From: a virus
DNA length: 64,000 nt
IMG/VR virus record: IMGVR_UViG_3300035180_002574
Location: 1-64,000 of that record
Direction: 5' to 3' (one strand)
The translations under genes were made by a program, and so were the position numbers. Below, piece by piece: positions 1 through 64,000 of this stretch (within the stretch, counting starts at the first letter, position 1; the number at the start of each line of letters is the position of its first letter). Under the pieces are notes generated by a model. That model was not told the origin of the DNA, did no database searches, and saw only the letters and a program-made list of their open reading frames with translations.

Positions 1-345
1 CCAAGCCGATTGGAACGTATACTTGGCTCGATTCTTCTTGCAGTAAACCATCGCTGCACCATAGATGCCAGCCTTAGTTCCCCAATTCTCGCAGCACCAT
101 TCATAACCGCCCGAGTTATAACCGTCCGGGGGAATCTTGCGCCAATCATCTCCAGGCTTCATGTTCTTCCTGGCTTCATTTGCAGCTTTATCCATCTCCT
201 CAAAGTGCTTGGGATATGGAATGTACTTGTTATGACTCAGTACCACAATATCGCCATCACGGGTTTCGCGTGAAAATTCTACGAACGCCGTGAGATCGTC
301 CTTGGGACCAGTCACAAACAAATCTTGATCGCAATGATTGGGCAT
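1..345 (-). CDS. YubB ferredoxin-like / DUF1281-like protein, runs off the window start
   Basis: Manual translation from ATG at 345: MPNHCDQDLFVTG...YEWCCENWGTK...YTFQSAW, matching the MPNWC / W..NWGTK / F.TAW pattern; absent from the ORF track because it is truncated. Confidence 0.7.
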   Translation of the reverse strand, partial: MPNHCDQDLFVTGPKDDLTAFVEFSRETRDGDIVVLSHNKYIPYPKHFEEMDKAANEARKNMKPGDDWRKIPPDGYNSGGYEWCCENWGTKAGIYGAAMVYCKKNRAKYTFQSAW

Positions 346-347
346 GT

Positions 348-605
<258 letters not shown>

Positions 606-669
606 GATTTGGCTTCAATCGCATCGAACAGGCTCGGTCAAGGCGTGAAGCTCTTTTGGATTGATCCTG

Positions 670-936
670 TCACCTACCGAAATGCTTATTTTGCATGAAG
701 TTCATGATCAGCCATCCGCCCATGAACATTCCGCAAACCAGATAGGGAGAAATCCCCATCGTATAGGAACCAACGTACAAAGCGATACTGAGAAGCAAAA
801 TGCTAGGAGTGGTCATCGATCTCTTCCTTTCCATAATCTTGCCCGACGTACATCCGCCCTTGGTGCGGAGAGAAAGTCCCTCGCTTTGCCTTCCACCATC
901 GATCTTCTCGATGAGAGCCGCAATCAGCGGATACAC
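670..936 (-). CDS. Small membrane protein
   Basis: Two hydrophobic segments in the C-terminal half. Confidence 0.5.
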   Translation of the reverse strand: MYPLIAALIEKIDGGRQSEGLSLRTKGGCTSGKIMERKRSMTTPSILLLSIALYVGSYTMGISPYLVCGMFMGGWLIMNFMQNKHFGR

Positions 937-1075
937 GCCCGTCTGAATCTCAGAATCCTCCCACGCATAACTATAGGCACGAAAGTCTTATTCACCTTGA
1001 CACAACCAACAATCGTGCCAAGAAAAGACTTCAACTCAGAAGTTACTGTGATGGTTATTTTATTGGAACCTCTGC

Positions 1076-1339
1076 TCAAGTAACCATCATGGTGGGCTTG
1101 TCATCACGATCCGTTTCTACCTCAATACACTGCGTTGCTCGCCTGATTGACATAGAGAAGTTCTCACACCCCATCAAACCATTTCGCGAATCGAAATGCT
1201 CATGAGCATAGACGAATGGACGGCTCAGATATACCTCGCCATCACGAATCATCGTAATGGTGACGGCAGAATAGATGCCCATTCCAGTCAGACGACCAAT
1301 CACACCACGAACGATCTCTTCCTCGCGAATGAGTCTCAT
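1076..1339 (-). CDS. Hypothetical protein
   Basis: ORF track; GGAG RBS upstream; minus-strand gene run. Confidence 0.5.
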   Translation of the reverse strand: MRLIREEEIVRGVIGRLTGMGIYSAVTITMIRDGEVYLSRPFVYAHEHFDSRNGLMGCENFSMSIRRATQCIEVETDRDDKPTMMVT

Positions 1340-1517
1340 GTTAGGCTCCTTTATAGTCGAGAGTCAGATTATCCTCGTGAACGACGAGCATGGAGACATA
1401 ACCCCTCATTGGACCATTGCCATCCATGCCCTCGCGAATGTATCTGCCCTCATCCAATTGCACAATGTGCATGGGCTGCGGAAACACGCGGTTCTTGACG
1501 TACACAGTCGAATCAAG

Positions 1518-2117
1518 TCAGTAATCGTAGCCGTTTCGCTCATCATAGCGGTTCTCCATGTATTCCATGTACCGCTCCTCTTCATTCCAGTGCTCGTAAG
1601 GACGCATCATTCGCGCCCCAAGATCCGAAAGCAATCCCTGGATCACTTCCAGACGCATATGGTCCTTCTCTTCACGAAGGCGAATCTCTTTCTCGAAATC
1701 GTCTCGAACCTTATCGCGAATGGCGCGAATCTGATCCTTGGTCAGATCGGGATTCTTCTGCAATGCCTGATATTCGGCATCGCCCTGGCGCTCAGCCAAC
1801 ATCTCACTAAGGTAATCAGCCTCATCCTCGCGCTCCTCGCGCGAACGCCACGAGCGATGCTCGATTTGAGTATGAATCTCATTCCATTCCGCCGCGAGCT
1901 TATTGATCATCTCCTCGCGGACCTGCGCCTTCATGGCTTTGACTTGAGCTTCGTACGAATCCTCAGAGGGACACTTGCAGTCTCCCTCGCATTCGCATTC
2001 GCATTCGATCTCGCCCTCATCCTCATGGTCCTTTTCCATTACCCAACCACGCGACATTGGAACCTCCACCATTGAATGATTGTTTGCGCAGCCCCGCTTA
2101 TCGCGCGCTGCGCTCAC
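1518..2117 (-). CDS. Acidic coiled-coil hypothetical protein (true start probably internal)
   Basis: E/R-rich helical composition; ECECEC micro-repeat. Confidence 0.6.
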   Translation of the reverse strand: MSAARDKRGCANNHSMVEVPMSRGWVMEKDHEDEGEIECECECEGDCKCPSEDSYEAQVKAMKAQVREEMINKLAAEWNEIHTQIEHRSWRSREEREDEADYLSEMLAERQGDAEYQALQKNPDLTKDQIRAIRDKVRDDFEKEIRLREEKDHMRLEVIQGLLSDLGARMMRPYEHWNEEERYMEYMENRYDERNGYDY

Positions 2118-2379
2118 GGATGAGAACGCCTGACATTATGCAATCGGCTCCACGTAATCAGATGGAGCCAATCGAGCATATCGAATCTTGCCAGGATCCT
2201 TCGGCGCATTCACACGAGTGTTCTCGGGGAATGCAGGCATCACTTTATCCTTTGGTCCCGAAGATCGCCATTCCAATGCCGGTGAACATTCCTCCACCGA
2301 CAACCAAGAATGGAATCAGATGTAGGATTACTTCCATGTCAGAACATGCTGGCGCACGGACGACATTGTGAACATATAT

Positions 2380-2724
2380 TTATTCTTCAGGTCCATCCCC
2401 AAAGACCGTGCGAAGATGCTCAAGCATCTGCTCAATATGCGGGCGAATAACCCATCCAGCCACATCATCGCATTCCGACCAGTTCTTAGCCCAATCCGTA
2501 TGTTGGAACCGCTCATCCGTCTCCGGGTGAAACCACTCGCCATTGATAAGAAGCGCCACCTCGAATGACTCGTAATCATCCGAAGATGCAAGCGTGTCGC
2601 GAGGAGACGAATAGTGAAATTCGCTAGCCTGAATGCTAGCAACCATTCCACCACCAAACTTCACGCCATAGAACCGACCAGGATTTCCAGGCACACGAAC
2701 CAGCTTGAACTCGCTCATGATCAT
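2380..2724 (-). CDS. Hypothetical phage protein (SIQASEFHYSSPR motif)
   Basis: AAGGA RBS before ATG at 2724/2718; globular composition. Confidence 0.6.
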   Translation of the reverse strand: MIMSEFKLVRVPGNPGRFYGVKFGGGMVASIQASEFHYSSPRDTLASSDDYESFEVALLINGEWFHPETDERFQHTDWAKNWSECDDVAGWVIRPHIEQMLEHLRTVFGDGPEE

Positions 2725-2909
2725 TATCCTTTGGTATCCTTTGGTATCCTTTGATGATATTGCGCACATATACCATATGGTAATCAATGCCAATGATACG
2801 AAGTTCCGACTCGCCCAGATCAATCTCTTCGCCTATTGATTGATGATCCGGGAATGCCAACTCATATTAGATCATGCTCTTGGCGACGTAGACGTACATG
2901 AGTGTTTCC

Positions 2910-3152
2910 TTACTTGTATTCGGTCATGGACGCCACTTCACGCAAGGCGTTGCGCGGGTCCTGCGTCCAATAGCGAATCCACAAGAGACCATGAACATCG
3001 GTGACGAGAAGAACCGCTCCATTGCCAATGGGGTCGTGATACCACCCCTCACCCCTGTACTTGAAGTGACCAAGATACCTTTCCAGCTCATCGACATTCC
3101 CACACACATGGAACCAATCACTGGACGGGAATCGCGCATGTTCATGCTCCAA
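2910..3152 (-). CDS. Hypothetical protein
   Basis: ORF track. Confidence 0.5.
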   Translation of the reverse strand: MEHEHARFPSSDWFHVCGNVDELERYLGHFKYRGEGWYHDPIGNGAVLLVTDVHGLLWIRYWTQDPRNALREVASMTEYK

Positions 3153-3211
3153 CCGGAATCGCTTGCATGTTTACTTTGCCACGGTTGGTAAAATCAACGT
3201 AGGCATACCCT

Positions 3212-3385
3212 TCACATCGACTCATGACGAGAGTATTGCACGCTACCGAAACTGCCGAAGTAGAGGGAGGTTTCGGGATCCCTGCAATGCTCCTGCGCCT
3301 CTTCCAAGGTCAGACCTGTCTTGATGACCTGATTCTCACCTTCGAAGAAGAAACAAATGATGCTATAGGTTACAGGTTCGCTCAT
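3212..3385 (-). CDS. Small phage hypothetical protein (IKTGLTLEEAQEHCRDPETS)
   Basis: Manual translation, 57 aa, GGAG RBS; below the ORF-track cutoff. Confidence 0.6.
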   Translation of the reverse strand: MSEPVTYSIICFFFEGENQVIKTGLTLEEAQEHCRDPETSLYFGSFGSVQYSRHESM

Positions 3386-3747
3386 TTTATTCTCCTAATA
3401 CTTGAGCTTCATCAGCCCCAGCGAATGGTGCAGGCTCTTACCATACCACAACACACCACCCCACTGACGCGCATCCCCCTGGGATTGGTTGCCTTGAGGA
3501 AATGATCATTCAGACTCGAACGAAAGGCTCGCACCGGCAACCCATCATCATGGATTATCAGATATTGAACAATCACTCATAGACAACAATCTCGTAATCC
3601 GCTCGCACGTCTCGATCCAGACGATCGTTCACATGCGCTGGCTCCACATATTCGAGAGCCAACGTAATGTATAACGAACCGTTCCCAGCCCGCCAGGCGC
3701 AGACACAAGCAAGCCTTCCAGGAACTTAGGAAATTGATCTGTGAAGT

Positions 3748-4131
3748 TTATCCTTTGGAATCTTCCGCCTCTTTGGATTCCTTGAGCAAGCGTTCGGCTC
3801 GCTCCATCCATGGATGGGAATATTCCCATGAGAGATTCTCGAAACCGCTCACGATTGCGTGACGCGAGATATCTTTGTCTACACACAGGGACCAAAGCCG
3901 CATGATTGCTGCCAATGACTTGACATCCACCGGACCTTCGCGCAAGAAACGGCGCGAATCGACCAACCAGATCTCTTGCAATCCAGAAGGCATTAGCATG
4001 AACTTGCGCACGGCTTCACGCAAGCTAAAGCCTTGCCGTCCCGCCAAGCTAGAACATAGGATCGCCGCCAGCTGAATCTCGTTCATGAGAAAAGATCCGA
4101 CGCTTTCTTCTCGAAGATCTGAGACAGGCAT
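3748..4131 (-). CDS. Hypothetical protein
   Basis: ORF track; GGGAGG RBS. Confidence 0.6.
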   Translation of the reverse strand: MPVSDLREESVGSFLMNEIQLAAILCSSLAGRQGFSLREAVRKFMLMPSGLQEIWLVDSRRFLREGPVDVKSLAAIMRLWSLCVDKDISRHAIVSGFENLSWEYSHPWMERAERLLKESKEAEDSKG

Positions 4132-4245
4132 ATTCGCCTCCCTTTGGTCATTTGATTCGGCGCAGTTTCAAGCCGCCGCCCGCTCAATTGCGTTCTTGAG
4201 CCGGAGAACACCAGCATCGTAGAAGATAGTGAGGCGAATATCAAG

Positions 4246-4509
4246 CTATCGCCTCTTTAGCAGTTGCTCTGGTATCCAAGCCCCGCGGGGACCACGTACG
4301 CAAGTGTCTATATACTTGCGCTTGTTCTTCTTGATCTTGCGAGCCGCGCTTTTCTTTTCCGTTGGTTGCGCCCCATGTGGCATCTTGTCGATCGATTGTC
4401 GATCGATGGAAGAGACGTGCGGATGCCGGCAACTCATCGTTTGCCGTCCTAGACACTGAACCATGGTGGGTTCGCATACATGAAGGAACCCAAAACCAAA
4501 TTTACTCAA
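4246..4509 (-). CDS. Small basic hypothetical protein (may start at ATG 4383, just after the repeat motif)
   Basis: ORF track; motif pair at 4385-4409 precedes ATG 4383. Confidence 0.4.
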   Translation of the reverse strand: MSKFGFGFLHVCEPTMVQCLGRQTMSCRHPHVSSIDRQSIDKMPHGAQPTEKKSAARKIKKNKRKYIDTCVRGPRGAWIPEQLLKRR

Positions 4510-4931
4510 TCATGTTATTGGCTCGGAGACTGAAGTGACTGCGCATTCCATGCTCATTCACGCCAATAATCAAGTGATCGAGCAACTGAAGATCCACATG
4601 CCTTGCCGCTTGCGCAACCCTCCGGGTAAGGATAATGTCGTTGCCCGAGGGATGGTTGTGCGCGAGAATGAACCCGCGCGCACCCATTAGCAAAATTGGG
4701 CGAAGCACACCACGCAGCAGACTCCGAACCAATGGCGACAATGGTAACGCCCAGGGCTCGATTCCTGGCATCCAATCCAATGGCGAGCAAATGCTCGCGA
4801 TCGGGCGTACCAATCAGCTCATGCACCAATGCCGCTGATGCTTCGGAGTCGTGCAGGTTCGCGCTTGGAATCATAACAGAACCATCACGAACCAGTTGGA
4901 CCTTCTGAATCGGAACGCGATATCCGCTCAT
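4502..4931 (-). pseudogene. radC: RadC-like JAB-domain gene, frameshifted and internally deleted
   Basis: DREHLLAIGLDARNR in one frame; LAHNHPSG and LLDHLIIG in another; the usual PSxxD segment is missing. Confidence 0.85.
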
Positions 4932-4937
4932 GTGCCC

Positions 4938-5078
4938 TCACTTGAGTTTGAGAATCGCCTCGCGCATCTTCGGATCCATGTGAGGATTCGTTTGCGCCGC
5001 TTCCTTCATGGCTTCCAATGCCTTCTTGCGATTGGCATTGATATTCTCGATGATTGCCCTGCGCTCGTCTGCGGTCAT
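4938..5078 (-). CDS. 46-aa helical hypothetical protein
   Basis: Manual translation MTADERRAIIENINANRKKALE; AGAGG RBS right after the motif copy at 5088. Confidence 0.55.
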   Translation of the reverse strand: MTADERRAIIENINANRKKALEAMKEAAQTNPHMDPKMREAILKLK

Positions 5079-5321
5079 TCAACCTCTTTGTCGATCGATG
5101 GGAACCGGATATGCCACCTTGCGATTGCTCTTATAGCACGCAAGTTGCGTGTCGCTATTCCAACCCGTGCGGGTGAATAGCTCTCCGCTCACGTCCACCA
5201 CTTCGGGCAACGACTTGTAATGGTCGTAATCCCTACACTCCACTTCGATGATGTTCTCGCCTTCGATGCTGACGTAAGACAACACCGCGATGAGTTGCGT
5301 GGCTTTGGCTTGCATGTTCAT
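5079..5321 (-). CDS. Hypothetical protein
   Basis: ORF track; ATGA overlap with the upstream gene. Confidence 0.65.
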   Translation of the reverse strand: MNMQAKATQLIAVLSYVSIEGENIIEVECRDYDHYKSLPEVVDVSGELFTRTGWNSDTQLACYKSNRKVAYPVPIDRQRG

Positions 5322-5647
5322 GCCCCCGGCTGATCGATCGATGGGCTCGATGCCATCCGATTCTTGGCGATATCCGCAAGCTGACCCACGTACTTGAGTG
5401 ACATGGTTCTAGCGCGAGCGAGATGCCGTCCGCTCAGATGCTTTCCTTCCAAGATCCATCGGGCATAATACGAACCCAAGCTCGCATCCGCGCCCGAGAA
5501 TCCTCGACCATTGGAATGTCTGGTGGTTTTCGTGGCTTGCTCATCCGCGGTTTGACACGCATAGATGGCAAGGATCGCACGCTCCACCGCATCGTCCCGT
5601 TGCATCAACAACCATTGAATGTATGCAGGATCGCTCTTGTCAATCAT
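5318..5647 (-). CDS. Conserved-type phage hypothetical protein (QTADEQ...NGRGFSGADA)
   Basis: Recognisable motif pattern of a common large-phage hypothetical family; GAGG RBS. Confidence 0.7.
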   Translation of the reverse strand: MIDKSDPAYIQWLLMQRDDAVERAILAIYACQTADEQATKTTRHSNGRGFSGADASLGSYYARWILEGKHLSGRHLARARTMSLKYVGQLADIAKNRMASSPSIDQPGA

Positions 5648-5734
5648 GCTCTCACCCTCGCTTGTCGATCGATGGGTCCGTTCGTAGCAGGGATTCGCTT
5701 TGCATTCACCAGAGGTTACTAAAGCGTTTCCCAG

Positions 5735-5812
5735 ATCGCCTAGTAGGAATCGAACCTACCTCGTCTCCATGCTCTCAGACATGGGCAGCCACCCAGGGTA
5801 TTCTCTAGACGA
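5735..5812 (-). ncRNA. tRNA-like RNA 1 (intact acceptor and T arms; non-canonical D and anticodon arms)
   Basis: Acceptor TCGTCTA/TAGGCGA; T arm GTAGG-TTCGATT-CCTAC; stem CCATG/CATGG with an 8-nt loop. Confidence 0.7.
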
Positions 5813-5880
5813 AACTCCCCGTTCACAACACTCAAGGTTTGTCACGAAATCAAGCACGGGGACACACTCCGAAATCGCGG

Positions 5881-5952
5881 ATCGCCTAGCAGGACTCGAA
5901 CCTGCACCTACCTACGCCAATGCGCTCGCTCTACCAGTTGAGCTATAGGCGA
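5881..5952 (-). ncRNA. tRNA-like RNA 2 (canonical acceptor, D and T arms; anticodon stem does not pair canonically)
   Basis: TCGCCTA-TA-GCTC-AACTGGTA-GAGC...GCAGG-TTCGAGT-CCTGC-TAGGCGA. Confidence 0.8.
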
Positions 5953-6214
5953 AACATCCCCTATGGGGAATCAGCTATGCTGTCTCCGTTCAACCACGGA
6001 TGGGCGCGAATCCTTATGGGCGATTCATTGCTGCCCTGGATTCGCCAGCGAATCACACCCGCCTCTACTTATACTTTGCTTTGTATAAGGAACCGTTCGG
6101 TTCGTTTTGCTTGCTTTTCAAGAGAGGCTTGTCGATCGATGGGAACCGGGGAACCGACCGAAGCCGGCTCCCCAATCCCCTAACCGATCACTGAACGAAT
6201 CTCGCTTCGCTCGA

Positions 6215-6625
6215 TTACTTCTTGGCAGCCTTCTCCGCCTCGATGCGGGCACGAAGACCCACACCGCCGCCCTTGCCCTTGCCGATGAGGAACTTCGAGC
6301 TGGGACGCTCCTGCGTCCCGTCCTCCGCGATCTCGCCCTGCGCATTGTCGCGAATGTAGCTGTGGATGCGATCCGAGAGAACCTTGTGGTTCTCGGGCTG
6401 TGCATTCATCTTGACCAGCGTCATCGTGATGAGCGCCGGAACATTCATCTTGACCAGCGCCGGATATGCATCAAAGACCGCATCCACCGCATTCGCGATG
6501 GTCTGAGTCTCCACCTCACGCTCCGAGGCATACTTGACCAGCTCCGCCTCAAACCGAGAACAGGTCTCCGCGAAGTTGAGAGAACCGTCCGCATACCGAA
6601 CCAGGAAGGGAACCACATTGCTCAT
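6215..6625 (-). CDS. Hypothetical protein, first gene after a promoter module
   Basis: ORF track; AAGG RBS; strongly GC3-biased codons. Confidence 0.75.
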   Translation of the reverse strand: MSNVVPFLVRYADGSLNFAETCSRFEAELVKYASEREVETQTIANAVDAVFDAYPALVKMNVPALITMTLVKMNAQPENHKVLSDRIHSYIRDNAQGEIAEDGTQERPSSKFLIGKGKGGGVGLRARIEAEKAAKK

Positions 6626-7219
6626 TGTTATACCTTACTTTCCGAATGCCCTTTGGGGCTTCTATTACCACGAACCATTGGAACCTTTCGGGTTCCAAGA
6701 TACTTCCCATTCCAACCCCGGAAACCGGGAGAAGGTGAGTCGTATCTAACGTATCCAAGCTGCTTGGCACCTTCAATGATGCCCCGCCTTGTCGATCGAT
6801 GGAATGCGTCAACTGCCCGCTTTGTCTTCCCAAGATGCCAGAGAGCGTTGTCGCCCTCCCAAGTTTCAAGTCTCTTGTCGATCGATGGAGCCTTGCCGCC
6901 AACGTTGCGCCGCGTCATTCGCTCACCGTCGCATTCCCGCGCCGCATTGTAGATCGATGGAATCCATCGACTTGCATCGCGCCGCGCGCCTTCACGCTCG
7001 CTTTGCTCCCTTCGCCCGCATTGTCGATCGATGGACATTCATCGTCAACGGAATCGGGAATCGAGCGAACCGTCAACCAGCGTTCACAACGCGCACCGCT
7101 TGCGTTTCCGCTACACCGTGTCGCGTCGCTTGCTGCGATTGTGTCTCATATTGTCGATCGATGGTAACCCGGCGCCCGTTGCATGTAAGGTATCGCGCGC
7201 GCGCAAAAGGATTACCCTC

Positions 7220-7240
7220 TATTAGCACGTCCCGCGCCAC
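7220..7240 (-). promoter_or_regulatory. sigma54-type -24/-12 promoter P1
   Basis: TGGCGCGGGACGTGCTAATA, GG-N10-GC. Confidence 0.7.
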
Positions 7241-7287
7241 GCCACATTACAATCTCACTGGAATCATAAACCTGGTATGTTGTTCGC

Positions 7288-7308
7288 TATTAGCACGTTC
7301 CGTGCCAA
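7288..7308 (-). promoter_or_regulatory. sigma54-type promoter P2
   Basis: TTGGCACGGAACGTGCTAATA. Confidence 0.8.
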
Positions 7309-7409
7309 GCACGATTAGCAAAACCCACATGCACCTACATCCGGGTAGAAAAATACAATATCCCTATAAAAACCCATAGGGGAGGGAAATGGGTAAATGC
7401 GTCCGGCGC

Positions 7410-7439
7410 AAAAATCCGCCCCGGAAAGGGGTGGATTTT
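7410..7439 (-). terminator. Intrinsic terminator hairpin
   Basis: AAAATCCACCCC-TTTCC-GGGGCGGATTTTT on the minus strand, downstream of the gene ending at 7551. Confidence 0.75.
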
Positions 7440-7471
7440 GCGTTATCCGTTGGTATGTTTGGGATTGGGTC

Positions 7472-7498
7472 CCCCACCAGCCATCATGGCTGATGGGG
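7472..7498. other. Strong hairpin in the 3' region of the 7551 gene
   Basis: CCCCA-CCAGCCAT-C-ATGGCTGA-TGGGG. Confidence 0.55.
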
Positions 7499-7550
7499 AA
7501 TGAACCGCGCGTGAATCCAAGCGTCCGAAAACGATTCGGATGCCGCCACC

Positions 7551-7976
7551 CTACGTGGGAAGGGTCCAGATACCGTTGCGCTTCCTAACACCAAGCGTAC
7601 CAGCGATGGTGTCGATGCTTTTCGCCAAGCCGACCGAAGTCTTGTAACCAAAGGATTCGCGCATTGCCGTCACTTGCTCGATGACGTCGAGGCGACTCAT
7701 GGCGCCTTTGGATAGGACTTGACCCACACAGGCGCGAATGGAACCGCCATTGAATGGACGCCCACGAGGGCGACTGGATTCGGTCTCGAACAACTCCACT
7801 TCATCAGAGTTGATCTTTTCGGCAAGCTCATCCAGCTTTGCCTTCTCTTCCTCGCTCAGATTTTCCTGAATCTCCTCGATGCGCTTGTCGATCGACGGGC
7901 GCATGATCGTGTGCCCGTGTCGAAGGAGGGCGAGAACGAGGGAATCGCTGGGATTATCGAGGACGATGACTCGCAC
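7551..7976 (-). CDS. Hypothetical protein, possible C-terminal winged-helix domain
   Basis: ORF track; GGAG RBS; helical C-terminus ending in a beta-hairpin (VRKRNGIWTL). Confidence 0.65.
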   Translation of the reverse strand: MRVIVLDNPSDSLVLALLRHGHTIMRPSIDKRIEEIQENLSEEEKAKLDELAEKINSDEVELFETESSRPRGRPFNGGSIRACVGQVLSKGAMSRLDVIEQVTAMRESFGYKTSVGLAKSIDTIAGTLGVRKRNGIWTLPT

Positions 7977-8037
7977 GTCTCCACCTCTTTACCTTGCTGG
8001 CAGAGTGACCAATCACGAGAACTCTCATGCGCATTAG

Positions 8038-8117
8038 TTCGTCTAATGGGAATCGAACCCATATTTCCGATTGTGATGTCGGCGTCCTTCCGCAAGGCTC
8101 TCTTAGACGATAGACGA
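8038..8117 (-). ncRNA. tRNA-like RNA 3 (enlarged D loop; 4-bp anticodon stem with an 8-nt loop)
   Basis: TCGTCTA/TAGACGA; ATGGG-TTCGATT-CCCAT; CCGA-CATCACAA-TCGG. Confidence 0.75.
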
Positions 8118-8140
8118 AACTCAGATATTCCGAACTTGTA

Positions 8141-8560
8141 TCAGACGGAGATCTTCTCCGTCTTTCGCCACTTTTCGAGCGCGTTCTTGGTGGCGCGCAC
8201 CGTCGCGGTCGAACCATGACCACGCCGGGTGACGAATCCCCCGCGAGCCAGCTTGGTGCAGGCGCTCGACACGTCGGATTCACTGTAGGCGTTCTTGAAC
8301 CGACCGTTCAAGTGATCGGTGAGATCCTGCGTGCTCACACCCTCGGCTCCGAATCGGAGAACGGCGAGCAGGGTCAGCTCGCATCGCTTCTTGAGCCCCA
8401 GGCTCACCTCGATGCGGTCACCCCTGCGAACCAGCTTGGAATCATGGCGATTGAACGTGACGCTCTTGCGGAAACGGATGCTCATGCGGAACCTTCGCTT
8501 TCCGACCCCACAACATGGGGTCAAGGGGTCATTCCAGAACTCTTCGATTGCTTGCCTCAT
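8141..8560 (-). CDS. Winged-helix DNA-binding protein
   Basis: LLAVLRFGAEGVSTQDLTDHL...SESDVSSACTKLARGGFVTRR is a typical wHTH pattern. Confidence 0.75.
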   Translation of the reverse strand: MRQAIEEFWNDPLTPCCGVGKRRFRMSIRFRKSVTFNRHDSKLVRRGDRIEVSLGLKKRCELTLLAVLRFGAEGVSTQDLTDHLNGRFKNAYSESDVSSACTKLARGGFVTRRGHGSTATVRATKNALEKWRKTEKISV

Positions 8561-8638
8561 GCTTGTCGATCGATGGAACCGAGGACCGGGCTCGATTGCC
8601 CGGTCCCCAATCCCAATCAGATCACGGAACGAACATGT

Positions 8639-8845
8639 TCAGGGCTTACCCGCCCATGCAAGAATGGCGGATAGCGTATCCATGCTCACCTGCACAGATT
8701 GACCATTCTGCTCGATGCGGAGAACCTTTGCGTTCTTCTGAGTCGAAAGGGGATGAGGATTGCTCATCACCACTTCGACCATCGGAGTGTCCTCGTTCCC
8801 GCCCGTGAACAAACACTGCTCGCCCAGCGGCTTGAAAACCTGCAT
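8639..8845 (-). CDS. Hypothetical protein
   Basis: ORF track; GGAG RBS. Confidence 0.6.
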   Translation of the reverse strand: MQVFKPLGEQCLFTGGNEDTPMVEVVMSNPHPLSTQKNAKVLRIEQNGQSVQVSMDTLSAILAWAGKP

Positions 8846-8933
8846 TGTCAGACTCCGAGTTTGAAGGTTGTAAACGTGGATAGGGGCGATGTTGATCGAT
8901 GGGAACCTTGACGATCACTTACTCGATTCTTGG

Positions 8934-9119
8934 TCAATCACCATCCGCATCCATGGATGCTTCGATGGCATCACGCTCGGCGGCGTGCCGATCGCCCTTG
9001 CGCTCCTTGTGCGGACCACCAGACTTGCATCTGCGGAGATCTTCGTAGGTATCGAAGCTGCGCCCCTTGATCTCTTTCACCTTGGAATTACCGCCGATCT
9101 TTTTGAACGACTTACCCAT
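8934..9119 (-). CDS. Small basic hypothetical protein
   Basis: ORF track; GAGG RBS. Confidence 0.6.
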   Translation of the reverse strand: MGKSFKKIGGNSKVKEIKGRSFDTYEDLRRCKSGGPHKERKGDRHAAERDAIEASMDADGD

Positions 9120-9155
9120 GACCCTCGTTCCTCCGCTTGTCGATTCGCAACTCTT

Positions 9156-9386
9156 CTACCCATTCGTAACGATGTGCCTCGTCATTCCAGACGACAAGGA
9201 GACGGGAACCCAGGTTCCCTTGACGGGCTTGCGCAGGTTGGCGAACATGGGCGGAAGGGGCTTGAGAATCGCAAACCCTCGGCAATAGGCGTGCTGCGAG
9301 TGCGGAGCCGCATTGGACTTCTGTCCGCACTTGGAACACACGCACGGTTCCACCTTGACGCCCGCCGACTTCTTGCTCTTCGCCAT
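9156..9386 (-). CDS. Small Cys/His-rich (zinc-finger-like) protein
   Basis: Start reassigned to ATG 9386 after motif plus GAGG; CVCSKC...H..C. Confidence 0.6.
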   Translation of the reverse strand: MAKSKKSAGVKVEPCVCSKCGQKSNAAPHSQHAYCRGFAILKPLPPMFANLRKPVKGTWVPVSLSSGMTRHIVTNG

Positions 9387-9515
9387 CTTGAACCTCTTGT
9401 CGATTGATGGATCACGCTTGGCGCGATGATTACCATTATAACTGTCGAACCACACCTTTCCATACCAAAACCTTTTCGGTATGGAATATGAGTTATGAGT
9501 TTCGTTCGCGGGCGT

Positions 9516-10148
9516 TCAGCCGCGCGAAAACTTGGCGGCGTCTTGCTTGACCTTGACTCCGAACCCCAAGCCACCACTGGTGCCAACCTTGACGGTCTTG
9601 TGGACCGCCATGCGGGGAGCCCGCAGAAGTCGCTTCATGGACTCATCGCGTGAGACGATTCGCACGGGATTCAGCTTCTCGGGACAGAGAAGCCAAGTGA
9701 TGCTTCCGTGCCAATTGGGCGCGCCGTCAACGAGCTGACGGTCGACCCACCGCTCCGCATCTTGGGGCATGTCGAAGTCGGCAATCAACTCTTTCATGTC
9801 ACCAGAATCGGTGACATGAAACTGGACTCTGCCCAGCTCGTCGAGAATCTGAGCAACGTATGCTTTGGGCTCCTTCTCTTCCTTGGGGAGAAGGAATCGC
9901 TCAGCCTTAGATTGATCCTGAAGCATGATATGAGACCAGACCGCAGACTGAATCTCAGTCAAGGCAGGAGTCGGCATCAGAGCACCACTGTCCACCATGT
10001 GAACAATGGGCGACGTCAGAGGAGCCAACTCCCCGGTCGTGAGGTAAGCGCGATGCGCTTCGATGAAGCCGATTGCCGACTTCGCGGTGGACAACTTGCG
10101 CAAGAACCCCTTAGGGGTCATCTTGCGTTCTTTCTTGGCTTCCGTCAT
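9516..10148 (-). CDS. Hypothetical protein, first gene after a promoter module
   Basis: Start reassigned to ATG 10148 after motif 10163 plus GGAG. Confidence 0.75.
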   Translation of the reverse strand: MTEAKKERKMTPKGFLRKLSTAKSAIGFIEAHRAYLTTGELAPLTSPIVHMVDSGALMPTPALTEIQSAVWSHIMLQDQSKAERFLLPKEEKEPKAYVAQILDELGRVQFHVTDSGDMKELIADFDMPQDAERWVDRQLVDGAPNWHGSITWLLCPEKLNPVRIVSRDESMKRLLRAPRMAVHKTVKVGTSGGLGFGVKVKQDAAKFSRG

Positions 10149-10344
10149 AGCTTCGCTCCACCTTGCCGATCGATGGAATGCCGTCAAACCATTCGACGGC
10201 GCATCCCGTTTCGCTTTCCTGCTTTCGGTGCGCATTGTCGATCGATGGAACCACACCGCGTCTCACAATGTCGCACAATGAATCACGCCCCGTCGTTTCG
10301 CGTTTTCGCTCGGGGCATTCTCGCCACCGCTTGTCGATCGATGG

Positions 10345-10421
10345 AAGGCATCGCCGCTTGTAAGGCATCGCCGCTTGTAAGGCATCGCCGCTTGTAAGGC
10401 ATCGCCGCTTGTAAGGCATCC
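10345..10421. repeat. Tandem 17-mer (AAGGCATCGCCGCTTGT) x4 plus a partial copy
   Basis: Units start at 10345, 10362, 10379 and 10396. Confidence 0.95.
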
Positions 10422-10461
10422 TACATTATCCTACCTTGGTATCTATAAACTTGCGGATCTC

Positions 10462-10482
10462 TATTAGCAAACTTGGTGCCAA
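10462..10482 (-). promoter_or_regulatory. sigma54-type promoter P3
   Basis: TTGGCACCAAGTTTGCTAATA. Confidence 0.8.
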
Positions 10483-10531
10483 CTTCCCCTGCGCTCAATA
10501 TCCTACATTGTGTGTGAATGTAATAAAATGG

Positions 10532-10568
10532 ATGACTTGTCATCCCAAGCATGACTTGTCATCCCAAG
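10532..10568. repeat. 19-nt tandem duplication ATGACTTGTCATCCCAAG(C)
   Basis: Two adjacent copies. Confidence 0.9.
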
Positions 10569-10619
10569 TGAGATATGTCGGGGCGAGTAATCAAAGGTGG
10601 AAGGTGATCCGCGGAGCGT

Positions 10620-10640
10620 TATTAGCAAACGCCGTGCCAC
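10620..10640 (-). promoter_or_regulatory. sigma54-type promoter P4
   Basis: GTGGCACGGCGTTTGCTAATA, near-perfect consensus. Confidence 0.85.
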
Positions 10641-10744
10641 CTACCTGCACACATAAAAACGCAGGGTGTCGTACCTTTCCTTACTTTTAGGGTCTTTCTT
10701 ACCTTTCCCTTCCCTTCCGCCCCGCTTGCACTTGCCCAAGACAT

Positions 10745-10789
10745 AGCCTCGGCGGCTCCTAGATCATTGCTAGCGAAACCGCCGAGGCT
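10745..10789. other. 11-bp GC-rich inverted repeat (hairpin without a U-tract)
   Basis: AGCCTCGGCGG...CCGCCGAGGCT. Confidence 0.6.
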
Positions 10790-10971
10790 CCCACGCCTTT
10801 CTCAGTCACATAATATATATGTTCCCCTCCGCGCCCACGTGCCAATCGGGAGCAAAAGAGAGGCGACCGCTAGGGCGTCCTTTGCGGGCATCACCCGCAC
10901 GTCAATACGGTGGATCTTGCATTATTGCCCCGCAATATCTAGGTGAGGTTACTTGTCGATCGATGGGATGG

Positions 10972-11298
10972 CTAGTTGAGCTTGCTGCCCAGGAAGGGGA
11001 CGGGATCCGACGACGGATGCGCCTGCGCCGTGGAGACGAGCTTGTAGACGCGCACGGCGTCGGCGACGCACTCACCCTTGATGATCTTGATCTCGACTTC
11101 GTTCCTGGCGTTGCTGATGGCGGCGCTGTAGGCGGCGCGGATGTTCGGGGGCAACTGCGGCTCGAACTTGTCGAAGACGCTGGCGACAAGTTCGAGACGC
11201 CGCTCCTCGAACGCGTTCATGAGCGGACGCAACTCGGAGCCCGCCTGTTGGCACGCTTCGTAGATTTCCTTGAGAACCTTGGAGACGTTCATGTTCAT
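10972..11298 (-). CDS. Hypothetical protein
   Basis: Start reassigned to ATG 11298 (GGAGG RBS after motif 11313). Confidence 0.7.
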   Translation of the reverse strand: MNMNVSKVLKEIYEACQQAGSELRPLMNAFEERRLELVASVFDKFEPQLPPNIRAAYSAAISNARNEVEIKIIKGECVADAVRVYKLVSTAQAHPSSDPVPFLGSKLN

Positions 11299-11332
11299 AC
11301 CTCCGAACTTCTGTGTCGATCGCTGGTAACTT

Positions 11333-11584
11333 CTAGAGGAGAACGGTCTCCTGGTTGGGGTGCGCGGGACTGGATGAATAGACCTTATCCAGACGATAGC
11401 CGTGCGCCTCGCACCACTTCTCGATAGACTGGAACGTGACCACGTAACCATGGAAGGGCTCGTCACCCTTGAACAGCAGAACCTCGTGACGCATGAGTTT
11501 GGGCGCGCCTCCCTTGGGCGCCGCCATAAACTCGGTTTCGGCGTCGAAGATGGAACGGAACGTGATTTCGACCATTGATGACAC
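11333..11584 (-). CDS. Hypothetical protein
   Basis: ORF track; GAGGT RBS. Confidence 0.7.
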   Translation of the reverse strand: MSSMVEITFRSIFDAETEFMAAPKGGAPKLMRHEVLLFKGDEPFHGYVVTFQSIEKWCEAHGYRLDKVYSSSPAHPNQETVLL

Positions 11585-11612
11585 CTCTTACAACACCCCA
11601 CTATCTCATGCG

Positions 11613-11873
11613 CTAGACGTCCTTGAGAGGCGCTTGATACTGGTCCTTGTTCCACTTGCGCAGGGACGCGTCTTCGATGGCTTCCTTCGACTCCTCGATG
11701 CCTGCGCCGGTGCGGTCGCGAAACTCCTTGATGCGCTGGATCTTGTTCTCGTAGACGGGAAACCTGCTACCCTTGGCGCAGGCATCGCGCGGCGGGGGAC
11801 CGAGCTTGTCGTCCTTGACCAGCTCGTCTGCGATAGCATCCCATTCGCTCCTGTCGATGAACATCTTGAACAT
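11613..11873 (-). CDS. Ribosomal protein L7/L12 C-terminal-domain-like protein
   Basis: NKIQRIKEFRDRTGAGIEESKEAIE matches the K..IK..R..TG.GL.EAK..VE helix-turn-helix of the bL12 CTD; the EF-Ts N-terminal domain is similar. Confidence 0.6.
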   Translation of the reverse strand: MFKMFIDRSEWDAIADELVKDDKLGPPPRDACAKGSRFPVYENKIQRIKEFRDRTGAGIEESKEAIEDASLRKWNKDQYQAPLKDV

Positions 11874-11921
11874 TAGTACCTCTTACTGTGTTGTCGATCG
11901 GTTGTCGATCGATGGAAGACT

Positions 11922-12131
11922 TTAGAAGACCGCCCGCTCCTCCACCTTGTAGGAGGTGATGACGACCTCGACCTTGGCGTCACCCACCACGCTGCCACCC
12001 TTGGCATGGTTCTTGGTCATGGCGAAGTGAGTGGCGGCGCCAATCGAGGCGAAGCCCTTGATGTCACGCCGAGTCAACTTGCCCGTGGCGGTATCGAACG
12101 TGAGGGCGGTAACGACGAACTTGGTGCCCAT
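11922..12131 (-). CDS. Hypothetical protein
   Basis: Start reassigned to ATG 12131 (GGAGG RBS). Confidence 0.7.
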   Translation of the reverse strand: MGTKFVVTALTFDTATGKLTRRDIKGFASIGAATHFAMTKNHAKGGSVVGDAKVEVVITSYKVEERAVF

Positions 12132-12397
12132 GTATGTTACCTCCGACTTGAGGCTTGACTTCAATAGAAGGATGGCAGCTTTCACGCCTTAGCTGCCCTG
12201 TAGCGCCTTTGCGACCCGGACGTTTTCCGTCAGTGCGCTATCAGCATCGCTCACATTCTCGCCTTTCATTGTCGATCGATGGCAGCCGTCGCTTTTTTTG
12301 TTTTCGTTCCCTGCCCTCGCCTTTCATTGTCGATCGATGGTGGACCGCCGCCGCACGTTCCTTATTATACGCGGCGACGACCACACCACACGCCCTT

Positions 12398-12418
12398 TAT
12401 TAGCAACGCGCGTACCAA
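12398..12418 (-). promoter_or_regulatory. sigma54-type promoter P5
   Basis: TTGGTACGCGCGTTGCTAATA. Confidence 0.75.
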
Positions 12419-12525
12419 CCACAATGTAATCAGGAATATATCGGGGGAAACGTGCCAGATAAGCGTCGGGCGCCCTAAACCACCTTCACTCACCGTGTGG
12501 ACAGATGCTTACATGTAGGATAAAC

Positions 12526-12564
12526 GACGAAAGCCCGCTCGCTTTTCAGCGGCGGGCTTTCGTC
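12526..12564 (-). terminator. Terminator-like hairpin
   Basis: 13-bp stem GACGAAAGCCCGC/GCGGGCTTTCGTC just after the stop at 12573. Confidence 0.75.
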
Positions 12565-12572
12565 CGTCAGTA

Positions 12573-13217
12573 TCAGTAGGCGTTGCTTGCGTCGTCGAGC
12601 TGGCGCGCCTGCGCCAGCAGCTTGTTCGCGAGCGTCACGTTACCCTCCTTGTCCGCCTTGCTGGCGGCGTCGAGCAGGACGCGCTGCTTCGCCTTCATGT
12701 CGGCGACCAGGCGCCGAGCGGGCGCGGGCATACCGGCAACGTAACCGGCAACCGTGGGCGAGAGACGCGGCGCCTTCCCCTCGCCCGGGTTTGGATCGAG
12801 GGTGAGACGGGCGCGGCGAGTCGCCGCCGCGAGCGCGGTCCCCAGGTCGTCGACCTTGAAGCCGCAGCACTGGAGCAGAAGAATGGTGTCGTGACGCACT
12901 TCGTGCGGATTCTTGAACGTGACGGGCTTCCGCTTCAGGTTGACAGCGGGCGCCCCGGTCACTGGATCGATGGCTTGACGAACGCCAACCATCGACGCGA
13001 GCCTGAGAAACTCCACCGCGTCGTTCGTCTCGTTCAAATCGAGCACCACGCCCACCGTCTCATGCGGAATGACCTTGGCGCTCGCCGCGCCGGCAACGCG
13101 CTCCACCTTGGGAGCCTTGACCGCCTTGACCGTTCGCGACGTATCGTCCAGCTTCGGGTCTTCGACCAAGCTGGAAACGGTGCCAGTCGCATCGGAGAGG
13201 AGAGAGGAAAAGTCCAT
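12573..13217 (-). CDS. Ala-rich hypothetical protein, first gene of the GC-rich block
   Basis: ORF track; GAGG RBS; very high GC3. Confidence 0.75.
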   Translation of the reverse strand: MDFSSLLSDATGTVSSLVEDPKLDDTSRTVKAVKAPKVERVAGAASAKVIPHETVGVVLDLNETNDAVEFLRLASMVGVRQAIDPVTGAPAVNLKRKPVTFKNPHEVRHDTILLLQCCGFKVDDLGTALAAATRRARLTLDPNPGEGKAPRLSPTVAGYVAGMPAPARRLVADMKAKQRVLLDAASKADKEGNVTLANKLLAQARQLDDASNAY

Positions 13218-13462
13218 TGAAAACCTCTTAGGGTTTGGGTTCGGGCGGAGCTTGCGCCCCGCGATGAATTCCCTTGCCTTTCGCGCCGTCCGCCAGTAGT
13301 AGGGGCGAGAACTTTGTCTCGCTGCACCTTGGAATCACCTTGCCGATCGATGGTACCTGGTTTCCCCCTCCCACTTCGGTTCGTTCCCTTTTTCGTTCCC
13401 TGTCTCAGCCTTCCATTGCCGATCGATGGGAGACCGGATTCCAGTCGGGACGGAACCGGCGC

Positions 13463-13483
13463 TATTAGCACACCTTATGCCAG
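13463..13483 (-). promoter_or_regulatory. sigma54-type promoter P6
   Basis: CTGGCATAAGGTGTGCTAATA. Confidence 0.75.
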
Positions 13484-13528
13484 CGGTAGGGTGATGTAGG
13501 ATAGGCTCCACGACACTCGCTCGACCGC

Positions 13529-13549
13529 TATTAGCAACTACCATGCCAC
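13529..13549 (-). promoter_or_regulatory. sigma54-type promoter P7
   Basis: GTGGCATGGTAGTTGCTAATA. Confidence 0.8.
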
Positions 13550-13561
13550 CTACATTGTAGG
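13549..13561. promoter_or_regulatory. Dyad box CCTACATTGTAGG abutting the -24 element of P7
   Basis: Perfect 6-bp inverted repeat; half-sites recur in the other modules. Confidence 0.55.
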
Positions 13562-14039
13562 CTAAAAAGACCGAAACCACAGATGCCAAACATTCCAATC
13601 GGAAAATAAAAATCTTATACTACATGTAAGATAAAAAATTACTTTATACTTCATGTAGTGTGATGTAATAATAAAAAGTATTTATACGACATCGTAGGAG
13701 CTATAAGAGAAGGTGGTAGAGGTAACCAATAAGCGCCCAATGGGCGAAAAGGTAGGCGATGTGGGTGGAGGTGGTAGATGTGTGCCTGGCAAACAGGAGC
13801 ATCTGTGGCTTATATTGATTAAAAGTTACTAAAAAACCATAAAACCACCACCCACCTACCTCTGCACACCATTTCAAATCGCCCCTTATACCTCTAGAAA
13901 GTTAGTCAATAGAACCCAATTAGAGTCCCTATAATGATTCAAATGGGACTTATTACCACTTCTCCCCACCAAATGACACCTTTATAATTATGTTTTTTAA
14001 CCAAACATCTTGTGTAATTAGAAATAATTTGCTTTTTAG

Positions 14040-15744
14040 GTAAAAATATTAAAAATATTAATCGTTTTATTTTCCGAATTAGTTTAGAGAATATGATATT
14101 GAGGCGTCCACATTTTTGAGATGATTGAAAGGCATAAGTTAGTGAGGCTTATCTGGTTTAGTGAAGCTTATCTGGTTCTTAGGTTGAAGAGAAGTTAAAC
14201 GGAATATTAATTTGTACGGTATTTTGGAAATGCATAACATATTTTATTTTACAATATTTACAATTGATCCAGATGCCATAGACATTATCGGTGATATTTT
14301 GTAGTTAGGGAGCCAGATTATAATTGTTCAGGTTTCATGAGAATATGAGATAAGTTTTCATTTTATGTTTAAGTTCTGGGGGTGTCATATTAAGAAATTT
14401 ATTAGCGTGATCATTATCTTTACCGAAGAAGGAGATTTTGTATAACCGAGATCTTCAGCCAGAGAGATGTTGGATATGGTGATAATATATTCCACGAATC
14501 ATTTGGGTCATCAATTTTGTGGGGGAGAGGGGTTACAATTGTAGCAATTGATAATCATGGGGCGGGTGGCGTCATGCAAGGATTTTGGCAATAAAGATTT
14601 TTGCAATACGGGAAGCCAGCAAGGAACTTTCTTTAGGTAAGTTATAAATTTTATTAATATGAATTTTATTAAGGGGATATGATCGAGGGCTATATTATGG
14701 AGGTTGTAGAAAAGCGATGGAGAGGCAGGAGCCATCTTGTTCTCCGATGGAGATGGCTAACCATTGATTTGTGTTTTCAATTGATTTGTGTTTTCATGGG
14801 ATATTGGACCTGACAATATAGACGGCTTCGAGATCTTCATTGCGGGGCATTTGGAATATCATTTAGGCAGAACCAGCGAGGAATAGATTTGGGAATCGAG
14901 GAAGATCATATGAATGGGAGGAGTGGACAGGAGATTGAAGGAGATTGAAGGAGATTGAGGCGGGAGATATCGAGGGATTGTTTTTGAAAATTAAGACGAA
15001 TTTCGATAACATTTGATTTGGTTGTCATTTATTGGGGAGATGAGGTGGGGGTTTCCACATTTTTGGCAATGGAGCATTTGATTTTATTGCAAAGCCGGCA
15101 TTGAATATTCATGAGGGCGCGAGATAAGTTTTGATTTTTGTGGATTTTATCCGGGGACCAAGTTCGGGCGTTGTGTTAGTTTAACTTTATTATTGGGCGG
15201 GGACCATAGGAGAGCGGAGGGGGTTTAAGCAAATTGATAAATTGGTCCCGGGGGTTTTGGTTCCATAATAAACGACGATCTTTTGAAAAGATCGGAGGGT
15301 GGATTGATGATTTGTGGTGTCGCAAGTATATTTGGCAATAATAATAAATGATTTCCCATGTAATCAGTCTTGCAGATTGTGGAATTATTTTATTACAAAA
15401 CCAGCAGGTGATTTGCTTGGGCGGAGCATTTAGATCATAGGAAAGGGATTAATTTCTTTAATTTATTGGAAATTTGATCTTTATTGAGATGGGGGCAAGA
15501 TTATTTTTTCCGATTTGATTATGTGTGGAGATAATTAGCTGATTGGAATGCGGGAGAAATCCGAGGTATAAATTTTTGAAATAAAAATCGGATATTTGTT
15601 CGGGATGATTGCGATCATAGAAATAGGCATTATAGGCAGAGGAGCAGTCATTGCATATTGGCATGGAGAATGATTGGTGGCATCTCCATGTTGATTGCGG
15701 ACCAAATTAATTTCTTTATTGCAGAGCCAACAAGCGGGAATCAT
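14040..15744 (-). pseudogene. Chain of decayed CxxC / C-terminal-FS family genes
   Basis: Relic ends KHKMKTYLIFS* (14335), LLPFI* (14906), TKIKTYLAPS* (15109), NKLKKLIPFL* (15435); relic starts CYNCN, CRLCNK, CWFCNK, CWLCNK; linked by ATGA overlaps. Confidence 0.75.
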
Positions 15745-16076
15745 AAGAAAAAGATCAATTGGTTTACTTTCTTTTTAATTTGTTCGATGGACATATGGAG
15801 AAGATTTTGTTCGCCGCTGGCTAGGATATTATCTCGATCCACGATGGCATAACCTCCCTCCGGATATATTCTGGCTCTTATATTGGTTTTAACATCAATT
15901 TCCCAGAATTTGATATCTGGTTTATCATGATATTTAAGAACGAAGAGGGTATGACATTGTGGGCAGCGCGAAGTTTTTTGAAATTCTCGAATTGAGAATG
16001 AATAAGCTTTTAATTCGGTATAAACATATGGAGTTTTGCAATAATGGCATTGAATATGAAAAGAATTGGCAATCAT
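15741..16076 (-). CDS. CxxC zinc-ribbon family protein, tail KKVNQLIFFL
   Basis: CHYC and CPQC; C-terminal motif. Confidence 0.75.
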   Translation of the reverse strand: MIANSFHIQCHYCKTPYVYTELKAYSFSIREFQKTSRCPQCHTLFVLKYHDKPDIKFWEIDVKTNIRARIYPEGGYAIVDRDNILASGEQNLLHMSIEQIKKKVNQLIFFL

Positions 16077-16462
16077 AGGAATGGCAATAATTTATTAAAT
16101 CGTTTATGAATATATTGAATAGGAGAAGATAACAGCCAAATTGGGTTCAAAATCATAATGATTGAGCATTTGAATGGGTTAGTTTTTAGCTCGAATAATT
16201 TGGCTTCAAAATTTTTGAACAGGAATTCGATAAAAAGGTTATCGGAAATATGGAGCATAAATCTTTCCACCTCGAATCCGAGTGTGGAGCGCGTCCAAAA
16301 GTATGAGATTTTGCATTTGGTGCAATTAATAATAATAAAAGTATTTAATTTGAATGGAAGTTGATCATACCCTTTAAATTTATTATCGACCTCTTCGGGG
16401 GAGAGGAGAATATTATTACAAAACCAACAATGGGGCGTTGGGTTCATGCAAATGGAATTCAT
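16073..16462 (-). CDS. CxxC family protein, tail KRFNKLLPFL
   Basis: CWFC and CTKC. Confidence 0.75.
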   Translation of the reverse strand: MNSICMNPTPHCWFCNNILLSPEEVDNKFKGYDQLPFKLNTFIIINCTKCKISYFWTRSTLGFEVERFMLHISDNLFIEFLFKNFEAKLFELKTNPFKCSIIMILNPIWLLSSPIQYIHKRFNKLLPFL

Positions 16463-16789
16463 GCAAATGGAATAAGTTTGTTAATTCTTTTGAATATGAC
16501 ATCCAAATTATTGGGCGGGGCGGGGCGGGGCGGGACATAATCTAAAGAGAGGGGGCATGAGAGAATATTTTCCTTGGGCTTTGAATTTTTATTCAAGCGG
16601 GGCATCATTGTGGATATGGTAAGTACTTAAGCAAAGATCAGAAAATGGAACATCAACATTTATTATGTGAACAAAATTCTCTGAGGAGAGATGATAAGCT
16701 TGACATTGAACAGACAGAATGCAAAGTAACCCTCTTGTTCTTAGGTTGAGATATTTGTTTTGTGCAGCTCCAGCAAAAGAAAATTTCAT
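16459..16789 (-). pseudogene. Decayed family member, tail KRINKLIPFA
   Basis: FCWSC restored by +1 T in a T4 run; (GCCCC)4 expansion; internal stops. Confidence 0.7.
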
Positions 16790-17161
16790 TTATAAAAATG
16801 GCATAAGTCTTTTAACTTGATTTCTAATTAATTTTAGATCTTTGAGAACAAAAGAGAATGGAATGTTAATTACATTATGATTAATTCCTGAAAAGGTTCC
16901 AATATAAGTCTTATTTTCTTTTAAGTTTGCTAAAACGTAAAGATTATCTTTTATATAGATTTCAAAATAATTTAGAACCCAATTAATTTTATCTGTTTTG
17001 ACGGAATAACCAACCTGGCAATTATGGCAGTAGGCGAACCAACCCTGGATTGGTGGATTTTGAACATATGGACTTTTGTTATTTACAAAATCAATAAGAA
17101 AAGCGCCTTCTTGATGGAGGCTTGGTATTTCTTTATTGCAATAAAAACAGGTTGGTTTCAT
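16790..17161 (-). CDS. CxxC family protein, tail NQVKRLMPFL
   Basis: CFYC and CHNC. Confidence 0.75.
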   Translation of the reverse strand: MKPTCFYCNKEIPSLHQEGAFLIDFVNNKSPYVQNPPIQGWFAYCHNCQVGYSVKTDKINWVLNYFEIYIKDNLYVLANLKENKTYIGTFSGINHNVINIPFSFVLKDLKLIRNQVKRLMPFL

Positions 17162-17471
17162 GAAAACGGAATAAGTCTTAAGACCTTATTTTTAAGGGTT
17201 TAAAGCGGGAGATGAATGATGGATCCAATAGGAATATATTATTAAGAGCTATTTTATTTATTGGATAAAGATGAGTCATACCATCCCTTTCAGGAGAAAC
17301 ATTTATTATCAAAGCTAGCTTATCACCCAATAATTGGGATCTTCATTTATATCAACGGGATCTTTCATATAGGATGAATAACTAACATCTAATTCTTCTA
17401 AGAGAAGTTTTAAGAGAATAAGCCTCATTATTGGTCTCTTGATTACAAGAAAAACAATGGGTTAGTTTCAT
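17158..17471 (-). pseudogene. Decayed family member, tail KNKVLRLIPFS
   Basis: MKLTHCFSCNQE start; several frame changes. Confidence 0.7.
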
Positions 17472-17825
17472 ATGAATGGCAATAATTTCTTAATTTTGTG
17501 TTTTAGTTCCGGGATGGTTAAATACAGAACCTGTTCCATTGGAATCTCAAATAATGTATATGTTCTATATATTCCATATTCTTTATATTTTTTCATTGTG
17601 CAAGCATTACCGCTATAATAAATGAATTTCGGTATTAGTATCGTCAATTTCTATATTAATGGAGCGGATTACTTGAATATAAACGTTTCGCAAGATAATA
17701 TAAATAGTTTTGCAATACGAGCAATATACGTGTCGGAATGCTTCATCATAGCGATAATCTTCTTCTTGAAATTCCTTATTACAGTAATAATAGTAGTAAC
17801 AATAATAACGGCAAAATTCCATCAT
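17468..17825 (-). pseudogene. Frameshifted family member, tail KHKIKKLLPFI
   Basis: ORF 17613-17825 continues in another frame to 17468. Confidence 0.75.
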
Positions 17826-18250
17826 GAGAATACGCTATACATCTTAAGTTTTTTAACTATAATATCCATATTATGGTTGAATAAGAACCAATCTTCGAGT
17901 TCGGAAATCATTTTAGTATTGACGTTGCTGGAAAAATTATTCCATTCTACTTTAAATGATTTAAGAACAGTAGATCCGTTAAAACACCACATATGAATAC
18001 ATAGGTCCTTATATGTAGCTACCACTGCATCTACTACCCATTCTTTAATATCTTCTCTATTCCAACTATAAACCAATTGAAAATCAGATCCGTTAAATTG
18101 GTGATGGCAGATAGACAGAGATTTATATATGAAAGTTATTTTATTGGAATTATTTATTGTTGTTGTTTTATTAACCTCAAGATTTTCCATTGCGGAATTA
18201 CACATAAAACAAACGGCATTAGGTAAATTGTCGGTATAATTTTCTGTCAT
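17822..18250 (-). CDS. CxxC family protein, tail KKLKMYSVFS
   Basis: CFMC; C-terminal motif. Confidence 0.75.
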   Translation of the reverse strand: MTENYTDNLPNAVCFMCNSAMENLEVNKTTTINNSNKITFIYKSLSICHHQFNGSDFQLVYSWNREDIKEWVVDAVVATYKDLCIHMWCFNGSTVLKSFKVEWNNFSSNVNTKMISELEDWFLFNHNMDIIVKKLKMYSVFS

Positions 18251-18675
18251 TTCAATATGGAGTAGGTAAGGATCTTTTGATTAATTTTTTGGAGATTTGA
18301 TTGTAGAATCCAATATGGAGGTAATTCCATAACGGTTAGTAGATCGGCATTTTTTCTACGTTCATACATAATTGAGGCGCCATCCACCAGAATGTTACTA
18401 GCTCGTGGAGCTTGAATGATTGAATAGATGATAAAGTTTTTGTAATTAAGAATTATAGATGACATAATCCAAACGCCATCTTCTTTAATCCAAGAATAAA
18501 TGATTTCATTTTCCGGAACATGTCGAAAACATCTAATTCTTATACTTTCTCGACCTAATGATCCTGGTGATTCTTTTATTTGCCAGGCTCCAGAATGGTT
18601 CTGAATATCTTTTTGGCAGAACCAGCATAGAGTTACTTTAGGAAAATCTTTTGGTAGATTGAGGTTCATTGACAT
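18247..18675 (-). CDS. CxxC family protein, tail QKILTYSILK
   Basis: CWFC; start reassigned to ATG 18675. Confidence 0.7.
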   Translation of the reverse strand: MSMNLNLPKDFPKVTLCWFCQKDIQNHSGAWQIKESPGSLGRESIRIRCFRHVPENEIIYSWIKEDGVWIMSSIILNYKNFIIYSIIQAPRASNILVDGASIMYERRKNADLLTVMELPPYWILQSNLQKINQKILTYSILK

Positions 18676-18791
18676 CTGCTTCGGACGTAGATATAGCACG
18701 TCTGGGATTATTAATGTATAATCTTTAAGACCTCGATGCACTGCCACGGGGTCTTCTGTGGCTTCATTTGGGGTCTAGCGGGAGCTTAGAC

Positions 18792-19289
18792 ATGAAGCAT
18801 TCTCTACTTTTTGCATCAATAATAGCCATGGCGCTGATGACGTTCAGTTTTACCATAGGCTGTGCAACACATAAACCAGTGGCACCATGGTTATACACGC
18901 ACGTAAGTCCACCATTGCACATAAACAATTTGCAAACCATTCCGGTTTGGGTTAATGGTAGTTTTAAAGCAGAACAAATTAAGTCAATTAAAGCAGCCAT
19001 CAATGAATTAACCTTCGTTCGTCGTTTTAGCGATCATCTAATGGTAGTTGTAGGCGATAGATTAGGAGACCGCAACATTAAAACAATCATTATGCATGAA
19101 TTTGGTCACATTTTTGGCTGCTTTGACTGCTATCACATAAATATAAAAAACAGTTTAATGGTTCCAATTTATGGTAAAGATCAAGCCGATTGCATTGATA
19201 AAATATCAGTCGCCCAAGTAGCCAGCTATATGGGATTAGATGTTAATATACTTAATTATTGTGTAACCCCTAATTTCAGTAAATTATGA
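18792..19289 (+). CDS. Matrixin/metzincin-like putative lipoprotein (internally shortened)
   Basis: Signal peptide ending IGC; HEFGHIFG...H and a Met-turn LMVP. Confidence 0.75.
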   Translation: MKHSLLFASIIAMALMTFSFTIGCATHKPVAPWLYTHVSPPLHINNLQTIPVWVNGSFKAEQIKSIKAAINELTFVRRFSDHLMVVVGDRLGDRNIKTIIMHEFGHIFGCFDCYHINIKNSLMVPIYGKDQADCIDKISVAQVASYMGLDVNILNYCVTPNFSKL

Positions 19290-19903
19290 AAATAATACTT
19301 AGAATTTTTTTCTGGGTTATGTTTATAACATTAATGGGCTGCCATATCGACAAAGATTTTATCGGTCCAGCATATGTGATTCACGAGACTCATCCTACGC
19401 CGCTTTACGTGATACCAGTTTACATAGATGATAATTTCACAATAAAAGACAAAGAAGCCATTAAGGTTGCTGTTAAAAATTGGAACGAATCTCTTTGTGG
19501 GTATTTGGTATTAAAAATATCTTCCACTGAATTTAAGCTTGATCGGCGAACTATCAATCTTGCTGAAGGTGGCAAGGTTTATCTAATTCTTAAAACCTAT
19601 AGTTCCAATCCAATTATAAGTTCTAGAGACCACGCAAACTATATTGCCCTAGGTTTGGCTAATAAAGTGGGCGGAAATTGGTTATGGATAGTAAGAGATA
19701 GATTGGATGATAGCGATATCATCAATATTACCATGCATGAATTGGGACATTTATTGGGAGCAGAACATACACCCAGATACCTTATGAGCCCTAATTATTC
19801 TAAAATCGAATATCAATGCATTGATAAGTCCGCAATACAACAAGTTGCTGACAAATGGAGCCTACCCATGTCTAAATTGAGTTATTGCGTGTACAATGAT
19901 TAA
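19286..19903 (+). CDS. Matrixin/metzincin zinc metalloprotease, putative lipoprotein
   Basis: LMGC lipobox-like; HELGHLLGAEH and LMSP Met-turn. Confidence 0.85.
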   Translation: MKIILRIFFWVMFITLMGCHIDKDFIGPAYVIHETHPTPLYVIPVYIDDNFTIKDKEAIKVAVKNWNESLCGYLVLKISSTEFKLDRRTINLAEGGKVYLILKTYSSNPIISSRDHANYIALGLANKVGGNWLWIVRDRLDDSDIINITMHELGHLLGAEHTPRYLMSPNYSKIEYQCIDKSAIQQVADKWSLPMSKLSYCVYND

Positions 19904-20274
19904 GAAAAAACAAGTATCGTCTTAATCTTCGCATTGAAATTTTTTGGAGTTAGATTAGGCATCTCTTCCAAAGAGAACTTCCTAATTACTTTGGAGGGAC
20001 CTTTGTAATTATCAATATTAAATTGATCATCTTGAATTACATAAAATGTAATAGATTGTGGAGAAACGAAAGCTTCGCCAATTCTATTATCACTTATTCT
20101 GGTATACATTATCCAAGAATACCTAAACCCATTGACGTAATTATACCTAACTTGACATGAATCACATATCCACCAATCCAGTACAAACCAGAAATGTGTA
20201 GATTTTCTTAATTGAAGGTTGCAAAATTTGCAAATGTGATGTTCTTCTTCAGGAAAAGACGACATAGAGGTCAA
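19900..20274 (-). CDS. CxxC family protein, tail AKIKTILVFS
   Basis: CKFC and CDSC. Confidence 0.75.
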   Translation of the reverse strand: MTSMSSFPEEEHHICKFCNLQLRKSTHFWFVLDWWICDSCQVRYNYVNGFRYSWIMYTRISDNRIGEAFVSPQSITFYVIQDDQFNIDNYKGPSKVIRKFSLEEMPNLTPKNFNAKIKTILVFS

Positions 20275-20605
20275 CTTTTTTCTTCAACTTTTCTAGAGTC
20301 GGTAAATCTGGCTCTAATATTTTATTAAGTGTTAATGTCCTCTCGATCCCTTCCTTAAAACATCGAATATCTGTGGTGCCAGTAACATAATTGATCTCCA
20401 CAAATTTAGTATATTTTGGATTCAAAGATACTTTAAATATCTTCACAGAATTATCTTTGGGATCAGAAAAAATTTGTAAAGTATGATTGGTGCCGGTGCA
20501 AAGTCTTGTTGTGAGAGAGGATATTTTGTTAGGAAATTTCACACTTACATCGTGTTTATTTCTCATTTTGCACCCACAAACTGGGCAATTTTTGAAGTCA
20601 TCCAT
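20249..20605 (-). CDS. CxxC family protein, tail KKVDLYVVFS
   Basis: CPVC; C...H; PD motif before the tail helix. Confidence 0.8.
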   Translation of the reverse strand: MDDFKNCPVCGCKMRNKHDVSVKFPNKISSLTTRLCTGTNHTLQIFSDPKDNSVKIFKVSLNPKYTKFVEINYVTGTTDIRCFKEGIERTLTLNKILEPDLPTLEKLKKKVDLYVVFS

Positions 20606-20633
20606 ACACAGGTATATAACCTGCCGAAATGAC

Positions 20634-21008
20634 TCACGAAAAGGTAATATAAGTCTTTATCTTATTCGCAAGTTTTTGATAACCTAGAGAAAAATCGGGC
20701 TCGAAAAATGGAAGTTGGACTATACTTTTTTTGTCTACAAATTCAATACGAAATGAGTTTTCGTAAAAATTCCAAATTGCCCACATTTTTTTCAGAGGGT
20801 CCACTAATAATTTAATTGTGCCGATGGAATCTAAATTAATGATGTTGGATACAATAATTACGCAATGATACACAGACGTACATGATCTACTCTCCGCAGT
20901 TACAGAAACACTTGTAAGAGAGCTATTATTGCCAATAGTTCCATAAATGGGTATTTCGCTATATGGCATTGACTTATTACAAAATGGACACTTGTTTATC
21001 ATCTTCAT
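20634..21008 (-). CDS. CxxC family protein, tail NKIKTYITFS
   Basis: CPFC; C...H. Confidence 0.8.
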   Translation of the reverse strand: MKMINKCPFCNKSMPYSEIPIYGTIGNNSSLTSVSVTAESRSCTSVYHCVIIVSNIINLDSIGTIKLLVDPLKKMWAIWNFYENSFRIEFVDKKSIVQLPFFEPDFSLGYQKLANKIKTYITFS

Positions 21009-21370
21009 GAGAATGTTAAATACATTTTAATTTTGTTTGTCAATTTCTCTAAGTTGGAGACATCTGGATTCCAAGTCTTTTCAATCTTGATTCTTTTATT
21101 AAGATCTTTGCCAGATGTCGTGCCAACACTGGACCAAATTTCAGAATATCCTTCATCAAAATTAATCTTAAGAAGATAATGCTTGTCTTGCATTTTCCCT
21201 AATCTAATTCTGATTTTGGTTCTCTCTATGTTTTTAGAGAAAGCGTTTTCTACAAAGCGCATGAGATACGCATGATCATCGCTTAAACACGAATAATCAA
21301 GATACTTGATCTTGTAATCTGTATCCATTTGACGCGAACAAATAGGGCAATTTTTCGTCTCAATTTCCAT
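21005..21370 (-). CDS. CxxC family protein, tail NKIKMYLTFS
   Basis: CPIC; C...H. Confidence 0.8.
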   Translation of the reverse strand: MEIETKNCPICSRQMDTDYKIKYLDYSCLSDDHAYLMRFVENAFSKNIERTKIRIRLGKMQDKHYLLKINFDEGYSEIWSSVGTTSGKDLNKRIKIEKTWNPDVSNLEKLTNKIKMYLTFS

Positions 21371-21407
21371 ATTTTTTACTCATAAACTGATATATAATAA
21401 GAATAAA

Positions 21408-21839
21408 ATGAGCGTTAGTAAAGTTAAACACCAACACAAAATTATACTAGATTTTAGTGATCAAAAATTGACGAAATGCAATATTAAAAGATCTCTGAGA
21501 GATTTAAATATTGAACCCTTATTTAAGGATGTTTCCAACCATCTAATCGGGGATCAATTCATATGTATTGATAATGAAATACAGGTGGGCATGTATAGGA
21601 TAAGTCTCTTATTGCCTCCCGCAATATCTCGTTTCACAAGCCATAAGTTAAAAGAGTTTGGAGATTTCAAAATCAAAATCTTTGAAACCGGAAACAAAAG
21701 CGCCCGTGAAATTAATCTGCGCCAAGACGGTAGGTTCAAAGAACAACACTGGGTACAGAAAAATAACTACGCGTTAAAAGATCTAGAAGAGATTATCTAC
21801 CACTGTAAAAGATTAAATTATCTGAAAGCATTTATTTAA
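21408..21839 (+). CDS. Hypothetical protein, paralogue of 25419-25949 (D.RFK...W motif; tail LKAFI)
   Basis: INLRQDGRFKEQHW versus IDIMKDSRFKNRAW. Confidence 0.7.
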   Translation: MSVSKVKHQHKIILDFSDQKLTKCNIKRSLRDLNIEPLFKDVSNHLIGDQFICIDNEIQVGMYRISLLLPPAISRFTSHKLKEFGDFKIKIFETGNKSAREINLRQDGRFKEQHWVQKNNYALKDLEEIIYHCKRLNYLKAFI

Positions 21840-22426
21840 GAGAATAAAACGTACATTTTAAGTTTCTCTAGTAGTTTCTTTTTGCTTCTATATTTTCTCA
21901 TCGGAATATATGGAAGGCGTACCGTTGAAGGGGCAATAATTCTTGATGAATCTATTCTCCTAACAACAAGCTCACTTTTATTTAAAGTGGCAAAAGAGTG
22001 CAAAGAATATACATTATATTCGTCATTTATAATGACGAACTCCAACAATATCTCAGTTGGAAATATAAATCCATATTCCAAATTGAACTTTAATGGAATG
22101 CTTCGCACGCGCGTGTGGCATTTGTTGCAGTAATAGTCTAAGAACAATTTATGATCGGCGAGGTACTTTGTCAAGCCTGCAGTATTTGTAATATTGAATT
22201 TATTGGTTTTGCAGTCAATTTTTAATTTTACTGACCCCACATAACGAATCGCGACATCCACCTCTAAGTTAGTGCCACTAATATTAGGTGTAAGATAAGT
22301 CTCATCGCCGATGAGATGGTCACTACTTGAATTTATTTTTGAACATAATCTGAATAGAGCCGGTCTTCCACAACTAAAACAAGGACTATCATATAGAATA
22401 AAGTCTTTGATCGTAAACTTTTTCAT
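21836..22426 (-). CDS. Long-type CxxC family protein, tail EKLKMYVLFS
   Basis: CFSC and CNKC. Confidence 0.8.
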   Translation of the reverse strand: MKKFTIKDFILYDSPCFSCGRPALFRLCSKINSSSDHLIGDETYLTPNISGTNLEVDVAIRYVGSVKLKIDCKTNKFNITNTAGLTKYLADHKLFLDYYCNKCHTRVRSIPLKFNLEYGFIFPTEILLEFVIINDEYNVYSLHSFATLNKSELVVRRIDSSRIIAPSTVRLPYIPMRKYRSKKKLLEKLKMYVLFS

Positions 22427-22431
22427 AAGTG

Positions 22432-23532
22432 TTATGCAAGTTTATCGGTTCCAGTTTTCAAATATGAAAGAAGAAAAGATTGTATGTTTCCGTCTAATAC
22501 CGAATCAGAATCTCGTGATTCCCAATCCGTCCTATGATCTTTAACCAGCTTATACGGCATCAATGTATATGTTCTAATATGATTTCCAAAAGAAATATCA
22601 GACATACTATCTATATATTTGTCTTTTTCTGTCTGTCTTTTTTTCATCTCTAATTCATAGAGTTTAGATTTTAGCATTTTAATAGCCATTTTTCTATTAA
22701 CATGCTGGTCTCTTTCGGATCTAGAATTAATTACAATTCCTGTGGGAATATGTTTCAACCTAACTGCGGACTCAACCTTATTAACATTTTGCCCGCCGGC
22801 GCCAGAAGCACGCATGGTTGAGATTTCTAAATCTTTTTCATTAATTTGAATATCGATGGTATCTTCAATATCTGGGGTTACTGCCACAGCGGCGAATGAG
22901 GTATGTCTGGCATCACCGGCATTAAATGGAGAATTTCTAATTAGACGATGAACTCCTGCTTCGCCTTTTAAGAAACCATAAGCATATGGTCCCTCAATTC
23001 TAATTGATACGGAATCCGTACAAATAGCACTATGTTCTTCTGAAGGCTTGGTGTCTAATATCTCTATCTTAAAGTCATTTGAGCCTGCCCAACGACAATA
23101 CATACGCAGCAATATAGTTACCCAATTAGCAGCTTCTAATCCACCAGCCCCAGCATTAATTGATAAAATAGCTGGATTATCATCGTTCGGTCCAGACATC
23201 ATCTGTCTGAATTCAAAGTCGGATAGATCTTTATGAGCCTTTTCTACCAGGTGAGAGATGGCTGCAATCTCATCTGGAACTACTTCTAACCCTTCTTTAT
23301 AGAAAGATACTTCATCATCAAACGTTTGCAATTTATGCAAAAGAGTGGCTAATTTTTGTCGCTCCTTCATTAAGGCAGAAGCCTTTTGAGGATCCGACCA
23401 CGCATCAGGTTTACTGACAAGGTGATCTATTTCCTCTACTCGTAATTGATATGTTTTAACTGGAATCATCTTTTTGAGAGAAACTAATTTCTCTACACAG
23501 GATTCAATCAGTTGATGCAAATTTGTAGACAT
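22432..23532 (-). CDS. prfB: Peptide chain release factor 2
   Basis: GAGGQNVNK (GGQ), SPF discriminator (RNSPFN), GEAGVHRL; a single uninterrupted ORF. Confidence 0.95.
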
Positions 23533-23607
23533 GATGCACTTTTCCTCCTCGCACAACATAACAATTGCTAAAAATTTGTCAAGGCGCCGGCAAGGATATA
23601 AATTATT

Positions 23608-24192
23608 TTATGAAAATGTGATAATTGTTTGGATCTTTTTTAACAACTTTTCTTTTGGGACCGAATCAAAAGGAATAAGATCCAGTTCTATAGGAACAGC
23701 CTCTACATTTTCAGTAGAATAAATTTTTGTTTTATTTTCCGCCCAATCATTTTGAACCCATGATGAATTAACATTGAATGATTCCCAGGACAAATTAAAA
23801 GAGCCGATCTTACTATTAAAAATAGTAAGATTGCTAGATGTAAGATAATAATGACAGCAATCATCTCTGTCACAGGATAATTCCATATGTATAAAATTTC
23901 TCCGTAAAGTATTAAAAACTATTGACTCTATAACAAAATCATGAATGAATTCATCAGCACCTTCATATCTATGTTTTATTTCTCCGGTCGAACCATCGAT
24001 CGTACCCATTATATTAGGATATCCCGAGCGACCATTTTTTATCTTAAAAGAGATTTTTCCATTTTTGTATGGATTATAGATCTTTAATTTATCCGCAACT
24101 CCCTGGCAAAGCGTTGGGTATAAATCATTTTTACAAAATACACATTTCTTTTTATAGTCAACAAACTCTTGGATATTATTAAACTGGATCAT
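23608..24192 (-). CDS. Long-type CxxC family protein, tail KKIQTIITFS
   Basis: CVFC; CDRDDCC. Confidence 0.8.
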   Translation of the reverse strand: MIQFNNIQEFVDYKKKCVFCKNDLYPTLCQGVADKLKIYNPYKNGKISFKIKNGRSGYPNIMGTIDGSTGEIKHRYEGADEFIHDFVIESIVFNTLRRNFIHMELSCDRDDCCHYYLTSSNLTIFNSKIGSFNLSWESFNVNSSWVQNDWAENKTKIYSTENVEAVPIELDLIPFDSVPKEKLLKKIQTIITFS

Positions 24193-24728
24193 GAAAATAT
24201 TACCAATTTTCTTATCCTGGCTAACGTCTCATCAGGATTATTTAGATTTATATCTATCATGGGAAACTTAGTTGTCCTAGTTTTACCAGCGCTATCATAC
24301 GTAATGAACCAAGTTTCCTCTAGCTCATAGTAAGTTCTTACTTCTGATATTAGGTTATTTTCTTCGAACGTAACTGACATAAAATTAAGATCTACTCTGG
24401 TTATCTCTGGTTTTGTAGTATCAAATTGAACACTATAAACTGTAGAAAATTTAGAACACTCTTGACAGTCTACAAGCAATGTAGACCAAAAAATTCCATT
24501 AAAATTCAAAAATTTCTTTTGTGTTTTTTGGTTATCTTCTTTTATAAGAAGAACATTTCCAGTATCTATATGAACCACATACGCATCATTTGTTTTGTTA
24601 GATAGTGGAAATTTTATTCTACTTATATCTTCATGTTGATTTTTAGAATCTAAAAATAAACGCTCGTTACACACTGGACAATGTATGATAAAATTTAAAG
24701 CATGCTTCAAACTAGTAAAAGTTATCAT
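24189..24728 (-). CDS. Long-type CxxC family protein, tail ARIRKLVIFS
   Basis: CPVC and CQEC. Confidence 0.8.
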   Translation of the reverse strand: MITFTSLKHALNFIIHCPVCNERLFLDSKNQHEDISRIKFPLSNKTNDAYVVHIDTGNVLLIKEDNQKTQKKFLNFNGIFWSTLLVDCQECSKFSTVYSVQFDTTKPEITRVDLNFMSVTFEENNLISEVRTYYELEETWFITYDSAGKTRTTKFPMIDINLNNPDETLARIRKLVIFS

Positions 24729-25372
24729 GATTCGTAAAAATCTTCAAATACTTTCTTAGTTAATCCAGTGTCTATTAAAACAGGAACTCCATCTTTAAGC
24801 CCCCAAGATGATTCTTTTGCCAAATCTCCTGGCATTAACTTAAATTCATCACCTAACTCTTTGATTTCTTTATAAAAATCATTTTTACTTACCTCATCAA
24901 ATGATTCCGGCTTATCTTTATCTGTATTACCGCTAACATTTTTTAAACCGTATCTAATACATTCTCCGAAATCATCAAAATCTATACCCGTGGCTTTTTC
25001 AAATTGTTTAGCAGTTATTTTCTTTAGGAAATGAGTTTCAATCCAGGTAAAGTTGTCGGCATGTTTTATGATCTTATTAACATATTTTGACTTTAATTTA
25101 GGGTTTGCTTCTGCTTTATTTTGAGCAATGCCCTTATCATTTTTAGCCAATTTAACTACTGTTTTGTCGGGTGTCAAGTATACAATTCTTGAAGATCCAG
25201 AGGATAAATGCTTAAAATTGCGTTCCGCGTATTTTTTACGCGCATGATACGTTTCTAGTTTTTTGAGATTATCTAATACTGTCTTAACATCTTTAGAATC
25301 CTTGGGCAGCTCTTCAGCTTTTGCCAAGGATAAAAATATGCCAGCAAATCTCAATAGTTTATTAGTATTCAT
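24725..25372 (-). CDS. Protein-kinase-like (PKL fold) protein
   Basis: SSGSSRIVY Gly-loop, VVK lysine, E in helix C, GDL catalytic loop, LIDTG (DFG-like). Confidence 0.75.
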   Translation of the reverse strand: MNTNKLLRFAGIFLSLAKAEELPKDSKDVKTVLDNLKKLETYHARKKYAERNFKHLSSGSSRIVYLTPDKTVVKLAKNDKGIAQNKAEANPKLKSKYVNKIIKHADNFTWIETHFLKKITAKQFEKATGIDFDDFGECIRYGLKNVSGNTDKDKPESFDEVSKNDFYKEIKELGDEFKLMPGDLAKESSWGLKDGVPVLIDTGLTKKVFEDFYES

Positions 25373-25418
25373 ACGGTAAATACAAAGTTATTAATATTTG
25401 GTTATATTCATATATAAT

Positions 25419-25949
25419 ATGAACAGAATATCTGTTGAAGATTTTTTGAAACTAATTCAAGACTCTCAGGAAGAAGATTATACCACCGAGAGTGAAGAAG
25501 AAGTTTGGGCAAATGATCATTACTATCTTCCGGATAAGTACAAAAAACTAGAAAAATTCCTACATTTTAAACCGCCCAGCGAATCTATTATTGATCTTAC
25601 CAATTGTAAGAAGGACGACATTCAAGAGCTTTTATTTAAAAGTACGAAGTTTAAAATTGGTAAATTTACATTAACCATCAATAAATATTATGGAATCCCC
25701 GGAGATGCGGAATCTTCATTAGCACTAGACATTAGATTAATGGAACATAGGATCAAAACCCCAAATGGGAGTCCATGTAATATGGATTTTGATATCGACA
25801 TCATGAAAGATAGTAGGTTCAAAAATAGAGCCTGGCTTTCTTATTTTAATACCAAAGGCAGGAGTTATGGTATCGGAATACCCACTGATGTAGTAGTGGA
25901 TATTGTTAGATGGTTACAAGCCATTACCAAACTTTGTGCTTTTCTTTAA
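25419..25949 (+). CDS. Hypothetical protein, paralogue of 21408-21839 (tail LCAFL)
   Basis: Shared motif; ATG directly after CATATATAAT. Confidence 0.7.
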   Translation: MNRISVEDFLKLIQDSQEEDYTTESEEEVWANDHYYLPDKYKKLEKFLHFKPPSESIIDLTNCKKDDIQELLFKSTKFKIGKFTLTINKYYGIPGDAESSLALDIRLMEHRIKTPNGSPCNMDFDIDIMKDSRFKNRAWLSYFNTKGRSYGIGIPTDVVVDIVRWLQAITKLCAFL

Positions 25950-26590
25950 GAAAAAATGATTAATCGTTTAATTCTATTCGTCGTCTCTGACTCAGAAACG
26001 AAATCTATAAGCGGAACTTCTAAGAAGTTTGCATTATGAGCGATAGCGTCATGAACAGCATCTAACTGATGGTTAGATTTGAAATAGAATATGTGGCTTT
26101 TTTCTTTAGAAGGATTATTTATTAACCTATATATTTTATAGGTACCGTTTTCCATTTGAAGAAAAAGTCCAAAAAATTCTGAATGTATCCCAGGGATGTC
26201 GATTTTGCAAGCATTAAAATCAATATTTAATTGATTTGAATTGCAGGAATATCTTTGGCAATCATAATTATCGCAGAACATATAAAAAGAGAACGCGCCC
26301 AGGTTATCATAAAATTCTTTAAATCGATTAATAATCGATATGCTAACATAATCATGCAAATGAACATTTTTATTATAAAACTCTATACAAAAATTATTAG
26401 TTTCATGTTCTATTGAAAAACCTACAGCGTATTCTTTTTGTTTATTCTTTTTGAGAAGATCAAAAATAATTAGTCTGCTATTATTTTCTAACTTCCATCT
26501 TTGTTTTCTTTTGGAATGAAAAACACACCTAAGTGAAGACCCGCAAAAAGGACAATGGGAACGTCGGTTAAGAAAATCAGATAAATTCAT
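25946..26590 (-). CDS. Long-type CxxC family protein, tail NRIKRLIIFS
   Basis: CPFC; CDNYDC. Confidence 0.8.
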   Translation of the reverse strand: MNLSDFLNRRSHCPFCGSSLRCVFHSKRKQRWKLENNSRLIIFDLLKKNKQKEYAVGFSIEHETNNFCIEFYNKNVHLHDYVSISIINRFKEFYDNLGAFSFYMFCDNYDCQRYSCNSNQLNIDFNACKIDIPGIHSEFFGLFLQMENGTYKIYRLINNPSKEKSHIFYFKSNHQLDAVHDAIAHNANFLEVPLIDFVSESETTNRIKRLIIFS

Positions 26591-26635
26591 GTAGCCTCAT
26601 TCCCTACAACATAACACTTCGGCAAAACATTGCAA

Positions 26636-27247
26636 TCAGGAAAATAATACTAAAGTTTGGATCTTTTTTCTTATTTTTCAGGATCAGCCCTATATTTATA
26701 TAATTTGTTAATTGGTAATACCAAAAGTGGTTCATAGTTAGCATATCTGTATTGTAATTTTGACGCTTTAAGAGTGTCACTTATAAAAGTTTTAGATGGC
26801 AAAAACTCATTAATTACTTTAAAATATCCACCATTGATATCTTGTATATAATAACTTTCCTTAACGGGTCGATGACCAATAAAATTGAAAATACATCTTA
26901 TCTAATTCCAATTTTAAACTGTATTCACATTCATGTTCTCTTGAATATCTCTTGTAAAAATACTTTCAGATAATCAATCTCATCATCTTTTCCCTCCATG
27001 TCACAAGAGTCGTTAGTCATACTAACAACCACATTAAAATTAATAGTTCCATTATACAATCTAACTTTAAGCGGAAAAATTATCCTTTCACCATCATTGT
27101 TAAATGATTTACTTGGAGAGAAACTGGTCTCATAACCATTAATATATGCTGGGTCAGACATGTCATAATAAAGAGGTGTAAGTGGTTCTCCACATAAGCA
27201 AGTAGACTTATATTCGAATAACTCCCCAAATTAGTTATGGCTTCCAT
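26636..27247 (-). pseudogene. Decayed long-type family member, tail RKKIQTLVLFS
   Basis: MEAITNLGELFEYKSTCLCGEPL restored by +1 G; about four frame breaks; ORF-track pieces at 26931 and 27080. Confidence 0.7.
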
Positions 27248-27322
27248 GCACTGTATATAACCCACTCCCCCTATAATATCCCCCTCACGTTTGTCGAGAA
27301 AAGCTTGCAAAAGGTGGAAAAT

Positions 27323-27353
27323 AAAAAAAATGCCGGACTTTTCAATCCGGCAT
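27323..27353 (-). terminator. Intrinsic terminator
   Basis: Stem ATGCCGGA/TCCGGCAT followed by T8 on the minus strand. Confidence 0.8.
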
Positions 27354-27443
27354 TAAGCTAATTTGTGCGGCAATACTACCAACTTTCTAACCTGATAGGA
27401 GGACTTTCATAATGCCTCGCTGCATAAGGCACATATGTCAAGT

Positions 27444-28076
27444 TTAGAATTTTTCTTTTATACCACTTGTGTTAAGTTTATTATATATACTAAATAATTT
27501 ATCAACCATTGATTCTAATTTTGGAATAGTATTATTAATGTCCTTTATTCTTTCAGCTATTCTTGGTCCGGCTTCTTGCGTTTTAGGTTCGGTTAATAAC
27601 GCGCCTTTTGTTCCTTTTAGTTTAGTTAGCATATCTAATAATTTTGAACGAATATCTGTATATTCCTGCACTTTAAGCCATGGTTTTCCGGCTACCAATA
27701 ATGGTTCGGCTTTTTGTAATAATGCATTTGCCTCATTTACCTTTGGCTCAGATGATGTCATAAAATCATATTTAGGATAAATCGTATCTTTAAACTTATC
27801 TACAATTGCAGGAGTTGTTGTTTGAGGCATCTTATTGATATCTTTAAGTTGAGATTCTGGTACTCTCGATTGTGGATATGAAGGTTCTTCTGGAAGAGTA
27901 CTTTGATTTTTTGTATCAACTACCGGTTCATGAGAACTAATTGGTTCATATGGTCCTGGAGGTAATCCTGGTTCTGTTTGAGCTAATGCTTTTAGAAAAG
28001 CTTTTCTATCACCATAGGTGGCAATTCTTTCGAATGATTTTGCTTTTGCTAGTAATTTGTCGATTTCCTTCATCAT
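27444..28076 (-). CDS. Hypothetical protein
   Basis: ORF track; AAGGA RBS. Confidence 0.75.
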   Translation of the reverse strand: MMKEIDKLLAKAKSFERIATYGDRKAFLKALAQTEPGLPPGPYEPISSHEPVVDTKNQSTLPEEPSYPQSRVPESQLKDINKMPQTTTPAIVDKFKDTIYPKYDFMTSSEPKVNEANALLQKAEPLLVAGKPWLKVQEYTDIRSKLLDMLTKLKGTKGALLTEPKTQEAGPRIAERIKDINNTIPKLESMVDKLFSIYNKLNTSGIKEKF

Positions 28077-28134
28077 ACATATCCTTTATCTAGACCTGTA
28101 AATTATGCACAGTTATGCACAGTTATTCCCATAA

Positions 28135-28617
28135 TTACTTCCTATTAAGAAAATCTTGGTTGTTAAATATATTATCTGGATTGGCGTCATGTACATGACT
28201 AGGGTCATTTGGATCAAATAACATATCTTGAATTGGTCTTGGCAATGTACTGGATGGACCCCCAGCTGGTAGATTTTTGTTGGCTAATAAGCTATAGATA
28301 TTTAACCTTTCAATATCTAGTGTAACACCCGGCGGTCCGTATTTGTTTGCTAATATGCTGGCAACCCCCGCCTTGACAAAAATTACGACGTCCGCATACT
28401 CACGGTTGGTATAGTCTGACAAATTATCTCGAATTACGAGGATGCGCAATTGGTTTAATTCCACATTCTGCGGGTAATTTGGATCAACAAGCATTTTGCT
28501 ATCGAATTCCTGACCACTCATTGAGTCGTCAATAAGTAGCTGTTGAATTAATTTATTCTTAATAGGAGGATTAATATCACTATTTACGAAAATTATGGCG
28601 GAAGGGACGGTAGTCAT
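28135..28617 (-). CDS. Hypothetical protein
   Basis: ORF track. Confidence 0.75.
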   Translation of the reverse strand: MTTVPSAIIFVNSDINPPIKNKLIQQLLIDDSMSGQEFDSKMLVDPNYPQNVELNQLRILVIRDNLSDYTNREYADVVIFVKAGVASILANKYGPPGVTLDIERLNIYSLLANKNLPAGGPSSTLPRPIQDMLFDPNDPSHVHDANPDNIFNNQDFLNRK

Positions 28618-28689
28618 ATAAATAATAGTATTTTATTGCCCTTGACAGGCAAAGTTCAAAGATTAATATGTCCATATTACGAGGTAACC

Positions 28690-29226
28690 ATGTCTGATTT
28701 GGAAATTCCAGAGTTTAAGTTCGCAATTCGTGAAGATTTGAACGATACAAAAGATTTATTCGTACCACATCGGGCTACAGCTCGATCTGCTGGTTGGGAT
28801 GTAAAAGCCGCAATGAAAGACCGCGCGCCTCTTGAAATGAATTTTGGCGATTGTGCTAAGATTCCTTTAGGGTTTCGCGCTTTTTGTCCAGATGGTTGGT
28901 GGTACGAATTGAAGCCGCGTTCTTCAACTTTCGGTAAAAAGAATCTCCATGCTTTATATGGAACCATTGATGAGGATTTTGAGGGCGAATTGGTGTTTGC
29001 CTGTCAGTATCTTCCAGATATAGATTTTCAACAGGGTTTAGAGGGATTATACTGCCGTCAGTTTAAATCTCTAAAAATAGAGTTTGGTGAAGCGATTGGT
29101 CAAATCATTCCAGTTCGTCGTCAAGACATGATTGTCACGCGTGTCTCCAATTCGGAGATAGAAGATCTCTATAAGCAAAGAGGCGCGGAACGTGGCGCTG
29201 GCGGATTTGGCTCTACCAGCAAATGA
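28690..29226 (+). CDS. dut: Trimeric dUTPase
   Basis: ATARSAGWD, PRSS, GTIDEDFEGE, GQII, RGAGGFGST; start at ATG 28690 after GAGG. Confidence 0.92.
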   Translation: MSDLEIPEFKFAIREDLNDTKDLFVPHRATARSAGWDVKAAMKDRAPLEMNFGDCAKIPLGFRAFCPDGWWYELKPRSSTFGKKNLHALYGTIDEDFEGELVFACQYLPDIDFQQGLEGLYCRQFKSLKIEFGEAIGQIIPVRRQDMIVTRVSNSEIEDLYKQRGAERGAGGFGSTSK

Positions 29227-30143
29227 AAGTTAATAATAAAACAACAACACAAAAAAAATCAATTAAAGGATATGATTTTGATCCTCGTGAAGACATTGTA
29301 GGTTCTTCCGAAAAATATGTTGAACCATGGTATGATCCTCATGCCGAACTAGAAAGAAATATGATGCATGAAAAGATTTTGAGCGCTAAAAAAGGTCTTA
29401 TAGACCAGATTCGATCTGAAACCGAAAAATCATGGGATGAAGAATTTCCTCAGTATGAGTATGAAGAATATGAGTCTGAAGAATATGAGCCGCTGAAGAA
29501 GCTTCCTAAGCAAGCAGTGGTTTTAGCTTCTGAAGAAGATCAGAAAGCAATAAATGATCTTCAATCAAGGCACCCGGAAATGTTTGGGTCATTGAAAAAA
29601 GAACACGCATCTTCATTTTACCCAAATGAAGCCTGGATTCAAACACATACCAGGGCTAGATTCACTCCAACAAAACCAATGGTTCAAGCCATTGATCTTG
29701 AAGATATAGCTCATTCTTTGTCATTGCAGTGTAGATTTGCTGGTCATTGTAGCGAATTCTATTCAGTTGCCCAGCATTCCGTATTAGTTAGCTATCTTTG
29801 CGGCGTTCAAGACGCTCTTTGGGGATTAATGCATGACGCCTCAGAAGCTTATCTAGTAGATGTGCCCAGACCTCTTAAAATATCTGGAAAGTTTGATAAG
29901 TACCTAGAATTCGAAAAAAATATGCAGGATGCCATTTGTGAAAGATTTCATTTGCCAAAAGAAGAGCCAATATCTGTTAAGGTGGCAGACCAGATTGCTT
30001 TGGCAACCGAGGTGAGAGATTTAATGGGCGGTCCAAGACCCGATTGGACCTTAGAGTTTGAACCTTTCCCAGCCAAAATAATTCCGCTATCTCCCAAAGA
30101 AGCTAAGGAATTGTTCCTTAAAAGATTTGCTTTTCTCAAGTAA
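29223..30143 (+). CDS. HD-domain 5'-deoxynucleotidase (YfbR-like) with an acidic N-terminal extension
   Basis: DIAHSLS..CRFAGH...YSVAQHS, MHDASEAY..D.P.PLK. Confidence 0.88.
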   Translation: MKVNNKTTTQKKSIKGYDFDPREDIVGSSEKYVEPWYDPHAELERNMMHEKILSAKKGLIDQIRSETEKSWDEEFPQYEYEEYESEEYEPLKKLPKQAVVLASEEDQKAINDLQSRHPEMFGSLKKEHASSFYPNEAWIQTHTRARFTPTKPMVQAIDLEDIAHSLSLQCRFAGHCSEFYSVAQHSVLVSYLCGVQDALWGLMHDASEAYLVDVPRPLKISGKFDKYLEFEKNMQDAICERFHLPKEEPISVKVADQIALATEVRDLMGGPRPDWTLEFEPFPAKIIPLSPKEAKELFLKRFAFLK

Positions 30144-30173
30144 ATCAATTATTATATTTGATATAAATAATGT

Positions 30174-30464
30174 ATGAATGAAGAAAATCCACGCCCAAAT
30201 GTTAAAATTGTCATCGCAAAAAAAGATGATAAAAAAGAGCCCAAACCAAAATATTATTATGATGTAAAGGTTGAAGTAATGCTTCCGGCAACCCTAACCT
30301 ATAGGGTCTTGGCGGAAGATGCCAATCAAGCAGCAGCAATGATAAAAAACTTACAACCTAATTCTGTTAATCATAAATTGATTGGAAGAAAAGAATTGAG
30401 ACTAAAAGTTTATGATGCGGGCAGCTCTATGATTAGATTTGTAAAAGAATTATTTGGAAAATAA
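30174..30464 (+). CDS. Hypothetical protein
   Basis: ORF track. Confidence 0.7.
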   Translation: MNEENPRPNVKIVIAKKDDKKEPKPKYYYDVKVEVMLPATLTYRVLAEDANQAAAMIKNLQPNSVNHKLIGRKELRLKVYDAGSSMIRFVKELFGK

Positions 30465-30946
30465 TGTATAATAGATTTCTTAAGGAAATACAAACCAAAA
30501 CAGGTAGAGGAGTATCTTCTACGGTTGATATTCCTGCCGGTCAGCCCATCACCGAAATGGTGGGTGATATTGTTACCTATGATCAGGTAGTGAATCCTGA
30601 TATGTTTTTACAAATTAGTCATCTGTGGTTTATCGGACCGTCTGGTGGTTTAGATGATTTATTTAATCATAGTTGTGATCCTAATTCCTATTTACATATC
30701 GTAGGGAAAAGGGCTATATTGATTTCTTTATATATGATTCCGGCTAATACGGAAATCACATTTGATTATTCTTTGTCTGCTACAGATACCTATGATTCTT
30801 GGAAGATGGACTGTAAATGTGAGTCTACAAATTGTAGGAAAATAATTAGTGGATATCAATATTTAAGTGAAGAAGTAAAGAATAATTATAAGAAACTTGG
30901 AATTGTGCCAATATTTTTGGCGGAGAAAGCTTTTCAGGGACGGTAA
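30464..30946 (+). CDS. SET-domain lysine methyltransferase with post-SET cysteines
   Basis: GRGV, FNHSCDPN, EITFDY, CKCESTNCR. Confidence 0.92.
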   Translation: MYNRFLKEIQTKTGRGVSSTVDIPAGQPITEMVGDIVTYDQVVNPDMFLQISHLWFIGPSGGLDDLFNHSCDPNSYLHIVGKRAILISLYMIPANTEITFDYSLSATDTYDSWKMDCKCESTNCRKIISGYQYLSEEVKNNYKKLGIVPIFLAEKAFQGR

Positions 30947-30949
30947 TAA

Positions 30950-31582
30950 ATGAGTTTAAAATTCTATGTGATAGATACTGAAACAACTGGATTAAAAGCC
31001 AATTATCATGAAATGACAGAAATTGGTATTATTAGATGTACAGATAGGGTTCAACTACATAGGTTGATTAAGTGCGAATATCCAGAGAGGGCTAATTTTG
31101 ACGCTTTGGCTATCACTAAAAAAACATTAGCTGATTTGGAGCGCGGTAGCGATCGAGCAGCCGTCGTATCTGAATGTAATAAGTTTTTTCAGGAAGATGG
31201 AGCAACTCCCGCTCATCGTTGCATTGTCGCGCACAATGCCCCCTTTGATCGTAAATTTTTACACGCGTTATGGGAACAATGTGGAGAACAATTTCCAGCT
31301 AATTTGTGGTTGGACACCATTGCTTTAACCAAAGTTTACGCCAAACAAATTGGTTTGGTTAAACCAAAGGTCAACTTACACGCCGCATGTGATATTGTTG
31401 GAATTAAGAAGATTTCTGAAGCACATAATGCAAAGGTAGACTCTAGAAACACCTATCTGCTTCATAGAGATTTAGTTGAAGTAAAACAAGTGGATTACCT
31501 TCCTCTTATAAAAACTGCTATTCACGATTTTGCATCATCTGGATCAGATGATGGTCTTGATCCTTCATTATTAGATTTATGA
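30950..31582 (+). CDS. DEDDh 3'-5' exonuclease (DnaQ-like)
   Basis: IDTETTG, AHNAPFD, HNAKVD. Confidence 0.9.
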   Translation: MSLKFYVIDTETTGLKANYHEMTEIGIIRCTDRVQLHRLIKCEYPERANFDALAITKKTLADLERGSDRAAVVSECNKFFQEDGATPAHRCIVAHNAPFDRKFLHALWEQCGEQFPANLWLDTIALTKVYAKQIGLVKPKVNLHAACDIVGIKKISEAHNAKVDSRNTYLLHRDLVEVKQVDYLPLIKTAIHDFASSGSDDGLDPSLLDL

Positions 31583-32229
31583 GAAACTACAGCCTGGAAT
31601 CTTTTTATTTCAAAATCAGAAAAGATATTTTGTTGATTGAGTCATATTCGGAAATTCCAGAACTATCAAAAATCATAAAAGCTTGTCGTCTCGTCCCGCA
31701 AGATAAAGTGCAAAGAAAAATAACAATCTATCGAGATTGGATAGACGAGTTTGGAAATAAATTATCAATTGATAAAAACAAAAAACCTATCATTTCTTTA
31801 AATGATCTATCCATTGATAGATCTAAATTACCTACATCAGATTTATATTATGGTTTAGATTTGGATAGACAATTAAAGATAAGTAAATTATTATATATTT
31901 GCTATGGGCAAGATGATGACGATTTTACTAAAATGTACTGTGTTACATATTTAGGATTGGATAATTATCTTAGAAGTTTTATTAATTTTGGTGATGGAGA
32001 ATGGATTAGAGTTTCTCCTTTAATACTTGGAATGAAACATTTATCCAATATTTTTACAAATTTGGACGTCCGCTATTTTATAGAATTCCCGAATAAAGAA
32101 AAATTACCATTCCCTTGCCTTTCGGGTCGGGCGTGGCTAAGTTGTATTCCGGTCCCGATGGACCTTGAACGATATGCAGATAAGGAGCATGAGGCTCTTT
32201 ACTCAGTTATAAAACAAAAAGGAAAATGA
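31579..32229 (+). CDS. Hypothetical protein
   Basis: ORF track; ATGA overlap. Confidence 0.7.
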   Translation: MRNYSLESFYFKIRKDILLIESYSEIPELSKIIKACRLVPQDKVQRKITIYRDWIDEFGNKLSIDKNKKPIISLNDLSIDRSKLPTSDLYYGLDLDRQLKISKLLYICYGQDDDDFTKMYCVTYLGLDNYLRSFINFGDGEWIRVSPLILGMKHLSNIFTNLDVRYFIEFPNKEKLPFPCLSGRAWLSCIPVPMDLERYADKEHEALYSVIKQKGK

Positions 32230-32236
32230 AGCAAAT

Positions 32237-32449
32237 ATGTCAGACGATAAATTAGAGTTCGAGGGCGAAGTAATAGATTCTAACAAAGGTCAATTCAAAG
32301 TTAAAGTCAATGAAAATGTCATTGTTCTTTGCTCTTTGAGCGGTAAAATTCGCATGAATTCAATCAAAATCCTTACTGGGGATAAAGTTAGAATTGAAGT
32401 ATCGCCATACGATACGACCAAGGGAAGAATCGTTCACCGTTTTAAGTGA
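32237..32449 (+). CDS. infA: Translation initiation factor IF-1
   Basis: LEFEGEV...LSGKIRMNSIKILTGDKVRIEVSPYDTTKGRIVHR. Confidence 0.95.
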   Translation: MSDDKLEFEGEVIDSNKGQFKVKVNENVIVLCSLSGKIRMNSIKILTGDKVRIEVSPYDTTKGRIVHRFK

Positions 32450-32450
32450 A

Positions 32451-33377
32451 TTAAACAACGGCTTCTTCTATCTGGTCTAAGAACTCATCATACTTCTGCA
32501 TCACCTGTTCCGATCTCGCTTGAGTTTGTGGAACGGTTGGTGCAGGAGTTTTTTGTGTTTTAGCTTCAGCAGCGCTGGCATAAGTTTTATATGAGCCAGG
32601 CTTATCAGAAATGAACGGTATAAATTCTTTATACTTTGGATCCGTCATTATCTGTTCTAAAGTTAAAGGACCAATGGTTTTGCCATTTTTTTTAAATATA
32701 AAATTGCCTGTTAATCTGGTCCCATGTGAATAATCAGCATAATCAAGCCCATGGTTAGATTGTCTAAATCCCTGAATTGGTTTACCATTAGTATCATACC
32801 AACCAGTTGCATGCACAAAGTTTGGATCTCCTTCTGGAACTATGAGATCTTTCATGCCGCCACCATAAATGGTATTATCATCAGCCTTGTACTTCGCCAT
32901 CTCTTTTTGATATGAATCGCTAAAATTAGCAATTTCTTTAGAAGAAGTAATGGCATGAGAGCTAGGATCAATGGGCTTCGGTGGTATCTTCGCAGTAGAA
33001 GCTTCATAAATTTGTTTGGACATCTTACCTGTTGGTAAACTTAGTCCAAAGTGGTGGGCGATCCTCTCCGCAACAACAGGAGAGACCGGCACCTTAAGAC
33101 CATCAATGGTCAGATAATCTGGCATGACGTCATAGCTGGCGGACACTCCGTTTACCGGAGGTAATGTCACTGCCACCATTCTGGGTGGTGGCATCTTAAT
33201 CGCTTCTTGATAGACCAGTTCATCCCTATCTTTCCCCATAGGAAGAGCCATGAATCTTTCTCGGAAAGATCCTTTTTTTGGAGCGATTGGGGCGCCTAAT
33301 TTCTGAAGAGCCTCTTTTCTTTTTAAGATTGCCCAGCTCCTGAGTTGCACTATTCTATCTGATTCAAAACGACTCAT
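32451..33377 (-). CDS. Uncharacterised protein, paralogue of the next gene
   Basis: LPTGKM, GW...GKPIQ, H..DYADYSHG.RL. Confidence 0.8.
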   Translation of the reverse strand: MSRFESDRIVQLRSWAILKRKEALQKLGAPIAPKKGSFRERFMALPMGKDRDELVYQEAIKMPPPRMVAVTLPPVNGVSASYDVMPDYLTIDGLKVPVSPVVAERIAHHFGLSLPTGKMSKQIYEASTAKIPPKPIDPSSHAITSSKEIANFSDSYQKEMAKYKADDNTIYGGGMKDLIVPEGDPNFVHATGWYDTNGKPIQGFRQSNHGLDYADYSHGTRLTGNFIFKKNGKTIGPLTLEQIMTDPKYKEFIPFISDKPGSYKTYASAAEAKTQKTPAPTVPQTQARSEQVMQKYDEFLDQIEEAVV

Positions 33378-33380
33378 GTA

Positions 33381-34184
33381 TTAATACCTGGTAAATAGTA
33401 GAGGACCCTCATCGCTAAGCAATTTACTTAATACTGGATCAGTAAAAGCCTGGTGTATTCTCATGGGAGATCCATTTACCATTATATCATTAGCGATTAA
33501 TCTAATACCATGACTATAGTCAGCATATAAATCATCGTGATCTGATGGATTTAGATCTTGAATTGGCTTGCCGTCTGGCAAAAGGAACCACCCATAGATG
33601 GCTACCCTTTTATTAGGATTATTTGGTCTTAAAGCATTGGTAAGAACCACATCTTTCTTGTGCCCTGTCGTCAAGGCACTGTGATCTAGACCAACCAATT
33701 GATTATTAATGGTTGAGTTATGAACACCTATTCTATAGGTTGATAGCATTTCTAGATTGTAAGGGGGTCCCCAAGGTTTAGGCGCTAACTTATTTTTAGC
33801 AGAACTCCAAATATCATTGCACATTTTTCTAGTTGGTAAAGTACAATCATATTTATCAGCGATGGCTTGAGCAGTATGAGGATTCATTGGCATACGAACA
33901 TAATCTTGTTCACTTCCAATAGATAATACATCGGGCATTACTAAATAGGTAATTTTATTTGTGCCATCAGATAATTCAATAGGGACCATTCTTCTTAAAA
34001 AGTCCGGAATGTTACCGTGAATAAATTCACTAAGAATATTTTGTTCACGAACAGCTCCGCTCAAATTCATATTGTTTTGAATGAAGGCAGAACCCGTTAT
34101 AGATCCTGGGTCGCGCGGAGGAATAGGACCACCGCTACCTGCAATACCATTAAGAGCACTAAAAATATCTATTGTCATAACCAT
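33381..34184 (-). CDS. Uncharacterised protein (GHKKDVV / YGW / YADYSHG family)
   Basis: Motifs shared with 32451-33377. Confidence 0.8.
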   Translation of the reverse strand: MVMTIDIFSALNGIAGSGGPIPPRDPGSITGSAFIQNNMNLSGAVREQNILSEFIHGNIPDFLRRMVPIELSDGTNKITYLVMPDVLSIGSEQDYVRMPMNPHTAQAIADKYDCTLPTRKMCNDIWSSAKNKLAPKPWGPPYNLEMLSTYRIGVHNSTINNQLVGLDHSALTTGHKKDVVLTNALRPNNPNKRVAIYGWFLLPDGKPIQDLNPSDHDDLYADYSHGIRLIANDIMVNGSPMRIHQAFTDPVLSKLLSDEGPLLFTRY

Positions 34185-34295
34185 CTCCCTTTAACTTACA
34201 TACTTGTATGTAAAAATATTCTATTTAAGACAGGCTTGACTTCTAATTTTTAGTAATTATGGTTTAGAAAAACGCGCTTCATTTGCGGAGTAATT

Positions 34296-35351
34296 ATGAA
34301 CATAATTGAAGGTTTAACATTTGATGACGTCCTACTTGTCCCCAAATATTCTTTGGTTGGTAGTAGGTCGGAAATAGATATTTCAGCGAGTATGGGTGAT
34401 TATAAATTCAATCATCCTATCATACCCGCTAATATGAAAACCATAACTGGAAGAGAGATGGCACTAGAAGTCTCTAGATCTGGTGGGCTATCTATTTTAC
34501 ATAGATTTATGCCAATTGAAGATCAGTTTGAAATCGCTAAAGACATGATAGATGAATTTGGTTTATCAAAACAATTTGCGGTTTCTGTTGGAATTAAAAA
34601 CGAAGATAAATTATCGGTTAATACTTTTTATGAAATAGGAGTTAGGATTTTTTGCATAGATATTGCGCATGGTGATTCAGCTCATTGTGAATCCATGACA
34701 AAATGGATGAAAGAAACTTATCCAGACATATTTTTGATTGCGGGAAATATTGCAACCAGAGAAGGCGCTAGAAGATTGTGGCTGGCAGGGGCTGATGCTG
34801 TAAAAGTTGGTATTGGACCTGGCTCACTTTGTACGACCAGAATTGAAACTGGAAATGGGGTGCCTCAACTTACAGCTTTAGAAGACGTATATAATGAAAA
34901 AACCACATTGCGCAAGCAATATTGGTGTGATGAGACTCGTAGATGGAAAAGCTCAATCTCGCGAGAGATTTATATTATCGCAGATGGTGGGATTAAATCC
35001 GCTGGAGATATTGTTAAAGCCCTATGTTTTTCAGATATGGTCATGGCTGGCAATTTATTTGCTGGGTGTGTGGAAACTCCCGGAACAACGTTATTGATTG
35101 ACGGGCATTCATATAAAGAATATGCTGGCAGCTCTACTCATAAGAATTCTCATAAGGAAGGTGTGGTCGCCCTAGTTAATTCTAAGGGAAGATTTCAGGA
35201 TGTACTTACTAAATTATTAGAGGGGTTACGTTCCGGATGTTCTTATCAAGGCGCAAGAAATTTAACAGATCTTAGGGTTAATCCGACATTTGTTAAGATA
35301 ACATCTGCTGGTTTGAAAGAGTCTCACCCACACGACGTTATCGTTAAATGA
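34296..35351 (+). CDS. IMP dehydrogenase / GMP reductase family, no CBS domains; more likely GMP reductase
   Basis: [34 protein letters not shown]; short flap lacking the IMPDH RY dyad. Confidence 0.9.
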
Positions 35352-35358
35352 GTTAAAT

Positions 35359-35544
35359 ATGTGGAAGACTAAAAAAGATCTATTACAGATAATTTCTTGG
35401 ATTTTTGCAGGAATTGTCATTATTCAAAGTCTTATATCTGGTATAAAATATGGTTGTTGGGGCGGGTTTATTGTTTTATTGGTTGGGGCGGTGTTAGGAA
35501 CTGCTTATTACTATTACAAAATTAGTCAATTCAAACAAATTTGA
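35359..35544 (+). CDS. Small two-TM membrane protein
   Basis: Two hydrophobic segments. Confidence 0.6.
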   Translation: MWKTKKDLLQIISWIFAGIVIIQSLISGIKYGCWGGFIVLLVGAVLGTAYYYYKISQFKQI

Positions 35545-35550
35545 GAATAC

Positions 35551-36468
35551 ATGAATACAGAAGAAAGAGCTTACCTAGACTTATTGACCAAGATAATTAA
35601 CCTTGGCGATGAGAGGTTAGATAGGACGGGCGTAGGTACATATTCTTTATTTGGGAGTCAGCTTAGATTCTCATTGGAAAATAATCAAATACCAATGTTG
35701 ACTACTAAAAAGATGTTTTCTAAAGGCGTTATCGAAGAGCTTCTCTTCTTCCTTCGAGGAGATACGGATACTAAAATATTGGAAGAAGCTGGCGTCAATA
35801 TTTGGAAGGGTAATACTACCCGAGACTTCTTAGATAAACGAGGTTTGGCATATCTTCCAGAAGGAGATATGGGAAAAGGATATGGTTTTCAATGGAGAAA
35901 TTTTGGAGGACAAACCTATAACAACTCTTCTCCGCACTTTTGGAAAATTATGTCGTCTCCTCCCGGAACCGATCAATTACTAGAATTAATTGATGGGTTA
36001 CAAAAAGATCCTTTCGGTCGCAGACATATTATAACTGCTTGGAACCCAAATCAGTTAGACGAAATGGCATTACCCCCATGTCATATATTAGTTCAGTTCT
36101 ATGTAAGTTCTGACAATAAATTATCTTCTCAGTTTTATATGAGATCGGTAGATTCCTTTTTAGGACTTCCGTTTAATATCTTGAGCTATGCTATTTTGAC
36201 CCGTATTGTGGCTCAGACAGTGGGTATGGAAGCCAAAGAAATTGTTTTCGTGGGCGGCGACACACATGTTTATAAGAATCATCTTCAGCAGGTGGTGACA
36301 CAGATCGGTCGCAACCCACATGAATTTCCTACATTGACCATAAACGCCAACTTATCTGGCGGTAATATTGATGAAAAAATTCAGGCAATCGAAAATCTAA
36401 AATTAGAAAATTTCGTAATTGAAGGATACCGAAGTCATCCGGCAATTAAGGCAGAGATGGCGATATAA
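35551..36468 (+). CDS. thyA: Thymidylate synthase
   Basis: DRTGVGT, ALPPCH, RSVDSFLGLPFN, GDTHVYKNH. Confidence 0.97.
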   Translation: MNTEERAYLDLLTKIINLGDERLDRTGVGTYSLFGSQLRFSLENNQIPMLTTKKMFSKGVIEELLFFLRGDTDTKILEEAGVNIWKGNTTRDFLDKRGLAYLPEGDMGKGYGFQWRNFGGQTYNNSSPHFWKIMSSPPGTDQLLELIDGLQKDPFGRRHIITAWNPNQLDEMALPPCHILVQFYVSSDNKLSSQFYMRSVDSFLGLPFNILSYAILTRIVAQTVGMEAKEIVFVGGDTHVYKNHLQQVVTQIGRNPHEFPTLTINANLSGGNIDEKIQAIENLKLENFVIEGYRSHPAIKAEMAI

Positions 36469-36968
36469 TGTTTCCCACGGTAACTATGATAGCTGCCGTC
36501 TCCCAAGATGGAGTTTTGGGAGTAGATGGCAAGATACCTTGGATTGGGAAATATCCTTCCGATCTTAAACGCTTTAAAAGATTAACATCTGGAGCCAGTG
36601 TGGTGATGGGATCCAAAACATACCAATCCATTGGCAAACCACTGCCAAATAGACATAACTATGTGGTAAGTAGCCAGCCACACTTATATCCAGAAGTGTC
36701 GGTAGTAAATAGACCGTTTACTGCTGTTAGAGAATCATTTTATGTACATCCGACATCCAATGTTTGGATTATTGGCGGAGCATCTATTTATCTGCAATCA
36801 ATGGGTATTGCTGATTATATTGATCTTACTATTATACCAGAAACTATAAATCCATATCACACACATGATATAGCAAGATTTCCATGGATTAATCCATGTC
36901 AATTTAGAATTGTAAGGTCAGATCCTGGTGAAGATGGATTGCTTCATCTTTTATATCAGAAATATTAG
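36468..36968 (+). CDS. folA: Dihydrofolate reductase
   Basis: IPW..DLKRFK, VVMGSKT..SIGKPLPNRHN, IIGGASIY. Confidence 0.93.
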   Translation: MFPTVTMIAAVSQDGVLGVDGKIPWIGKYPSDLKRFKRLTSGASVVMGSKTYQSIGKPLPNRHNYVVSSQPHLYPEVSVVNRPFTAVRESFYVHPTSNVWIIGGASIYLQSMGIADYIDLTIIPETINPYHTHDIARFPWINPCQFRIVRSDPGEDGLLHLLYQKY

Positions 36969-37576
36969 ATCATACCGAGAATCACATCTAGCGGAAATCC
37001 TGAGCCGGGATCTGTGTGATTAGATTTTTTAAATGCCTTGGACACTTCTGCGTGGGTAGTTATGCCTTTCTTGCCAGCTATAAGTCCAGCAGCATCCACG
37101 AATTGAGTTGGTATTCCATAAGTACTACACCAACTAGAAATAATTGAAGCTGCATTCTTTAAGGTTTTCTGGCGCTTAAGCCAGTCTTCTCTTTTCATAG
37201 AGGCATATCCAACAATCTCGATATGTAAACCGTCCCTGTTAGCCCCCGGTGCTGCCCAAGGCTCTGCCGCATCTGGCAAAGTTCTAAATACTCCATCCTC
37301 ACCTACAACAAACTGAGTTGAACCAGTTGATTGAGGGGCTTGGAAGTATTGCGCCGTACTCTTGGCGCTTCCGCTTTCGGTGGAATGTATAACAACCCAC
37401 TTAATATTTTTGAGATCCCTAGCCCCACTATCATGCTTGGCACGAAGAGTTTGAACCTCATCACTCATTTGAGGTTTTTGCTGCACCCCCGAGCCTGGAA
37501 TTTCTTTTTCTATCTGCTCGTATAGATCCTGTAATTGTTGGTCTATTTGAGCGATGTACTGGCTAATTTTTCTCAT
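36965..37576 (-). CDS. N-acetylmuramoyl-L-alanine amidase (Amidase_2)
   Basis: VVIHSTE, ANRDGLHIEI, THAEV, HTDPG; start reassigned to ATG 37576. Confidence 0.88.
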   Translation of the reverse strand: MRKISQYIAQIDQQLQDLYEQIEKEIPGSGVQQKPQMSDEVQTLRAKHDSGARDLKNIKWVVIHSTESGSAKSTAQYFQAPQSTGSTQFVVGEDGVFRTLPDAAEPWAAPGANRDGLHIEIVGYASMKREDWLKRQKTLKNAASIISSWCSTYGIPTQFVDAAGLIAGKKGITTHAEVSKAFKKSNHTDPGSGFPLDVILGMI

Positions 37577-37614
37577 GGAGAAATACAGAAAAATTAGCAG
37601 AATGCTAAGAAACA

Positions 37615-37649
37615 AAAATCCCACGAATATAAAATATTCGTGGGATTTT
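37615..37649 (-). terminator. 16-bp perfect inverted repeat, terminator-like
   Basis: AAAATCCCACGAATAT-AAA-ATATTCGTGGGATTTT. Confidence 0.8.
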
Positions 37650-37667
37650 AAATTTCAGAAAATTATT

Positions 37668-38162
37668 TTAGACTGGTTCTTCGTAGAAGTAAACCGAGAC
37701 GCCTTTTTCAATCAAACATTTTGAAAGAAGCGCGCTAAGTTCCGGGATCGAATCCGTTAGTAATGTAGAAACGTGAACAGTTGCTTTTTCATATTTGGCA
37801 GACGCACAAACTTTATTCAAGCACGATTCAAGAGCATCAAGGTCGGTATCTAATTTGTCGGTTTGACAAAGCATGTGAATTACCCAGGTATCGCTCTGAA
37901 CCGCGGTAGTGTTGGTCGCGCCCAATTTATAGTCTCCAGTACGGGTATTATACCAGCCTTTAGCCTCTTCCTTTACCTTCTTCCACTTCTTATCGAATAA
38001 GGGGTAAAGGGGACTTTCAGTCTTTCCTGCCATATTATTAATGGATAGGACGAATCTTAATCCAGCATTTTCTGGAGCTAAAATGCTTCCCTTGATCAAT
38101 TTGGTTTTGCCCATTGGCTGAAATCTATTCTTTTCTTCGGTGTTAGTTAGTGGTTTGCTCAT
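37668..38162 (-). CDS. Divergent macrodomain-like protein
   Basis: IKGSIL / SINN / LG...VQ / VIHMLCQ / L..CL..V / VHV / GVSVYFYE pattern; the canonical Gly loops are not evident. Confidence 0.55.
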   Translation of the reverse strand: MSKPLTNTEEKNRFQPMGKTKLIKGSILAPENAGLRFVLSINNMAGKTESPLYPLFDKKWKKVKEEAKGWYNTRTGDYKLGATNTTAVQSDTWVIHMLCQTDKLDTDLDALESCLNKVCASAKYEKATVHVSTLLTDSIPELSALLSKCLIEKGVSVYFYEEPV

Positions 38163-38198
38163 TTTATGTTCCTTAATTACTCCACGCACTACTATATA

Positions 38199-38582
38199 TC
38201 AGCGATCGAAGTCTTTTAGGTTTTCTGGATCTTCTGCTAGCTTTTCTAATTTGTTTTTTACCTCATCGAAATGACCGATAAAAAAGTAAAACCCAGTAAC
38301 CAATTCCGATGAATAAGAGTCCGTTATTAAGAAAATCGGCTTGTTATTGGCGTTTTTCATTAAATGAAATACTGCGCAAATTGCGCTAATCAGCCCGTCA
38401 TATCTTGGTTTGGTTTTATCTTTTTCTCGCAAAATAAATGAAAAGGCGGCATTTTCTAAGACGCTCGATGCAAGTTTAGAAGCTAAACCATTTAGAACAA
38501 CCGATTCATTTATCTGATCTGCTCTGCCTTCATGTGTATGATTGTCATCAATGTAATGAGTGTTGTCGAATAAAAAAATCAT
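38199..38582 (-). CDS. Hypothetical protein
   Basis: ORF track. Confidence 0.7.
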   Translation of the reverse strand: MIFLFDNTHYIDDNHTHEGRADQINESVVLNGLASKLASSVLENAAFSFILREKDKTKPRYDGLISAICAVFHLMKNANNKPIFLITDSYSSELVTGFYFFIGHFDEVKNKLEKLAEDPENLKDFDR

Positions 38583-39193
38583 AATCTCTCCACAATGTTT
38601 TCAAGCTCGCCCATCTTGCCGAAATAGTTTTTTGCATCATCTAATGTAAACTGAAATGTTTTGAATCCAAATTTTTGGGAGGCTTCCAAATTTTCTGACA
38701 GATCATCTATGTAAACACAATTTTTGAATTCTGGATTAGACATTAAAAAACTAATATAGAACAGATCATTTGGTTTGCGGGCACCAACTTGGCAACTAAA
38801 ATGTTTAATAGCTTCTCTATAGAAATTATAACTTCCAAGTGTTTTTTTCATCATTTCGGCGTGTTCGGGTCCTATATTAGATAATAAAGCAATCTTAAGA
38901 TCATATTTTTCTTGCCACTCATCTAGTTTGCCTAAAAAATATGGGTTTGCAGTTATACATCCTTCCCACTCATATTTAATGATATCTATAATTACTTCAG
39001 ATCTAATATGTAATTTATCTCGTAGTTCTGCTGCAATATCTGTAAGCCCGAGATCATGAGATTTTTGAATCCTTTGAATAAAGTATTTGGCTTCCTCCAA
39101 CGTGGTATTGGCGTGCTTGGAGATTGCTTCAAACAACTTTCTAAAATCAACATAACATAAAACGTTACCTATATCTATAGCTAAATACTTCAT
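38579..39193 (-). CDS. HAD-superfamily phosphatase
   Basis: DIGNVL, LSN, RKP, IDD..EN. Confidence 0.88.
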   Translation of the reverse strand: MKYLAIDIGNVLCYVDFRKLFEAISKHANTTLEEAKYFIQRIQKSHDLGLTDIAAELRDKLHIRSEVIIDIIKYEWEGCITANPYFLGKLDEWQEKYDLKIALLSNIGPEHAEMMKKTLGSYNFYREAIKHFSCQVGARKPNDLFYISFLMSNPEFKNCVYIDDLSENLEASQKFGFKTFQFTLDDAKNYFGKMGELENIVERL

Positions 39194-40161
39194 GCGTCTT
39201 TTAAATCCTCATGCAATAAGCTTATGCTTGCGCTGTATAATGGTTGTATTTTTTTATCCATAAATTGGTTGATATCATCACCAAGATAATATGATGCGCT
39301 CAAACCAAGATGTCTTGAATACAATGAATTAGTAATACATTCTAGATCTTTATAATTAGTAACTGTTATACTAAATTTTCCGTTATAAAATGCATCTGCT
39401 AAAAAACTTGTTTGACCCTCACACACAAATAGTGGAGAGTTAAATATGTTACAATAATAATCTTCAGATTTCCAAATTGGTTTTGATATAACCGTAGAAT
39501 ATTTTTCATACGGGAATTCTGAAAATATAACGGAGTCATCTTGATGTTTTAACATGTGAGAAATCTGTACATTGGGTAAAAGTAATCCTGCTACTATTTG
39601 GTGTGTGCATGGTTTATACGGTTTGCCAATTTGGTGATATGGTCTAGTCCACTCATATTCTGATTTTATATTGGGAGGCGTATTTATGTCGCCAAAATGA
39701 GAATACACCATTCTTCTATCAGAATTAATAATAATGTTTACTATTTTCTGATAATGATCAGAATCTTGTTTTAAGAGACCTAAATATTGATTAGATAAGC
39801 CTGTATTATATTTGCTTTTATGTGATATGGCAAAATTTATAAGTGATGAGCTATATTGCCAAAGTGGTATGTTTAATAACCGGGCAATATAAGAAGTAAA
39901 ATAGTCCAGATCCGAAATAATCAGATCTGGACCATAAGTTTTTATTTGTTCATAATAGACATGAACATTATCGTTATTTAAGGATATTGATCCATTGGGA
40001 GATAATAATGCATCCAGAGTCCAATCTATATTAATTGGAGGGCTAGATTTTTTGTAAGCGGCTATTTTTAATTGAATTGTGGTTTTACTTAATTCCTGGT
40101 AAACTCTCCACAATTGAATTTTGGAATTGTAATTGTTTCCTGCCGCGTACAATATCTTCAT
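39190..40161 (-). CDS. GT-B fold glycosyltransferase-like (MJ1255-type), divergent
   Basis: MKILY..., PDLIISD.D...ARLLNIP, G.TSF.ADA.Y.GK; lacks the N-terminal GH. Confidence 0.65.
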   Translation of the reverse strand: MKILYAAGNNYNSKIQLWRVYQELSKTTIQLKIAAYKKSSPPINIDWTLDALLSPNGSISLNNDNVHVYYEQIKTYGPDLIISDLDYFTSYIARLLNIPLWQYSSSLINFAISHKSKYNTGLSNQYLGLLKQDSDHYQKIVNIIINSDRRMVYSHFGDINTPPNIKSEYEWTRPYHQIGKPYKPCTHQIVAGLLLPNVQISHMLKHQDDSVIFSEFPYEKYSTVISKPIWKSEDYYCNIFNSPLFVCEGQTSFLADAFYNGKFSITVTNYKDLECITNSLYSRHLGLSASYYLGDDINQFMDKKIQPLYSASISLLHEDLKDA

Positions 40162-40745
40162 TTATTTAATACAGATTTGAAAAACTCAACTTGTTTTTCA
40201 AAAACTTCCTTGGTAGCTTTCACGTCAGCTTCGGCTGAGTGCGCTTTTTCGTTTTTCACACCATATTTCTTGACCAAATTGGATAAGCTGTATCCTTCAG
40301 CCATTTTACCTTTGCAAAAATCCATAAAGAACTCTAATTGCATGGTGTCTAGAGATCGTCTTCCAAAAGGATAGGTGTCCTTGGCATTACACTTGTTCCA
40401 TAATTGTTGAAGCATGTCTCGGTCAAATGCAATATTTTGACCAACAAGAATTCTATCTTCGGCAGGAGACCCATCTTCCTGGATCCAGTTTTCTATTTCT
40501 ACCAAGGCAGCGTTGGGATCTTTATAGGTATCTTTGCCATATTTCGTAAGCAACTTAAGATCCTCTAATTTATGACCATTGATTCTTAATGCGGCAGACT
40601 CTGCTTGATCTGGGTTAAGAGGTTTCAAAAACCAAGTCTTTTGGATGCCGTCCGAAAGACGAAGCAGAGATAACTCAATTACATCATGAGTCCTGCTGTC
40701 CAATCCTGTTGTTTCTACGTCAGCCACATAAAGCGTATATTTCAT
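40158..40745 (-). CDS. Second DEDDh exonuclease
   Basis: ADVETTG, GQNIAFD, AHSAEADV. Confidence 0.9.
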   Translation of the reverse strand: MKYTLYVADVETTGLDSRTHDVIELSLLRLSDGIQKTWFLKPLNPDQAESAALRINGHKLEDLKLLTKYGKDTYKDPNAALVEIENWIQEDGSPAEDRILVGQNIAFDRDMLQQLWNKCNAKDTYPFGRRSLDTMQLEFFMDFCKGKMAEGYSLSNLVKKYGVKNEKAHSAEADVKATKEVFEKQVEFFKSVLNK

Positions 40746-40774
40746 TTAACACCCTTTGTTAGTTATTCCGCACT

Positions 40775-40803
40775 AATATAAGGCGGCTGCCGCCGGCTGT
40801 CAA
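40775..40803 (-). promoter_or_regulatory. sigma70-type promoter TTGACA-17-TATATT with an inverted repeat in the spacer
   Basis: TTGACA gccggcggcagccgcct TATATT upstream of the gene starting at 40745. Confidence 0.65.
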
Positions 40804-40805
40804 GC

Positions 40806-41240
40806 TCAGGATTTATTTATCTTTTTGCGCCCGCGCTTCTTTGGGACTTTTTTATTACTAGCTTCTACTTTTACTTCTTCTGATTTACTGATAGTCTTTT
40901 TTAGCTCTGTTCGAAAACTGTTTAATGATTTTATTCCAGTTTTCGCTTGAGCTAAAATGAAATTAAAACCCTCAACTGTTTGAAGGTATTCTCTTTCTCT
41001 TTTAGAGATTTTAGTACTTTCAATAGTAAAAATAACTTTATTATCTTGCATGACCTTCCATTTTTCTCCCTTGTTTGGCATGGAGGATCGCTTAACTCTA
41101 ATTACTTTCTCAGCAATATCATCTTCTTCATGATAAAGATCATATTCAAACTTACTGAAAGTATATTTTGAATTTTGTTCCTTTACTTCATCAGTAATCG
41201 GGGTAACAAAAGAATTATCATTATTAGTTTTAGTGGACAT
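40806..41240 (-). CDS. Hypothetical protein with a basic tail
   Basis: ORF track. Confidence 0.7.
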   Translation of the reverse strand: MSTKTNNDNSFVTPITDEVKEQNSKYTFSKFEYDLYHEEDDIAEKVIRVKRSSMPNKGEKWKVMQDNKVIFTIESTKISKREREYLQTVEGFNFILAQAKTGIKSLNSFRTELKKTISKSEEVKVEASNKKVPKKRGRKKINKS

Positions 41241-41252
41241 GTTCTTTCTCAA

Positions 41253-42464
41253 TTATTTGCAAATACTATCAACTGCTATTAAGCCAGAAACGCCCGCACT
41301 TAATAAACCAGGGATGCCGGCACTTTCGCCAACAACAAACATGCCCCCTACTTCTGTCTCTAAATTATTACCAATATTTATTTTTGGAGCCAGAGGCATG
41401 ATAGTTGGGGCATGATAATAACCTTTGGTAGCTAAATCTGGAATGATTGCCGTCAATTCATTAATTGATTCTTTTAACCAATCATATTCTTTAATATCTG
41501 ATATTTTAGATTTACCAGACAAAATATGAGTTATTCTTTCTTTAATAACTCTATCGTTAGTTAAAACAAATGTTAATTTACCAATTCTATCTGTTTGTTC
41601 AAATCCTTTATTTGGAAAGGGTCTATTTCCTATTAAAGAAAATGAAACCTTATCTGATAACCATCTATTTTCATTGGATCTAAATGCAGATATAGCCATG
41701 TCGATATGATCTTCTGGAATAACCGTTCCATTCCATGAAAATGGTCCTAACTCCAAATCATCTCGTATTAAAGAACAGTTGGACTTATTAAAATCCTTCA
41801 TATATGAAGAATTAATTTCCACTCTAATTCCAAATCTAGCAATATCGTTATTATCTACAATTCCAAATGAATTGAATAGATCTTTAGCCCATCTCCAACC
41901 ACTCCTACCAGCTGCAATAATTACTTTTTTACATTTATACTCTTGACCTTCGCCTCCAATAATAACGAAGTATCCCTTTTGTTTGTAAATGGTTTTGATT
42001 TCATTATCAAAACTCAAAGTAACGTTTTTACAATCTTCGGCTGCATCAGAAATGTATTTAGACAATGAATGTACTTCTTTTGGGTACATTTGAATGTAAT
42101 CATTCGTAACTATCTGAAAATTAAGTTTATTAATTTTCTTGGTGAGAGCCGCATTGGGAGCCTTATCACGTATGATTTTAAACAAATCAATATTTGACAA
42201 TGCTTTATTTAACCAAGTATTGGCTGATTTTGCTCTGCGTAATCCAGTGATTTCTGCCACTCTATCAATATCGCTAAGATAGAACTTTCCATCACTGTTT
42301 GGAAGACACCCGAGCCAACCCTCTAGCTGGCGGCGCCTTTTCATGGGCGGTCTGCCCAAATCAAAAACTATAGTTTTAACGTCACGATACTCTTTTGCAA
42401 TCTTCAAAGTTGCAAAAGCTCCCGCCACACCGGCACCAATGATTCCTATATCGAAATTACTCAT
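41253..42464 (-). CDS. FAD-dependent oxidoreductase
   Basis: IIGAGVAG, IIAAGRSG, VVGESAG. Confidence 0.85.
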   Translation of the reverse strand: MSNFDIGIIGAGVAGAFATLKIAKEYRDVKTIVFDLGRPPMKRRRQLEGWLGCLPNSDGKFYLSDIDRVAEITGLRRAKSANTWLNKALSNIDLFKIIRDKAPNAALTKKINKLNFQIVTNDYIQMYPKEVHSLSKYISDAAEDCKNVTLSFDNEIKTIYKQKGYFVIIGGEGQEYKCKKVIIAAGRSGWRWAKDLFNSFGIVDNNDIARFGIRVEINSSYMKDFNKSNCSLIRDDLELGPFSWNGTVIPEDHIDMAISAFRSNENRWLSDKVSFSLIGNRPFPNKGFEQTDRIGKLTFVLTNDRVIKERITHILSGKSKISDIKEYDWLKESINELTAIIPDLATKGYYHAPTIMPLAPKINIGNNLETEVGGMFVVGESAGIPGLLSAGVSGLIAVDSICK

Positions 42465-42528
42465 ATTTTAATATTCCGCAAATGTGCTTATGCACACGCC
42501 GAGTATTATATCATGAGGTAAATTTCTT

Positions 42529-43182
42529 TTACACTTTTTCGATCAATACATCAATAGTATCAAGCACTTTATCATCATATGGGTGCTGGTTATTTAAAAT
42601 CTTTTGAATAGCACCATCAAATTGCCTGTCGATATTAGAAAATGGCCACATATAATAATAGTATCTTTCTTTAAACTGTTCTAGATAGCCCCGTTTGCTC
42701 ATATTTAGGTCTACACTAAAATTTAGTTTTTTACTTAATTTATACAAAGAGTACATCGAGACAATATAAGCCCTCTTTTCAAAATACATTCTAAAATAAG
42801 CTGGAATTGGCAAAGCAGCGATAATTAATAAAGGCAAGAATATCTTCCAAGACAATAATAGAAGAGGTAGAAATAATAAAACTAATATCTGTGGAAACAA
42901 ATATAAGAACCCAAAGAGAAATTTACTAATCTTTTTGGCATCATTAATATGTATTAATTCATGAAGTAAGACTATAGAGCTTGATACTGGTCTTGCTTTA
43001 ACAGAACTTTCGGTAGGGAAATAAACGGTGGAACCAATAGTAGTGATATAACTACTCATAAAATCTTTATTGAAAAATAGTAATTTGCCCAATATTTTCA
43101 TAAAAGTAGATTGATCTTTGTATTTAATCTGAAGATCTGGGAAATTTTCTTTTGCACTAGAAACTAAACTATCAAATGACAT
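42529..43182 (-). CDS. HExxH-motif membrane protein (putative zinc peptidase)
   Basis: LLHELIHI followed by a hydrophobic hairpin and a downstream E; start reassigned to ATG 43182. Confidence 0.6.
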   Translation of the reverse strand: MSFDSLVSSAKENFPDLQIKYKDQSTFMKILGKLLFFNKDFMSSYITTIGSTVYFPTESSVKARPVSSSIVLLHELIHINDAKKISKFLFGFLYLFPQILVLLFLPLLLLSWKIFLPLLIIAALPIPAYFRMYFEKRAYIVSMYSLYKLSKKLNFSVDLNMSKRGYLEQFKERYYYYMWPFSNIDRQFDGAIQKILNNQHPYDDKVLDTIDVLIEKV

Positions 43183-43265
43183 AATGACCGCCTTTACGCC
43201 CAATTTATCAGGCACAGGATATACTAAATTTTTAGTATATATGTGAAATTTATAGAGGTTAAACA

Positions 43266-46200
43266 ATGGTACAAACAAAATATCCAGCTCAATTAGATGA
43301 TAATGCTAGTCTTCCAAAGGCTGTAGATAATAAAACTCCTGTTCAAGCAGACGTAGTTAATAGGTTGCGTGCTGCCATTATTGCTACAGAGTCAGAACTT
43401 GGTGTAAAACCAAGCGGAGTGTATTCTACAGTTAGATCAAGATTAGATATCATTGAAAATGGTTTGAATAATCTTCAAATAATTAAATTAAATCAAGATT
43501 TGGGTGGAACTTTAGATGCACCAAAAGTCATCGGAATTCAGGGAAGACCAGTTTCTAGCGCAAATCCAAACTTATTTGACGCCATTGTTTGGAATGGAAT
43601 TGCCTGGGCGCCTCATGCTATTGGGCTACATGGAGTAATAATTTCTGGAGATCTTTCCGGAGATACAAACTCTCAACGAGTTATTGGAATTCAAGGAAGA
43701 CCAGTTTCTAATACCGCTCCAACTACTGGACAATCATTAGTTTGGAATGGATCTACATGGACTCCAGGCGGTGGATCCAATACGCTAGATGGTGATGTTA
43801 CAGGAGATTCATCTACCAATATCGTTTCTTATATTAAAGGAATTGCTTCTCCAGATCCTGCACATATTGCTGTAGCTGATTTAATTGAAGTTAAATCTGA
43901 TACTACACCACCTCCGCCAGCGGTTGAGGTTCCAAATATTACATCACCTTGTTTTGTAGTAAGCTCTTCCGATGGGTATATTTATGTTGGACAAAACTTT
44001 CCAGATATGGGTCCGGGTCCTGTTCCTATTCCTTCTCCATACGCAAAAGTATATAAAATTAACGTAGACGGAAATGTTGTTTATGGATCTTCATTAATTG
44101 ATTTGTCGAGCATTTGTGATAGTATTTATGATTTGGCAGAAGATGATAATTATTTATATACTGTCTTTGGTGAACATGGCGATGTATTTGCCGCCATCAT
44201 TAATAAATCAACTATGGTAATTGCTGGTTATGGCGCTTTACAAGGCAATGGAAATTCCATTTGTGCCGATAATGCTGGTAATTTTTATTGTATCAGTTAT
44301 AATAGTGGTGTAGGAAATGTATATATTGAAAAATTTATAACAGCAGATTGTTTAGGAACCATTCCTACAACTGCTCCAACATCCAAGGTATCGGCATTGC
44401 TAACCAATACTATTTATAAAATAACGTTTGGTGGTGGTAAAATTTGGGGATGTAATGGTGGCGAATCGGATTATGCGGTAACAAGATTTAATTCAACTAC
44501 TTTAGCTGTAGAATTAGAAGCAAATCTAGTTGGAGATACCACTCTTACTCAGGCAGATGCCATATTGTATAGTAATTCTTTTGTGTGGGCAGGCACTGGA
44601 AGTATAGTATTCAAATTAAACCCTACAGATTTATCTACTCTAAATTATTATGTACTATCAATACCTGCATCATTTAACACGATCGTTCAGCTATGTGGGG
44701 GTCCAGATAATTCTGGAAATTTGCATAATTGTATTTATGCGTCGGATAGATATAATTCTGTAATTGGTCAAATAAATATAAATACCGGATCTGTTAATGT
44801 ATATCCTATGTCTTCCAATAATAATAATGTTATTGCGGGAATAGCTTCAATTGGTAGATTTGTATATGGTATGGTGCCATCAAATAAATTCTCCACAGCT
44901 CAAGTTAGAGTATTTAGTTCATTTAATCAATCTAATAAATCTTTAGTGGGTTATGTTCCTCCAGCTCCTCCAGCCCCTCCACCATATTTGGCTTATTCTA
45001 AAATTGGTGGGGATATATCTGGACCAATAACCAATGTAGTTTTAGAATCAATAAAAGGAATATCAGTACCAGAATATAAGGGAGAGCCTGATAATGACGT
45101 TTTAGGGTTAAAAACTTTAAATATATTTAGCATGCCAACAGGATCGCATTATGATGTTAACACCGGTTTACTTTGGGTCACTGATTATAATTATCCTTAT
45201 GTACATGCCATAGATACCAAAAAAAGACAAGTAATAGCAACTATTAGATTAAATAATGTTATTCAACCAATGGAATCTTCATTTACATGGGAATTAAATG
45301 TTAATGAAGGTCAAACTACTGATTATGGATTAAGACTAACAGCAGATGACGATTATGTTTATATTAATGATAACTCTGATAGTGATCCTTCATTAATATT
45401 TGTCATTAGCAAAAAAACTAAAAAAGTAGTGGGAGTATTAAATACTACTGATCCTGTAGTAGATCTATCACCAGATAACAAAGGTAATTTATGGGTAACT
45501 GTTAATTTTGCCGGGTATCCAGACTCTCCGCCACCAGGATTTACCAACGTTAGAAGATATAGTTTACAGCCAATTTTAGCATCATTTCCGGCAACATATG
45601 TTCTTAATGCAAGTGTTGCTACTATGATTGATAATCAATTTAGTGCAATTTGCTATGGAGATAATGAAGTTTGGGCAGGTTCAAATGACCCAAGCCATAC
45701 TGTATACAGATTAAATGAGTCTGCCAACATCATATCTTCGGGTGGAGCATCGCTTTCTAATTTTACAAACTATTATGGTATGTCATATATAAATGGTAAC
45801 GTATATGCTGGATCCAATAATAGATCTTTAGTAAAAATTAGTCCGTCATTATTCCCGGGTCCAGGCTCTATTACAACAAGAAATATTGGTATTATTGTAC
45901 CAGGTACTTATAGATTAGCATATCCAGTTTATGATGATGTAAATAAATTAATTTTAGTAGCCGATAATTATAATGCTTTAATTTATAGGTTTGATGAATC
46001 TCACTTTATATTTTTTGACTCTATTAAACAAGATAATTTGATCGGGGGTCATATTGGTTTTCCAAGTGTACCATCAGTAGTTTATTCCAAATCAACTTCT
46101 GAAATTTGGGCGCCAACCGGCTGGCATGCATTAAATATCAATTCAGACACTGGATCAGCAGGAGATGATTATACTACGGCAACATGGTTGGGACCAGTTC

Positions 46201-47960
46201 AATTAGAATATATGTCTCCTCAAACAATTAGTGGCGTAACAGTTAGTGGTACGCCGTCTATTGGTCAAGTATTAACTGCTACTTCTTCTACAACAGCAGA
46301 CTGGGAAACCAAAACATCAAATGTAATTGATGGAGTTACAGTTTCTGGTGTTCCAGCATTTGGACAAGCCATACTAGCAAATTCTAATACTACTGCATCT
46401 TGGCAAGATATCACCACAATAGCTGGTACTTTTATTAATGGGTCCGCATACACCTCTCCTGTTGATAATGTTATATTAACCGCAACTGCATCTGGAAATG
46501 CTAGTTGGTTGCCATTAGCATATGATAATGCTAATGCTGCTAGAGTTACAGATTCTATTGGAGCGTCTGTAGAATATAGATTAGAGAAAAATATAAATAT
46601 AGGATCTAACCCTGGAGACGTTCATATCCATGATGGTTATAATTTATGGGTTATTGGTATTGTTAGTGGTAATTTATACATCACTTGCATAAATAAAATA
46701 ACTGGCAACATTGATTCTAGTAGAACTGGAATATATGATGCTGATGCTACATATTCTGTTGTAGCTGCATCCAGTTATGGATATTTGGTTACTCAAAAAT
46801 ATGCGTGTGGAGTTTATGGAAACGGTCTTAATGGAGAGAAATTCTATATTTATATAGGGTACAAACAAACCTCCACCAACTTACCAGTATTGGCTGTATT
46901 TGATCCGACAACAAATGTATTAACTAAAACAACATTAAGTGTAAGCACGGGGCAAACACGAGCCCTTTTCTTTGATGGCAAATATCTGTGGGCAGCATAC
47001 CAATTAGATAGCGCAAATGGAGTAATTGCTAAGATTGATGCGTTTGGTAATCCCGGCGGTCTTACCGTTACAAGCGCCGTTGCCATTCCAGATACCTGGG
47101 CTCCTTCCATTTTTATTAAAACAAATGTTGGAATAATTTTTATTACATTGGGTCCATCTCCCAACTATTATTCAAATGTTTACATATTTGATAATATTGG
47201 TGCCACCTGCACACTTGTACAAAATGCTTTTGCTCAATACAATACTGTTGCATATGACGGAAACTATATTTATACTGTCCACGCAAATAATGTTACAAAT
47301 AAAAATGGAGTCTCTGCTTCTTTTGGTATTCAATCCTTAAATAAGTATTTTACTAGTGTTTTAGCCTCAGCAAACAAATTAGTATTTGATGGTAGATATA
47401 TTTGGCTATTAAATAGGGGATATGATGGAAAAAATTATCTATATGCCACAGATCCATTATTATATACAAGTAATAGCACTAATTGTATAGTGGCTTGGGG
47501 AATTCAAGCGTCTGGAAACACTACTTACGTATATGACATGACATATGATAACGATTCTATTTGGACGTCTGGACAATCTTATGTTGTACAAATGTCTAAA
47601 AGAAAATATGTAAATACATATGGAATCAATAATGCTGGTCCGCTAGTTGAGAGAGTCAGGTTATCTCAACCGCCATTAACAGTCAGTACAAATGTTAATG
47701 AAAATGAAAATATAATTTTAGTATCTCCTTCTGGCGGGTACGACGCTTCCAATGTAGTTGTTAATCTTCCTGCAAATGCAGTGGTTGGGCAGGAATTTAC
47801 TATCAAAGATGCTGCTGGAACCGCCGCCACACATAATTTGATTATTACTCCTCCTGACGGTCATACCATTGATGGCGCTTCAACACAATCAATCGCCACC
47901 AATTATGGTCGTATGAAAGTAATATACAACGGAAGCAGTTCTTGGTTTATTATAGGATAA
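43266..47960 (+). CDS. Large fibre/virion protein with beta-propeller-like repeats
   Basis: Repeated GDL.G...V..IQG.PVS...P..GQ.L.WNG..W modules, VTVSG.P..GQ repeats, and a C-terminal LP....G...IKD..G.A...NI.I....IDG module. Confidence 0.8.
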   Translation: MVQTKYPAQLDDNASLPKAVDNKTPVQADVVNRLRAAIIATESELGVKPSGVYSTVRSRLDIIENGLNNLQIIKLNQDLGGTLDAPKVIGIQGRPVSSANPNLFDAIVWNGIAWAPHAIGLHGVIISGDLSGDTNSQRVIGIQGRPVSNTAPTTGQSLVWNGSTWTPGGGSNTLDGDVTGDSSTNIVSYIKGIASPDPAHIAVADLIEVKSDTTPPPPAVEVPNITSPCFVVSSSDGYIYVGQNFPDMGPGPVPIPSPYAKVYKINVDGNVVYGSSLIDLSSICDSIYDLAEDDNYLYTVFGEHGDVFAAIINKSTMVIAGYGALQGNGNSICADNAGNFYCISYNSGVGNVYIEKFITADCLGTIPTTAPTSKVSALLTNTIYKITFGGGKIWGCNGGESDYAVTRFNSTTLAVELEANLVGDTTLTQADAILYSNSFVWAGTGSIVFKLNPTDLSTLNYYVLSIPASFNTIVQLCGGPDNSGNLHNCIYASDRYNSVIGQININTGSVNVYPMSSNNNNVIAGIASIGRFVYGMVPSNKFSTAQVRVFSSFNQSNKSLVGYVPPAPPAPPPYLAYSKIGGDISGPITNVVLESIKGISVPEYKGEPDNDVLGLKTLNIFSMPTGSHYDVNTGLLWVTDYNYPYVHAIDTKKRQVIATIRLNNVIQPMESSFTWELNVNEGQTTDYGLRLTADDDYVYINDNSDSDPSLIFVISKKTKKVVGVLNTTDPVVDLSPDNKGNLWVTVNFAGYPDSPPPGFTNVRRYSLQPILASFPATYVLNASVATMIDNQFSAICYGDNEVWAGSNDPSHTVYRLNESANIISSGGASLSNFTNYYGMSYINGNVYAGSNNRSLVKISPSLFPGPGSITTRNIGIIVPGTYRLAYPVYDDVNKLILVADNYNALIYRFDESHFIFFDSIKQDNLIGGHIGFPSVPSVVYSKSTSEIWAPTGWHALNINSDTGSAGDDYTTATWLGPVQLEYMSPQTISGVTVSGTPSIGQVLTATSSTTADWETKTSNVIDGVTVSGVPAFGQAILANSNTTASWQDITTIAGTFINGSAYTSPVDNVILTATASGNASWLPLAYDNANAARVTDSIGASVEYRLEKNINIGSNPGDVHIHDGYNLWVIGIVSGNLYITCINKITGNIDSSRTGIYDADATYSVVAASSYGYLVTQKYACGVYGNGLNGEKFYIYIGYKQTSTNLPVLAVFDPTTNVLTKTTLSVSTGQTRALFFDGKYLWAAYQLDSANGVIAKIDAFGNPGGLTVTSAVAIPDTWAPSIFIKTNVGIIFITLGPSPNYYSNVYIFDNIGATCTLVQNAFAQYNTVAYDGNYIYTVHANNVTNKNGVSASFGIQSLNKYFTSVLASANKLVFDGRYIWLLNRGYDGKNYLYATDPLLYTSNSTNCIVAWGIQASGNTTYVYDMTYDNDSIWTSGQSYVVQMSKRKYVNTYGINNAGPLVERVRLSQPPLTVSTNVNENENIILVSPSGGYDASNVVVNLPANAVVGQEFTIKDAAGTAATHNLIITPPDGHTIDGASTQSIATNYGRMKVIYNGSSSWFIIG

Positions 47961-47970
47961 TGAGGAATAA

Positions 47971-50394
47971 ATGACAACATATTTTATGAGAGCATACAAA
48001 ACTAGTGCGCCAACTGGTTATGTTCATTGGTCTGTAGAAAATGCTCCAGATGCAACTGGTACAAATTCTGGATATTCTCCAGGTGAATTAAGAAATATTA
48101 CAGTGTCATATGCTTCTGGAAGTGGTGGCGGCGGTGTTTCTGTCGACGGACATCAGCTTAATAAAGATATCATTGAAGTAGCAATGACTAAAAGCGGTCT
48201 TAATGTAAGTCTTATTAGTCCTAAATCAATAATTATTGATGGTAATTATATGTATGTGGGACAGCATGATCCCTATGGAAATATTGAGGCTAATAAAATT
48301 TGGAGATTTACTCTAAATGGCACTGATGTTACTGATGCGACTTATGTAGATTTATATCCAATATTGTCACTTCATTTTAGAACTAAACAAGCAATGACTG
48401 TTAGGGATATAGCGCATGATGCTACATATTTGTATGCAACATGCTGGGATACTGGACAAGTTGCAATTATTCAAAAATCTACTTTTACAGTTGTTGGATG
48501 GGCATCTATTCAAAGAAATGTCGGAAATGCAAAATTAAATGCAGTAAGCGTTGCAACTAGTTATGATTATGATGGAATTACAGATGGATTTTTTTATGTG
48601 ACATCAGTTGGAGATGTACAAAGAATTAGTAAATTTGAGACTTCAGTATTATTGGGTCAAGAGCCATTAAATAATGTGGCAGCTTCTGGATATAATTTAG
48701 ACACACTTCATGTTCGTTGGGTAACATATGCAAATGGCAATTTATGGGTAACTGGAAATAAAGCATTTGCATTAAAACAAATTAATCCTGTAAATATGGG
48801 CTTAACGCATACCGTTTCAACTTTAGGAGGAAGCGATAGTTCTATGGTCGCTACTTATGCATTCGGATCTATTTGGGTCGCAATGGAAAGTGGAGATGTT
48901 TATAGATTAGATCCAAATACATATACAACAAATGCTGGATATCCAATTACTTGCGTAAATAATAATACTCCTGGCGATATAGTTATGGGTCCAAATAAAA
49001 ATGGGATACCAAATACTTTAATGTATATTTCAGATCAAGAGGCTTCTGGATTTAGTAGCATTAATCCGGCTACAAATGTTCATGAATATTTTCAAATGGG
49101 GTCAAATGGACAGGTTGAAGGTATTGCAATATCTGGAAACAATATATATTTTGCAGATCATGGTGCATGGGCAATTGATTATTTTGTAAGAACAACAGGG
49201 CAAACAGGTCATTTGTTTCTTAATAAAGAGCAATTTAGTGTAACACAAAAATATACTGCTATAAGTGGAGATATTAGAACAGACATTAATAATACTAAAG
49301 TTAATATAATTAATGGTGCAAGAATAATGAATGATTTAGGTCATGCTAATATGGTTTTGAAATCAGAACAAAACTATTTTGATACACCATCAGGATTGGC
49401 ATATGATTCTAATAAAAATAACTTATGGATTTCTGATGCTGGAACATCTTTTCTATACAAATATAATGAACAAGATAATTTTTCATATAAAATGTATGAG
49501 CTTGGTGAGCTAAATGTTAATAATATCAAACTAAATAAATATAATAAAGGAATTGATGGCATTAGGAATATTACCATTAATGGCAGTTATTTATTTGCAA
49601 CCCCAACATTTAGTTCAGATTATTCTACTTTTGTAATAGATTTGGACGCAGAAAAATTAATTTGCATTACTGAAGGTACAGCATCAAATGATGATAGAGT
49701 AGATTGTGTTATTGTTAATAATAAATTATGGACATTAAGTTTAACTACATTAGACAAATATGATTTAATAAATGTTACTGATAGAAAATATCCGATTATA
49801 AAACCAATATACTCTATAGTATTAAGCAGCACTGGCGTATATAATACGGCACTAGCGACTGATGGTAGATACATATATTATTCTAATAAAAATGGGCAAT
49901 TATTTTACGTAGATTCTACGTTAACTAATCCTGATACTAAAAGCTTGTGGACACATCCTTTTGCAAATGGCGCCAATTCATTAAAATATGCAAATGGATT
50001 TCTTTGGTATGCAGCTTTTGAAGGCATCTATAAAATAGATGTTTCTAATTTAGCATCTCCAGTAGCAACTTTAATAACAGGCACTAATACAAGTAATAAT
50101 AGCTGGGTTGGCACAGTATATGCAGAGGCATCAATATGGTCTGTAGAAAAAAATACTGGAGCTGGAATGGTTCAAATTGACACTTTAACAAATGCGGTCG
50201 TTAATACTTATATAAATAGTGCCAATGATAGGTTTACTAATATATATTATAATTCTGTTAATAATAAATTATATTTAACTAATCTTAGCTCTCTATCGAA
50301 TGCTCAATCAATTGTATCTTATGATGCAGCATTCCCAGGTTCTGGATCAATAAATAGTCAGGGTCCGCTTGTTTTGCGTTGGAGCGCCCCATAA
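47971..50394 (+). CDS. Beta-propeller-rich putative virion protein
   Basis: Gly/Asn/Thr-rich; repeated blades (DG.YIY, G.LWV, GSIWV). Confidence 0.75.
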   Translation: MTTYFMRAYKTSAPTGYVHWSVENAPDATGTNSGYSPGELRNITVSYASGSGGGGVSVDGHQLNKDIIEVAMTKSGLNVSLISPKSIIIDGNYMYVGQHDPYGNIEANKIWRFTLNGTDVTDATYVDLYPILSLHFRTKQAMTVRDIAHDATYLYATCWDTGQVAIIQKSTFTVVGWASIQRNVGNAKLNAVSVATSYDYDGITDGFFYVTSVGDVQRISKFETSVLLGQEPLNNVAASGYNLDTLHVRWVTYANGNLWVTGNKAFALKQINPVNMGLTHTVSTLGGSDSSMVATYAFGSIWVAMESGDVYRLDPNTYTTNAGYPITCVNNNTPGDIVMGPNKNGIPNTLMYISDQEASGFSSINPATNVHEYFQMGSNGQVEGIAISGNNIYFADHGAWAIDYFVRTTGQTGHLFLNKEQFSVTQKYTAISGDIRTDINNTKVNIINGARIMNDLGHANMVLKSEQNYFDTPSGLAYDSNKNNLWISDAGTSFLYKYNEQDNFSYKMYELGELNVNNIKLNKYNKGIDGIRNITINGSYLFATPTFSSDYSTFVIDLDAEKLICITEGTASNDDRVDCVIVNNKLWTLSLTTLDKYDLINVTDRKYPIIKPIYSIVLSSTGVYNTALATDGRYIYYSNKNGQLFYVDSTLTNPDTKSLWTHPFANGANSLKYANGFLWYAAFEGIYKIDVSNLASPVATLITGTNTSNNSWVGTVYAEASIWSVEKNTGAGMVQIDTLTNAVVNTYINSANDRFTNIYYNSVNNKLYLTNLSSLSNAQSIVSYDAAFPGSGSINSQGPLVLRWSAP

Positions 50395-51480
50395 TTATGT
50401 ACAAAAACTAAGATTAGATTTAATTCTATTAACTTCATTTTCTGGAAGTTTACCACTAGATAACAGGGCTCTGTTTAAAAACAGAGCCTCTTGTTTTTTA
50501 CCAATATAGAACGCTGCAATTGCAAGCTCATCCATAATCTTCCAGTCATAACATCCTGTATCTACAAATAATGAATCTTGGGGTCTAGATATACTAGACC
50601 CAACTTTGGCATAAAAATAGGCTTTATTAAATAATTTCATCTTTCTACAATAAGCACTTAAATAGCATAATGCTTCGTTTCTAATAGGTAATAAGTTGTG
50701 AGCTAATAAATAACTTGTCTCTATCGTATTTAGATCATTTGGTTGAATTTTTTCTAATAATTTCCCGATTTCTAACGCTGAAACAAATTGTTCTTCAACC
50801 CATCCGCCCATAGAAATTCTTTTATTATAAAACTCTATTGCCTTATAACAATTATTATGATTTGTTATACTAGAATCTCTATATGATTGAGCGCAATAAA
50901 AAACATATCTCTCATTATTTGGCTCTTTTAATAATGCCTTTTCAAATATTAATGCATCATTATAATACTTATTTGGATCTTTTGATCTACTACCAGTGCC
51001 TCCAAAAATAATGCTAACATTTTCTAATTTTGAAACAACTGTATTTGGAGGAGCCTCTAAATATTCATGAAGGACTCCAACCCATTTGCATCTAATATCG
51101 TTTCTAATTAAATGAGGTCTTTGATACGTAATTGAACCATGTTTGATTTCTATTTTATAGATAGGATCTTTCAATTCATTAAATGCTAATTTATCATTTA
51201 CCAATAATGTATCATCTGCGTCAATCCATAAAATATAATCAGATTTATTATAAGATAAGTCGAGCGCTAAATTTCTATTCGTTTCAAAATTTTCCCAGGC
51301 ATGCTCATGAAGCTCGCCAGGAATATCTTTTAAATAATCTCTAATAATCTTTTGAGTTTCATCTGTGCTTCCGGTATCACAGATTACCCAATAATTTATA
51401 AATTGTTTTACAGAGTCGAGACAATCTTTAATGCAGTGTGCTTCGTTTTTAACGATCATTGACAGACAGATTGAAGTCAT
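50395..51480 (-). CDS. GT2 glycosyltransferase with C-terminal TPR repeats
   Basis: LSMIVKNE, DTGSTD, WIDADD, GVLHE, then TPR-like helices (RYVFYCAQSYRD, EALCYL). Confidence 0.9.
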   Translation of the reverse strand: MTSICLSMIVKNEAHCIKDCLDSVKQFINYWVICDTGSTDETQKIIRDYLKDIPGELHEHAWENFETNRNLALDLSYNKSDYILWIDADDTLLVNDKLAFNELKDPIYKIEIKHGSITYQRPHLIRNDIRCKWVGVLHEYLEAPPNTVVSKLENVSIIFGGTGSRSKDPNKYYNDALIFEKALLKEPNNERYVFYCAQSYRDSSITNHNNCYKAIEFYNKRISMGGWVEEQFVSALEIGKLLEKIQPNDLNTIETSYLLAHNLLPIRNEALCYLSAYCRKMKLFNKAYFYAKVGSSISRPQDSLFVDTGCYDWKIMDELAIAAFYIGKKQEALFLNRALLSSGKLPENEVNRIKSNLSFCT

Positions 51481-51544
51481 ATTACAACATATACCAGTTT
51501 AACCTATAGCCTTTAAAAATTATAATTTTAAAGTTTGCCTATTT

Positions 51545-52253
51545 TCATATTAAAGAGTCAGTCCTATTCTTAAAAGATATCTGTTGAATTGTTCCTGGAG
51601 CTGAAGGTAATATAATATTTATAGTGCCTATAGTCGGATTTATAGATAGATATCTATCTGTGCTAATAGCAAGATATGGTGACGTATATCCATCTCCAGA
51701 TCCACCATATGGTATATTAGAGCCATTTATATTATAATTGATGATATCCCGCCACCACTTCCGCTTCCTCCTAAATAGGCGCCGGCGTGCCAGGTTCCAG
51801 TTAATGTTCTAAATGCATTTAGATCTACTGACGCTGTATTAACATCAGTTAGCGTTATTTCGCCCGGAATAATTTGCTTATCTAAATTATTAAACACAGT
51901 AATTACCACATATTTATTATTGAAATTATGAGGAATTGTTAATATGCCAGAGCCATCTAAATAACCATCTGTGAATGCAAATATATAACCATCACCAGTA
52001 GCACCTGTGGCTCCGGTAGCGCCTGTAGCCCCAGTTGGTCCTATTATACTAGTATGTGTATGATATCCATCAGCATTACTATTATCTGTTAATTTTTTAA
52101 TGCAGTAGCTATAACTGTTGATCCAACAGAAATATCTGCAATTTTAAATCTATTAGATTCTTGATTTGGTAAATTAATTGTAGTGGATATAAATTTATAT
52201 CCATCCCAAAATATACCATCATACTGATTTATAGGTTTACCAGCGAAACTTAT
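51545..52253 (-). pseudogene. Decayed collagen-like fibre gene (GPT-GAT3)
   Basis: N-terminus SFAGKP...WDGYKF is paralogous to neighbours; ATG replaced by ATA; frame breaks at the A6 run (52093-52098) and near 51728. Confidence 0.75.
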
Positions 52254-52293
52254 TTATTATCACTTATGATTAAATATCAAGTTATTTAAACTA

Positions 52294-54400
52294 TTATAAT
52301 ATATTCCATTCTGTACCATTCCATACAAGAGAGCGTGCGCCATAATTAATTGCAATTGTGCTTACTGATGACCCATCTATTGTATTTGTATTTCCAGATA
52401 TAGTTATATTATTTGTCGCGGCATCGCCTTTACCATCTTTAATATCAATTAAATCTCCAGCAACTAGAGATGTATTTGGTAAATTAATTGTAATTGGTCC
52501 AGCAATAGTTTGATTTATAACTAATATTCTCCAACTAGTTCTTGCAGGAGCATATGGGCTAGTCCCCGTATATAAATCGAATACGCTTGAAGCAGATGTC
52601 CCAGTAGCTCCTGCAACTTGTTCAATTATATTCCATTCAATTGAATTATAAATAAGTGTAATTGATCCCCAATTAACTGATATTACGCTAGAAGATGCTC
52701 CATCTATTGTTTTACCATTTCCATTAATAGTAATGTTATTACTATTTGCATCGCCTTTTGCGTCTTTAACAGTAACTATATCTCCATTAAGTGGCGTAGC
52801 TGGCAAATTTAAAGTATATGGTGCGGGCGTAGACTGATTAACAGCAACTACCCTCCATGATGTCTCTGATGGCGAATATGGTCCAGCCAATGGCTGGAAA
52901 TCCATTTTTCTTATTCCAATTATCTTAGTCACATCAATATTTGCATCTGCTGCAATATTATTATTTGTTATGAGCGTGGGAGTCCATTTGCCATAATTAA
53001 TAATTGGATTACCAGATAGATCGTATCCAGTTTGAGTTGTTGGTGACCACGCTAATACATTATTTGCTACTGGCACATTAGGTGCAATACCATATCTTTG
53101 TAATCTTGTAACTACATTATTATCAGAGCGTCTATAAACATCTCCAGTCATGGAGCGAGCATAAAATCTTTTAGGTTCTCCAACTGCAAATGGAGTCATA
53201 GAATTTACATATGAGCCATGTAAGATATTACTATTAGAAGAGCTGCAAATATACACAGTATGGCTAGTGGTAGATACCGCCATGTCATTAAGAGTTATTA
53301 ATGTTGGAGATAAATTAAGTGATACAGCTGCGCCAATAACTGGATAGCCAGCACCGCCATTCGAACAATCAACTGGCGTTAATTCGTTAGCATATCCAGT
53401 ATATTGATTTGTAGATATGATAATCATACTAGCCGTGCCTGCTGAATTTATAATTCTATTATGAGGGGCAGTTGGGCTAACTGCTAATGGAGTATATGTT
53501 GCTTCGGAAATACTTCCGCCTGCAGCATAATTAAAATATCCATCTCCATTGCCACCATCAACGCCAACAATAAAATTACCAAAATAGCTCCAATCAAAAT
53601 CTATCATTTCTGCTGTCGCACTTGATTGTTCTGTTATTCCGTCTAAAGTAACACTTGTAAGCGATGTTGTTCCAATAGGGGGCTTTGGCGGGAAACCAAA
53701 TGATCCTGGTATTTGCTTATGACATACCCATGCCTTTCCATCAAAGATTTTTAAACGTGATGGTATACCTTGGGCAGCTAAAGTCACAAATGTGGATGGG
53801 GTAAGATTACTAGAAGTAATTGTGTTTAAAGTAATTGACCCAGTAAACATATTAGCTGTAACTATAAGTAACCTAGAATGTGCAGAGTCCCACGCAATAT
53901 CTTTATATGATAAAGGGAATAATATTGATCCAGTTGTTGAGATATTATTCGTTACTGGGTCAAACCTTGCAATATTGTCTCCACCCATAGATTGGGTTCC
54001 ATTTAGAATGAAAACACAACCATTTCCACAAGCCAATCGGAAACTAGATGTTGAAAATGATGATACATCATATGAGGTATATGCATAGTTATTTCCTACA
54101 TCTGTTCTAATTAAATAACCATTGCTAAATGACCAAACTACGTCTGATCCGCCAGTTCCGGCACCCCCTTCAACTGCTATTGCGGTTGGGTTCGCCCCCC
54201 CTCTGCACCGCCTGCAACCTCCATAATTTCACCGCCAGTCAATGTAGGTACAGTTAATGTTGTGCCTTGAATTTTACTTAATGTTTGGCTAGTATTTGTT
54301 CCAGATAAATCTCCACCAGTTGTAAATTTAGTTTCTGTAACAAATTTATGTCCATCCCAATATAAGAAATCATTAATATTTGCTGGCTTTCCAGAATGAC

Positions 54401-54404
<4 letters not shown>
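52294..54404 (-). CDS. Fibre-like gene split by a -1 frameshift at a G7 tract
   Basis: MSHSGKP...AEGG (54404-54177) joins the frame of 52294-54036 if G7 at 54195-54201 is read as G8; two C-terminal LP..KD..G modules. Confidence 0.8.
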
Positions 54405-54988
<584 letters not shown>

Positions 54989-55044
54989 TTACCCTCATTA
55001 ACTTTTAATTAAGTTTCATGAGAATGCCAAAATGTTAGTATATT

Positions 55045-55215
55045 TTATATGTCTGAAGTAAGTCTTTTAAACTCTTCTTTAGTTATTTCAACGGCATTAG
55101 TTATCTTTTTAAGATTATTTAGCTGGTCTTTTGCAGAAATTATAATAATTATTTTATCAGGGTTATCTGATTTTTTACATTCAATATACGACTTATCATC
55201 AAATTGTATTTTCAT
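55045..55215 (-). CDS. 56-aa hypothetical protein
   Basis: Manual translation MKIQFDDKSYIECKKS; ATGA overlap with the interrupted upstream gene. Confidence 0.55.
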   Translation of the reverse strand: MKIQFDDKSYIECKKSDNPDKIIIIISAKDQLNNLKKITNAVEITKEEFKRLTSDI

Positions 55216-55282
55216 TTGAATTTCCTTACACTAGCAATAACCTTGCAAACACCACCGTCATCATCTTCTAATAGTGAACTAC

Positions 55283-56406
55283 TCATCGCCTAAAGGCGAG
55301 GGCTTCTTGGATCGTCATTGATCCAACATATGATGGTTGAGTCATCATAGCCTGTTCCAGGCAAAAAACGTTATCTGCTGCATTCTCATCTCGATCATAT
55401 ACACTTCCACAACTACAAGTTATTGTTCGATCTGAAAGCTTCAGATCAATATGTATCTTGCCGCACTTATTACAGGTTTTAGAAGTGTTTCTCGGATTAA
55501 CTAAAACTAAATTATTGGTCTTATAGCCGAGAAAAGAAAGAAACTGTGCTAATTTAGCATTACGAATGCTTCTGTTTAGGTTCGTCCATTTACCTTCTGA
55601 CATTGATTTAACAGATAGGTCTTCCGCATAGATCGTATCATATGTTGAACCAAGTCTTTTAGAGACCTTATGCTGATAGTCATTGATCTTTCTGACTTTC
55701 GCATCATACAATCTATTTGCTACTTTTTTAGAAACTTATACTGATTAGAGCCTTTCGTCAAATGATCGGCTCTACTTTGCACTTTAGCGATTTGCTTATC
55801 GAAATACTTGCTATCAGTTCTATTCTTGATCTTTGTTCCATCGGTAGTAACTACTAAATATTTCAATCCAATATCTATACCGATACTACCAGTAGCCTGT
55901 TTAGCTTCGATATAATCTGTTATAATATTGAGATAGAACTTATTGTTCTTATTTGAAATGCTAACTTGTTTGATTTGACCTTTCAAATCTCGATGTTGCA
56001 CGAATGACATTTTGCCATATACTTTAGTGATTAAGATACCATTTTCAATCTTGAAGCCAGATTGAGGATAACAGATACCAAAGAAGTTTTGACAGCTGCG
56101 AAATCTGGGAAAGCCAGCTGTCTCTTTAGACTTAACTCTTCTAAAGAAGGCTTGATAGCTACGATCTAATCGTAGTGGAACTTGCTGCAATACTTGACTA
56201 TGCATCTCATCTAATATTGGCTCGCTTGCTTTTAAGCTAACTAATTCTGCTTGCTGTTCTTTTCGACCAATCTTAATGCCATTCTTATAGTTTTCGATAC
56301 GTTGATTGAGAAAATAGTTGTACAACCAGTTAAGTTTATTGGCGTGTTGCCATAGCTTGACTTGTTGATCTTTGGTAGGATATAAGCGGTATTGAAAGGT
56401 TATCAC
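55283..56406 (-). CDS. tnpB: TnpB RNA-guided nuclease, split by -1 at A-AAA-AAG
   Basis: GIDIG (RuvC I), AEDL (II), SKTCNKCG/CSCG zinc finger, DRDENAA (III); frame break at 55723-55729. Confidence 0.9.
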
Positions 56407-56842
56407 TCTTGCTCTGCTCTTTGATTTTCAACATACTTCTTTAAGACATCAATAGACACATTTCCAGTAGTAGAAAGAAAATAAGAAGGTGACCAAAAAC
56501 TATCTCCCCATAGCTTATCTTTTAGAAAGTCTTTGTATTTTTCTCTTAACATTCTGCTGGAACGACCTTTTAAGATATTGATGAACTTGGTTAGTTCCAA
56601 AGTGGGTTTAGTTCTAAACAAGATATGCAAATGGTCATCGCCACATTCTTGTTCAATAATTTCTACCTCAAACTCTTCTGCTATTGTTTTCATAATAGTT
56701 TTCATAATAGTTTTCAAATCAGCAATCATCAGATCGTCTTTGAAGACTTTCTTGCGATATTTAACTACCGTTATGAAGTGGTAGCAAAGCGAGAAAACAG
56801 CGTTGTTAGTTCTATCAGTTCGATAGATTTTTCACCTACCAT
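56403..56842 (-). CDS. tnpA: HUH Y1 transposase TnpA, frame break near the start
   Basis: DHLHIL, LKGRSS, FWSPSYF, YVENQ; the N-terminal YRT...YHF...KYRKKVF lies in-frame upstream but reaches ATG 56842 only through -1 at the A5 run 56828-56832; 12-nt duplication (KTIM x2). Confidence 0.9.
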
Positions 56843-57070
56843 ATTATATATCGTAGTTATTGGTAGATTTGATCAACTTTCTGCATCGTATTCATCCCAC
56901 TGCCTAAAGGCAGGGGATTTCTGCGGTCTGTCAGGTTAAAGCTTCTTTGATATCTGTTTTATTTGCATCAATCAATTCATTCAATAGTTGAAGGGCTTGA
57001 TTAAATGATAAATTAGAATAGCCTTGTCAAGGTATATTTTTTAGTTTCTAATAAAGCAATATATTGCATA

Positions 57071-57799
57071 TCAATTTCCTCTATTCGTTATTGAGATTGC
57101 CACGTTATGTTTTCTAGACAAATAGATCGAAGCGTCTTTATAAAGAAAATCTCTAACTTTTAATGCAAACTTACCCTTGAATCTAAGTTGTGGAGTTTTT
57201 TATTATGATAGTCTATATTATTTGAACATTTAAAACTACAATCTTTTTGTAATATCTTCTTATATGTTTTAAGAAATTTTTCAGTTCCACGTATAGAGCT
57301 ACATAGTCTATTATTAGATAATTCTGAATTTATAAAAAAGCTACCATCACCATCGAAATAACCTCTCATGAAATGATGTTTAAGAGGATGTTTTTCAAGC
57401 CATTTGGGAAATGTATAAATCAAACTTTTCTTTGGAACAATATTGAATTTAATCAAATCATTTGCTATTTGTTTTGATGTAATTAGTAATTTGCTCTCCC
57501 ATACATCATTCCATTTAGGATTCTTTTTAGAATTTTTTATTAGATAATTTTTAATTGGATTAGTGCTTTCTAATAAATTTCTAACTAATTTCAAATGATC
57601 TTCATCATTTTTCGATACAGAAATCAGAAATCTGTAATCTATGATTGATATAATTGCGAGTTTTATTTGTTTTAGAAATCCTAATGCACCCATCTGCCGC
57701 CATAAATCCTGCTAAATAAAAAGATCGTTCAGTTTCTTCTTGAAAAATATTATGATTGACTTTATATTTTGAATGGGATTTCTTTTGGATATGGGTCAT
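57071..57799 (-). pseudogene. Free-standing LAGLIDADG homing endonuclease with two frameshifts
   Basis: YLAGFMAADG and FMRGYFDGDG; 7-nt duplication at 57618-57631; A6 break at 57196-57201; C-terminal DFLYKDASIYLSRK in a third frame. Confidence 0.85.
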
Positions 57800-58592
57800 T
57801 CTGTTTCCATGTTATAATTTCGACCCTATCCATATGCACAAATATTGAGTGTTCTGTGTGGGCGCCAATATCTGGGGTTAAAACGGTCCAATTATCAGAA
57901 GCTACTTTGGTTTCTGGAAGATAAATCGTTAACATCGGTTCTATTGCAATTGATAACCCGGCAGCTATTCTAATTCCGGTATTTGGATCTGATTTATTCT
58001 CAACGAATGGGCTTGCATGCGGTTTATTATACTCTAAGCCGTGCCCGCCATATTGTGTAACAATTCCAAAACCATCATGTGCTGCAGATTTAGCTATTGC
58101 ATTGCCAATAACCCCTAATCTTTTACCAACGCTAATTGCCTGGATTCCTTTGAGCAATGCATTTTCTGTAGCTTTTATTAAAGCGACGTGTCTTATATTT
58201 TTAGGCTTACCATAAATGCAAGTGATAGCCGAATCAGCAATAGCTCCCTCATAAGTAGCTCCCAAATCAAAAGATACGACATCTCCTTCTTGAAGAACAT
58301 AATCTTTAGGTATACCATGCACCAGCTCTTTATTTACAGATATGCAAACCGCTTCTGGAAAGCCTTTATAGCCTTTAAAAGTCGCAGTACATCCGGAATC
58401 TAGGATGATTTGTTCTGCTTCCAAACTGAGTTGTCTAGTGGTTAGATTTGTTTTTTGTTCAACCAACCTCTGTAAATGAGTCAAACAATGAGCCACTATT
58501 CTGCCAGCAATTCTTTGCTTTTCCAGCCATTCGTTATCTTTCAATGTAAAAAAGCCACTTGTAGAAAATGGCTCTTTAGTATTTATTCTCAT
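57762..58592 (-). CDS. map: Methionine aminopeptidase type I
   Basis: SVNKELVHGIP, SFDLG, ADSAIT, GGHG, AIEPM, AHTEHS. Confidence 0.95.
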   Translation of the reverse strand: MRINTKEPFSTSGFFTLKDNEWLEKQRIAGRIVAHCLTHLQRLVEQKTNLTTRQLSLEAEQIILDSGCTATFKGYKGFPEAVCISVNKELVHGIPKDYVLQEGDVVSFDLGATYEGAIADSAITCIYGKPKNIRHVALIKATENALLKGIQAISVGKRLGVIGNAIAKSAAHDGFGIVTQYGGHGLEYNKPHASPFVENKSDPNTGIRIAAGLSIAIEPMLTIYLPETKVASDNWTVLTPDIGAHTEHSIFVHMDRVEIITWKQNDPYPKEIPFKI

Positions 58593-58609
58593 TTAACTTT
58601 CTCCGAGAA

Positions 58610-58882
58610 TTATTTAGATTTTAATCCAGACTTAATTCTATTAGCTTCTTCAAAAACACCGCTGTTTAATTGTCGGCTTTCAATTAAAGCTTGCCGCGCC
58701 GAACCATAATCAATATATTCTTTAAACTCTGGAGTACTTAATATTTTAATGATCTTCTTATCAAGAAGAAGGAGCATTGCGCTCATTTCCCCCAGCGTTT
58801 TTCTATCTATACTGCCATTGTTTTGTGACGTAGCTAAATAGCCCCTAATTTGTATTAGGGACGTTAATTCGTCCAGTTTCAT
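58610..58882 (-). CDS. Hypothetical protein
   Basis: ORF track. Confidence 0.7.
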   Translation of the reverse strand: MKLDELTSLIQIRGYLATSQNNGSIDRKTLGEMSAMLLLLDKKIIKILSTPEFKEYIDYGSARQALIESRQLNSGVFEEANRIKSGLKSK

Positions 58883-58884
58883 AA

Positions 58885-59169
58885 TTATACCTTTGGTGGT
58901 AAAGCTCCGCCACGAATAACGGTGCCATCTTCATGAATAGCATCCGCCTCAGTCAGACCATATCTCATATATATTTGAAGAACAACATACTTGTATGCTA
59001 GCTCTGCATTTTCATTTTGAGCAAGAGCTGCTTTAGCTTCTGCTAAAGCTACCTGCTTTTTTGCCTTTGCCAAATCTAAAGCAGATCTGTCGGCATCTGA
59101 AATTTTTTCTATAATTACAGGCTCAGAGGGAGTGGCTGGTAGTGTTGGAGTTTTTACATCTTCTGACAT
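58885..59169 (-). CDS. Coiled-coil hypothetical protein
   Basis: ORF track; AAGG RBS. Confidence 0.7.
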   Translation of the reverse strand: MSEDVKTPTLPATPSEPVIIEKISDADRSALDLAKAKKQVALAEAKAALAQNENAELAYKYVVLQIYMRYGLTEADAIHEDGTVIRGGALPPKV

Positions 59170-59181
59170 TCTGGCTTCCTT

Positions 59182-60495
59182 TTATAAAATTTCCGCCGCC
59201 CTGGATGCTAGTCTGCTGCGCTCGCCCTGCACGAATGTTATATGACCCGCCAATTCGGAATCTTTAAACTTCTCGATAATATAGGTTAAGCCGTTGTTGG
59301 TTGCATCCAATTCGGAATTATCAATCTGCTCTATATCACCTGTAAGTATGATTTTTGAGCCCTCGCCTGCACGAGTTAAAATAGTTTTTACTTCTTCTTT
59401 GGTTAAATTCTGGCATTCATCAACCAAAATAATAGAATTTGTAATGCTCCTACCACGAATATACGTAATGGCTTCCATTTCTAATTGACCTTTTCTTTGA
59501 AACATTTCTAAACTTTGGCGCCAATTGTTTGAGCCCCTTTTGTCATTTGCCCCCAGCAAAAACTCAAAATTGTCCAAAATAGCTTGGAACCAAGGTCCAA
59601 GCTTCTCTTCCATTGTACCCGGAAGATAACCTATATCGTTACCAACTGGCTGTATTGGACGATAGATGACGAATTTGTTAAATTTCTTCTGATTAACCAC
59701 CATATCAAGGGCGGCAGCCAAAGTAATAAGGCTCTTGCCAGTTCCGGCTTTACCTATTAAAGTCACCAGATCTACGCCTTTATCCATAATCAAATCTATT
59801 GCAAAAGCCTGCTCTTTATTTTTGGCAGAAATGCCCCAAGGAAAATTCTTCTTAATAAGTTTTATCTTATCAAAATTAACTTTTCTTCCCATAGCAATAC
59901 CATTACCATCTTGGTCTTCAAACAAGACACACTCATGCGGATTTAGATCTAATCTAAATAATCTTGGGTCAATGCTTCCATTTTGTTGTAATTCTAATCC
60001 AGCATCCGGATCAGTAACTATTTGAATTCCGGCATATAAATCGGTGGCATGAAAATTTTGACTAATGTGTGCAATCGCATTAATTTCGCGAGACTTCGCT
60101 TTTACACGCAAATTAATATCGTTACTTACAAGAGTAACGTTACCTTGCTCCATATGATGGATTAAAGCACAATACAAAATTTGTGTATCACCGTAATTTG
60201 GATTTCCAAATCCATAAAATGAATGTAAAAATGGATCATAATAGGTTGCATCCACCTTCAATGATACGCCGTTGTCTAGCGAAATGCCTGTACTAATATT
60301 ACCCTGAGCACTAATATCATCAAGTAGGCGAATGGCAGCTCGCGCCCCCTTTCCAGATTCACTGGCAAGTTTTTTCAAATTATCCAATTCATTTAATACT
60401 GCTACTGGAATAATTACATCACTGTTATGATATTGATTGTATGCATTAGGATCACTGACCAAAACCGAAGTATCTAAAATGTATGTTTTACGCAT
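59182..60495 (-). CDS. phoH: PIN + PhoH-family ATPase
   Basis: ILDTSVL (PIN), GKAGTGKS, RGRSI, VDECQN, GDIEQID. Confidence 0.93.
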   Translation of the reverse strand: MRKTYILDTSVLVSDPNAYNQYHNSDVIIPVAVLNELDNLKKLASESGKGARAAIRLLDDISAQGNISTGISLDNGVSLKVDATYYDPFLHSFYGFGNPNYGDTQILYCALIHHMEQGNVTLVSNDINLRVKAKSREINAIAHISQNFHATDLYAGIQIVTDPDAGLELQQNGSIDPRLFRLDLNPHECVLFEDQDGNGIAMGRKVNFDKIKLIKKNFPWGISAKNKEQAFAIDLIMDKGVDLVTLIGKAGTGKSLITLAAALDMVVNQKKFNKFVIYRPIQPVGNDIGYLPGTMEEKLGPWFQAILDNFEFLLGANDKRGSNNWRQSLEMFQRKGQLEMEAITYIRGRSITNSIILVDECQNLTKEEVKTILTRAGEGSKIILTGDIEQIDNSELDATNNGLTYIIEKFKDSELAGHITFVQGERSRLASRAAEIL

Positions 60496-60497
60496 AT

Positions 60498-60869
60498 TTA
60501 TTGTTGTTCCGTTTCCTCAAAAAGCGACCAACAGTTGACTTCCATTTCAATAAAAAGTTGTTTTCTGGGATCTCGTTGTCTCAGATCCCTTTTGATTTTG
60601 TAATTACATTTATGCCACTCTCCAACAAGCTCGTCCTCAACATATACTTGCATGTGCCCGTCCAAATCGTCTATAACTTGGACGCTGTATGTCAGAAGGA
60701 TCTCGCGTAACTTTATTTTTTCCTGAATAGACAAAAGACCATCTGAGGTCCAGAACTCAGTTACTGGAACGCCCATTTGGTCTAATAATTCCTTTAGAAA
60801 TCTATGCCTTTCGATCTCGGCTTCACGCCTCACGTCAGCATCGTAATTCAGTAGAATTGTGCCTTTCAT
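60498..60869 (-). CDS. Hypothetical protein
   Basis: ORF track. Confidence 0.7.
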   Translation of the reverse strand: MKGTILLNYDADVRREAEIERHRFLKELLDQMGVPVTEFWTSDGLLSIQEKIKLREILLTYSVQVIDDLDGHMQVYVEDELVGEWHKCNYKIKRDLRQRDPRKQLFIEMEVNCWSLFEETEQQ

Positions 60870-60887
60870 CTCATATACTATGTCAAG

Positions 60888-63413
60888 TTATCCGCATTTG
60901 GAGTACGTACAATCTGGCGCAATGCATTTTGTACAATGTTCGTAATAAATTATTGAATTTTCCGCACCACACTCTGGACATTTTTTTTCTGAAGTGACCT
61001 TCACACCATCTTTTATATACGACTTTAAAACTCTAGCAATAATTTTAGAAAAAGAGGTAATTTCTGCATATTGATCTTTGGTTAGTTGTTCGACAATAAA
61101 TTCAATCGGTACGCCATGTCTCAAACTCAAAGAAATCATTCTTGTGAATGCTCCATGACTTTTGTTTTCAAAAATGTTGGCAATATCCTTGATCATCATT
61201 TGGTCGTCACCCTCCCCAACTGATAAGTTATAAGAGGTAATTCCATCGGCATTCTTCCCGTTTTTGATAATCTTTCCGGTTTTATATTTGTTTGGAATAT
61301 CTACATATTTAGATAATCCTCCGAAAATTTCGTACGGACGCCCATTAAATAGACCCACAAATAATGTCCAAGCTTCACCATTAATTTTTGCTTTTTTTAT
61401 CTCGCACGCAAGCTCCGCGGGACGTTTTGGTGCCATTACACCAACAATCTCGTCTGGTCTTCCATCAGCAGTTGTAGTAACTTTCTTGGCAGCATCTTGA
61501 CTAACCAAAACTCCCGTTCTACATCCGTCACGATAAACTGTAAATCCTTTACAGCCAGATTCCCATGCCCTCATATAAACTTGAGAAACAACGTCTTTAC
61601 TTACATTAGATGGTAGGTTGCACGTTTTACTAATGCTATGGTCAACTGATTTTTGAGCAGCTGCCTGCAAATCCACCGAGGCAACCCAATCAATTTCATT
61701 AGATGTAGCTCCCCAATATGGTGATTTAGTAATGTCGGTTTCGCCAGTTATTTCCATCCACTTCTTAACACCATGATGATAAATAGTAAATTCTTGCCAC
61801 TTATCACCAAGCGCATCTATAAAATCTACTCTGGCATCTTTATCAGATGGGTTAATCTTCTTTCTACGAACATAAGAAAGGAGATATGCCGGCTCAATTC
61901 CAGAAGTAGTTTGAGTAAGCGTGGAGACAGATCCAGTTGGAGCGGTTGTAGTGAGCGCGATATTGCGACGCCCAGTTTTTTCCCACATATCCATAACTGT
62001 TTTACCGGCATCTTTTATAATACTGCTAAGGTATTCATGATTTTTCTCTTTAGCAAAAGAGAAAATAGGGAAAGCACCTCGTTCTTTTGCCATAATACAA
62101 GAAGATGTATGAGCTCCAACAGCTAATGCACGATAGATTTCGCCAGTCTTACTTATAGATTCTTCTGATCCATATTTGATATTCAATGCTGCTAAAGCAT
62201 CTCCTAAAGCAGTAATACCTAAACCAGTGCGGCGCCCGCTGACATTCATGGCACGAATTTTATTCCACAAATTCAACTCAACCGCCTTCACCTCTTCTGG
62301 CTCTTTGTCGGCTTTAACTTTAGCAATGATCTTATCAATAGATTCAATTTCTAAATCAATAACATCATCCATTAATCTTTGAGCAATAATTGTGTGTTCT
62401 TTGAACAGTTCAAAATCAAAATATGCATCTTTGGTAAATGGATTTTTGACGTATGATAATAAATTCAATACTAATAGGCGGCACGCGTCATATGCTGGTA
62501 GAATAATTTCTCCACAAGGATTAGTAGATACTGAGTTGTGACCTTCCTCAGCATAAATATCTGAAGGAGTATTCTTTTTAACATTGTCCCAAAATAAAAG
62601 ACCTGGCTCTGCTGCAGACCAAGCAGCATCTATTATCATATCCCAAATTTCTTTAGCCTTTACTGTCTTTACAACTTTCGCTTCTTCTAAAGATAAATGA
62701 GCTGGCCAGCGCAAAGTATATTCGGAATCATTTTTAACCGCCATCATAAATTCATCAGTTAATCTGATTGAAATATTGGCACCAGTTACTTTGGTGAGAT
62801 CGCGTTTGATCTTAATAAACGTTTCGATCTCTGGATGATTTACAGAGATCGTTATCATTTCAGCGCCACGGCGCCCATTTTGGGCAACCTCTCTACAGGT
62901 ATTGCTAAATCTTTCCATGAACACAGCAATGCCGTCGGTGGTTTTTGCAGCGTTATTAGTGATAACGTTTTTAGGACGAATACCGGAAATATCTAATCCA
63001 CAACCGCCGCGACGCTTCATAATTTGAGCAAGTTCTTGATCTGCAAGCATAATTCCGCCATAAGAATCAAACTCATCAGAATGAACTCCTTGAATTACGA
63101 AGCAATTGGAGAGGCTTTGCAATTGATATGGATTACCAATTGCAGACATAGGGCTGCCTTGTGGAACTATATATTGAAAGTTTTTAATCAAACCAAATAT
63201 CTTCGATTCCGTAAGTGGATTCGGATATTTCTTTTCAATACGTGCAAATTCTTTTGCGAGACGATGATGCATATCATCAGGTGTTAACTCTAAGAAAACT
63301 CCCTGTTGATTTTGTAGCGCATACTTATCTACGAAAACTTTCGCAGCAAACTCATCTCCACCAAAATACTTTGTCGATGCCTCTAAAACCTGAGAATAAG
63401 TGTATCCCTTCAT
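60888..63413 (-). CDS. nrdJ: Class II (adenosylcobalamin) ribonucleotide reductase
   Basis: SNCF, TNPCGE, TTAPTGS, KG.TVYRDG; no ATP cone; C-terminal TSCPD/zinc-ribbon cysteines; no nrdB in the window. Confidence 0.9.
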   Translation of the reverse strand: MKGYTYSQVLEASTKYFGGDEFAAKVFVDKYALQNQQGVFLELTPDDMHHRLAKEFARIEKKYPNPLTESKIFGLIKNFQYIVPQGSPMSAIGNPYQLQSLSNCFVIQGVHSDEFDSYGGIMLADQELAQIMKRRGGCGLDISGIRPKNVITNNAAKTTDGIAVFMERFSNTCREVAQNGRRGAEMITISVNHPEIETFIKIKRDLTKVTGANISIRLTDEFMMAVKNDSEYTLRWPAHLSLEEAKVVKTVKAKEIWDMIIDAAWSAAEPGLLFWDNVKKNTPSDIYAEEGHNSVSTNPCGEIILPAYDACRLLVLNLLSYVKNPFTKDAYFDFELFKEHTIIAQRLMDDVIDLEIESIDKIIAKVKADKEPEEVKAVELNLWNKIRAMNVSGRRTGLGITALGDALAALNIKYGSEESISKTGEIYRALAVGAHTSSCIMAKERGAFPIFSFAKEKNHEYLSSIIKDAGKTVMDMWEKTGRRNIALTTTAPTGSVSTLTQTTSGIEPAYLLSYVRRKKINPSDKDARVDFIDALGDKWQEFTIYHHGVKKWMEITGETDITKSPYWGATSNEIDWVASVDLQAAAQKSVDHSISKTCNLPSNVSKDVVSQVYMRAWESGCKGFTVYRDGCRTGVLVSQDAAKKVTTTADGRPDEIVGVMAPKRPAELACEIKKAKINGEAWTLFVGLFNGRPYEIFGGLSKYVDIPNKYKTGKIIKNGKNADGITSYNLSVGEGDDQMMIKDIANIFENKSHGAFTRMISLSLRHGVPIEFIVEQLTKDQYAEITSFSKIIARVLKSYIKDGVKVTSEKKCPECGAENSIIYYEHCTKCIAPDCTYSKCG

Positions 63414-63456
63414 AATTCACCCATGAGAATTAAGTCCTGTACTTAAGATAAAATGT

Positions 63457-64000
63457 TTATATTTTAATGTGATCTTTCATTAATGAAAGGGCACTATTAA
63501 TAACCTTCACGCAATGAGGTCTCGATATGTTTAGCTTCTTACAGATTTTGTTTATGGACATCGGTTTGTCACCATCAAACCCATAAGCTAATTCAATAAT
63601 TTCTTTCTGCTCATCAGAAAGTAAAGCAGTTACGTTTTGTATTGCCGCATTAACTTGCACATCTTCCAATTCGAGATCAGGGCAATGCCTCTCCTCAATC
63701 AAAGTGGGCATAACTGCTTCTTTATGTGGAGCGTTATTTTTTGCCACTTTTAATGGATATCTAATTGTTGTATGTAAATTGGCACTTCTAGAGATTCTCG
63801 TATCAATATACTTGTGAGCCCACCAGAAGAAAGACCCCTTCTTTGGGTTGTAGTTTGCCATAGCCTTAATAAGGGCTTCAAAGCCCTCTTGATTCAAGTC
63901 GTCATAGTTAGAGAAGGCTTTATAACGACCAGTCTTCATACTTACTAGGTATTTGAATTTTTCAATGCACAACTGTTCGTGTTTCTTTAATTCAAGCGCA
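63457..64000 (-). CDS. sigma70-family RNA polymerase sigma factor, 5' end outside the window
   Basis: Region 2 DDLNQEGFEALIKA..Y...KG.F..WA; region 4 LSDEQKEII..AYG....MSI.KI...LNISR. Confidence 0.88.
   Translation of the reverse strand, partial: ALELKKHEQLCIEKFKYLVSMKTGRYKAFSNYDDLNQEGFEALIKAMANYNPKKGSFFWWAHKYIDTRISRSANLHTTIRYPLKVAKNNAPHKEAVMPTLIEERHCPDLELEDVQVNAAIQNVTALLSDEQKEIIELAYGFDGDKPMSINKICKKLNISRPHCVKVINSALSLMKDHIKI

Follow-up and report, generated by a model that had tools for sequence, protein, structure and literature searches.

Promoters of T7, T3 and SP6 are uniform within each genome and differ between lineages. T4 late promoters (TATAAATA) consist of one short -10-type element with no -35 box; their reader is gp55, a small and highly diverged phage sigma that acts on host polymerase. 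Bacillus phage 0305phi8-36 has 21-bp promoter candidates, and its promoter-sized spaces form a gradient that runs from one end of the genome (PMC2147016). In Cluster A mycobacteriophages, stoperators and operators are read by L5 gp71 and the TipsytheTRex repressor (PMC9283540, PMC6550527). Start-Associated Sequences (SASs) of Cluster K phages include a Shine-Dalgarno (SD) core and lie 3–7 bp from the start codon (PMC3203893). Repeated regulatory words are also known from T4-type mobile early cassettes (promoter–early stem-loops) and from the promoter-bearing intergenic repeats of halovirus HF2 (PMC8707807). Here, a 14-nt word from an uncultured phage-G-like megaphage is compared with these systems. 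By comparison of related loci, the 14-mer is a lineage-specific spelling of a signal that a clade keeps at the same gene junctions. Its likeliest function, proposed tentatively, is to act on DNA as a compact promoter or initiator specific to the phage.

The window is a 64,000-nt stretch of a 181,177-base record (IMGVR_UViG_3300035180_002574). A motif scan of the window at ≤2 mismatches found 26 copies of the 14-mer (15 exact, 7 with one and 4 with two mismatches), all on the minus strand within 4385-13429. Shuffles gave a mean of 0.45 chance matches and a maximum of 4. Across the whole record there are 26 reverse and 0 forward matches, and 0 beyond 13,429. The count and orientation check proposed in an earlier note, applied here to the whole record, bears out that note's description of copy number, single orientation and absence past 13.43 kb. 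Two of the 26 are truncated tandem copies (4385-4398 beside 4396-4409, and 11891-11904 beside 11902-11915); both pairs are 11-nt slippage repeats. The 26 copies span 9 kb; 3 lie inside ORFs, and most occupy intergenic DNA or leaders without ORFs. Density is about one per 0.4 kb, mostly one copy per gene. Every copy is co-oriented with the genes, and the whole arm is transcribed in one direction.

The array lies in a block of 50–56% GC at the contig end, and the rest of the phage has 33–39% GC. The junction at this GC step is not chimeric, because independent assemblies bridge it. A complete 481-kb relative has 48 exact copies on one strand and 0 on the other, 45 of the 48 within 58 kb after the GC step. 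The array of this relative begins at the step itself; its density is 26, 14, 6 and 3 per 10 kb, and it fades over ~60 kb. The many small genes of the motif-bearing arm lead us to take it as the early arm, which is GC-rich in most lineages.

The minus strand of the window carries six sigma54-consensus boxes (TGGCAY-N5-TTGCT, GG-N10-GC), at 13548, 13482, 12417, 10639, 10481 and 7307. As the earlier note described, a cluster of copies and then a gene come after every box or pair of boxes. All features below are on the minus strand. Two boxes at the GC step (13533-13548 and 13467-13482; 13467..13548) are 37–103 nt upstream of the first copy. Leader cluster 1 (13340..13429) holds copies at 13416-13429 and 13340-13353 (a GGCAA variant), 76 nt apart, between these boxes and the gene starting at 13217. 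Leader cluster 2 (12269..12340) has two exact copies 58 nt apart, 61 nt behind the box at 12402..12417 and ahead of gene 11922-12185. Leader cluster 3 (10163..10344) comprises copies at 10331-10344, 10235-10248 and 10163-10176 behind two boxes (10624-10639 and 10466-10481; 10466..10639). The last of these is followed, 14 nt on, by the ATG of a conserved 210-aa early gene (9516..10148). That gene has 66 homologues, including on contigs of 340–498 kb. In all lineages seen, no other gene stands between it and a box-plus-motif cluster upstream; its fold is uninformative. Leader cluster 4 (6789..7164) has five copies (7151-7164, 7021-7034, 6947-6960, 6875-6888 and 6789-6802), 127 nt behind the box at 7292..7307 and ahead of a conserved 136-aa early gene (6215..6625). 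Cluster spacings include the 76, 72, 74 and 72 nt that had been reported, but also 58, 86, 96 and 130 nt. Relatives range from 48 to 148 nt, so there is no fixed helical phasing, and the proposed rule of about seven helical turns is not conserved.

The remaining copies are mostly single and sit at gene junctions. The junction copy and its 11-nt truncated tandem partner at 11891..11915 are 6 nt past a stop codon and precede the SD and ATG of gene 11613-11873. A degenerate copy with 2 mismatches (11313..11326) has an ATG 14 nt on. An exact copy 5 nt past a stop codon (10953..10966) has no ORF start behind it. The copy at 9397..9410 (1 mismatch) is 10 nt before an ATG, with an SD directly behind it, and a degenerate copy (8889..8902, 2 mismatches) lies ahead of gene 8639-8845. 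An exact copy at 8563..8576 directly follows a strong hairpin without a U-run and stands 2 nt before the first ATG of a winged-helix ORF (8141..8560). The copy at 7885..7898 (1 mismatch) lies inside N-terminal codons of ORF 7551-7976. Another exact copy (6129..6142) directly follows a hairpin upstream of two tRNA-like RNAs, and gene 5318-5647 has its ATG 14 nt past one at 5662..5675. Overlap with the last codons of an upstream gene, also noticed previously, is seen for a degenerate copy in 5318-5647 (5331..5344, 9 nt before the ATG of 5079-5321) and an exact copy in 5079-5321 (5088..5101, next ATG 9 nt on). The array's last element in the window is an exact copy with an 11-nt truncated tandem copy (4385..4409).

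Relatives were found via the 136-aa protein. Arrays confined to one strand also occur at eleven related loci, whose proteins are 25–72% identical. Their copies occupy equivalent positions: immediately past a stop codon, ~25 nt upstream of the following start codon, and within leaders that lack ORFs and follow sigma54-type boxes. The consensus of the family has two parts, TCCCATC(G)-N3-(A/G)AC, and the word is 13–16 nt long. Conservation is limited to positions -4 to +12, with nothing kept outside. Within a genome the word is uniform; between lineages it differs at the same orthologous junctions, and the tail diverges more than the core. Like the window with its copy at 7885..7898, L125 and L127 each have a copy of their own word inside the ORF that aligns with ORF 7551-7976. 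The earlier note's directional phage-specific cis-signal coordinating the module is strengthened, since relatives keep the junctions while the word changes in concert. That note also proposed that the GATC, CGATCG, ATCGAT and TCGA core could act as a methylation-dependent switch. The window's word does hold these overlapping palindromes. However, the palindrome TCGATCGA is confined to the window and the L125 lineage, and at the same junctions the tail is non-palindromic in seven other lineages. This candidate is disfavored because its core is not shared, which leaves it without comparative support and extremely improbable.

Homology blocks between relatives often start exactly at a copy; between L135 and L137, 5 of 16 blocks begin ≤3 nt from one. 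The single clean indel between the close relatives L133 and L134, however, is not bounded by copies on both sides. T4-type and HF2 repeats likewise border small, rapidly exchanged early genes with homology beginning at the word, but they are longer and carry recognizable host-type promoter elements, none of which is visible here. A DNA-end or recombination signal might explain such breakpoints, either as a Chi-like word protecting or recombining DNA from the arm boundary or as a shared junction for early-gene swaps. In its favor, motif density falls off from an abrupt edge, as does GC, and the complementary strand (GATGGGA) has the G-richness of known Chi words. At 13–16 nt, however, the word is far longer than any Chi (5–8 nt, scattered regardless of gene borders), and copies keep to gene starts and to a set distance from sigma54-type boxes. 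Shuffling at shared regulatory words would then be a by-product, as with T4 early promoter cassettes. A DNA-end or recombination role is very unlikely.

Placement relative to translation signals is regular. Copies often begin 0–6 nt after a stop codon. Measured from the A of CCCA, the modal distance to the ATG is ~24–27 nt, with an SD between; measured from the motif end, it is 12–21 nt. The word itself has no GGAG or SD core, and a separate SD follows, sometimes directly behind the motif. Copies also precede or flank tRNA-like RNAs and fill ORF-less leaders. The earlier note's analogy to SASs would make the word an RNA motif recruiting or tuning ribosomes for the next gene. Like SASs, it is an asymmetric word of the 13-bp class, one-stranded, near gene starts (~25 nt upstream) and restricted to the non-structural arm (PMC3203893), and there is less structure behind it than in controls. 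The analogy fails on the details: SASs lie 3–7 bp from the start with AGGAG, whereas this motif lacks an SD core, is upstream of a separate SD, and also stands before RNA genes and in empty leader clusters. These latter copies indicate that the signal serves transcription units, not translation, and a translational role has only a slim chance of being correct.

Many sigma54-type boxes occur in every relative, with TGGCAC-N5-TTGCW and GG-N10-GC spacing. In four lineages the box is a palindrome matching both strands, which is strange for a promoter. The preferred distance from the last box of a cluster to the first copy is 45–60 nt. In L141 only, copies abut the boxes, and three begin about where box-driven transcription is predicted to start. 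Genes for sigma54 and AAA+ activators were not found in the window's contig or in the CheckV-complete relative.

The stoperator analogy of the earlier note is a live rival, though a doubtful one. A phage DNA-binding protein on the asymmetric duplex, probably a monomer with two reading heads, would stop host RNA polymerase coming from the sigma54-type boxes, and so shut the early arm off afterwards or keep it silent. Dozens of co-oriented, asymmetric 13–16-bp words in short intergenic spaces recall L5 and TipsytheTRex (PMC9283540), where 20–35 copies of a 13-bp-class word are oriented with transcription and read as two half-sites on one DNA face, and where word and reader diverge between relatives. 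Such reading suits the motif's layout, in which roughly one helical turn separates two conserved boxes and the sequence between them is free (L140 copies differ in the central four bases), and the divergent tail parallels the variable Stoperator domain. Copies cluster 45–60 nt downstream of each promoter-like box, and the block contains winged-helix genes. Unlike the Cluster A sites, however, the array is confined to one arm of a ~0.4–0.5-Mb phage, with one copy per gene and with tandem clusters following the sigma54-type boxes. The first copies in the window lie 37–127 nt downstream of the boxes, and none overlaps a box as an operator would. Silencing should need far fewer sites than one per 0.4 kb, and these are tied to gene starts. 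The arm has no oppositely transcribed genes at which orientation might flip. No L5-type repressor was identified, and Pfam and PHROG searches gave no repressor match among the proteins of the block. The single winged-helix protein tested, 8141-8560, had been put forward as the reader. It does have a predicted winged-helix fold, but it is 64% identical to its orthologue at a locus with a different motif and 29% at one with the identical motif. Similarity does not follow motif type, making it a poor candidate for a specificity reader.

Reading of the motif in nascent or finished polycistronic RNA from the sigma54-type boxes is unlikely. The word could be a cleavage or end-protection site releasing single-gene mRNAs and tRNA-like RNAs, or a nut/boxA-like loading site keeping polymerase termination-resistant across a 60-kb unit. 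It is co-oriented with transcription, its first copy would be ~35–45 nt into the predicted transcript of each box, and copies fall precisely between cistrons. The ends of tRNA-like RNAs in L133 and L141 coincide exactly with the start of a copy, and in 2 of the 5 cases the motif's CCA falls at the tRNA CCA-end position. Hairpins directly precede some copies, as at 8576 and 6142, some of them without a U-run. The length of the word matches boxA or ops, and its 3′ half (AACAA in some lineages) may resemble boxA. Against RNA-level punctuation, some copies lie inside last codons or ORFs, where cleavage would remove stop codons, and tandem leader copies would give only 50–130-nt fragments. Hairpins are not enriched overall before copies, no flanking structure was found at the motif, and Rfam gave no match. 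No nuclease or RNA-binding protein was identified.

The promoter or initiator reading accounts for the strict restriction of copies to one strand and one region (26 versus 0 in the record, 48 versus 0 in the 481-kb relative), per-gene placement with an SD between motif and ATG, and copies before tRNA-like RNAs and in ORF-less leaders. It also accords with a compact element whose word is uniform per genome and lineage-specific at orthologous junctions, with hairpins directly before some copies, and with the three L141 copies at the expected box-driven start. By our own reading, box 2 nearly always holds a pyrimidine–purine step at bacterial-RNA-polymerase start distance from box 1. As in the T7 group and 0305phi8-36, a phage-specific word is co-oriented with genes, may overlap the end of the upstream gene, has a conserved and a lineage-specific half, and falls in density from one genome end; here, however, it is shorter, far denser and found alongside sigma54-type boxes. 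T4 late promoters are likewise single short elements before many genes, and the geometry of box 1, spacer and start in the motif fits theirs, but the sequence here is unrelated, C-rich and in a putative early arm.

Several points weigh against this function. An SD can begin directly behind the motif, so the start site must fall inside it. The 45–60-nt distance from box to copy fits an element acting on box-started transcripts or polymerases at least as well. The single sigma70-family gene, with regions 2 and 4, would lead one to expect a -35/-10 pair, which the motif lacks. Nothing able to read the motif was found. No gp55-like gene was identified. T7-like, multisubunit and YonO-type polymerases and NusG were not detected in the window's contig or the CheckV-complete relative, and a DFDGD-type catalytic signature was absent from both. 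The phage differs from the T7 group and 0305phi8-36 in lacking a detectable phage polymerase, and from the phiKZ, AR9 and YonO jumbo-phage systems in that no multisubunit or YonO-like enzyme was detected in the contig or the 481-kb relative. PF00623, PF00562 and PF05183 had no match in the contig or the complete 481-kb relative, a search that very divergent enzymes could escape. PF00940 had no match in the contig, and its control likewise had none anywhere. A regex for one conserved T7-type active-site motif had no match in G000 or G001.

A clade of phage-G-like megaphages has the signal ahead of nearly all genes and small RNAs of one arm. On the promoter or initiator reading, the role of a -10-type element would fall to box 1 (TCCCAT), and transcription would start ~6–8 nt later, at the C–purine step of box 2. 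The small genes would thereby be transcribed one by one, each with a 10–30-nt leader retaining the SD. Tandem clusters behind sigma54-type boxes may be stacked second-class promoters boosting two conserved early genes. The reader may be a phage factor that retargets host RNA polymerase as T4 gp55 does, or an unrecognized polymerase, and would co-evolve with the word.

The directional 14-mer matched the window at 26 sites with at most 2 mismatches, 15 of them exact, all in minus-strand orientation at 4385–13429. In shuffles that preserve dinucleotides, the mean was 0.45 matches and the maximum 4. The genome-wide count and orientation check proposed in the earlier note returned 26 reverse and 0 forward copies in the 181,177-base IMG/VR record, whose first 64 kb are the window, with none past the first 13.5 kb; this confirms the copy number, single orientation and confinement first read by eye. 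Slippage accounts for two of the 26, which duplicate 11 nt of the motif's 3′ part, and three are GGCAA variants, every one in a leader cluster. Single copies typically have a stop codon 5–14 nt upstream, an SD downstream and an ATG 9–28 nt after the copy. Three copies overlap coding sequence: two in the terminal codons of the preceding ORF, and one near the N-terminal end of ORF 7551–7976. The 72–76-nt spacings within clusters that had suggested helical phasing are real and recur, but spacings of 58, 86, 96 and 130 nt also occur, and phasing was rejected on the spacings measured in the window and its relatives. A 17-nt unit repeated perfectly in tandem 4.5 times (10345–10420) lies in the leader of the 210-aa gene (9516–10148), immediately upstream on the minus strand of the copy at 10331–10344, and Logan contigs break there. 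DNA pattern scans for two exact copies 58–88 nt apart found no match in viral_contigs or metagenome_contigs. Scans for the lone 14-mer returned single-copy matches, which we take as chance, and one record with two.

The array occupies a block of distinct composition. Positions 1–13,600 have 48–56% GC, and the other 168 kb of the record, a phage-G-like megaphage with a CheckV completeness of 42%, has 32–39%. An assembly chimera was excluded: independent Logan assemblies span the junction without a single difference (contigs covering 10391–14445, 12857–13888 and 14357–15034). Because these assemblies bridge the step and both compositions are found at comparable depth in four runs, each from a different study, of sediment and microbial mat, the GC-rich block is part of the phage genome. 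None of the runs listed as containing the stretch is an RNA run. Its genes are small and without a Pfam family, and all plausible ones are on the minus strand like the motif. Its final 4.4 kb (1–4384, 48–50% GC) keeps minus-strand genes without a motif copy or promoter-like box, matching the fading of the array in a complete relative described below. At 401–507, about 27 tandem units of the tetranucleotide AGAC read as a CLSV repeat in minus-strand ORF 348–605.

Homologs of the 136-aa protein (gene 6215–6625) and the 210-aa protein were found on many contigs, including contigs of 340–498 kb; the 214-aa first-gene protein as query found no relative in viral_contigs. Eleven distinct related loci were compared, and one-stranded arrays occur at equivalent places in all but the most distant, L144/L145. 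L125, with proteins 30–71% identical, carries the identical word 29 times on one strand and 0 times on the other. Other loci spell it differently: 17 copies of CCCATCG[G/T]GCAGT in L127, 24 of CCCATCGACGAACA in L132, 34 of CCCATCGAA[C/T]AAC at up to 2 mismatches in L133 (and a similar number in near-identical L134), 18 of TCCCAGCGACTAA in L141, and 23–41 of CTCCCATTCAC per 20 kb in L135, L136, L137 and L143. L140, which is AT-rich and has no GC-rich block, carries TCCCATC-N4-TAACGG 15 times forward and 0 reverse, and its middle four bases vary between copies. Aligned on CCCA, the words share TCCCATC(G), 3–4 free or lineage-specific bases, and (A/G)AC, often followed by GG. The logo shows conservation over about 16 nt and none outside. 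Orthologous junctions (those preceding the 210-aa and 136-aa genes, and the one where the ORF aligned to 7551–7976 begins) retain a copy whose spelling has altered in concert. Two subtypes split the work in L133: by our count, 8 of 13 AATAAC copies lie in ORF-less leaders versus 2 of 15 AACAAC copies. Tails of the words in other lineages differ, so the palindromic core stressed in the earlier note is an accident of one lineage; the methylation switch proposed from it therefore has no comparative support.

The full sigma54 consensus (TGGCAY-N5-TTGCT, GG-N10-GC) is matched by six minus-strand boxes in the window, starting at 13548, 13482, 12417, 10639, 10481 and 7307. The order is a box or box pair, 37–127 nt, two to five copies in an ORF-less leader, then a gene; the distance from the last box of a cluster to the next copy is usually 45–60 nt. 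Between the sigma54-type box and the first copy of the cluster lies a conserved AT-island box with GC runs on either side (GATACCTTACATG-like, or TATAAT at 12360); it occurs on the minus strand at 7170–7215 and 12345–12385, and at the same place in L125, L127, L130 and L132. Boxes of the window's lineage are one-sided and end in TTGCTAATAG; in L132 they are sometimes direct repeats 30 nt apart. In four lineages (L133, L135, L136 and L137) the box is palindromic and matches the consensus on both strands, as in L135 at 3303–3345, 3410–3450 and 7825–7865 (TGGCAY-N5-TTGCA, 3–4 nt, TGCAA-N5-RTGCCA). A palindrome is odd for a promoter, and a site for a dimeric protein would also fit. Clusters just behind promoter-like boxes, with a bipartite one-turn architecture and a variable half, are consistent with a stoperator-like roadblock. 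Such a roadblock does not need one site per gene, and we rank it second and consider it rather unlikely. A Chi-like word does not explain the array, as it leaves the lock to gene borders and boxes unaccounted for.

The clade conserves a sharp GC step, from 34–45% up to 57–64%, that decays over roughly 60 kb of downstream sequence. It lies at 13,450–13,650 in the window, near 7150 in L133, 3450 in L135, 400 in L136, 3850 in L137, 5600 in L141 and 4450 in L143, and at 420–480 kb in G001, a 480,838-base relative rated complete by CheckV. In the more distant L140 and L144, the 210-aa gene and the motif family are present without the block. Seven loci reach the AT-rich flank, and in each of them about 150 nt at most separates the largest GC rise, the sigma54-type boxes preceding the array, and the first copy of the motif. 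The 10-mer of G001 occurs in that genome in 48 exact copies, every one of them forward: 45 at 419,980–478,494 and three at 9–38 kb. Density per 10 kb falls through 26, 14, 6 and 3 as GC falls from 57% to 48% over the same stretch, against a background of 39–45%.

The data fit a motif that serves transcription units. A compact promoter or initiator is ranked first, as a tentative choice, because it explains one-per-gene placement, copies before RNA genes, tandem stacks ahead of two conserved genes, a density that declines from one end, and concerted change between lineages. The layout also suits bacterial polymerase: box 1 (TCCCAT) would be a -10-type element, with transcription initiating at the C-purine step in box 2. 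Against the promoter stand a fixed box-to-copy distance that it leaves unexplained and the lack of a visible reader.

Family searches for a reader found no T7-like polymerase in the window's contig, where that search's control gave no match either, and no multisubunit or YonO-type polymerase, sigma54, AAA+ activator or NusG in that contig, in G001 or in the partial relative G002. A crude regular expression for a DFDGD-type catalytic signature had no match in the window's contig or the complete relative. A 209-aa sigma70-family gene with regions 2 and 4 (PHROG 351) is encoded on the minus strand at 63,300–63,930 in the AT-rich part, with a counterpart at about 343.5 kb in G001. It is an unlikely reader because regions 2 and 4 expect a -35/-10 pair and the motif has no -35 partner. 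Box 1 as a -35-like element with a TAnnnT box downstream was suggested by eye in AT-rich L140 and is absent from GC-rich lineages. The earlier note named the 8141–8560 protein as candidate reader. Its predicted fold is indeed a winged helix (best matches SSV1 F-93, PadR, ArsR, MarR and the ROQ domain), but it does not covary with the word, being 64% identical to the L127 ortholog, which has a different word, and 29% to the L125 ortholog, which has the same word. The 210-aa protein is 71% identical to that of the same-word locus versus 38–57% to others, whereas identity of the 136-aa protein to four of these loci is nearly even (54–60%); this is only a hint. The fold of the 210-aa protein (model pLDDT 80) was uninformative, with generic helical bundles at Z ≤6 in Foldseek and VIA-align and no match in Atlas. 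Block proteins are nearly blank in Pfam and PHROGs, with one weak sub-threshold bL12-CTD match and two families of unknown function.

tRNA-like RNAs are present in the early arm of the window (minus strand, 5879–5952, about 5735–5820 and 8037–8110), of L133 (9885–9970 and 14297–14388) and of L141 (near 7949, 9947 and 11908). Those of L133 exactly span the gap between two motif copies, and in L133 and L141 the 3′ acceptor strand continues directly into the following copy's CCCA. ARAGORN or Rfam call only the copy at 5879–5952, and its anticodon loop is odd. These adjoining ends, and the fixed early position of the motif in predicted transcripts, agree with RNA punctuation or antitermination loading, a reading strained by copies inside coding ends; we rank it third and consider it improbable. 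A structured RNA or ribozyme is unlikely: around the motif Rfam found only a tRNA-like gene, the logo has no flanking conservation, and upstream hairpins at ≤ -18 kcal show no enrichment (4.6% versus 4.3%). Pairing of the CUCCC core with the SD in an anti-SD hairpin was rejected, its stems being too short. A start-associated (SAS-type) translation signal, an analog raised previously, is unlikely because the word itself lacks an SD core and precedes a distinct SD, and because it occurs before tRNA-like RNAs and in ORF-less leaders.

Exchange of genes in motif-bounded units, also suggested previously, was checked among the relatives. Between L135 and L137, 5 of 16 DNA homology blocks start within 3 nt of a copy, where about 1% is expected for a random point, and genes are therefore replaced in word-bounded units, like the early regulatory cassettes of T4. 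The lone clean L133/L134 indel is not flanked by copies on both sides. In these 99% identical relatives, a 3.6-kb insertion (L133 16,597 versus L134 14,549–18,136) starts 55 nt after a motif copy. In our reading, the shuffling follows from the sharing of a regulatory word and is not what the word is for.

A bolder and doubtful proposal is that TCCCATC-N3-AAC is the recognition element of undescribed gene-expression machinery, either a per-gene factor or polymerase or transcript punctuation. In the first form, a phage factor or polymerase would transcribe the early arm gene by gene, independently of the host. In the second, one long early transcript would be cut or marked at each gene border, making this the counterpart, in a bacterial virus, of tRNA punctuation in mitochondria. 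Whichever form applies, it would co-evolve with the word across a clade of about 0.4–0.5-Mb phages, tied to the GC-rich arm and the sigma54-type boxes.

Phage-specific one-stranded regulatory words at gene borders are a known kind of element. A literature search found no paper describing this word, a megaphage motif of this kind or the GC-rich arm. New here are the linking of the CCCATCGCCMAACGG and CTCCCATTCAC spellings to a bipartite family consensus, an AT-rich member whose spacer is free, the coupling of the array to the GC step and sigma54-type boxes, the gradient over a whole genome, and the winged-helix candidate's failure in the covariation test. Knowledge of giant phages comes almost entirely from metagenomes. 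One short word at nearly every gene of the presumed early arm gives a sequence-level handle on the timing of their gene expression and defines the arm in any related contig. Its lineage-specific spellings are a natural covariation experiment for finding the reader, and RNA ends or protein binding are predicted at defined bases. Should the reader prove to be a transcription or RNA-processing factor of a new kind, the word would also be a compact orthogonal expression signal.

Follow-up and report, generated by a model that had tools for sequence, protein, structure and literature searches.

The locus studied here raises the question of why a giant phage should carry, within 2.4 kb, three tRNA-shaped genes that look unfit for decoding. 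It lies in the virus record IMGVR_UViG_3300035180_002574, of which we analyzed one stretch of 64,000 nucleotides (hereafter, the window). tRNA genes in phages are generally taken for devices of codon supply or anti-defence. Look-alikes that do not decode are known as well, ever since RNA C and RNA D of phage T4, and still await an explanation. An earlier note on the window had described the three elements (here E1, E2 and E3) as tRNA-like RNAs with the same acceptor stem but with a broken anticodon arm in each, and had suggested that only their top half, the acceptor and T arms, is under selection.

Anatomy of the three elements

All three elements were found at the positions given in the earlier note, although the RNA is that of the minus strand (Table 1). 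The span first assigned to E3 (8038-8117) was too long by 7 nt, which belong to a tandem copy of its 5' acceptor strand. As had been observed, the elements follow a common plan, consisting of a perfect 7-bp acceptor stem of the type UCGYCUA/UAGRCGA, a perfect 5-bp T stem and a UUCGAKU T loop. The acceptor strands are UCGUCUA/UAGGCGA in E1 (7/7 pairs, with a single U-G), UCGCCUA/UAGGCGA in E2 and UCGUCUA/UAGACGA in E3, and the T arms are GUAGG-UUCGAUU-CCUAC, GCAGG-UUCGAGU-CCUGC and AUGGG-UUCGAUU-CCCAU, respectively. Thus, 12 of 12 acceptor and T-stem pairs are formed in each element, and every T loop fits UUCRANY. The leaders are GAGUU (E1 and E3) and AUGUU (E2), and CCA is encoded after none of the elements, in agreement with the earlier description.

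Table 1. Positions of the tRNA-like elements and of neighbouring features in the window
Feature	Position	Strand	Remarks
109-aa ORF (phrog_21015)	5318..5647	(-)	downstream of E1
14-bp island motif, further copy	5662..5675	(-)	between E1 and the next ORF
E1	5735..5812 (RNA 5812->5735)	(-)	77 nt + discriminator U
E2	5881..5952 (RNA 5952->5881)	(-)	71 nt + discriminator U
14-bp island motif CCATCGATCGACAA	6129..6142	(-)	177 nt upstream of E2
136-aa ORF	6215..6625	(-)	upstream of E2/E1; conserved C-terminal GKGKGGGV motif
141-aa ORF	7551..7976	(-)	directly downstream of E3; no family match; followed by terminator-like hairpins
E3	8038..8110 (RNA 8110->8038)	(-)	72 nt + discriminator A
Second, tandem UCGUCUA (E3 5' acceptor strand)	8111..8117	(-)	two possible pairing registers
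139-aa ORF	8141..8560	(-)	directly upstream of E3; GC3 0.76; no family match

The D arm is canonical in E2, where U8, A14, G18, G19 and A21 are all present. In E1 the D stem is absent and position 8 is G, and in E3 a CCUU-GCGG-AAGG hairpin (4 bp with a tetraloop) replaces the D arm and position 8 is A. The description of each anticodon arm as broken holds for E2, in which only two of five pairs form in the canonical tRNA register and the region can instead fold as GCGC-AUUG-GCGU (4 bp with a tetraloop). It was overstated for E1 and E3, in which the stems are paired, as CCAUG-UCUGAGAG-CAUGG (5 bp) and CCGA-CAUCACAA-UCGG (4 bp); here the abnormality is one of the loop, which has 8 nt and no U33 in the standard position, and not of the stem. 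None of the three elements has an anticodon arm of 5 bp with a 7-nt loop in which position 33 is U and position 37 a purine. Their overall folding energies are ordinary (z = -0.4 to -1.9), and the variable middle regions showed no significant complementarity to the rest of the genome.

Recognition by tRNA detectors and chance level

Scoring with Rfam separated the elements. E2 scored 48.5 bits with the tRNA model RF00005, above the gathering threshold of 29 bits, whereas E1 and E3 gave no match to this model at E<=10, and the best Rfam score of E1 was 17.8 bits, to tRNA-Sec and below threshold. ARAGORN at default settings reported E2 as 'tRNA-???'; with relaxed thresholds it found all three elements, always with 2-nt 'anticodons', and E1 by the -ps option only. 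In intron mode it combined the 5' half of E2 and the 3' half of E1 into a 'tRNA-His with a 126-nt intron', a call that we rejected in view of the poor pairing in the anticodon stem that it implies and of the lack of a long variable arm in tRNA-His. Neither ARAGORN nor Rfam called a tmRNA in the window, and we therefore also rejected a tmRNA assignment of the elements. No further tRNA or tRNA-like match was found in the 181-kb record.

To estimate the chance level, we applied a custom scan for a perfect acceptor stem plus T arm to shuffled sequence, which yielded approximately four matches per 598 kb. Three matches with one acceptor in 2.4 kb are therefore far beyond chance. As for the ancestral identity, Asn is the best match, by a small margin only, and acceptors that start with U1 are found in phage tRNA-Asn, -Ile, -Gln and -Arg. 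A DNA search of positions 5000-9000 against GenBank phages gave no match, and with E2 the matches were confined to generic tRNAs of various identities, led by tRNA-Asn of Bacillus phage P59.

Genomic neighbourhood

E1, E2 and E3 lie on the coding strand amid small phage genes. The same orientation prevails in 278 kb of related loci, where T-arm motifs occurred 39 times on the gene strand versus twice on the opposite strand. E3 is located approximately 30 nt past the stop of the upstream ORF and 61 nt ahead of the next start codon, and no terminator or promoter consensus was detected between the two flanking ORFs. A strong hairpin and a 14-bp motif copy lie between E2 and E1 and the gene upstream of them. 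For this reason, the two elements may have a transcription unit of their own rather than serve as mRNA punctuation, and the motif copy may be a promoter or an RNA site of this unit. IMG/VR scans for paired copies of the motif, and with both E3-flanking ORFs, gave no match.

Homologues of the 136-aa ORF on other megaphage contigs are often followed by a same-strand tRNA or tRNA-like top half. The 136-aa protein has a confident predicted fold, with weak, winged-helix-like matches in the PDB. Pfam and PHROGs gave no function for the island ORFs, 20 of which were scanned against Pfam with no family above the cut-off, and ORF family searches identified no partner gene adjoining the elements. A 13.5-kb block has a GC content of 50-60%, as opposed to approximately 35% in the rest of the window, and is thus compositionally foreign.

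A family of non-decoding elements in other phages

Four further members of the family were found, namely L022a and L059_1, L059_2 and L059_3. L022a occurs on a related contig, 228 nt downstream of a gene homologous (55% identity) to the one preceding E2. The other three form a tandem array on the contig of an unrelated phage, which has a T4-like portal gene, and a DNA search with this array against GenBank phages returned short tRNA pieces only. The total of seven members in three contigs is a small sample, partly found via a search for intact top halves, and leaves out the contigs encoding P0002-P0005 (the closest relatives, with a neighbour protein 57-78% identical). The 3' pattern of the family was not found in five related megaphage records or in the Cloacimonadota MAG holding L057.

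The acceptor type, the (A)UGUU leader and the T stems are common to the three elements and their four relatives. Position -1 is U in all seven members, which is the base favoured there by bacterial RNase P. The discriminator base varies (U, U, A, G, A, A, A). None of the seven has a usable anticodon loop, so that all are decoding-dead; E2, L022a and the L059 members have either 4-nt loops or 7-nt loops without U33. The earlier note had regarded normal tRNAs in related phages as evidence against its proposal, and the family members in L022 and L059 are likewise non-decoding.

Conservation of the top half

The proposed selection on the top half was borne out by comparison of the seven members. 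All of the 84 top-half base pairs (12 in each member) are intact, even though six of the 12 pair positions have changed on both sides. The covariation score was 0.444 versus 0.235 +/- 0.038 in shuffles, none of 500 of which reached the observed value, and slid pairing registers gave no both-side changes. Four of the seven acceptor pairs (U1-A72, C2-G71, C5-G68 and U6-A67) are invariant, and top halves are up to 97% identical between members. The bottom half, by comparison, behaves as free sequence, as the earlier note had implied: the identity of the middle regions (0.40-0.64) is that of shuffles (0.47 +/- 0.06), and the D and anticodon stems of the family pair no better than shuffles (P = 0.22 and 0.15). 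Between E2 and L022a, the element itself is conserved (z = 4.9) and the intergenic flanks are not (z = 1.6 and -1.0).

Several more distant relatives at matching spots appear to form a series of bottom-half deletions. The element of L016 (63 nt, 33.8 bits) lacks an anticodon arm, that of L022b (58 nt) overlaps with its 5' strand the stop codon of the ORF before it, and L024 and L038 have 40-43-nt stubs of acceptor and T arm, each of which is near chance level when taken alone. As judged from these sequences, the series supports retention of the top half. Isoacceptor tRNAs likewise have the same top and different bottoms, and part of the pattern could be inheritance from a former isoacceptor set. 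In addition, the intact T arms and acceptors are what drew attention first, so that this evidence carries an ascertainment bias; the weight is carried by the covariation and the cross-phage comparison. Together, they suggest that the elements are neither chance nor plain decay.

Proposed explanation

Starting from what is directly observed, that is, the anatomy, the non-decoding loops, the family relationship and a covariation confined to the top half, we propose, with a probability of about one half, that the elements are tRNA-derived non-decoding RNAs whose top half is under selection and which are probably excised by RNase P together with 3' tRNA-processing enzymes. They would constitute a small family of tRNA-derived genes that have lost decoding, in which selection would keep only a 7-bp acceptor UCRYCUR/YAGRYGA, a 5-bp T stem, a UUCRANU loop and a U-rich GUU leader, leaving the D/anticodon half to drift, be remodelled or go missing. 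The top half is the part recognized by RNase P, by RNase Z or 3' exonucleases, and by the CCA-adding enzyme, and this makes excision by host tRNA-processing enzymes the likeliest mechanism. The elements are most likely co-transcribed with the small phage genes, and cleavage by RNase P and RNase Z would set the ends of the neighbouring mRNAs (punctuation). The product released would be stable, CCA-tailed RNAs of approximately 72-78 nt that are barred from decoding and may have a further role.

Among the functions put forward in the earlier note, a processing signal appears to fit the anatomy best. Its suggestion of decoys for anticodon nucleases is disfavoured, as no loop in the seven members looks like a real one, which would have 7 nt and U33-NNN-R37, and that of a synthetase or EF-Tu sink is unsupported because the discriminator base varies. 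Nevertheless, processing alone does not explain the invariance of four of the seven acceptor pairs and of the leader across unrelated phages, since RNase P requires shape and not sequence. A bolder version, to which we give little credence, is that E1-E3, L022a and L059_1-3 belong to a class of small phage RNAs not described before, which would be natural 'tRNA scaffolds' spread over unrelated lineages. Their constant, sequence-conserved top half (UGUU leader, UCRYCUR acceptor and T arm) would secure processing, CCA addition and stability, and would either present a freely variable cargo domain or decoy host enzymes or toxins that recognize acceptor ends of the U1-A72 type.

Alternative explanations

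An unlikely alternative is that the elements are decaying tRNA pseudogenes or recombination scars, produced by crossovers and small indels in a degenerating cluster of ordinary phage tRNAs (perhaps a former isoacceptor set, isoacceptor pairs being alike in their top halves) and now functionless. The acceptor of E1 is a hybrid, with an E3-like 5' strand and an E2-like 3' strand that together give U4-G69; the mismatched anticodon-stem strands of E2 are as expected from a crossover inside the loop; and the tandem duplication of the E3 acceptor strand points in the same direction. Related megaphages have long tRNA arrays that trail low-scoring tRNA-like matches, and two relatives (L018 and L023) carry normal tRNAs at similar spots. 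However, E1 and E3 have been changed heavily enough to lose the D stem and U8, and yet none of the 84 top-half pairs is broken and six positions are compensated; the same decoding-dead design appears again in an unrelated phage (L059); and the flanks of E2 and L022a are randomized while the element is kept. Quite unlikely, in our view, is a decoy or sponge that, once CCA-tailed, would occupy a factor reading acceptor ends, either a host defence enzyme or a phage enzyme; candidates are toxSAS (CapRel, FaRel2), MenT/AbiE-type nucleotidyltransferases, acceptor-stem tRNases and a phage mini CCA-type nucleotidyltransferase. Such a role would account for conservation of the acceptor sequence and leader, beyond pairing, across unrelated phages and for several copies per genome, and RNAs that cannot decode would leave translation undisturbed. 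There is also precedent in defence toxins known to inspect acceptor stems (PMC11559606, PMC10435456) and in phage tRNAs that counter tRNA-directed defences (PMC11555353). The argument is, however, entirely inferential, with no partner gene identified beside the elements and a discriminator base that varies although such enzymes usually read it.

The elements might also be Y-RNA-like tRNA mimics that partner a phage Ro60 (TROVE) protein. In three related megaphages (G001-G003), a TROVE-like ORF (534-583 aa) lies a few kb away from the tRNA array, and one of these arrays contains a weak full-length YrlA-like match. Here, in contrast, the RNA ends in an acceptor stem with no Ro-binding helix, the YrlA score is approximately 11 bits, far below the cut-off, and no TROVE gene lies within the 181-kb record (42% complete), which makes this reading very improbable. 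The paired anticodon stems and 8-nt loops of E1 and E3 could be taken for those of working tRNAs with expanded anticodon loops, as used in quadruplet or frameshift-suppressor decoding, but the loops read U-C-UGAG-A-G and C-A-UCAC-A-A, with C and A, respectively, at position 33 and without the Y32-U33-NNNN-R37 layout. The missing D stem and U8 of these two elements and the 4-nt or U33-less 7-nt loops of the other members also speak against it, and one acceptor combined with unrelated 'anticodons' makes no sense for tRNA identity; anatomy thus brings this reading close to refutation. Finally, integration-site (att) remnants of an element targeting a tRNA gene might be suspected from the 3' parts, which form a 29-nt repeat family, and from the foreign composition of the 13.5-kb block. 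This reading is contradicted by the presence of both acceptor strands in every copy and by T stems that differ by compensated changes instead of being identical repeats, and no integrase was found among the 20 island ORFs scanned against Pfam.

Significance

What the present case adds is a clean comparative signal, in which one conserved top half is combined with arbitrary bottom halves, in several copies per genome, and recurs in unrelated phages. Annotations of 'broken tRNA' thereby become a class open to testing. Should the elements serve as processing signals, a phage would have tRNA punctuation in the style of mitochondria; should they serve as decoys, host factors that recognize the acceptor ends of tRNAs would be implicated.

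Comparison with known systems

The closest known counterparts are RNA C and RNA D of phage T4 and the t-elements of plant mitochondria. The T4 RNAs, as well as the tRNA-like stable RNAs of T5, are also phage-encoded, tRNA-related and non-decoding, and lie amid tRNA and small-ORF regions. RNA C and RNA D are longer (approximately 120-140 nt) and have extra domains, whereas E1-E3 are tRNA-length paralogues with one common acceptor stem. The T4 RNAs have been confirmed by Northern blot and described as 'RNAs of yet unknown functions' (PMC9697503), whereas E1-E3 are known from sequence alone; there is no Rfam family for RNA C and RNA D, and the likeness drawn here is one of description. A likeness of the same descriptive kind holds for tRNA-Other of Bacillus cereus, a pseudo-tRNA with a regulatory role (PMC3399842), which is a tRNA-shaped gene outside translation and yet has a phenotype, but is chromosomal, single-copy and from another lineage.

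The YrlA Y RNAs (RF02553; PMC4201824) are likewise non-decoding tRNA mimics with T and D arms, and Ro60-like genes occur near tRNA arrays in related megaphages. However, YrlA ends in a Ro60-binding helix and its acceptor-like stem is closed, whereas E1-E3 have open acceptor ends and no such helix; the best scores with RF02553 (cut-off 69 bits) were 11.3 and 11.0 bits, to the T and D arms of E2 only.

In plant mitochondria, t-elements mark where RNase P and RNase Z cleave and hence where mRNAs end, as in the tRNA-punctuation model of mitochondrial transcripts (PMC1920247). They too are non-decoding, tRNA-like acceptor/T-arm structures adjoining ORFs. They belong to another biological system, in which cleavage has been mapped whereas for E1-E3 it is predicted, and they differ further in that E2 and E1 may have their own transcription unit. 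The arrangement that characterizes t-elements, an acceptor/T-arm structure near ORFs on the transcribed strand, is nevertheless found here, with E3 placed between ORFs and L022b over a stop codon.

Structure of the tRNA-like elements

An earlier note on this DNA had described three tRNA-like RNAs with a common acceptor and perfect T arms, and these elements (E1, E2 and E3) are present where it placed them, although the RNA strand must be corrected to minus, and nucleotides 8117-8111, assigned there to the third element, are a second, tandem copy (UCGUCUA) of the E3 5' acceptor strand. The anticodon arms had been called broken; in E1 and E3 the loops are indeed abnormal, but the stems are paired. 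The leaders are GAGUU (E1 and E3) and AUGUU (E2), and reading of the sequence confirmed that CCA is absent 3' of all three. E3 lies ~30 nt past one ORF and 61 nt ahead of the next, and no terminator or promoter consensus was found between these two ORFs.

Positions and sequences of the tRNA-like elements
Feature	Position	Strand	Sequence or description
E1 acceptor	5812->5735	minus	UCGUCUA 5' strand; UAGGCGA 3' strand; discriminator U
E1 middle		minus	21-nt stretch without D stem, then CCAUG-UCUGAGAG-CAUGG, AGACGAG
E1 T arm		minus	GUAGG-UUCGAUU-CCUAC
E2 acceptor and D arm	5952->5881	minus	UCGCCUA-UA-GCUC-AACUGGUA-GAGC-G; 3' strand UAGGCGA; discriminator U
E2 anticodon region		minus	AGCGC-AUUGGCG-UAGGU, then AGGU
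E2 T arm		minus	GCAGG-UUCGAGU-CCUGC
E3 acceptor	8110->8038	minus	UCGUCUA 5' strand; UAGACGA 3' strand; discriminator A
E3 middle		minus	AGAGAG, CCUU-GCGG-AAGG, ACG, CCGA-CAUCACAA-UCGG, AAAU
E3 T arm		minus	AUGGG-UUCGAUU-CCCAU
L022a	733-805 of L022	same as 136-aa gene	228 nt downstream of the gene; Rfam 36.9 bits

Scoring with covariance models, which had been proposed as a check, separated the three: the Rfam tRNA model accepted E2 alone (48.5 bits), the best score of E1 was 17.8 bits, to tRNA-Sec, and E3 gave no tRNA match. ARAGORN saw all of them only at relaxed thresholds and assigned 2-nt 'anticodons'; its fusion of E2 with E1 into a 'tRNA-His with a 126-nt intron' is an artefact of the common acceptor. 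A scan that required both the acceptor and the T arm to be perfect gave ~4 matches per 598 kb of shuffled sequence, so that chance is excluded for E1-E3. No further tRNA or tRNA-like matches were found in the 181-kb record.

Genomic context

The source record (181 kb, 42% complete according to CheckV) contains the window as its first 64 kb. Block 1-13,500 has a GC content of 50-60%, versus ~29-43% elsewhere in the window and 37% in the whole record, and is densely filled with small minus-strand ORFs of unassigned function. The 14-bp motif CCATCGATCGACAA (minus-strand reading) occurs there in 26 copies between 4385 and 13429, in one orientation only, with up to 2 mismatches allowed and ~0.4 copies expected by chance; many copies lie 10-30 nt 5' of start codons or are arrayed in intergenic gaps. 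We regard the block as probably genuine and not as an assembly artefact or chimera, because homologues of its 136-aa gene occur within contiguous megaphage contigs (350-500 kb), including L016, where a local GC-rich island surrounds the homologue.

Near the C terminus of the 136-aa protein (6215-6625, minus) lies a GKGKGGG motif that is invariant. AlphaFold models the protein with confidence (pLDDT 85.9), and the PDB matches of this model are weak and winged-helix-like. Within the gene, an 18-nt sequence is repeated exactly and in direct orientation (6403-6420 and 6442-6459, 39 nt start to start). One homologue, L019:10001-10363, has one in-frame stop under table 11, which might reflect use of an alternative genetic code by that megaphage (448 kb).

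Related elements in other phages

Using the 136-aa gene as an anchor, we gathered about 30 loci. The closest, L022 (55% protein identity), carries element L022a, whose acceptor is UCAUCUA/UAGAUGA; its D arm is canonical, its T stem is identical to that of E1, and a long stem capped by a tetraloop replaces the anticodon arm. A second element there, L022b (58 nt), overlaps the upstream stop codon with its 5' strand. Farther relatives have reduced forms at the corresponding position: a 63-nt element that lacks an anticodon arm in L016 (33.8 bits), and acceptor-plus-T-arm stubs of 40-43 nt in L024 and L038, each alone near chance. L018 and L023 have ordinary tRNAs, and some other loci have nothing. 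In these loci, the gene strand has 39 T-arm motifs and the other strand 2; 11 of the motifs, in 8/30 loci, lie no more than 1 kb downstream of the gene. The 40-nt stub at L024:6944-6987, singly near chance, lies 620 nt downstream of the gene homologue and is directly followed by ACCA. L016 also holds two paralogous elements (14715-14791 and 16989-17053), both ending GAAGC-ACC, with largely compensated acceptor differences (7/7 pairs in one element, 6/7 in its paralogue) and broken or truncated anticodon arms.

Pattern scans of IMG/VR with the 3' end of the family yielded L059 (IMGVR_UViG_3300033074_001157), a contig with T4-like portal and dUTPase genes. Three tRNA-like genes stand in tandem at L059:1323-1556, with acceptors UCGUCUG, UCAUCUA and UCAUCUA, leaders GGUU, AUGUU and AUGUU, and anticodon loops AAAUAAG, UCCGAUA and GCUCGCG, none with U33; two of the three have the E3 T stem AUGGG/CCCAU. 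Given these unforced coincidences of T stem, leader, tandem paralogues and dead loops, they are likely homologous to E1-E3. Inserts were also seen in a tRNA 3' of this array (L059:1673-1812, ~45 nt, an 'intron' according to ARAGORN) and in a tRNA-Arg(UCU)-like gene (IMGVR_UViG_3300037067_012186, ~4230-4315; ~15 nt, immediately 3' to the anticodon loop).

Probable selection on the top half

We aligned E1-E3, L022a and the three L059 genes, and counted pairs in the top half, i.e. the acceptor and T stems (12 pairs x 7 = 84 cells). All 84 cells were paired, and both sides had changed at 6/12 pairs (3-70, 4-69, 7-66, 49-65, 50-64 and 51-63). The covariation score among these seven members was 0.444 versus 0.235 +/- 0.038 in shuffles, a value reached by 0/500, and slid registers gave 0 both-side changes. 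Identity was 61-97% between top halves and 40-64% between middle regions (shuffles, 47 +/- 6%); the second and third L059 genes are 97% identical in the top half and 49% in the middle. A flexible search in the seven members found no D or anticodon stem pairing beyond that seen after shuffling of the middle regions (P = 0.22 and 0.15). Between the window's phage and L022, the element gave z = 4.9, and the intergenic flanks gave 1.6 and -1.0, i.e. they are randomised.

These alignments support selection acting on the top half and not on the bottom half. E1 and E3 are heavily changed, since both have lost the D stem and U8, yet their pairs are intact, and neutral decay would have broken some; the central argument of the earlier note, that retention of the top half alone suggests selection, is thus supported. 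The family is a sample of seven sequences, some of which came from a search that required the top half to be intact. A comparable pattern is seen among isoacceptor tRNAs (identity 0.9-0.97 in the top half, 0.44-0.58 in the middle); therefore, part of the family pattern may be inherited.

Possible function

What the family conserves is what RNase P, RNase Z and the CCA-adding enzyme minimally need in a substrate: the coaxial helix of acceptor and T stems (12 bp), the T loop, a U at position -1, and a 3' end that is free and lacks CCA. We propose that these enzymes act on the top halves, that the processed elements would punctuate transcripts of neighbouring genes, and that the released non-decoding RNAs would accumulate as stable small RNAs. 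We give this reading a probability of about one half; it is favoured by the match to the processing substrate, by the co-orientation of the elements with surrounding genes, and by the position of E3, wedged between ORFs that lack a terminator or promoter consensus. Because the acceptor and the leader are also conserved in sequence, a further partner that reads this sequence may be involved. That the elements are functionless products of decay or recombination scars seems rather unlikely, as decay would have broken some of the top-half pairs. The main functional alternative, a decoy for factors directed at the acceptor end, we regard as improbable; a decoy for anticodon nucleases, as suggested previously, is argued against by loops that do not mimic real anticodon loops.

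A link to Ro60 keeps a small probability, in that related megaphages have TROVE-like ORFs by tRNA arrays; however, E1-E3 score ~11 bits against a YrlA cut-off of 69, which rejects their identity as YrlA, and no TROVE gene was found in the partial 181-kb record. The TROVE/Ro60-like ORFs (534-583 aa; G001:29311-30069, G002:35980-36699 and G003:100007-100765, in the records of the related megaphages L016, L017 and L019) lie a few kb from the arrays, and G002:45921-46030 is a weak full-length YrlA-like match. Neither ARAGORN nor Rfam supported a tmRNA in the window. Attachment-site remnants were rejected because both acceptor strands are present and T-stem differences are compensated, and the lack of an integrase among 20 island ORFs scanned against Pfam also counts against them. 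Frameshift suppressors were rejected on the absence of U33 and D arms in E1 and E3.

Comparison with known systems

The nearest analogues of E1-E3 include T4 RNA C and RNA D (of still unknown function; PMC9697503), plant mitochondrial t-elements (PMC1920247), YrlA (PMC4201824) and B. cereus tRNA-Other (PMC3399842). Non-decoding tRNA-like phage RNAs are thus of a kind already known and still unexplained. The novel part is what the comparison shows: a single top half is conserved, the bottom halves attached to it are arbitrary, and this combination recurs in multiple copies and across unrelated phages.

Follow-up and report, generated by a model that had tools for sequence, protein, structure and literature searches.

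Promoters of the sigma-54 (RpoN) type are silent until they are opened by an ATP-driven activator. Pseudomonas phage YuA is a siphovirus of 58 kb. One promoter region of YuA has been assigned to host sigma-54 (Ceyssens et al. 2008, as that work is cited in PMC10914365), and this was the only phage sigma-54-like promoter in the literature that was searched. In bacteria, 720 validated promoters define the -24/-12 consensus TGGCAC-N5-7-TTGCT (PMC12316311). A different kind of relevant system is provided by PeSLs, cassettes of an early promoter and a stem-loop in the hyperplastic regions of T4-type phages (Arbiol et al. 2010, PMC2839356). The locus described here belongs to an uncultured jumbo phage of roughly 450 kb, whose relatives form a family of 450–480-kb phages. 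The window that was analyzed comprises 64,000 nt, the first part of a 181-kb record. Whereas YuA has a single sigma-54-like promoter, seven such elements are found here at the head of a gene island, and they are conserved across the phage family. The promoter type itself is known; what appears to be new, judged from sequence, is a sigma-54-type battery of seven at the island head of a jumbo phage. A phage that heads a gene block with sigma-54 promoters would have to borrow host signaling, bring an activator of an unrecognized kind, or turn the bound polymerase to a purpose besides transcription, and any of these three routes would be new for phage biology.

The seven sites lie on the minus strand, which is the coding strand, and have the form TGGCAY-N5-KTGCTAATA. 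They occur singly or as tandem pairs in four long gaps ahead of the genes starting at 13217, 12131, 10148, and 6625. All are intergenic, co-oriented with the genes, and 240–590 nt ahead of the first start codons. The initial annotation had placed seven GG-N10-GC elements in these gaps, and every one was found where it had put them. The sites (P1–P7) and the features around them are as follows.

13529..13548, minus strand: P1, TGGCAT-GGTAG-TTGCTAATA, 32.0 bits, predicted start site near 13522; a 13-bp palindrome, CCTACAATGTAGG, adjoins its -24 box
13463..13482, minus strand: P2, TGGCAT-AAGGT-GTGCTAATA, 31.4 bits, 66 bp downstream of P1; predicted start site near 13456, about 240 nt ahead of the ATG at 13217
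12398..12417, minus strand: P3, TGGTAC-GCGCG-TTGCTAATA, 28.3 bits, a single site for the run starting at 12131; a decayed copy about 40 bp upstream retains TGGCAC and has lost the -12 box
10620..10639, minus strand: P4, TGGCAC-GGCGT-TTGCTAATA, 32.1 bits, an exact match to TGGCAC-N5-TTGCT
10462..10481, minus strand: P5, TGGCAC-CAAGT-TTGCTAATA, 30.9 bits, 158 bp downstream of P4, for the run starting at 10148
7288–7307, minus strand (7273..7307 with its second arm): P6, TGGCAC-GGAAC-GTGCTAATA
7220..7239, minus strand: P7, TGGCGC-GGGAC-GTGCTAATA, 31.3 bits, 68 bp past P6; the leader from here to the ATG at 6625 is about 590 nt long
12519..12574, minus strand: strong hairpin upstream of P3, -36.3 kcal/mol, z -7.4, immediately 3' of the 214-aa gene's stop codon; resembles a terminator with a weak U tract
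10738..10799, minus strand: strong hairpin upstream of P4/P5, -35.6 kcal/mol, z -4.2
7404..7449, minus strand: hairpin ahead of P6/P7 that has a U run, -23.3 kcal/mol, z -2.8
12573..13217, minus strand: first island gene, 214 aa, of no known family, downstream of P1/P2
9516..10148, minus strand: 210-aa gene at the head of the run that follows P4/P5; 41% identical to its homologue in the island of the complete relative G005
6215..6625, minus strand: 136-aa gene heading the run behind P6/P7
4385..13430, minus strand: second motif, YCCATCGATCGACAA, 26 co-oriented copies
13549..13900, minus strand: AT-rich non-coding region upstream of P1, with ATGTAGG/CCTACAT sites

As the initial annotation had claimed, the seven sites share an extended -12 element: GCTAATA is present at all of them. 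A scan against shuffles, of the kind it had suggested, gave eight matches to GG-N10-GCTAATA in the window, compared with 0.51 expected and a largest shuffle of three. Seven of the eight fall within 7220–13547, all on the minus strand, and elsewhere in the 181-kb record only scattered single matches occur. A matrix built from the sites scored each of them at 28–32 bits; the next best score in about 200 kb was 14.5 bits. Within the GC-rich block, a correctly spaced TGG accompanies coding-strand GCTAATA in 7/7 cases, versus 4/42 in the AT-rich remainder, and thus the two-box layout is not a site-selection effect. A chance origin of the motif was excluded by the shuffles, the matrix scan, and this converse count. 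Conservation was counted over 11 sites, the seven in the window plus four from the diverged relative L195, where two tandem pairs keep the boxes and the spacing and have a different N5 spacer. GG and GC are invariant and separated by exactly 10 nt in the window (7/7) and in L195 (4/4), while the spacer sequence varies. Among the bases outside the search pattern, the T before GG is found at 11/11 sites, followed by C (10/11), A (10/11), and Y (11/11), and the T before GC is also found at 11/11. One box consistently has TGG where the other has KTG, a difference also seen in sigma-54 promoters; the boxes are not two homogenized repeats. These observations of motif, spacing, position, and conservation support the conclusion that the sites are genuine cis-elements, all in one orientation and maintained by selection.

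The conserved bases outside the search pattern agree with the published sigma-54 consensus, and individual sites have 0–2 mismatches to TGGCAC-N5-TTGCW. The validated flaA promoter of V. cholerae, TGGCAC-GGAAG-TTGCTAATA, has the identical -12 box, and the validated pilA and mbhA promoters of M. xanthus carry TGCTAAT. The comparison supports a better fit to the sigma-54 -24/-12 consensus than to any other promoter type. A sigma-70 reading was rejected. In a consensus scan, sigma-70-like sites in the block were at chance level, with none at the unit heads; TAATAG does not end in the T of a -10 box; and since the boxes are one helical turn apart, a -35/-10 geometry does not fit. The seven sites resemble bacterial RpoN promoters in the invariant GG and GC with 10 nt between them, in the form TGGCAY-N5-KTGCT, and in lying upstream of genes and co-oriented with them. 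Unlike those promoters, they are on a phage that lacks its own sigma-54 and activator, they form tandem pairs, and they have no recognizable classical enhancer at -80 to -150. Bases -11 to -4 (TAATAGmG) are near-invariant, more conserved than in ordinary sigma-54 promoters, and the relatives have face-to-face pairs. The likeness to PeSLs is one of layout. PeSLs are small modules of promoter and stem-loop terminator that border small non-essential genes. Here the genes are small orphans, three of the four promoter groups are preceded by hairpins (-23 to -36 kcal/mol), and the window and L195 carry different genes behind the conserved elements. PeSL promoters, however, are strong and of the sigma-70 type, whereas those here appear to be sigma-54-type with -24/-12 box geometry.

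Our preferred reading, to which we assign a probability of roughly 55%, is that the seven elements are promoters for host sigma-54 holoenzyme and require an activator that the phage does not encode. Which factor reads the sites, whether they must be activated, and at what stage they are used are matters of inference. Host sigma-54 RNA polymerase would bind TGGCAY-N5-KTGC, and an AAA+ enhancer-binding protein that is not phage-encoded would open the AT-rich TAATA just downstream of the -12 GC. Transcription would start 11–13 nt past the GC, and the transcript would cross a 240–590-nt leader containing 2–5 copies of YCCATCGATCGACAA before reaching the genes. The promoters would head four transcription units at the start of the island, three of the four groups lying behind strong hairpins, and occupancy would be raised by the tandem pairs. 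Candidates for the place where the activator would bind are the ATGTAGG sites and the conserved blocks upstream. Because region 13549..13900 contains ATGTAGG/CCTACAT sites and two blocks about 80–90% identical to L195, we regard it as a candidate enhancer or control region.

A profile search for the activator domain PF00158 found none in the whole record or in three complete relatives, which agrees with the remark in the initial annotation that no activator gene is visible in the window. The sigma-54 reading would therefore need a host activator. The record and the three complete relatives likewise yielded no sigma-54 and no phage RNA polymerase, and Sigma54_DBD is absent from the phage. The family seems dependent on the host polymerase, because searches for an RNA polymerase beta domain and for a T7-type polymerase found neither, whereas there is one gene of the sigma-70 family. 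The proposal of sigma-54-type promoters is thus supported in part, by the consensus match and the chance level of sigma-70-like sites; the myxobacterial host attached to it is not supported (see below). The further suggestions of the initial annotation, that this block may be the first expressed and that infection may be gated on host state, are speculative. A more radical version, which we consider improbable, is that these 450–480-kb phages run the head of the accessory island on host sigma-54 without a phage AAA+ activator, the conserved core (an AT-rich pentamer between two GCs; GCTAATAGC here and GCATATTGC in the relatives) allowing opening through an unrecognized non-AAA+ phage factor or through no activator at all. 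If true, this would be a new activation route for a form of polymerase that is held to depend strictly on ATP-driven remodeling.

In the complete relatives (G003, G004, and G005), nearly every element is a face-to-face pair of boxes, though the genes run one way. The paired element is symmetric and about 35 bp long, TGGYAY-N5-TTGCA-N3-TGCAA-N5-RTRCCA. Its second, inverted arm, which begins 3 nt past the -12 box, scores 9–11/11 at most sites in the relatives. P6 is the sole site in the window with this arm (plus strand 7273–7288, TGGTATGTTGTTCGCT; right-arm score 10/11), and the other ten sites, from the window and L195, score 4–7/11. In this phage, 6/7 sites are single-armed, and the elements have the TAATAG extension and occur nowhere but at the heads of the four units. 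TAATAG is probably what is left of the palindrome center. A hairpin reading of the paired elements was rejected; the N5 spacers are complementary at chance level only (16/70), and so the symmetry reflects recognition. The face-to-face pairs are not explained by a simple promoter model, and a symmetric DNA-binding protein would also fit them.

It is possible, although we think it unlikely, that the boxes only resemble those of sigma-54 and are the site of such a protein, which might bind DNA and come from either phage or host, or might give the host polymerase its specificity. It could act as an activator, a repressor, or an insulator at the unit heads. A symmetric element of this length is typical of dimeric or tetrameric binders, the flanking TAATAGmG is conserved to an unusual degree, and the family encodes no activator. 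Searches of 19 island proteins against Pfam, PHROGs, and Atlas returned nothing useful; all are orphans, and one of them could be such a factor. However, the second arm is missing at 10/11 sites in this phage and L195, where the gene-facing arm alone survives with both of its boxes. Such a loss would disable a symmetric binder, not a promoter. Furthermore, all conserved positions coincide with the sigma-54 consensus, down to the regular contrast of GG in one box with TG in the other, and the same TTGCTAATA is present in validated sigma-54 promoters.

Less probable still is that the sites bind sigma-54 holoenzyme without functioning as promoters. Stable closed complexes would then titrate host sigma-54 as decoys, or would separate the units as roadblocks or insulators, and transcription of the genes would begin elsewhere, for example at sigma-70-like sites in the AT-rich region upstream or at a CCCAT-type motif at each gene. 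Minus-strand sigma-70-like sites do lie upstream of the island (14388–14360 and 14016–13987), and a separate motif precedes nearly every gene. That no activator is encoded, and that the two members of a face-to-face pair in the relatives cannot both fire, would also be accommodated. On the other hand, there are only seven sites, all co-oriented with the genes and just past hairpins at unit heads, which is the placement expected of promoters and makes a poor sink; the arm that has been retained is, moreover, the gene-facing one. The single-armed sites here and the face-to-face pairs of the complete relatives are natural variants of one element, which makes the question testable with short synthetic DNA.

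The idea that the pattern is a product of chance, or that a GC-rich element has been joined to an unrelated AT-rich phage in a chimeric contig, can be dismissed: the GC content does step sharply from 55–60% to 35% at 13.55 kb, two other assemblies stop at 14445 and restart at 14569 and 14582, and no protein similarity connects the two sides of the junction, but the gene order of G005 and G004 already refutes a chimera, L195 shows the same AT-to-GC transition, a GAGGT ribosome-binding site is in use on both sides, and the counts given above exclude chance. In the complete genome of G005, homologues of the genes that lie between 29 and 18.7 kb in the window, RF2 among them, are followed by the box cluster and then by homologues of the island genes; G004 is arranged in the same way. 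A complete 481-kb relative keeps the gene order, the GC-raised island, and the sigma-54-like cluster at the island head. The portals of the complete relatives are 75–89% identical, and the same boxes are clustered at the head of the syntenic island. This synteny indicates that the GC-rich block is a genuine island shared by the whole family, and that faulty assembly did not create it.

The initial annotation had taken the GC-rich block to point to a GC-rich host such as a myxobacterium. This was not upheld, as 92% of the contig has a GC content of 35% and the raised GC belongs to the island in every relative, whatever its absolute level (41–44% in G004, 52–61% in G005). A search with the large terminase for cultured relatives matched an insert only and returned no close phage. 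The release factor gave Polyangiaceae as top matches, but these are an artefact of comparing RF2 with RF1; RF2 identity is 40–49% across the whole sampled phylum. The TGCTAAT extension is present in 2/3 validated M. xanthus promoters. In a comparison covering one phylum, it gave eight matches in 41 genomes versus one in the control, a weak enrichment in the myxobacterial phylum that is insufficient to assign a host. The ribosome-binding sites in use here speak against a host from the Bacteroidota.

Collection scans gave at least 120 single matches for the extended promoter and 61 for the second motif. The combined pattern had zero viral matches and one chance metagenome match, in an ankyrin gene. 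In the window, the second motif occurs in 2–5 copies per leader behind the promoters, and one copy lies 10–45 nt ahead of most start codons. Homologues of the 214-aa gene are found in L205 (75% identity), L195 (54%), and G005 (32%). The GC-raised island holds small genes and tRNAs.

The window contains eight matches to the pattern GG-N10-GCTAATA, where 0.51 would be expected, and the seven sigma-54-like sites reported in the initial annotation (P1–P7) all carry it on the minus strand. The matrix scan recommended there was run on the record and a 16-kb extension; the seven sites scored 28–32 bits and the next best match 14.5. On the coding strand of the GC-raised block of small orphan genes behind the sites, every copy of GCTAATA is accompanied by TGG at the right distance, compared with 4 of 42 copies in the AT-rich remainder. 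Bases beyond the search pattern are also nearly invariant (consensus T-GG-C-A-Y-G ... K-T-GC-T-AATAG-m-G), and the two boxes (−24 and −12) are therefore not an artefact of site choice. The sites fall into four groups.

Sigma-54-like sites in the window
13529 (P1) and 13463 (P2), minus strand: pair 66 bp apart, ahead of the gene starting at 13217
12398 (P3), minus strand: single site, ahead of 12131
10620 (P4) and 10462 (P5), minus strand: pair 158 bp apart, ahead of 10148
7288 (P6) and 7220 (P7), minus strand: pair 68 bp apart, ahead of 6625

The genes at about 4–13.5 kb are all encoded on the minus strand, and their layout agrees with the earlier proposal that the sites head these four gene runs. 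Each group is followed by a leader of 240–590 nt, and three of the four have a strong hairpin just upstream (−36, −36, and −23 kcal/mol). Sigma-70-type consensus sites are at chance level in the block (7 versus 7.3 expected), and none was found at a unit head. P3 has a decayed promoter copy (TGGCACGTTTCCCCCGATATAT, 12440–12460, minus strand) about 40 bp upstream of it, in which the −24 box is kept and the −12 box lost; the matching unit of L195, a short contig from a diverged relative, still has two intact sites. Two similar coding-strand sites, TGGCACG-N4-GTTGGT...TGTCAA, occur at 998–1020 (minus strand) and about 1.8 kb past the window start. At least one is intergenic, and they may be variant −24/−12 elements in which GG replaces the −12 GC.

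The window comprises the first 64 kb of an IMG/VR virus record that is 181,177 bp long, with its completeness put at 42%. GC content drops at 13.55 kb from 55–60% to 35%, the value for the bulk of the genome, and two other independent assemblies end at 14445 and restart at 14569 and 14582. A chimera was first suspected because of this GC jump and the assembly breaks; the breaks suggest that about 125 bp (14446–14568) vary within the population or assemble poorly. From 14445 to 1, the window is matched without differences by a 33.4-kb contig of another sample. This contig extends about 19 kb farther (about 16 kb was retrieved), and GC content there drifts down to 0.40–0.47. Relatives of the portal protein at 75–89% identity occur in numerous viral contigs, among them genomes of 447–481 kb rated complete. 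In the complete relative G005, homologues of the window genes from 29 to 18.7 kb, release factor 2 included, occupy 400.6–417.7 kb. A cluster of sigma-54-like boxes comes next (419.8–424.4 kb), followed by an island of 52–61% GC in which the 214-aa and 210-aa island genes of the window have homologues. G004, also complete, has the same arrangement. Given the identical contig and this synteny, we rejected a chimera and regard the junction as genuine. A GC-raised island characterizes the family, and its absolute GC content varies among members.

The sites are conserved in relatives. L195 (2.9 kb, from an unrelated run) has a first gene 54% identical to the island's first, the same AT-to-GC transition, and the second motif described below. 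Its four sites, TGGCAY-N5-TTGCTAATAGAG, form two tandem pairs; the N5 spacer differs from that of the window while boxes and spacing are kept, a hallmark of a two-box element under selection. The complete relatives G003, G004, and G005 each have 9–20 matches to TGGYAY-N5-KTGCW versus 1–3 for a control pattern, most of them clustered at the island head. Nearly all elements in these genomes are face-to-face pairs, TGGYAY-N5-TTGCA-N3-TGCAA-N5-RTRCCA, and their second arms score 9–11 out of 11. The N5 spacers of facing arms are complementary at 16 of 70 positions, which is chance level, so the symmetry lies in the recognized boxes and a hairpin was rejected. P6 is the only window site with a second arm (10/11); the remaining ten, those of L195 included, score 4–7. 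P1, P2, and P6 still carry GCTAATAGC, whose counterpart in the relatives is GCATATTGC, and the conserved TAATAG is best read as a probable vestige of the palindrome center.

We favor the interpretation that the sites are promoters for host sigma-54 holoenzyme, with a rough probability of 0.55. It ranks best because of the fit to consensus, an extension shared with validated promoters, and the apparent reliance on host polymerase. Every conserved position fits TGGCAC-N5-7-TTGCT, the consensus of 720 validated sigma-54 promoters (PMC12316311), including the systematic difference between TGG and KTG boxes. The validated flaA promoter of V. cholerae (TGGCAC-GGAAG-TTGCTAATA) has the same extension as the phage sites, and those of M. 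xanthus pilA and mbhA contain TGCTAAT, as the phage sites do. Neither the record nor the three complete relatives yielded an RNA polymerase beta domain; a search for T7-type polymerase gave no match, nor did it in control genomes. The phage family thus seems to rely on host polymerase. A sigma-70-family gene at 63400–64050 (minus strand; region 2 match, 209-aa open frame) may encode a late sigma factor of the T4 gp55 type.

Binding by a different DNA-binding factor is a possible but clearly less probable explanation, and binding of sigma-54 without transcription, as a decoy or roadblock, is unlikely. Either would be consistent with the facing pairs of the relatives, the marked conservation at −11 to −4, and the lack of an activator. 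The initial annotation saw no activator gene in the window, and the Sigma54_activat domain proved absent from the whole record and the complete relatives, as was Sigma54_DBD. The window lineage has kept only the gene-facing arm, and for this reason we prefer a promoter to a symmetric binding site. A sigma-70-family geometry is excluded, the two boxes being one helical turn apart.

In the literature searched, the one sigma-54-like phage promoter is that reported for phage YuA (PMC10914365); for a Pectobacterium phage, a distant sigma-54-like protein has been predicted (PMC7693777). The PeSLs of T4-type phages likewise combine promoter and stem-loop in plastic regions, but their promoters are sigma-70-type (PMC2839356). 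What is distinctive here is that the sites are single-armed and co-oriented, form tandem pairs, occur at four unit heads only, and are embedded in a second system of per-gene motifs.

This second motif, YCCATCGATCGACAA, occurs 26 times, always on the minus strand and within 4385–13430, with two to five in each leader and others 10–45 nt ahead of most start codons. Its core, CCCAT, is common to the family (L380, L377, L378, and L381), and the tail is lineage-specific: CTCCCATTCACGG in G005 (about 40 copies in 21.5 kb, usually 12–35 nt before a start codon), TCCCATCTGATAACGG in G004, and CCCATCGAGG in G003. Its role could be that of a promoter used by a phage factor, of a signal for RNA processing or translation, or of an operator. 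A third motif, ATGTAGG(T), is present in every promoter region, 8–34 nt upstream of the −24 box; within the island's first 11 kb, all six exact copies of ATGTAGG fall in promoter regions.

Positions of ATGTAGG(T)
Window: 13549–13561, 12508–12520, 10497–10512, and 7330–7346
L195: 444 and 2266
G005: about 424310

In some places it forms the palindrome CCTACA-N-TGTAGG, and there are reversed copies farther upstream; it may be a regulator site. TAATAG, ATGTAGG, or CCATCGATCGACAA may be a binding site of a putative phage factor. Upstream of P1, the AT-rich stretch 13600–13870 holds two non-coding blocks about 80–90% identical to L195, one with an inverted repeat of TACATGTA-type sites; for the adjoining protein, identity is only 54%. 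The interval from P5 to the first second-motif copy contains a tandem repeat of 17 bp (GGCATCGCCGCTTGTAA, about 4.6 copies, 10340–10420).

The GC-rich host proposed initially, with a myxobacterium as the example, is not supported: the genome bulk is 35% GC. Best matches of the release factor to Polyangiaceae were an artefact of few RF2 genes sampled among many RF1; across the sampled phylum, identity to the phage RF2 is 40–49%. The extended motif gave a weak signal, with eight matches in 41 genomes of that phylum versus one in the control. TGCTAAT in two of three validated M. xanthus promoters is only a small hint. A typical Bacteroidota host is made less likely by the GAGGT ribosome-binding sites, which occur on either side of the junction. 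The release factor 2 gene (22432–23559, minus strand) has SPF and GGQ motifs in a single open frame, without the usual programmed frameshift, and is kept in G004 and G005.

None of the 19 island proteins scanned belongs to a known family. The large terminase (967 aa; G000 171782–174685, minus strand) had no close cultured relative; its residues ∼187–541 match genes of unrelated phages annotated as helicase, terminase, or exonuclease and may be an intein or inserted domain. The island also contains tRNA sequences.

5879–5952, minus strand: tRNA gene with an odd anticodon loop (Rfam, 48.5 bits)
8037–8110: weak tRNA-like relic

Past the window start, the extension carries two further tRNAs (Asn and Leu).

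Follow-up and report, generated by a model that had tools for sequence, protein, structure and literature searches.

A megaphage gene array encoding putative zinc proteins that differ in their bodies but keep a strongly conserved C-terminal end

Why should more than a dozen small genes lying together in a giant phage differ so strongly in their bodies and yet close in nearly the same few residues? No megaphage of 0.4–0.5 Mb is in culture, and for the majority of the genes in such phages no role has been assigned. In the window, which is the whole 64,000-nucleotide stretch that was analysed, the ORF list contains 13 intact CxxC genes between 14.3 and 27.2 kb, all on the minus strand, as the first-pass annotation had claimed, with every ORF present and the quoted tails correct (Table 1). 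The CxxC falls within the first 17 residues of each of the 13 products, and the two size classes proposed earlier were recovered on measurement as short forms of 111–166 aa and long forms of 179–214 aa. Together with two zinc-less genes on the plus strand, designated X and Y, the array comprises about 15 working genes, along with about eight decayed copies, and it is tightly packed, with starts and stops overlapping between neighbours. The relics noted earlier were confirmed, but the array boundary placed at 15.7 kb was not: tail or N-terminal pieces occupy 14182–14454, 14909–15180, 15179–15448 and 15438–15774 in a decayed run, and the array therefore starts near 14.2 kb. An alternative genetic code was considered as the origin of the relics and rejected, as the phage part is well read under code 11 and a change of code leaves the relic region closed.

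Table 1. Members of the array, relics and embedded genes in the window (dN/dS values and identity to L001 where available).
Positions	Strand	Feature	Length (aa)	Tail	Remarks
14338-14454, 15112-15180, 15438-15500	-	Relics		Tail fragments	Within decayed run 14182-15774
14182-14304, 14909-15028, 15179-15448, 15538-15774	-	Relics			N-terminal/middle fragments, within 14182-15774
15741-16076	-	Short member	111	KVNQLIFFL	
16073-16462	-	Short member	129	RFNKLLPFL	
16462-16789	-	Relic		KRINKLIPFA	Tail fragment at 16462-16626
16790-17161	-	Short member	123	QVKRLMPFL	PFL-type tail
17161-17489	-	Relic			Tail 17161-17199, N-terminus 17385-17489
17468-17825	-	Relic			Frameshifted copy
17822-18250	-	Short member	142	KLKMYSVFS	
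18247-18669	-	Short member	140	KILTYSILK	Deviant tail; length from database ATG, ORF open to 18747
18768-19903	+	Two metalloprotease-like genes			HExxH (HELGHLLGAEH); opposite strand, inside array
19900-20274	-	Short member	124	KIKTILVFS	dN/dS 0.21 vs L001
20249-20605	-	Short member	118	KVDLYVVFS	dN/dS 0.07 vs L001
20634-21008	-	Short member	124	KIKTYITFS	L001 orthologue ~66% identity, dN/dS 0.23
21005-21370	-	Short member	121	KIKMYLTFS	Structure modelled
21408-21839	+	Y	143	KRLNYLKAFI	Zinc-less
21836-22426	-	Long member	196	KLKMYVLFS	Directly 3' of RF2; orthologues in four relatives, 32-39% identity
22432-23559	-	Release factor 2 (RF2)			Embedded in array
23608-24192	-	Long member	194	KKIQTIITFS	Structure modelled
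24189-24728	-	Long member	179	RIRKLVIFS	
24725-25372	-	215-aa gene	215		Highly conserved, inside array
25419-25949	+	X	176	WLQAITKLCAFL	Zinc-less, single-copy family; also given as 25398-25949
25946-26590	-	Long member	214	RIKRLIIFS	TAA stop in TTAA common with convergent gene
26639-27230	-	Long-member relic		KIQTLVLFS	Tail 26639-26677, N-terminal-like piece 26934-27230

That the genes form a single family with variable bodies and a conserved end, as first proposed, is supported by profiles, predicted structure and tail statistics. Pairwise BLAST of the array bodies gave no significant similarity, and homology therefore rests on the profiles and the predicted structure; a profile of the short form aligns with the C-terminal half of the long members, and the reverse match is also found. 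A profile search of metagenomes returned 277 representatives at E<=1e-3. A search for longer or fused forms yielded nothing, although this counts only as weak evidence. Relatives of ~450 kb carry syntenic arrays of >20 to >25 copies around the phage RF2 gene, the location of which relative to the array is identical in all relatives examined. Positional orthologues with 27–40% identity in four related contigs, as well as dN/dS values of 0.07–0.23 for array members, indicate that the genes are functional, although purifying selection alone is no demonstration of an arms race. From sequence comparison, the family is judged to be old and real, with variable bodies and a strongly kept end, and as far as the searches show it appears to be confined to one megaphage clade. 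The isoelectric points of the array proteins are spread over 4.8–9.5, which speaks against a uniform nucleic-acid binder.

The array genes close, strictly or loosely, in the motif [K/R]-h-x-x-h-x-x-F-x-stop. In the 181-kb record the strict motif stands at the end of 11 ORFs, with 0.19 expected, and all of these lie within 15.7–26.6 kb; in the complete relative G003 it ends 20 ORFs, with 0.38 expected, half of which (10/20) lack the CxxC. The common tail reported in the first-pass annotation is confirmed, but the member at 18247 deviates from it (YSILK), and the two zinc-less plus-strand genes are tailed as well. In 138 of 138 representatives examined an aromatic residue is followed by exactly one residue and the stop, and position -9 is R or K; when the 60 orthologues of X are added, each of which has the F-x end, the end is fixed in 198 of 198 sequences. 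Hydrophobic residues at -12, -11, -8, -5 and -4 form the amphipathic face of the tail helix. The information per column is 2.41 bits in the tail, 1.38 in the strands and 1.23 in the other helices, so that the tail is conserved 1.7 times as strongly as the strands and about twice as strongly as the other core helix.

Four cysteines are invariant or near-invariant in 139 long members and three are invariant in 47 short members, and in the long member at 23608–24192 the predicted zinc ligands are C17, C20, C107 and C112. The AlphaFold models of a long member (pLDDT 93.4, pTM 0.88) and a short member (pLDDT 89.0, pTM 0.80) show a split four-ligand zinc site and a β-sheet, with the tail as the closing helix; this helix extends to the last-but-one residue with a pLDDT of 93–98, and the short form has no other helix. 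BFVD models of relatives, obtained independently, can be superposed along their entire length, with a TM score of 0.79 and an r.m.s.d. of 2.7 Å. A closing helix modelled with such confidence argues against a free docking peptide, and the proposal of a separate docking appendage is not supported in its original form; the tail is instead predicted to be an integral, presumably buried, part of the domain fold. This outcome comes close to the buried helix of one shared fold that the first-pass annotation had itself set against its docking proposal. With a threshold of Foldseek E<=0.001 or VIA Z>=8, the search for solved folds (Foldseek against the PDB and VIA-align) gave no convincing match, the best values being a Foldseek E of 0.067 and Z of 6.0 (long) and 6.4 (short); TBP chains, which have the helix-grip fold, aligned with residues 4–127 of the long model at Z 4.4–4.8, within the noise of the list.

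The tail is also found on X and Y. HHalign detected no similarity between the body of X and the zinc family; with the tail trimmed, the same method barely links the long and short zinc forms, and its silence on X is therefore weak evidence. Y is possibly a distant paralogue of X, to which it has a weak profile match, and both may be merely divergent zinc-less homologues of the family. Among the other genes inside the array, the 215-aa product is protein-kinase-like as a lead only, with the minimal kinases of the T7 gp0.7/SteC type as the comparison: its match to SteC, which spans the Gly-loop and the Lys region, is weak (E 0.084), and its Atlas feature neighbours include Phage_T7_kinase (17% of members) and Kinase-PolyVal; a Pfam scan of this protein gave no match. 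One of the two HExxH genes has a lipoprotein-like leader.

The reading that we favour, tentatively and at a little under an even chance, is that the array encodes zinc proteins with diversified bodies and a structural tail that doubles as a shared recognition surface. The members would be small cytoplasmic zinc-binding α+β proteins, in which one zinc site would be closed by the CxxC at the N-terminus together with another knuckle (CxxC, CxxxxC or Cx2-5H), and a C-terminal LP-turn and 14-residue amphipathic helix would pack on the β-sheet; in the long members an additional domain of ~85 residues would separate the knuckles. The paralogue-specific sheet and loops between the conserved ends are the likely specificity surface, with each copy probably binding a different host or phage target at takeover. 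The second, shared function of the tail would reside in a conserved ridge formed by R/K(-9), K(-7), T(-6) and F(-2) and in the obligatory free C-terminus one residue past F, both of which would be read by a common factor; candidates for it are the kinase-like neighbour, the Clp protease pathway or the family members themselves (via oligomerization). A common reader is still plausible on the sequence evidence, because the tail is better kept than the rest, its end is fixed and it is present on zinc-less proteins. Against a second function stands the restriction of the tail to the array within the 181-kb record of this phage.

The same observations can be read without any reader, the tail being purely the core helix of one fold, shaped by packing and by genome compaction, with X and Y as diverged members of that fold. 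The high-confidence models, in which the helix is an integral element, agree with this, as do the classic amphipathic face and the tightly packed genes with their overlapping starts and stops, and in a small domain a lone helix that spans the entire sheet can be conserved above all other elements on structural grounds alone. However, packing alone would not predict that the basic residues of the polar side are invariant or that the end is fixed in every sequence, and the excess of information in the tail over the strands and the other core helix also weighs against it; we consider this explanation unlikely, although it retains real weight. The tail helix might alternatively be a shared oligomerization interface through which the paralogues form homo-oligomers or hetero-oligomers, also with X and Y. 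Two adjacent hydrophobic stripes run along the helix, a domain of one sheet and one helix has a sheet face that needs cover, and the tail is common to co-located families, but the monomer models do not require such an interface, and we give it a small chance. Of similarly low probability in our view is a wider proposal, in which the tail is a clade-wide C-terminal address tag on several families that is read by a dedicated machine, for example phage ClpP1/ClpP2 with a host or phage unfoldase, and the zinc proteins of the array would serve as a set of adaptors that each bring another host protein to it.

The literal docking model, in which the tail is a flexible, unpacked peptide or degron that brings the variable, target-binding domains to a single machine (protease, clamp or export), much as in the poxviral ankyrin/F-box proteins, is improbable. 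The ClpX C-terminal degrons ssrA LAA and MuA RRKKAI (PMC8138137, Table 1) are likewise fixed at the free C-terminus, with basic residues before a hydrophobic end, and the array tail resembles that of MuA loosely; moreover, the complete relatives contain two bona fide ClpP genes, and in G003 the tail also ends CxxC-less proteins. In contrast to these degrons, the array tail ends in F-S or F-L with a longer spacing and is predicted to be helical and packed, being modelled as confidently as the sheet even where it is the sole helix. In addition, no ClpP was found in the 181-kb record of this phage, nor was a ClpX-type unfoldase found in the phage, the only AAA+ protein being a generic one of 368 aa. 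A last explanation, that the conserved end is a nucleic-acid signal (translational coupling, promoter, terminator or recombination site), could appeal to the several genes that overlap by ATGA. However, all four TCN serine codons (TCA, TCT, TCC and TCG) are in use at the tail, lysine is encoded by AAA or AAG and arginine by CGA, AGG or AGA, and both TGA and TAA serve as stops. Silent codon choice is free at each conserved position of the tail, so that it is the protein that is under selection. Conservation does not extend into the sequence downstream of the tail, and at convergent junctions the tail also closes genes that no other gene follows. A DNA-level origin is contradicted by the codon variation and the unconserved downstream sequence, and we assign it next to no probability. 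The verified TCT-TAA endings of the members at 19900, 21836 and 25946, with the free codon choice, likewise bear out the earlier contention that the FS end is not a by-product of ATGA overlap.

For the favoured reading, in which a structural tail is also recognized, a working analogy is offered by two viral systems. In the poxviral ankyrin/PRANC (F-box-like) arrays a variable part picks the target and a conserved C-terminal element engages the host machine, and papillomavirus E6 combines zinc domains with a C-terminal PDZ-binding end. There is no homology to either; the array family lacks an F-box, and its tail, unlike these C-terminal elements, is predicted to belong to the fold. A match to the E6 profile (E 0.011–0.018) was driven by the CxxC spacing and is not significant. 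A close parallel is Bacillus phage G, in which ~35 zinc-ribbon proteins form a lineage-specific expansion (Iyer et al. 2021, PMC7824862). Both are giant phages in which numerous small and diverged zinc-ribbon genes stand in tandem, with an N-terminal two-knuckle ribbon (an invariant CxxC and a second knuckle), and Foldseek comparison with phage G gp166, gp35 and gp410 gave weak matches. However, hhalign aligned gp166 with a probability of 90% over 25 columns of the zinc knuckle only; the similarity ends after the ribbon, and the F-x tail is absent from gp166. Neither PHROGs nor tblastn connect the phage G expansion with the array family, which differs from it in the fixed F-x end, the long and short forms and the RF2 location.

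Scans of the array members against Pfam, PHROGs (E<=0.01), NCBIfam and PADLOC gave nothing significant, and neither tblastn nor megablast found relatives among 50,697 phage records. PDB sequence profiles gave sub-threshold zinc-knuckle matches only (Clr2, E6 and ribosomal zinc ribbons), and the Trm112/YcaR-type model NF008806 matched the N-terminal knuckle of one member at 17.4 bits, below its cut-off of 126. An ESM Atlas look-up of a long member produced a poor single-sequence model and no usable neighbours. A literature search found no description of the family, in keeping with the earlier claim that no phage family of this form has been described; at the level of sequence and models, no match to a curated family and no convincing match to a solved fold was found.

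The family occupies roughly 10 kb of this phage, in a conserved block with translation-type and takeover-type genes, and its invariant C-terminal end, carried by at least two body types, is a signal that is directly testable in a heterologous host. If a common reader exists, it would show how a giant phage organizes dozens of accessory proteins; if the tail is an address tag, the array would be a bacterial-virus counterpart of the poxviral ANK/F-box or papillomavirus E6 degraders; and if there is no reader, the family would still be a new and compact scaffold, nucleated by zinc, whose surfaces have diversified naturally. A terminase search in this phage fragment found none. The first 13.6 kb are GC-rich, and a chimeric assembly was considered as the cause and rejected, as a GC-rich block with some protein-level homology also adjoins the array of a complete relative that has terminal repeats.

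The 13 intact minus-strand ORFs from 15741 to 26590, each with a CxxC in the first 17 residues, were all present with the tail sequences quoted in the first-pass annotation. The HMM of the tail that had been proposed there, scanned over six frames of the 181-kb record, recovered every intact member and seven more tail fragments (14.3–26.7 kb), with nothing comparable outside the array region; whole-protein profiles supplied extra N-terminal fragments, and the fragments together represent about eight decayed copies, in line with the earlier count of at least eight relics. The middle regions are as divergent as had been described, with no significant similarity in pairwise BLAST of the member bodies, and no model in Pfam, PHROG, NCBIfam or PADLOC matches the members. 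The strict tail motif (K/R-h-x-x-h-x-x-F-x before the stop) closes 11 ORFs, where its frequency within proteins would predict 0.19. The pI of the members spans 4.8 to 9.5, and a uniform nucleic-acid binder therefore does not fit.

Coordinates of features in and around the array and of the ClpP pair in relatives
Feature	Position	Strand	Remark
Convergent junctions with shared TTAA	19900-19903, 21836-21839, 25946-25949	both	stop codon for each gene
Y (no zinc site)	21408-21839	+	inside array, tail-bearing
X (no zinc site)	25398-25949	+	inside array, tail-bearing
Two paralogous HExxH genes (HELGHLLGAEH, metzincin-like)	18768-19903	+	interrupt array on opposite strand
215-aa protein gene	24725-25372	-	best conserved gene in array
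ClpP pair	L017:17479-18653 (G003 217.5-218.7 kb); G001 66.5-67.7 kb		relatives
(AGAC)n microsatellite, 27 copies	401-507		start of GC-rich block
tRNA-like gene	5879-5952	-	GC-rich block

The long members (139 compared) share invariant C17, C20 and C107 and a nearly invariant C112, and the short members (47 compared) share three invariant Cys residues, with Cys or His as the fourth ligand. AlphaFold with the family alignment gave confident models for a long member (23608–24192; pLDDT 93.4, pTM 0.88) and a short member (21005–21370; pLDDT 89.0, pTM 0.80). The short form is predicted to combine a zinc knuckle with a seven-strand meander and a single C-terminal helix, and in the long form an extra four-strand-plus-helix module is inserted between the knuckles. 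The profile of short members matches long members over their C-terminal half, and reciprocally. BFVD models made independently for relatives (‘uncultured Caudovirales phage’) can be superimposed from end to end, reaching TM 0.79, and solved structures gave no convincing match (best Foldseek E 0.067, best Z 6.0–6.4).

The conserved end is a property of the protein. A DNA-level signal is excluded by free codon variation between copies at every conserved tail position (Lys AAA/AAG, Arg CGA/AGG/AGA, Ile ATT/ATC/ATA, Phe TTT/TTC, Ser TCA/TCT/TCC/TCG), by the use of both TGA and TAA as stops and by the lack of conservation 3′ of the stops. The three members ending in TCT-TAA all lie at convergent junctions, where TTAA is common to both genes as overlapping stops. 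All three convergent junctions of the array leave no space for a terminator.

The docking-like tail of the first-pass annotation survives in part: the end is conserved far above the other parts of the fold, but it is modelled within the domain and not as a separate element, with helix extending to the last-but-one residue at pLDDT 93–98. This confident placement, the status of the tail as the sole helix of the short form and its hydrophobic face (positions −12, −11, −8, −5 and −4 from the C-terminus) would suit a purely structural tail, which we nevertheless consider rather unlikely. Several observations favour something beyond a structural role. The tail holds 2.41 bits per column compared with 1.38 for strands and 1.23 for other helices (2.01 versus 1.23 in short members); R/K occupies −9 in every one of 138 representatives, F occupies −2 in 133, and in all 138 the protein ends exactly one residue after −2, with no longer or fused forms found when these were looked for. 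Beyond the zinc family, all 60 orthologues of X end in F-x, and HHalign with the tail trimmed detected no similarity of X or Y to that family; this silence is weak evidence, since trimmed long and short zinc forms are themselves barely linked. X and Y matched each other weakly (probability 67–69%). In the complete relative, the strict motif closes 20 ORFs versus 0.38 expected, and ten of these, spread across the genome, lack CxxC. Tentatively, and with somewhat less than even confidence, we favour a family of zinc-nucleated scaffolds whose variable surfaces would serve in binding, and whose closing helix may both complete the fold and display a common recognition feature, with the free C-terminus as part of it. 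Oligomerisation through the tail appears improbable, and a docking tag or degron genuinely free of the domain, given a helix modelled within it, more improbable still.

The family is real and old. A profile built from the 15 proteins (the 13 zinc members with X and Y) retrieved 277 representatives from a set of 1.84 billion (E<=1e-3), mostly 180–220 aa and matched end to end; ten of ten looked up were metagenomic and unnamed or labelled hypothetical, and the contigs of the representatives include 256- and 479-kb records. Relatives keep the gene order X, 215-aa protein, long members, RF2, long member, Y and short members, the last numbering 16 to 20 or more in tandem. The RF2-adjacent members have positional orthologues (27–40% identity), whereas the five distal members (15741–18747) have no positional orthologue in the relatives' loci compared. 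Against the close relative L001, dN/dS is 0.07–0.23, and changes concentrate in the loop that follows the first CxxC while the last ~30 residues are almost unchanged. The array genes are therefore functional and held by purifying selection, and copies are gained and lost at the distal end. Among published systems, phage G comes closest, with its expansion of roughly 35 zinc-ribbon copies (PMC7824862); its gp166 resembles the array family only as far as the end of the ribbon and has no tail. The array represents a lineage-specific expansion of zinc-ribbon proteins, a kind of expansion known in giant phages, distinguished by its unusually constrained C-terminal end.

The 215-aa protein (mean column identity 74%; 55–73% across relatives) has a Gly-loop/Lys pattern, a SteC kinase match at E 0.084 and Atlas feature neighbours that include T7-kinase and Kinase-PolyVal clusters, a possible kinase-like lead without assignment. 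The family tail could be its putative substrate because it contains R-x-K-T-h and a terminal Ser. The HExxH metalloprotease-like pair, one with a lipoprotein-type leader, is conserved in L001 (dN/dS 0.07). Both near-complete relatives searched, G001 and G003, carry two adjacent stand-alone, full-scoring ClpP genes (E ~1e-46 each) and a weak AAA+ match, in G003 a generic 368-aa AAA+ protein, with no clear ClpX in either; ClpP is absent from the 181-kb record of the studied phage.

The phage belongs to the megaphages, at roughly 0.45 Mb. The 181,177-bp IMG/VR record, whose first 64 kb form the window, is rated 42% complete by CheckV, and relatives reached through the RF2 gene measure 349–452 kb, one with terminal repeats and rated complete. 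The phage and takeover-type genes encoded beyond the first 13.6 kb comprise ribonucleotide reductase, PhoH, GMP reductase, dUTPase, release factor 2 and tail-fibre-like proteins. From ~13.6 kb onward the sequence has 32–39% GC and translates well with code 11, whereas positions 1–13600, adjoining the array, have 48–56% GC compared with ~34% in the remainder. An assembly chimera is ruled out as the origin of this block, because the complete relative has a ~50-kb block of 46–62% GC beside its array (L027–L029, L007; G003 410–452 kb plus 1–10 kb), and a few genes are homologous at the protein level. A 14-bp element, CCATCGATCGACAA, occurs in 15 copies of single orientation at 4.4–12.3 kb of the window and was not found in the complete relative. 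The tRNA-like gene scores 48.5 bits in Rfam, and ARAGORN gave no anticodon. GC skew is very strongly positive across the relic-rich stretch at 13600–16600, at +0.3 to +0.5 when taken over 200-base windows.
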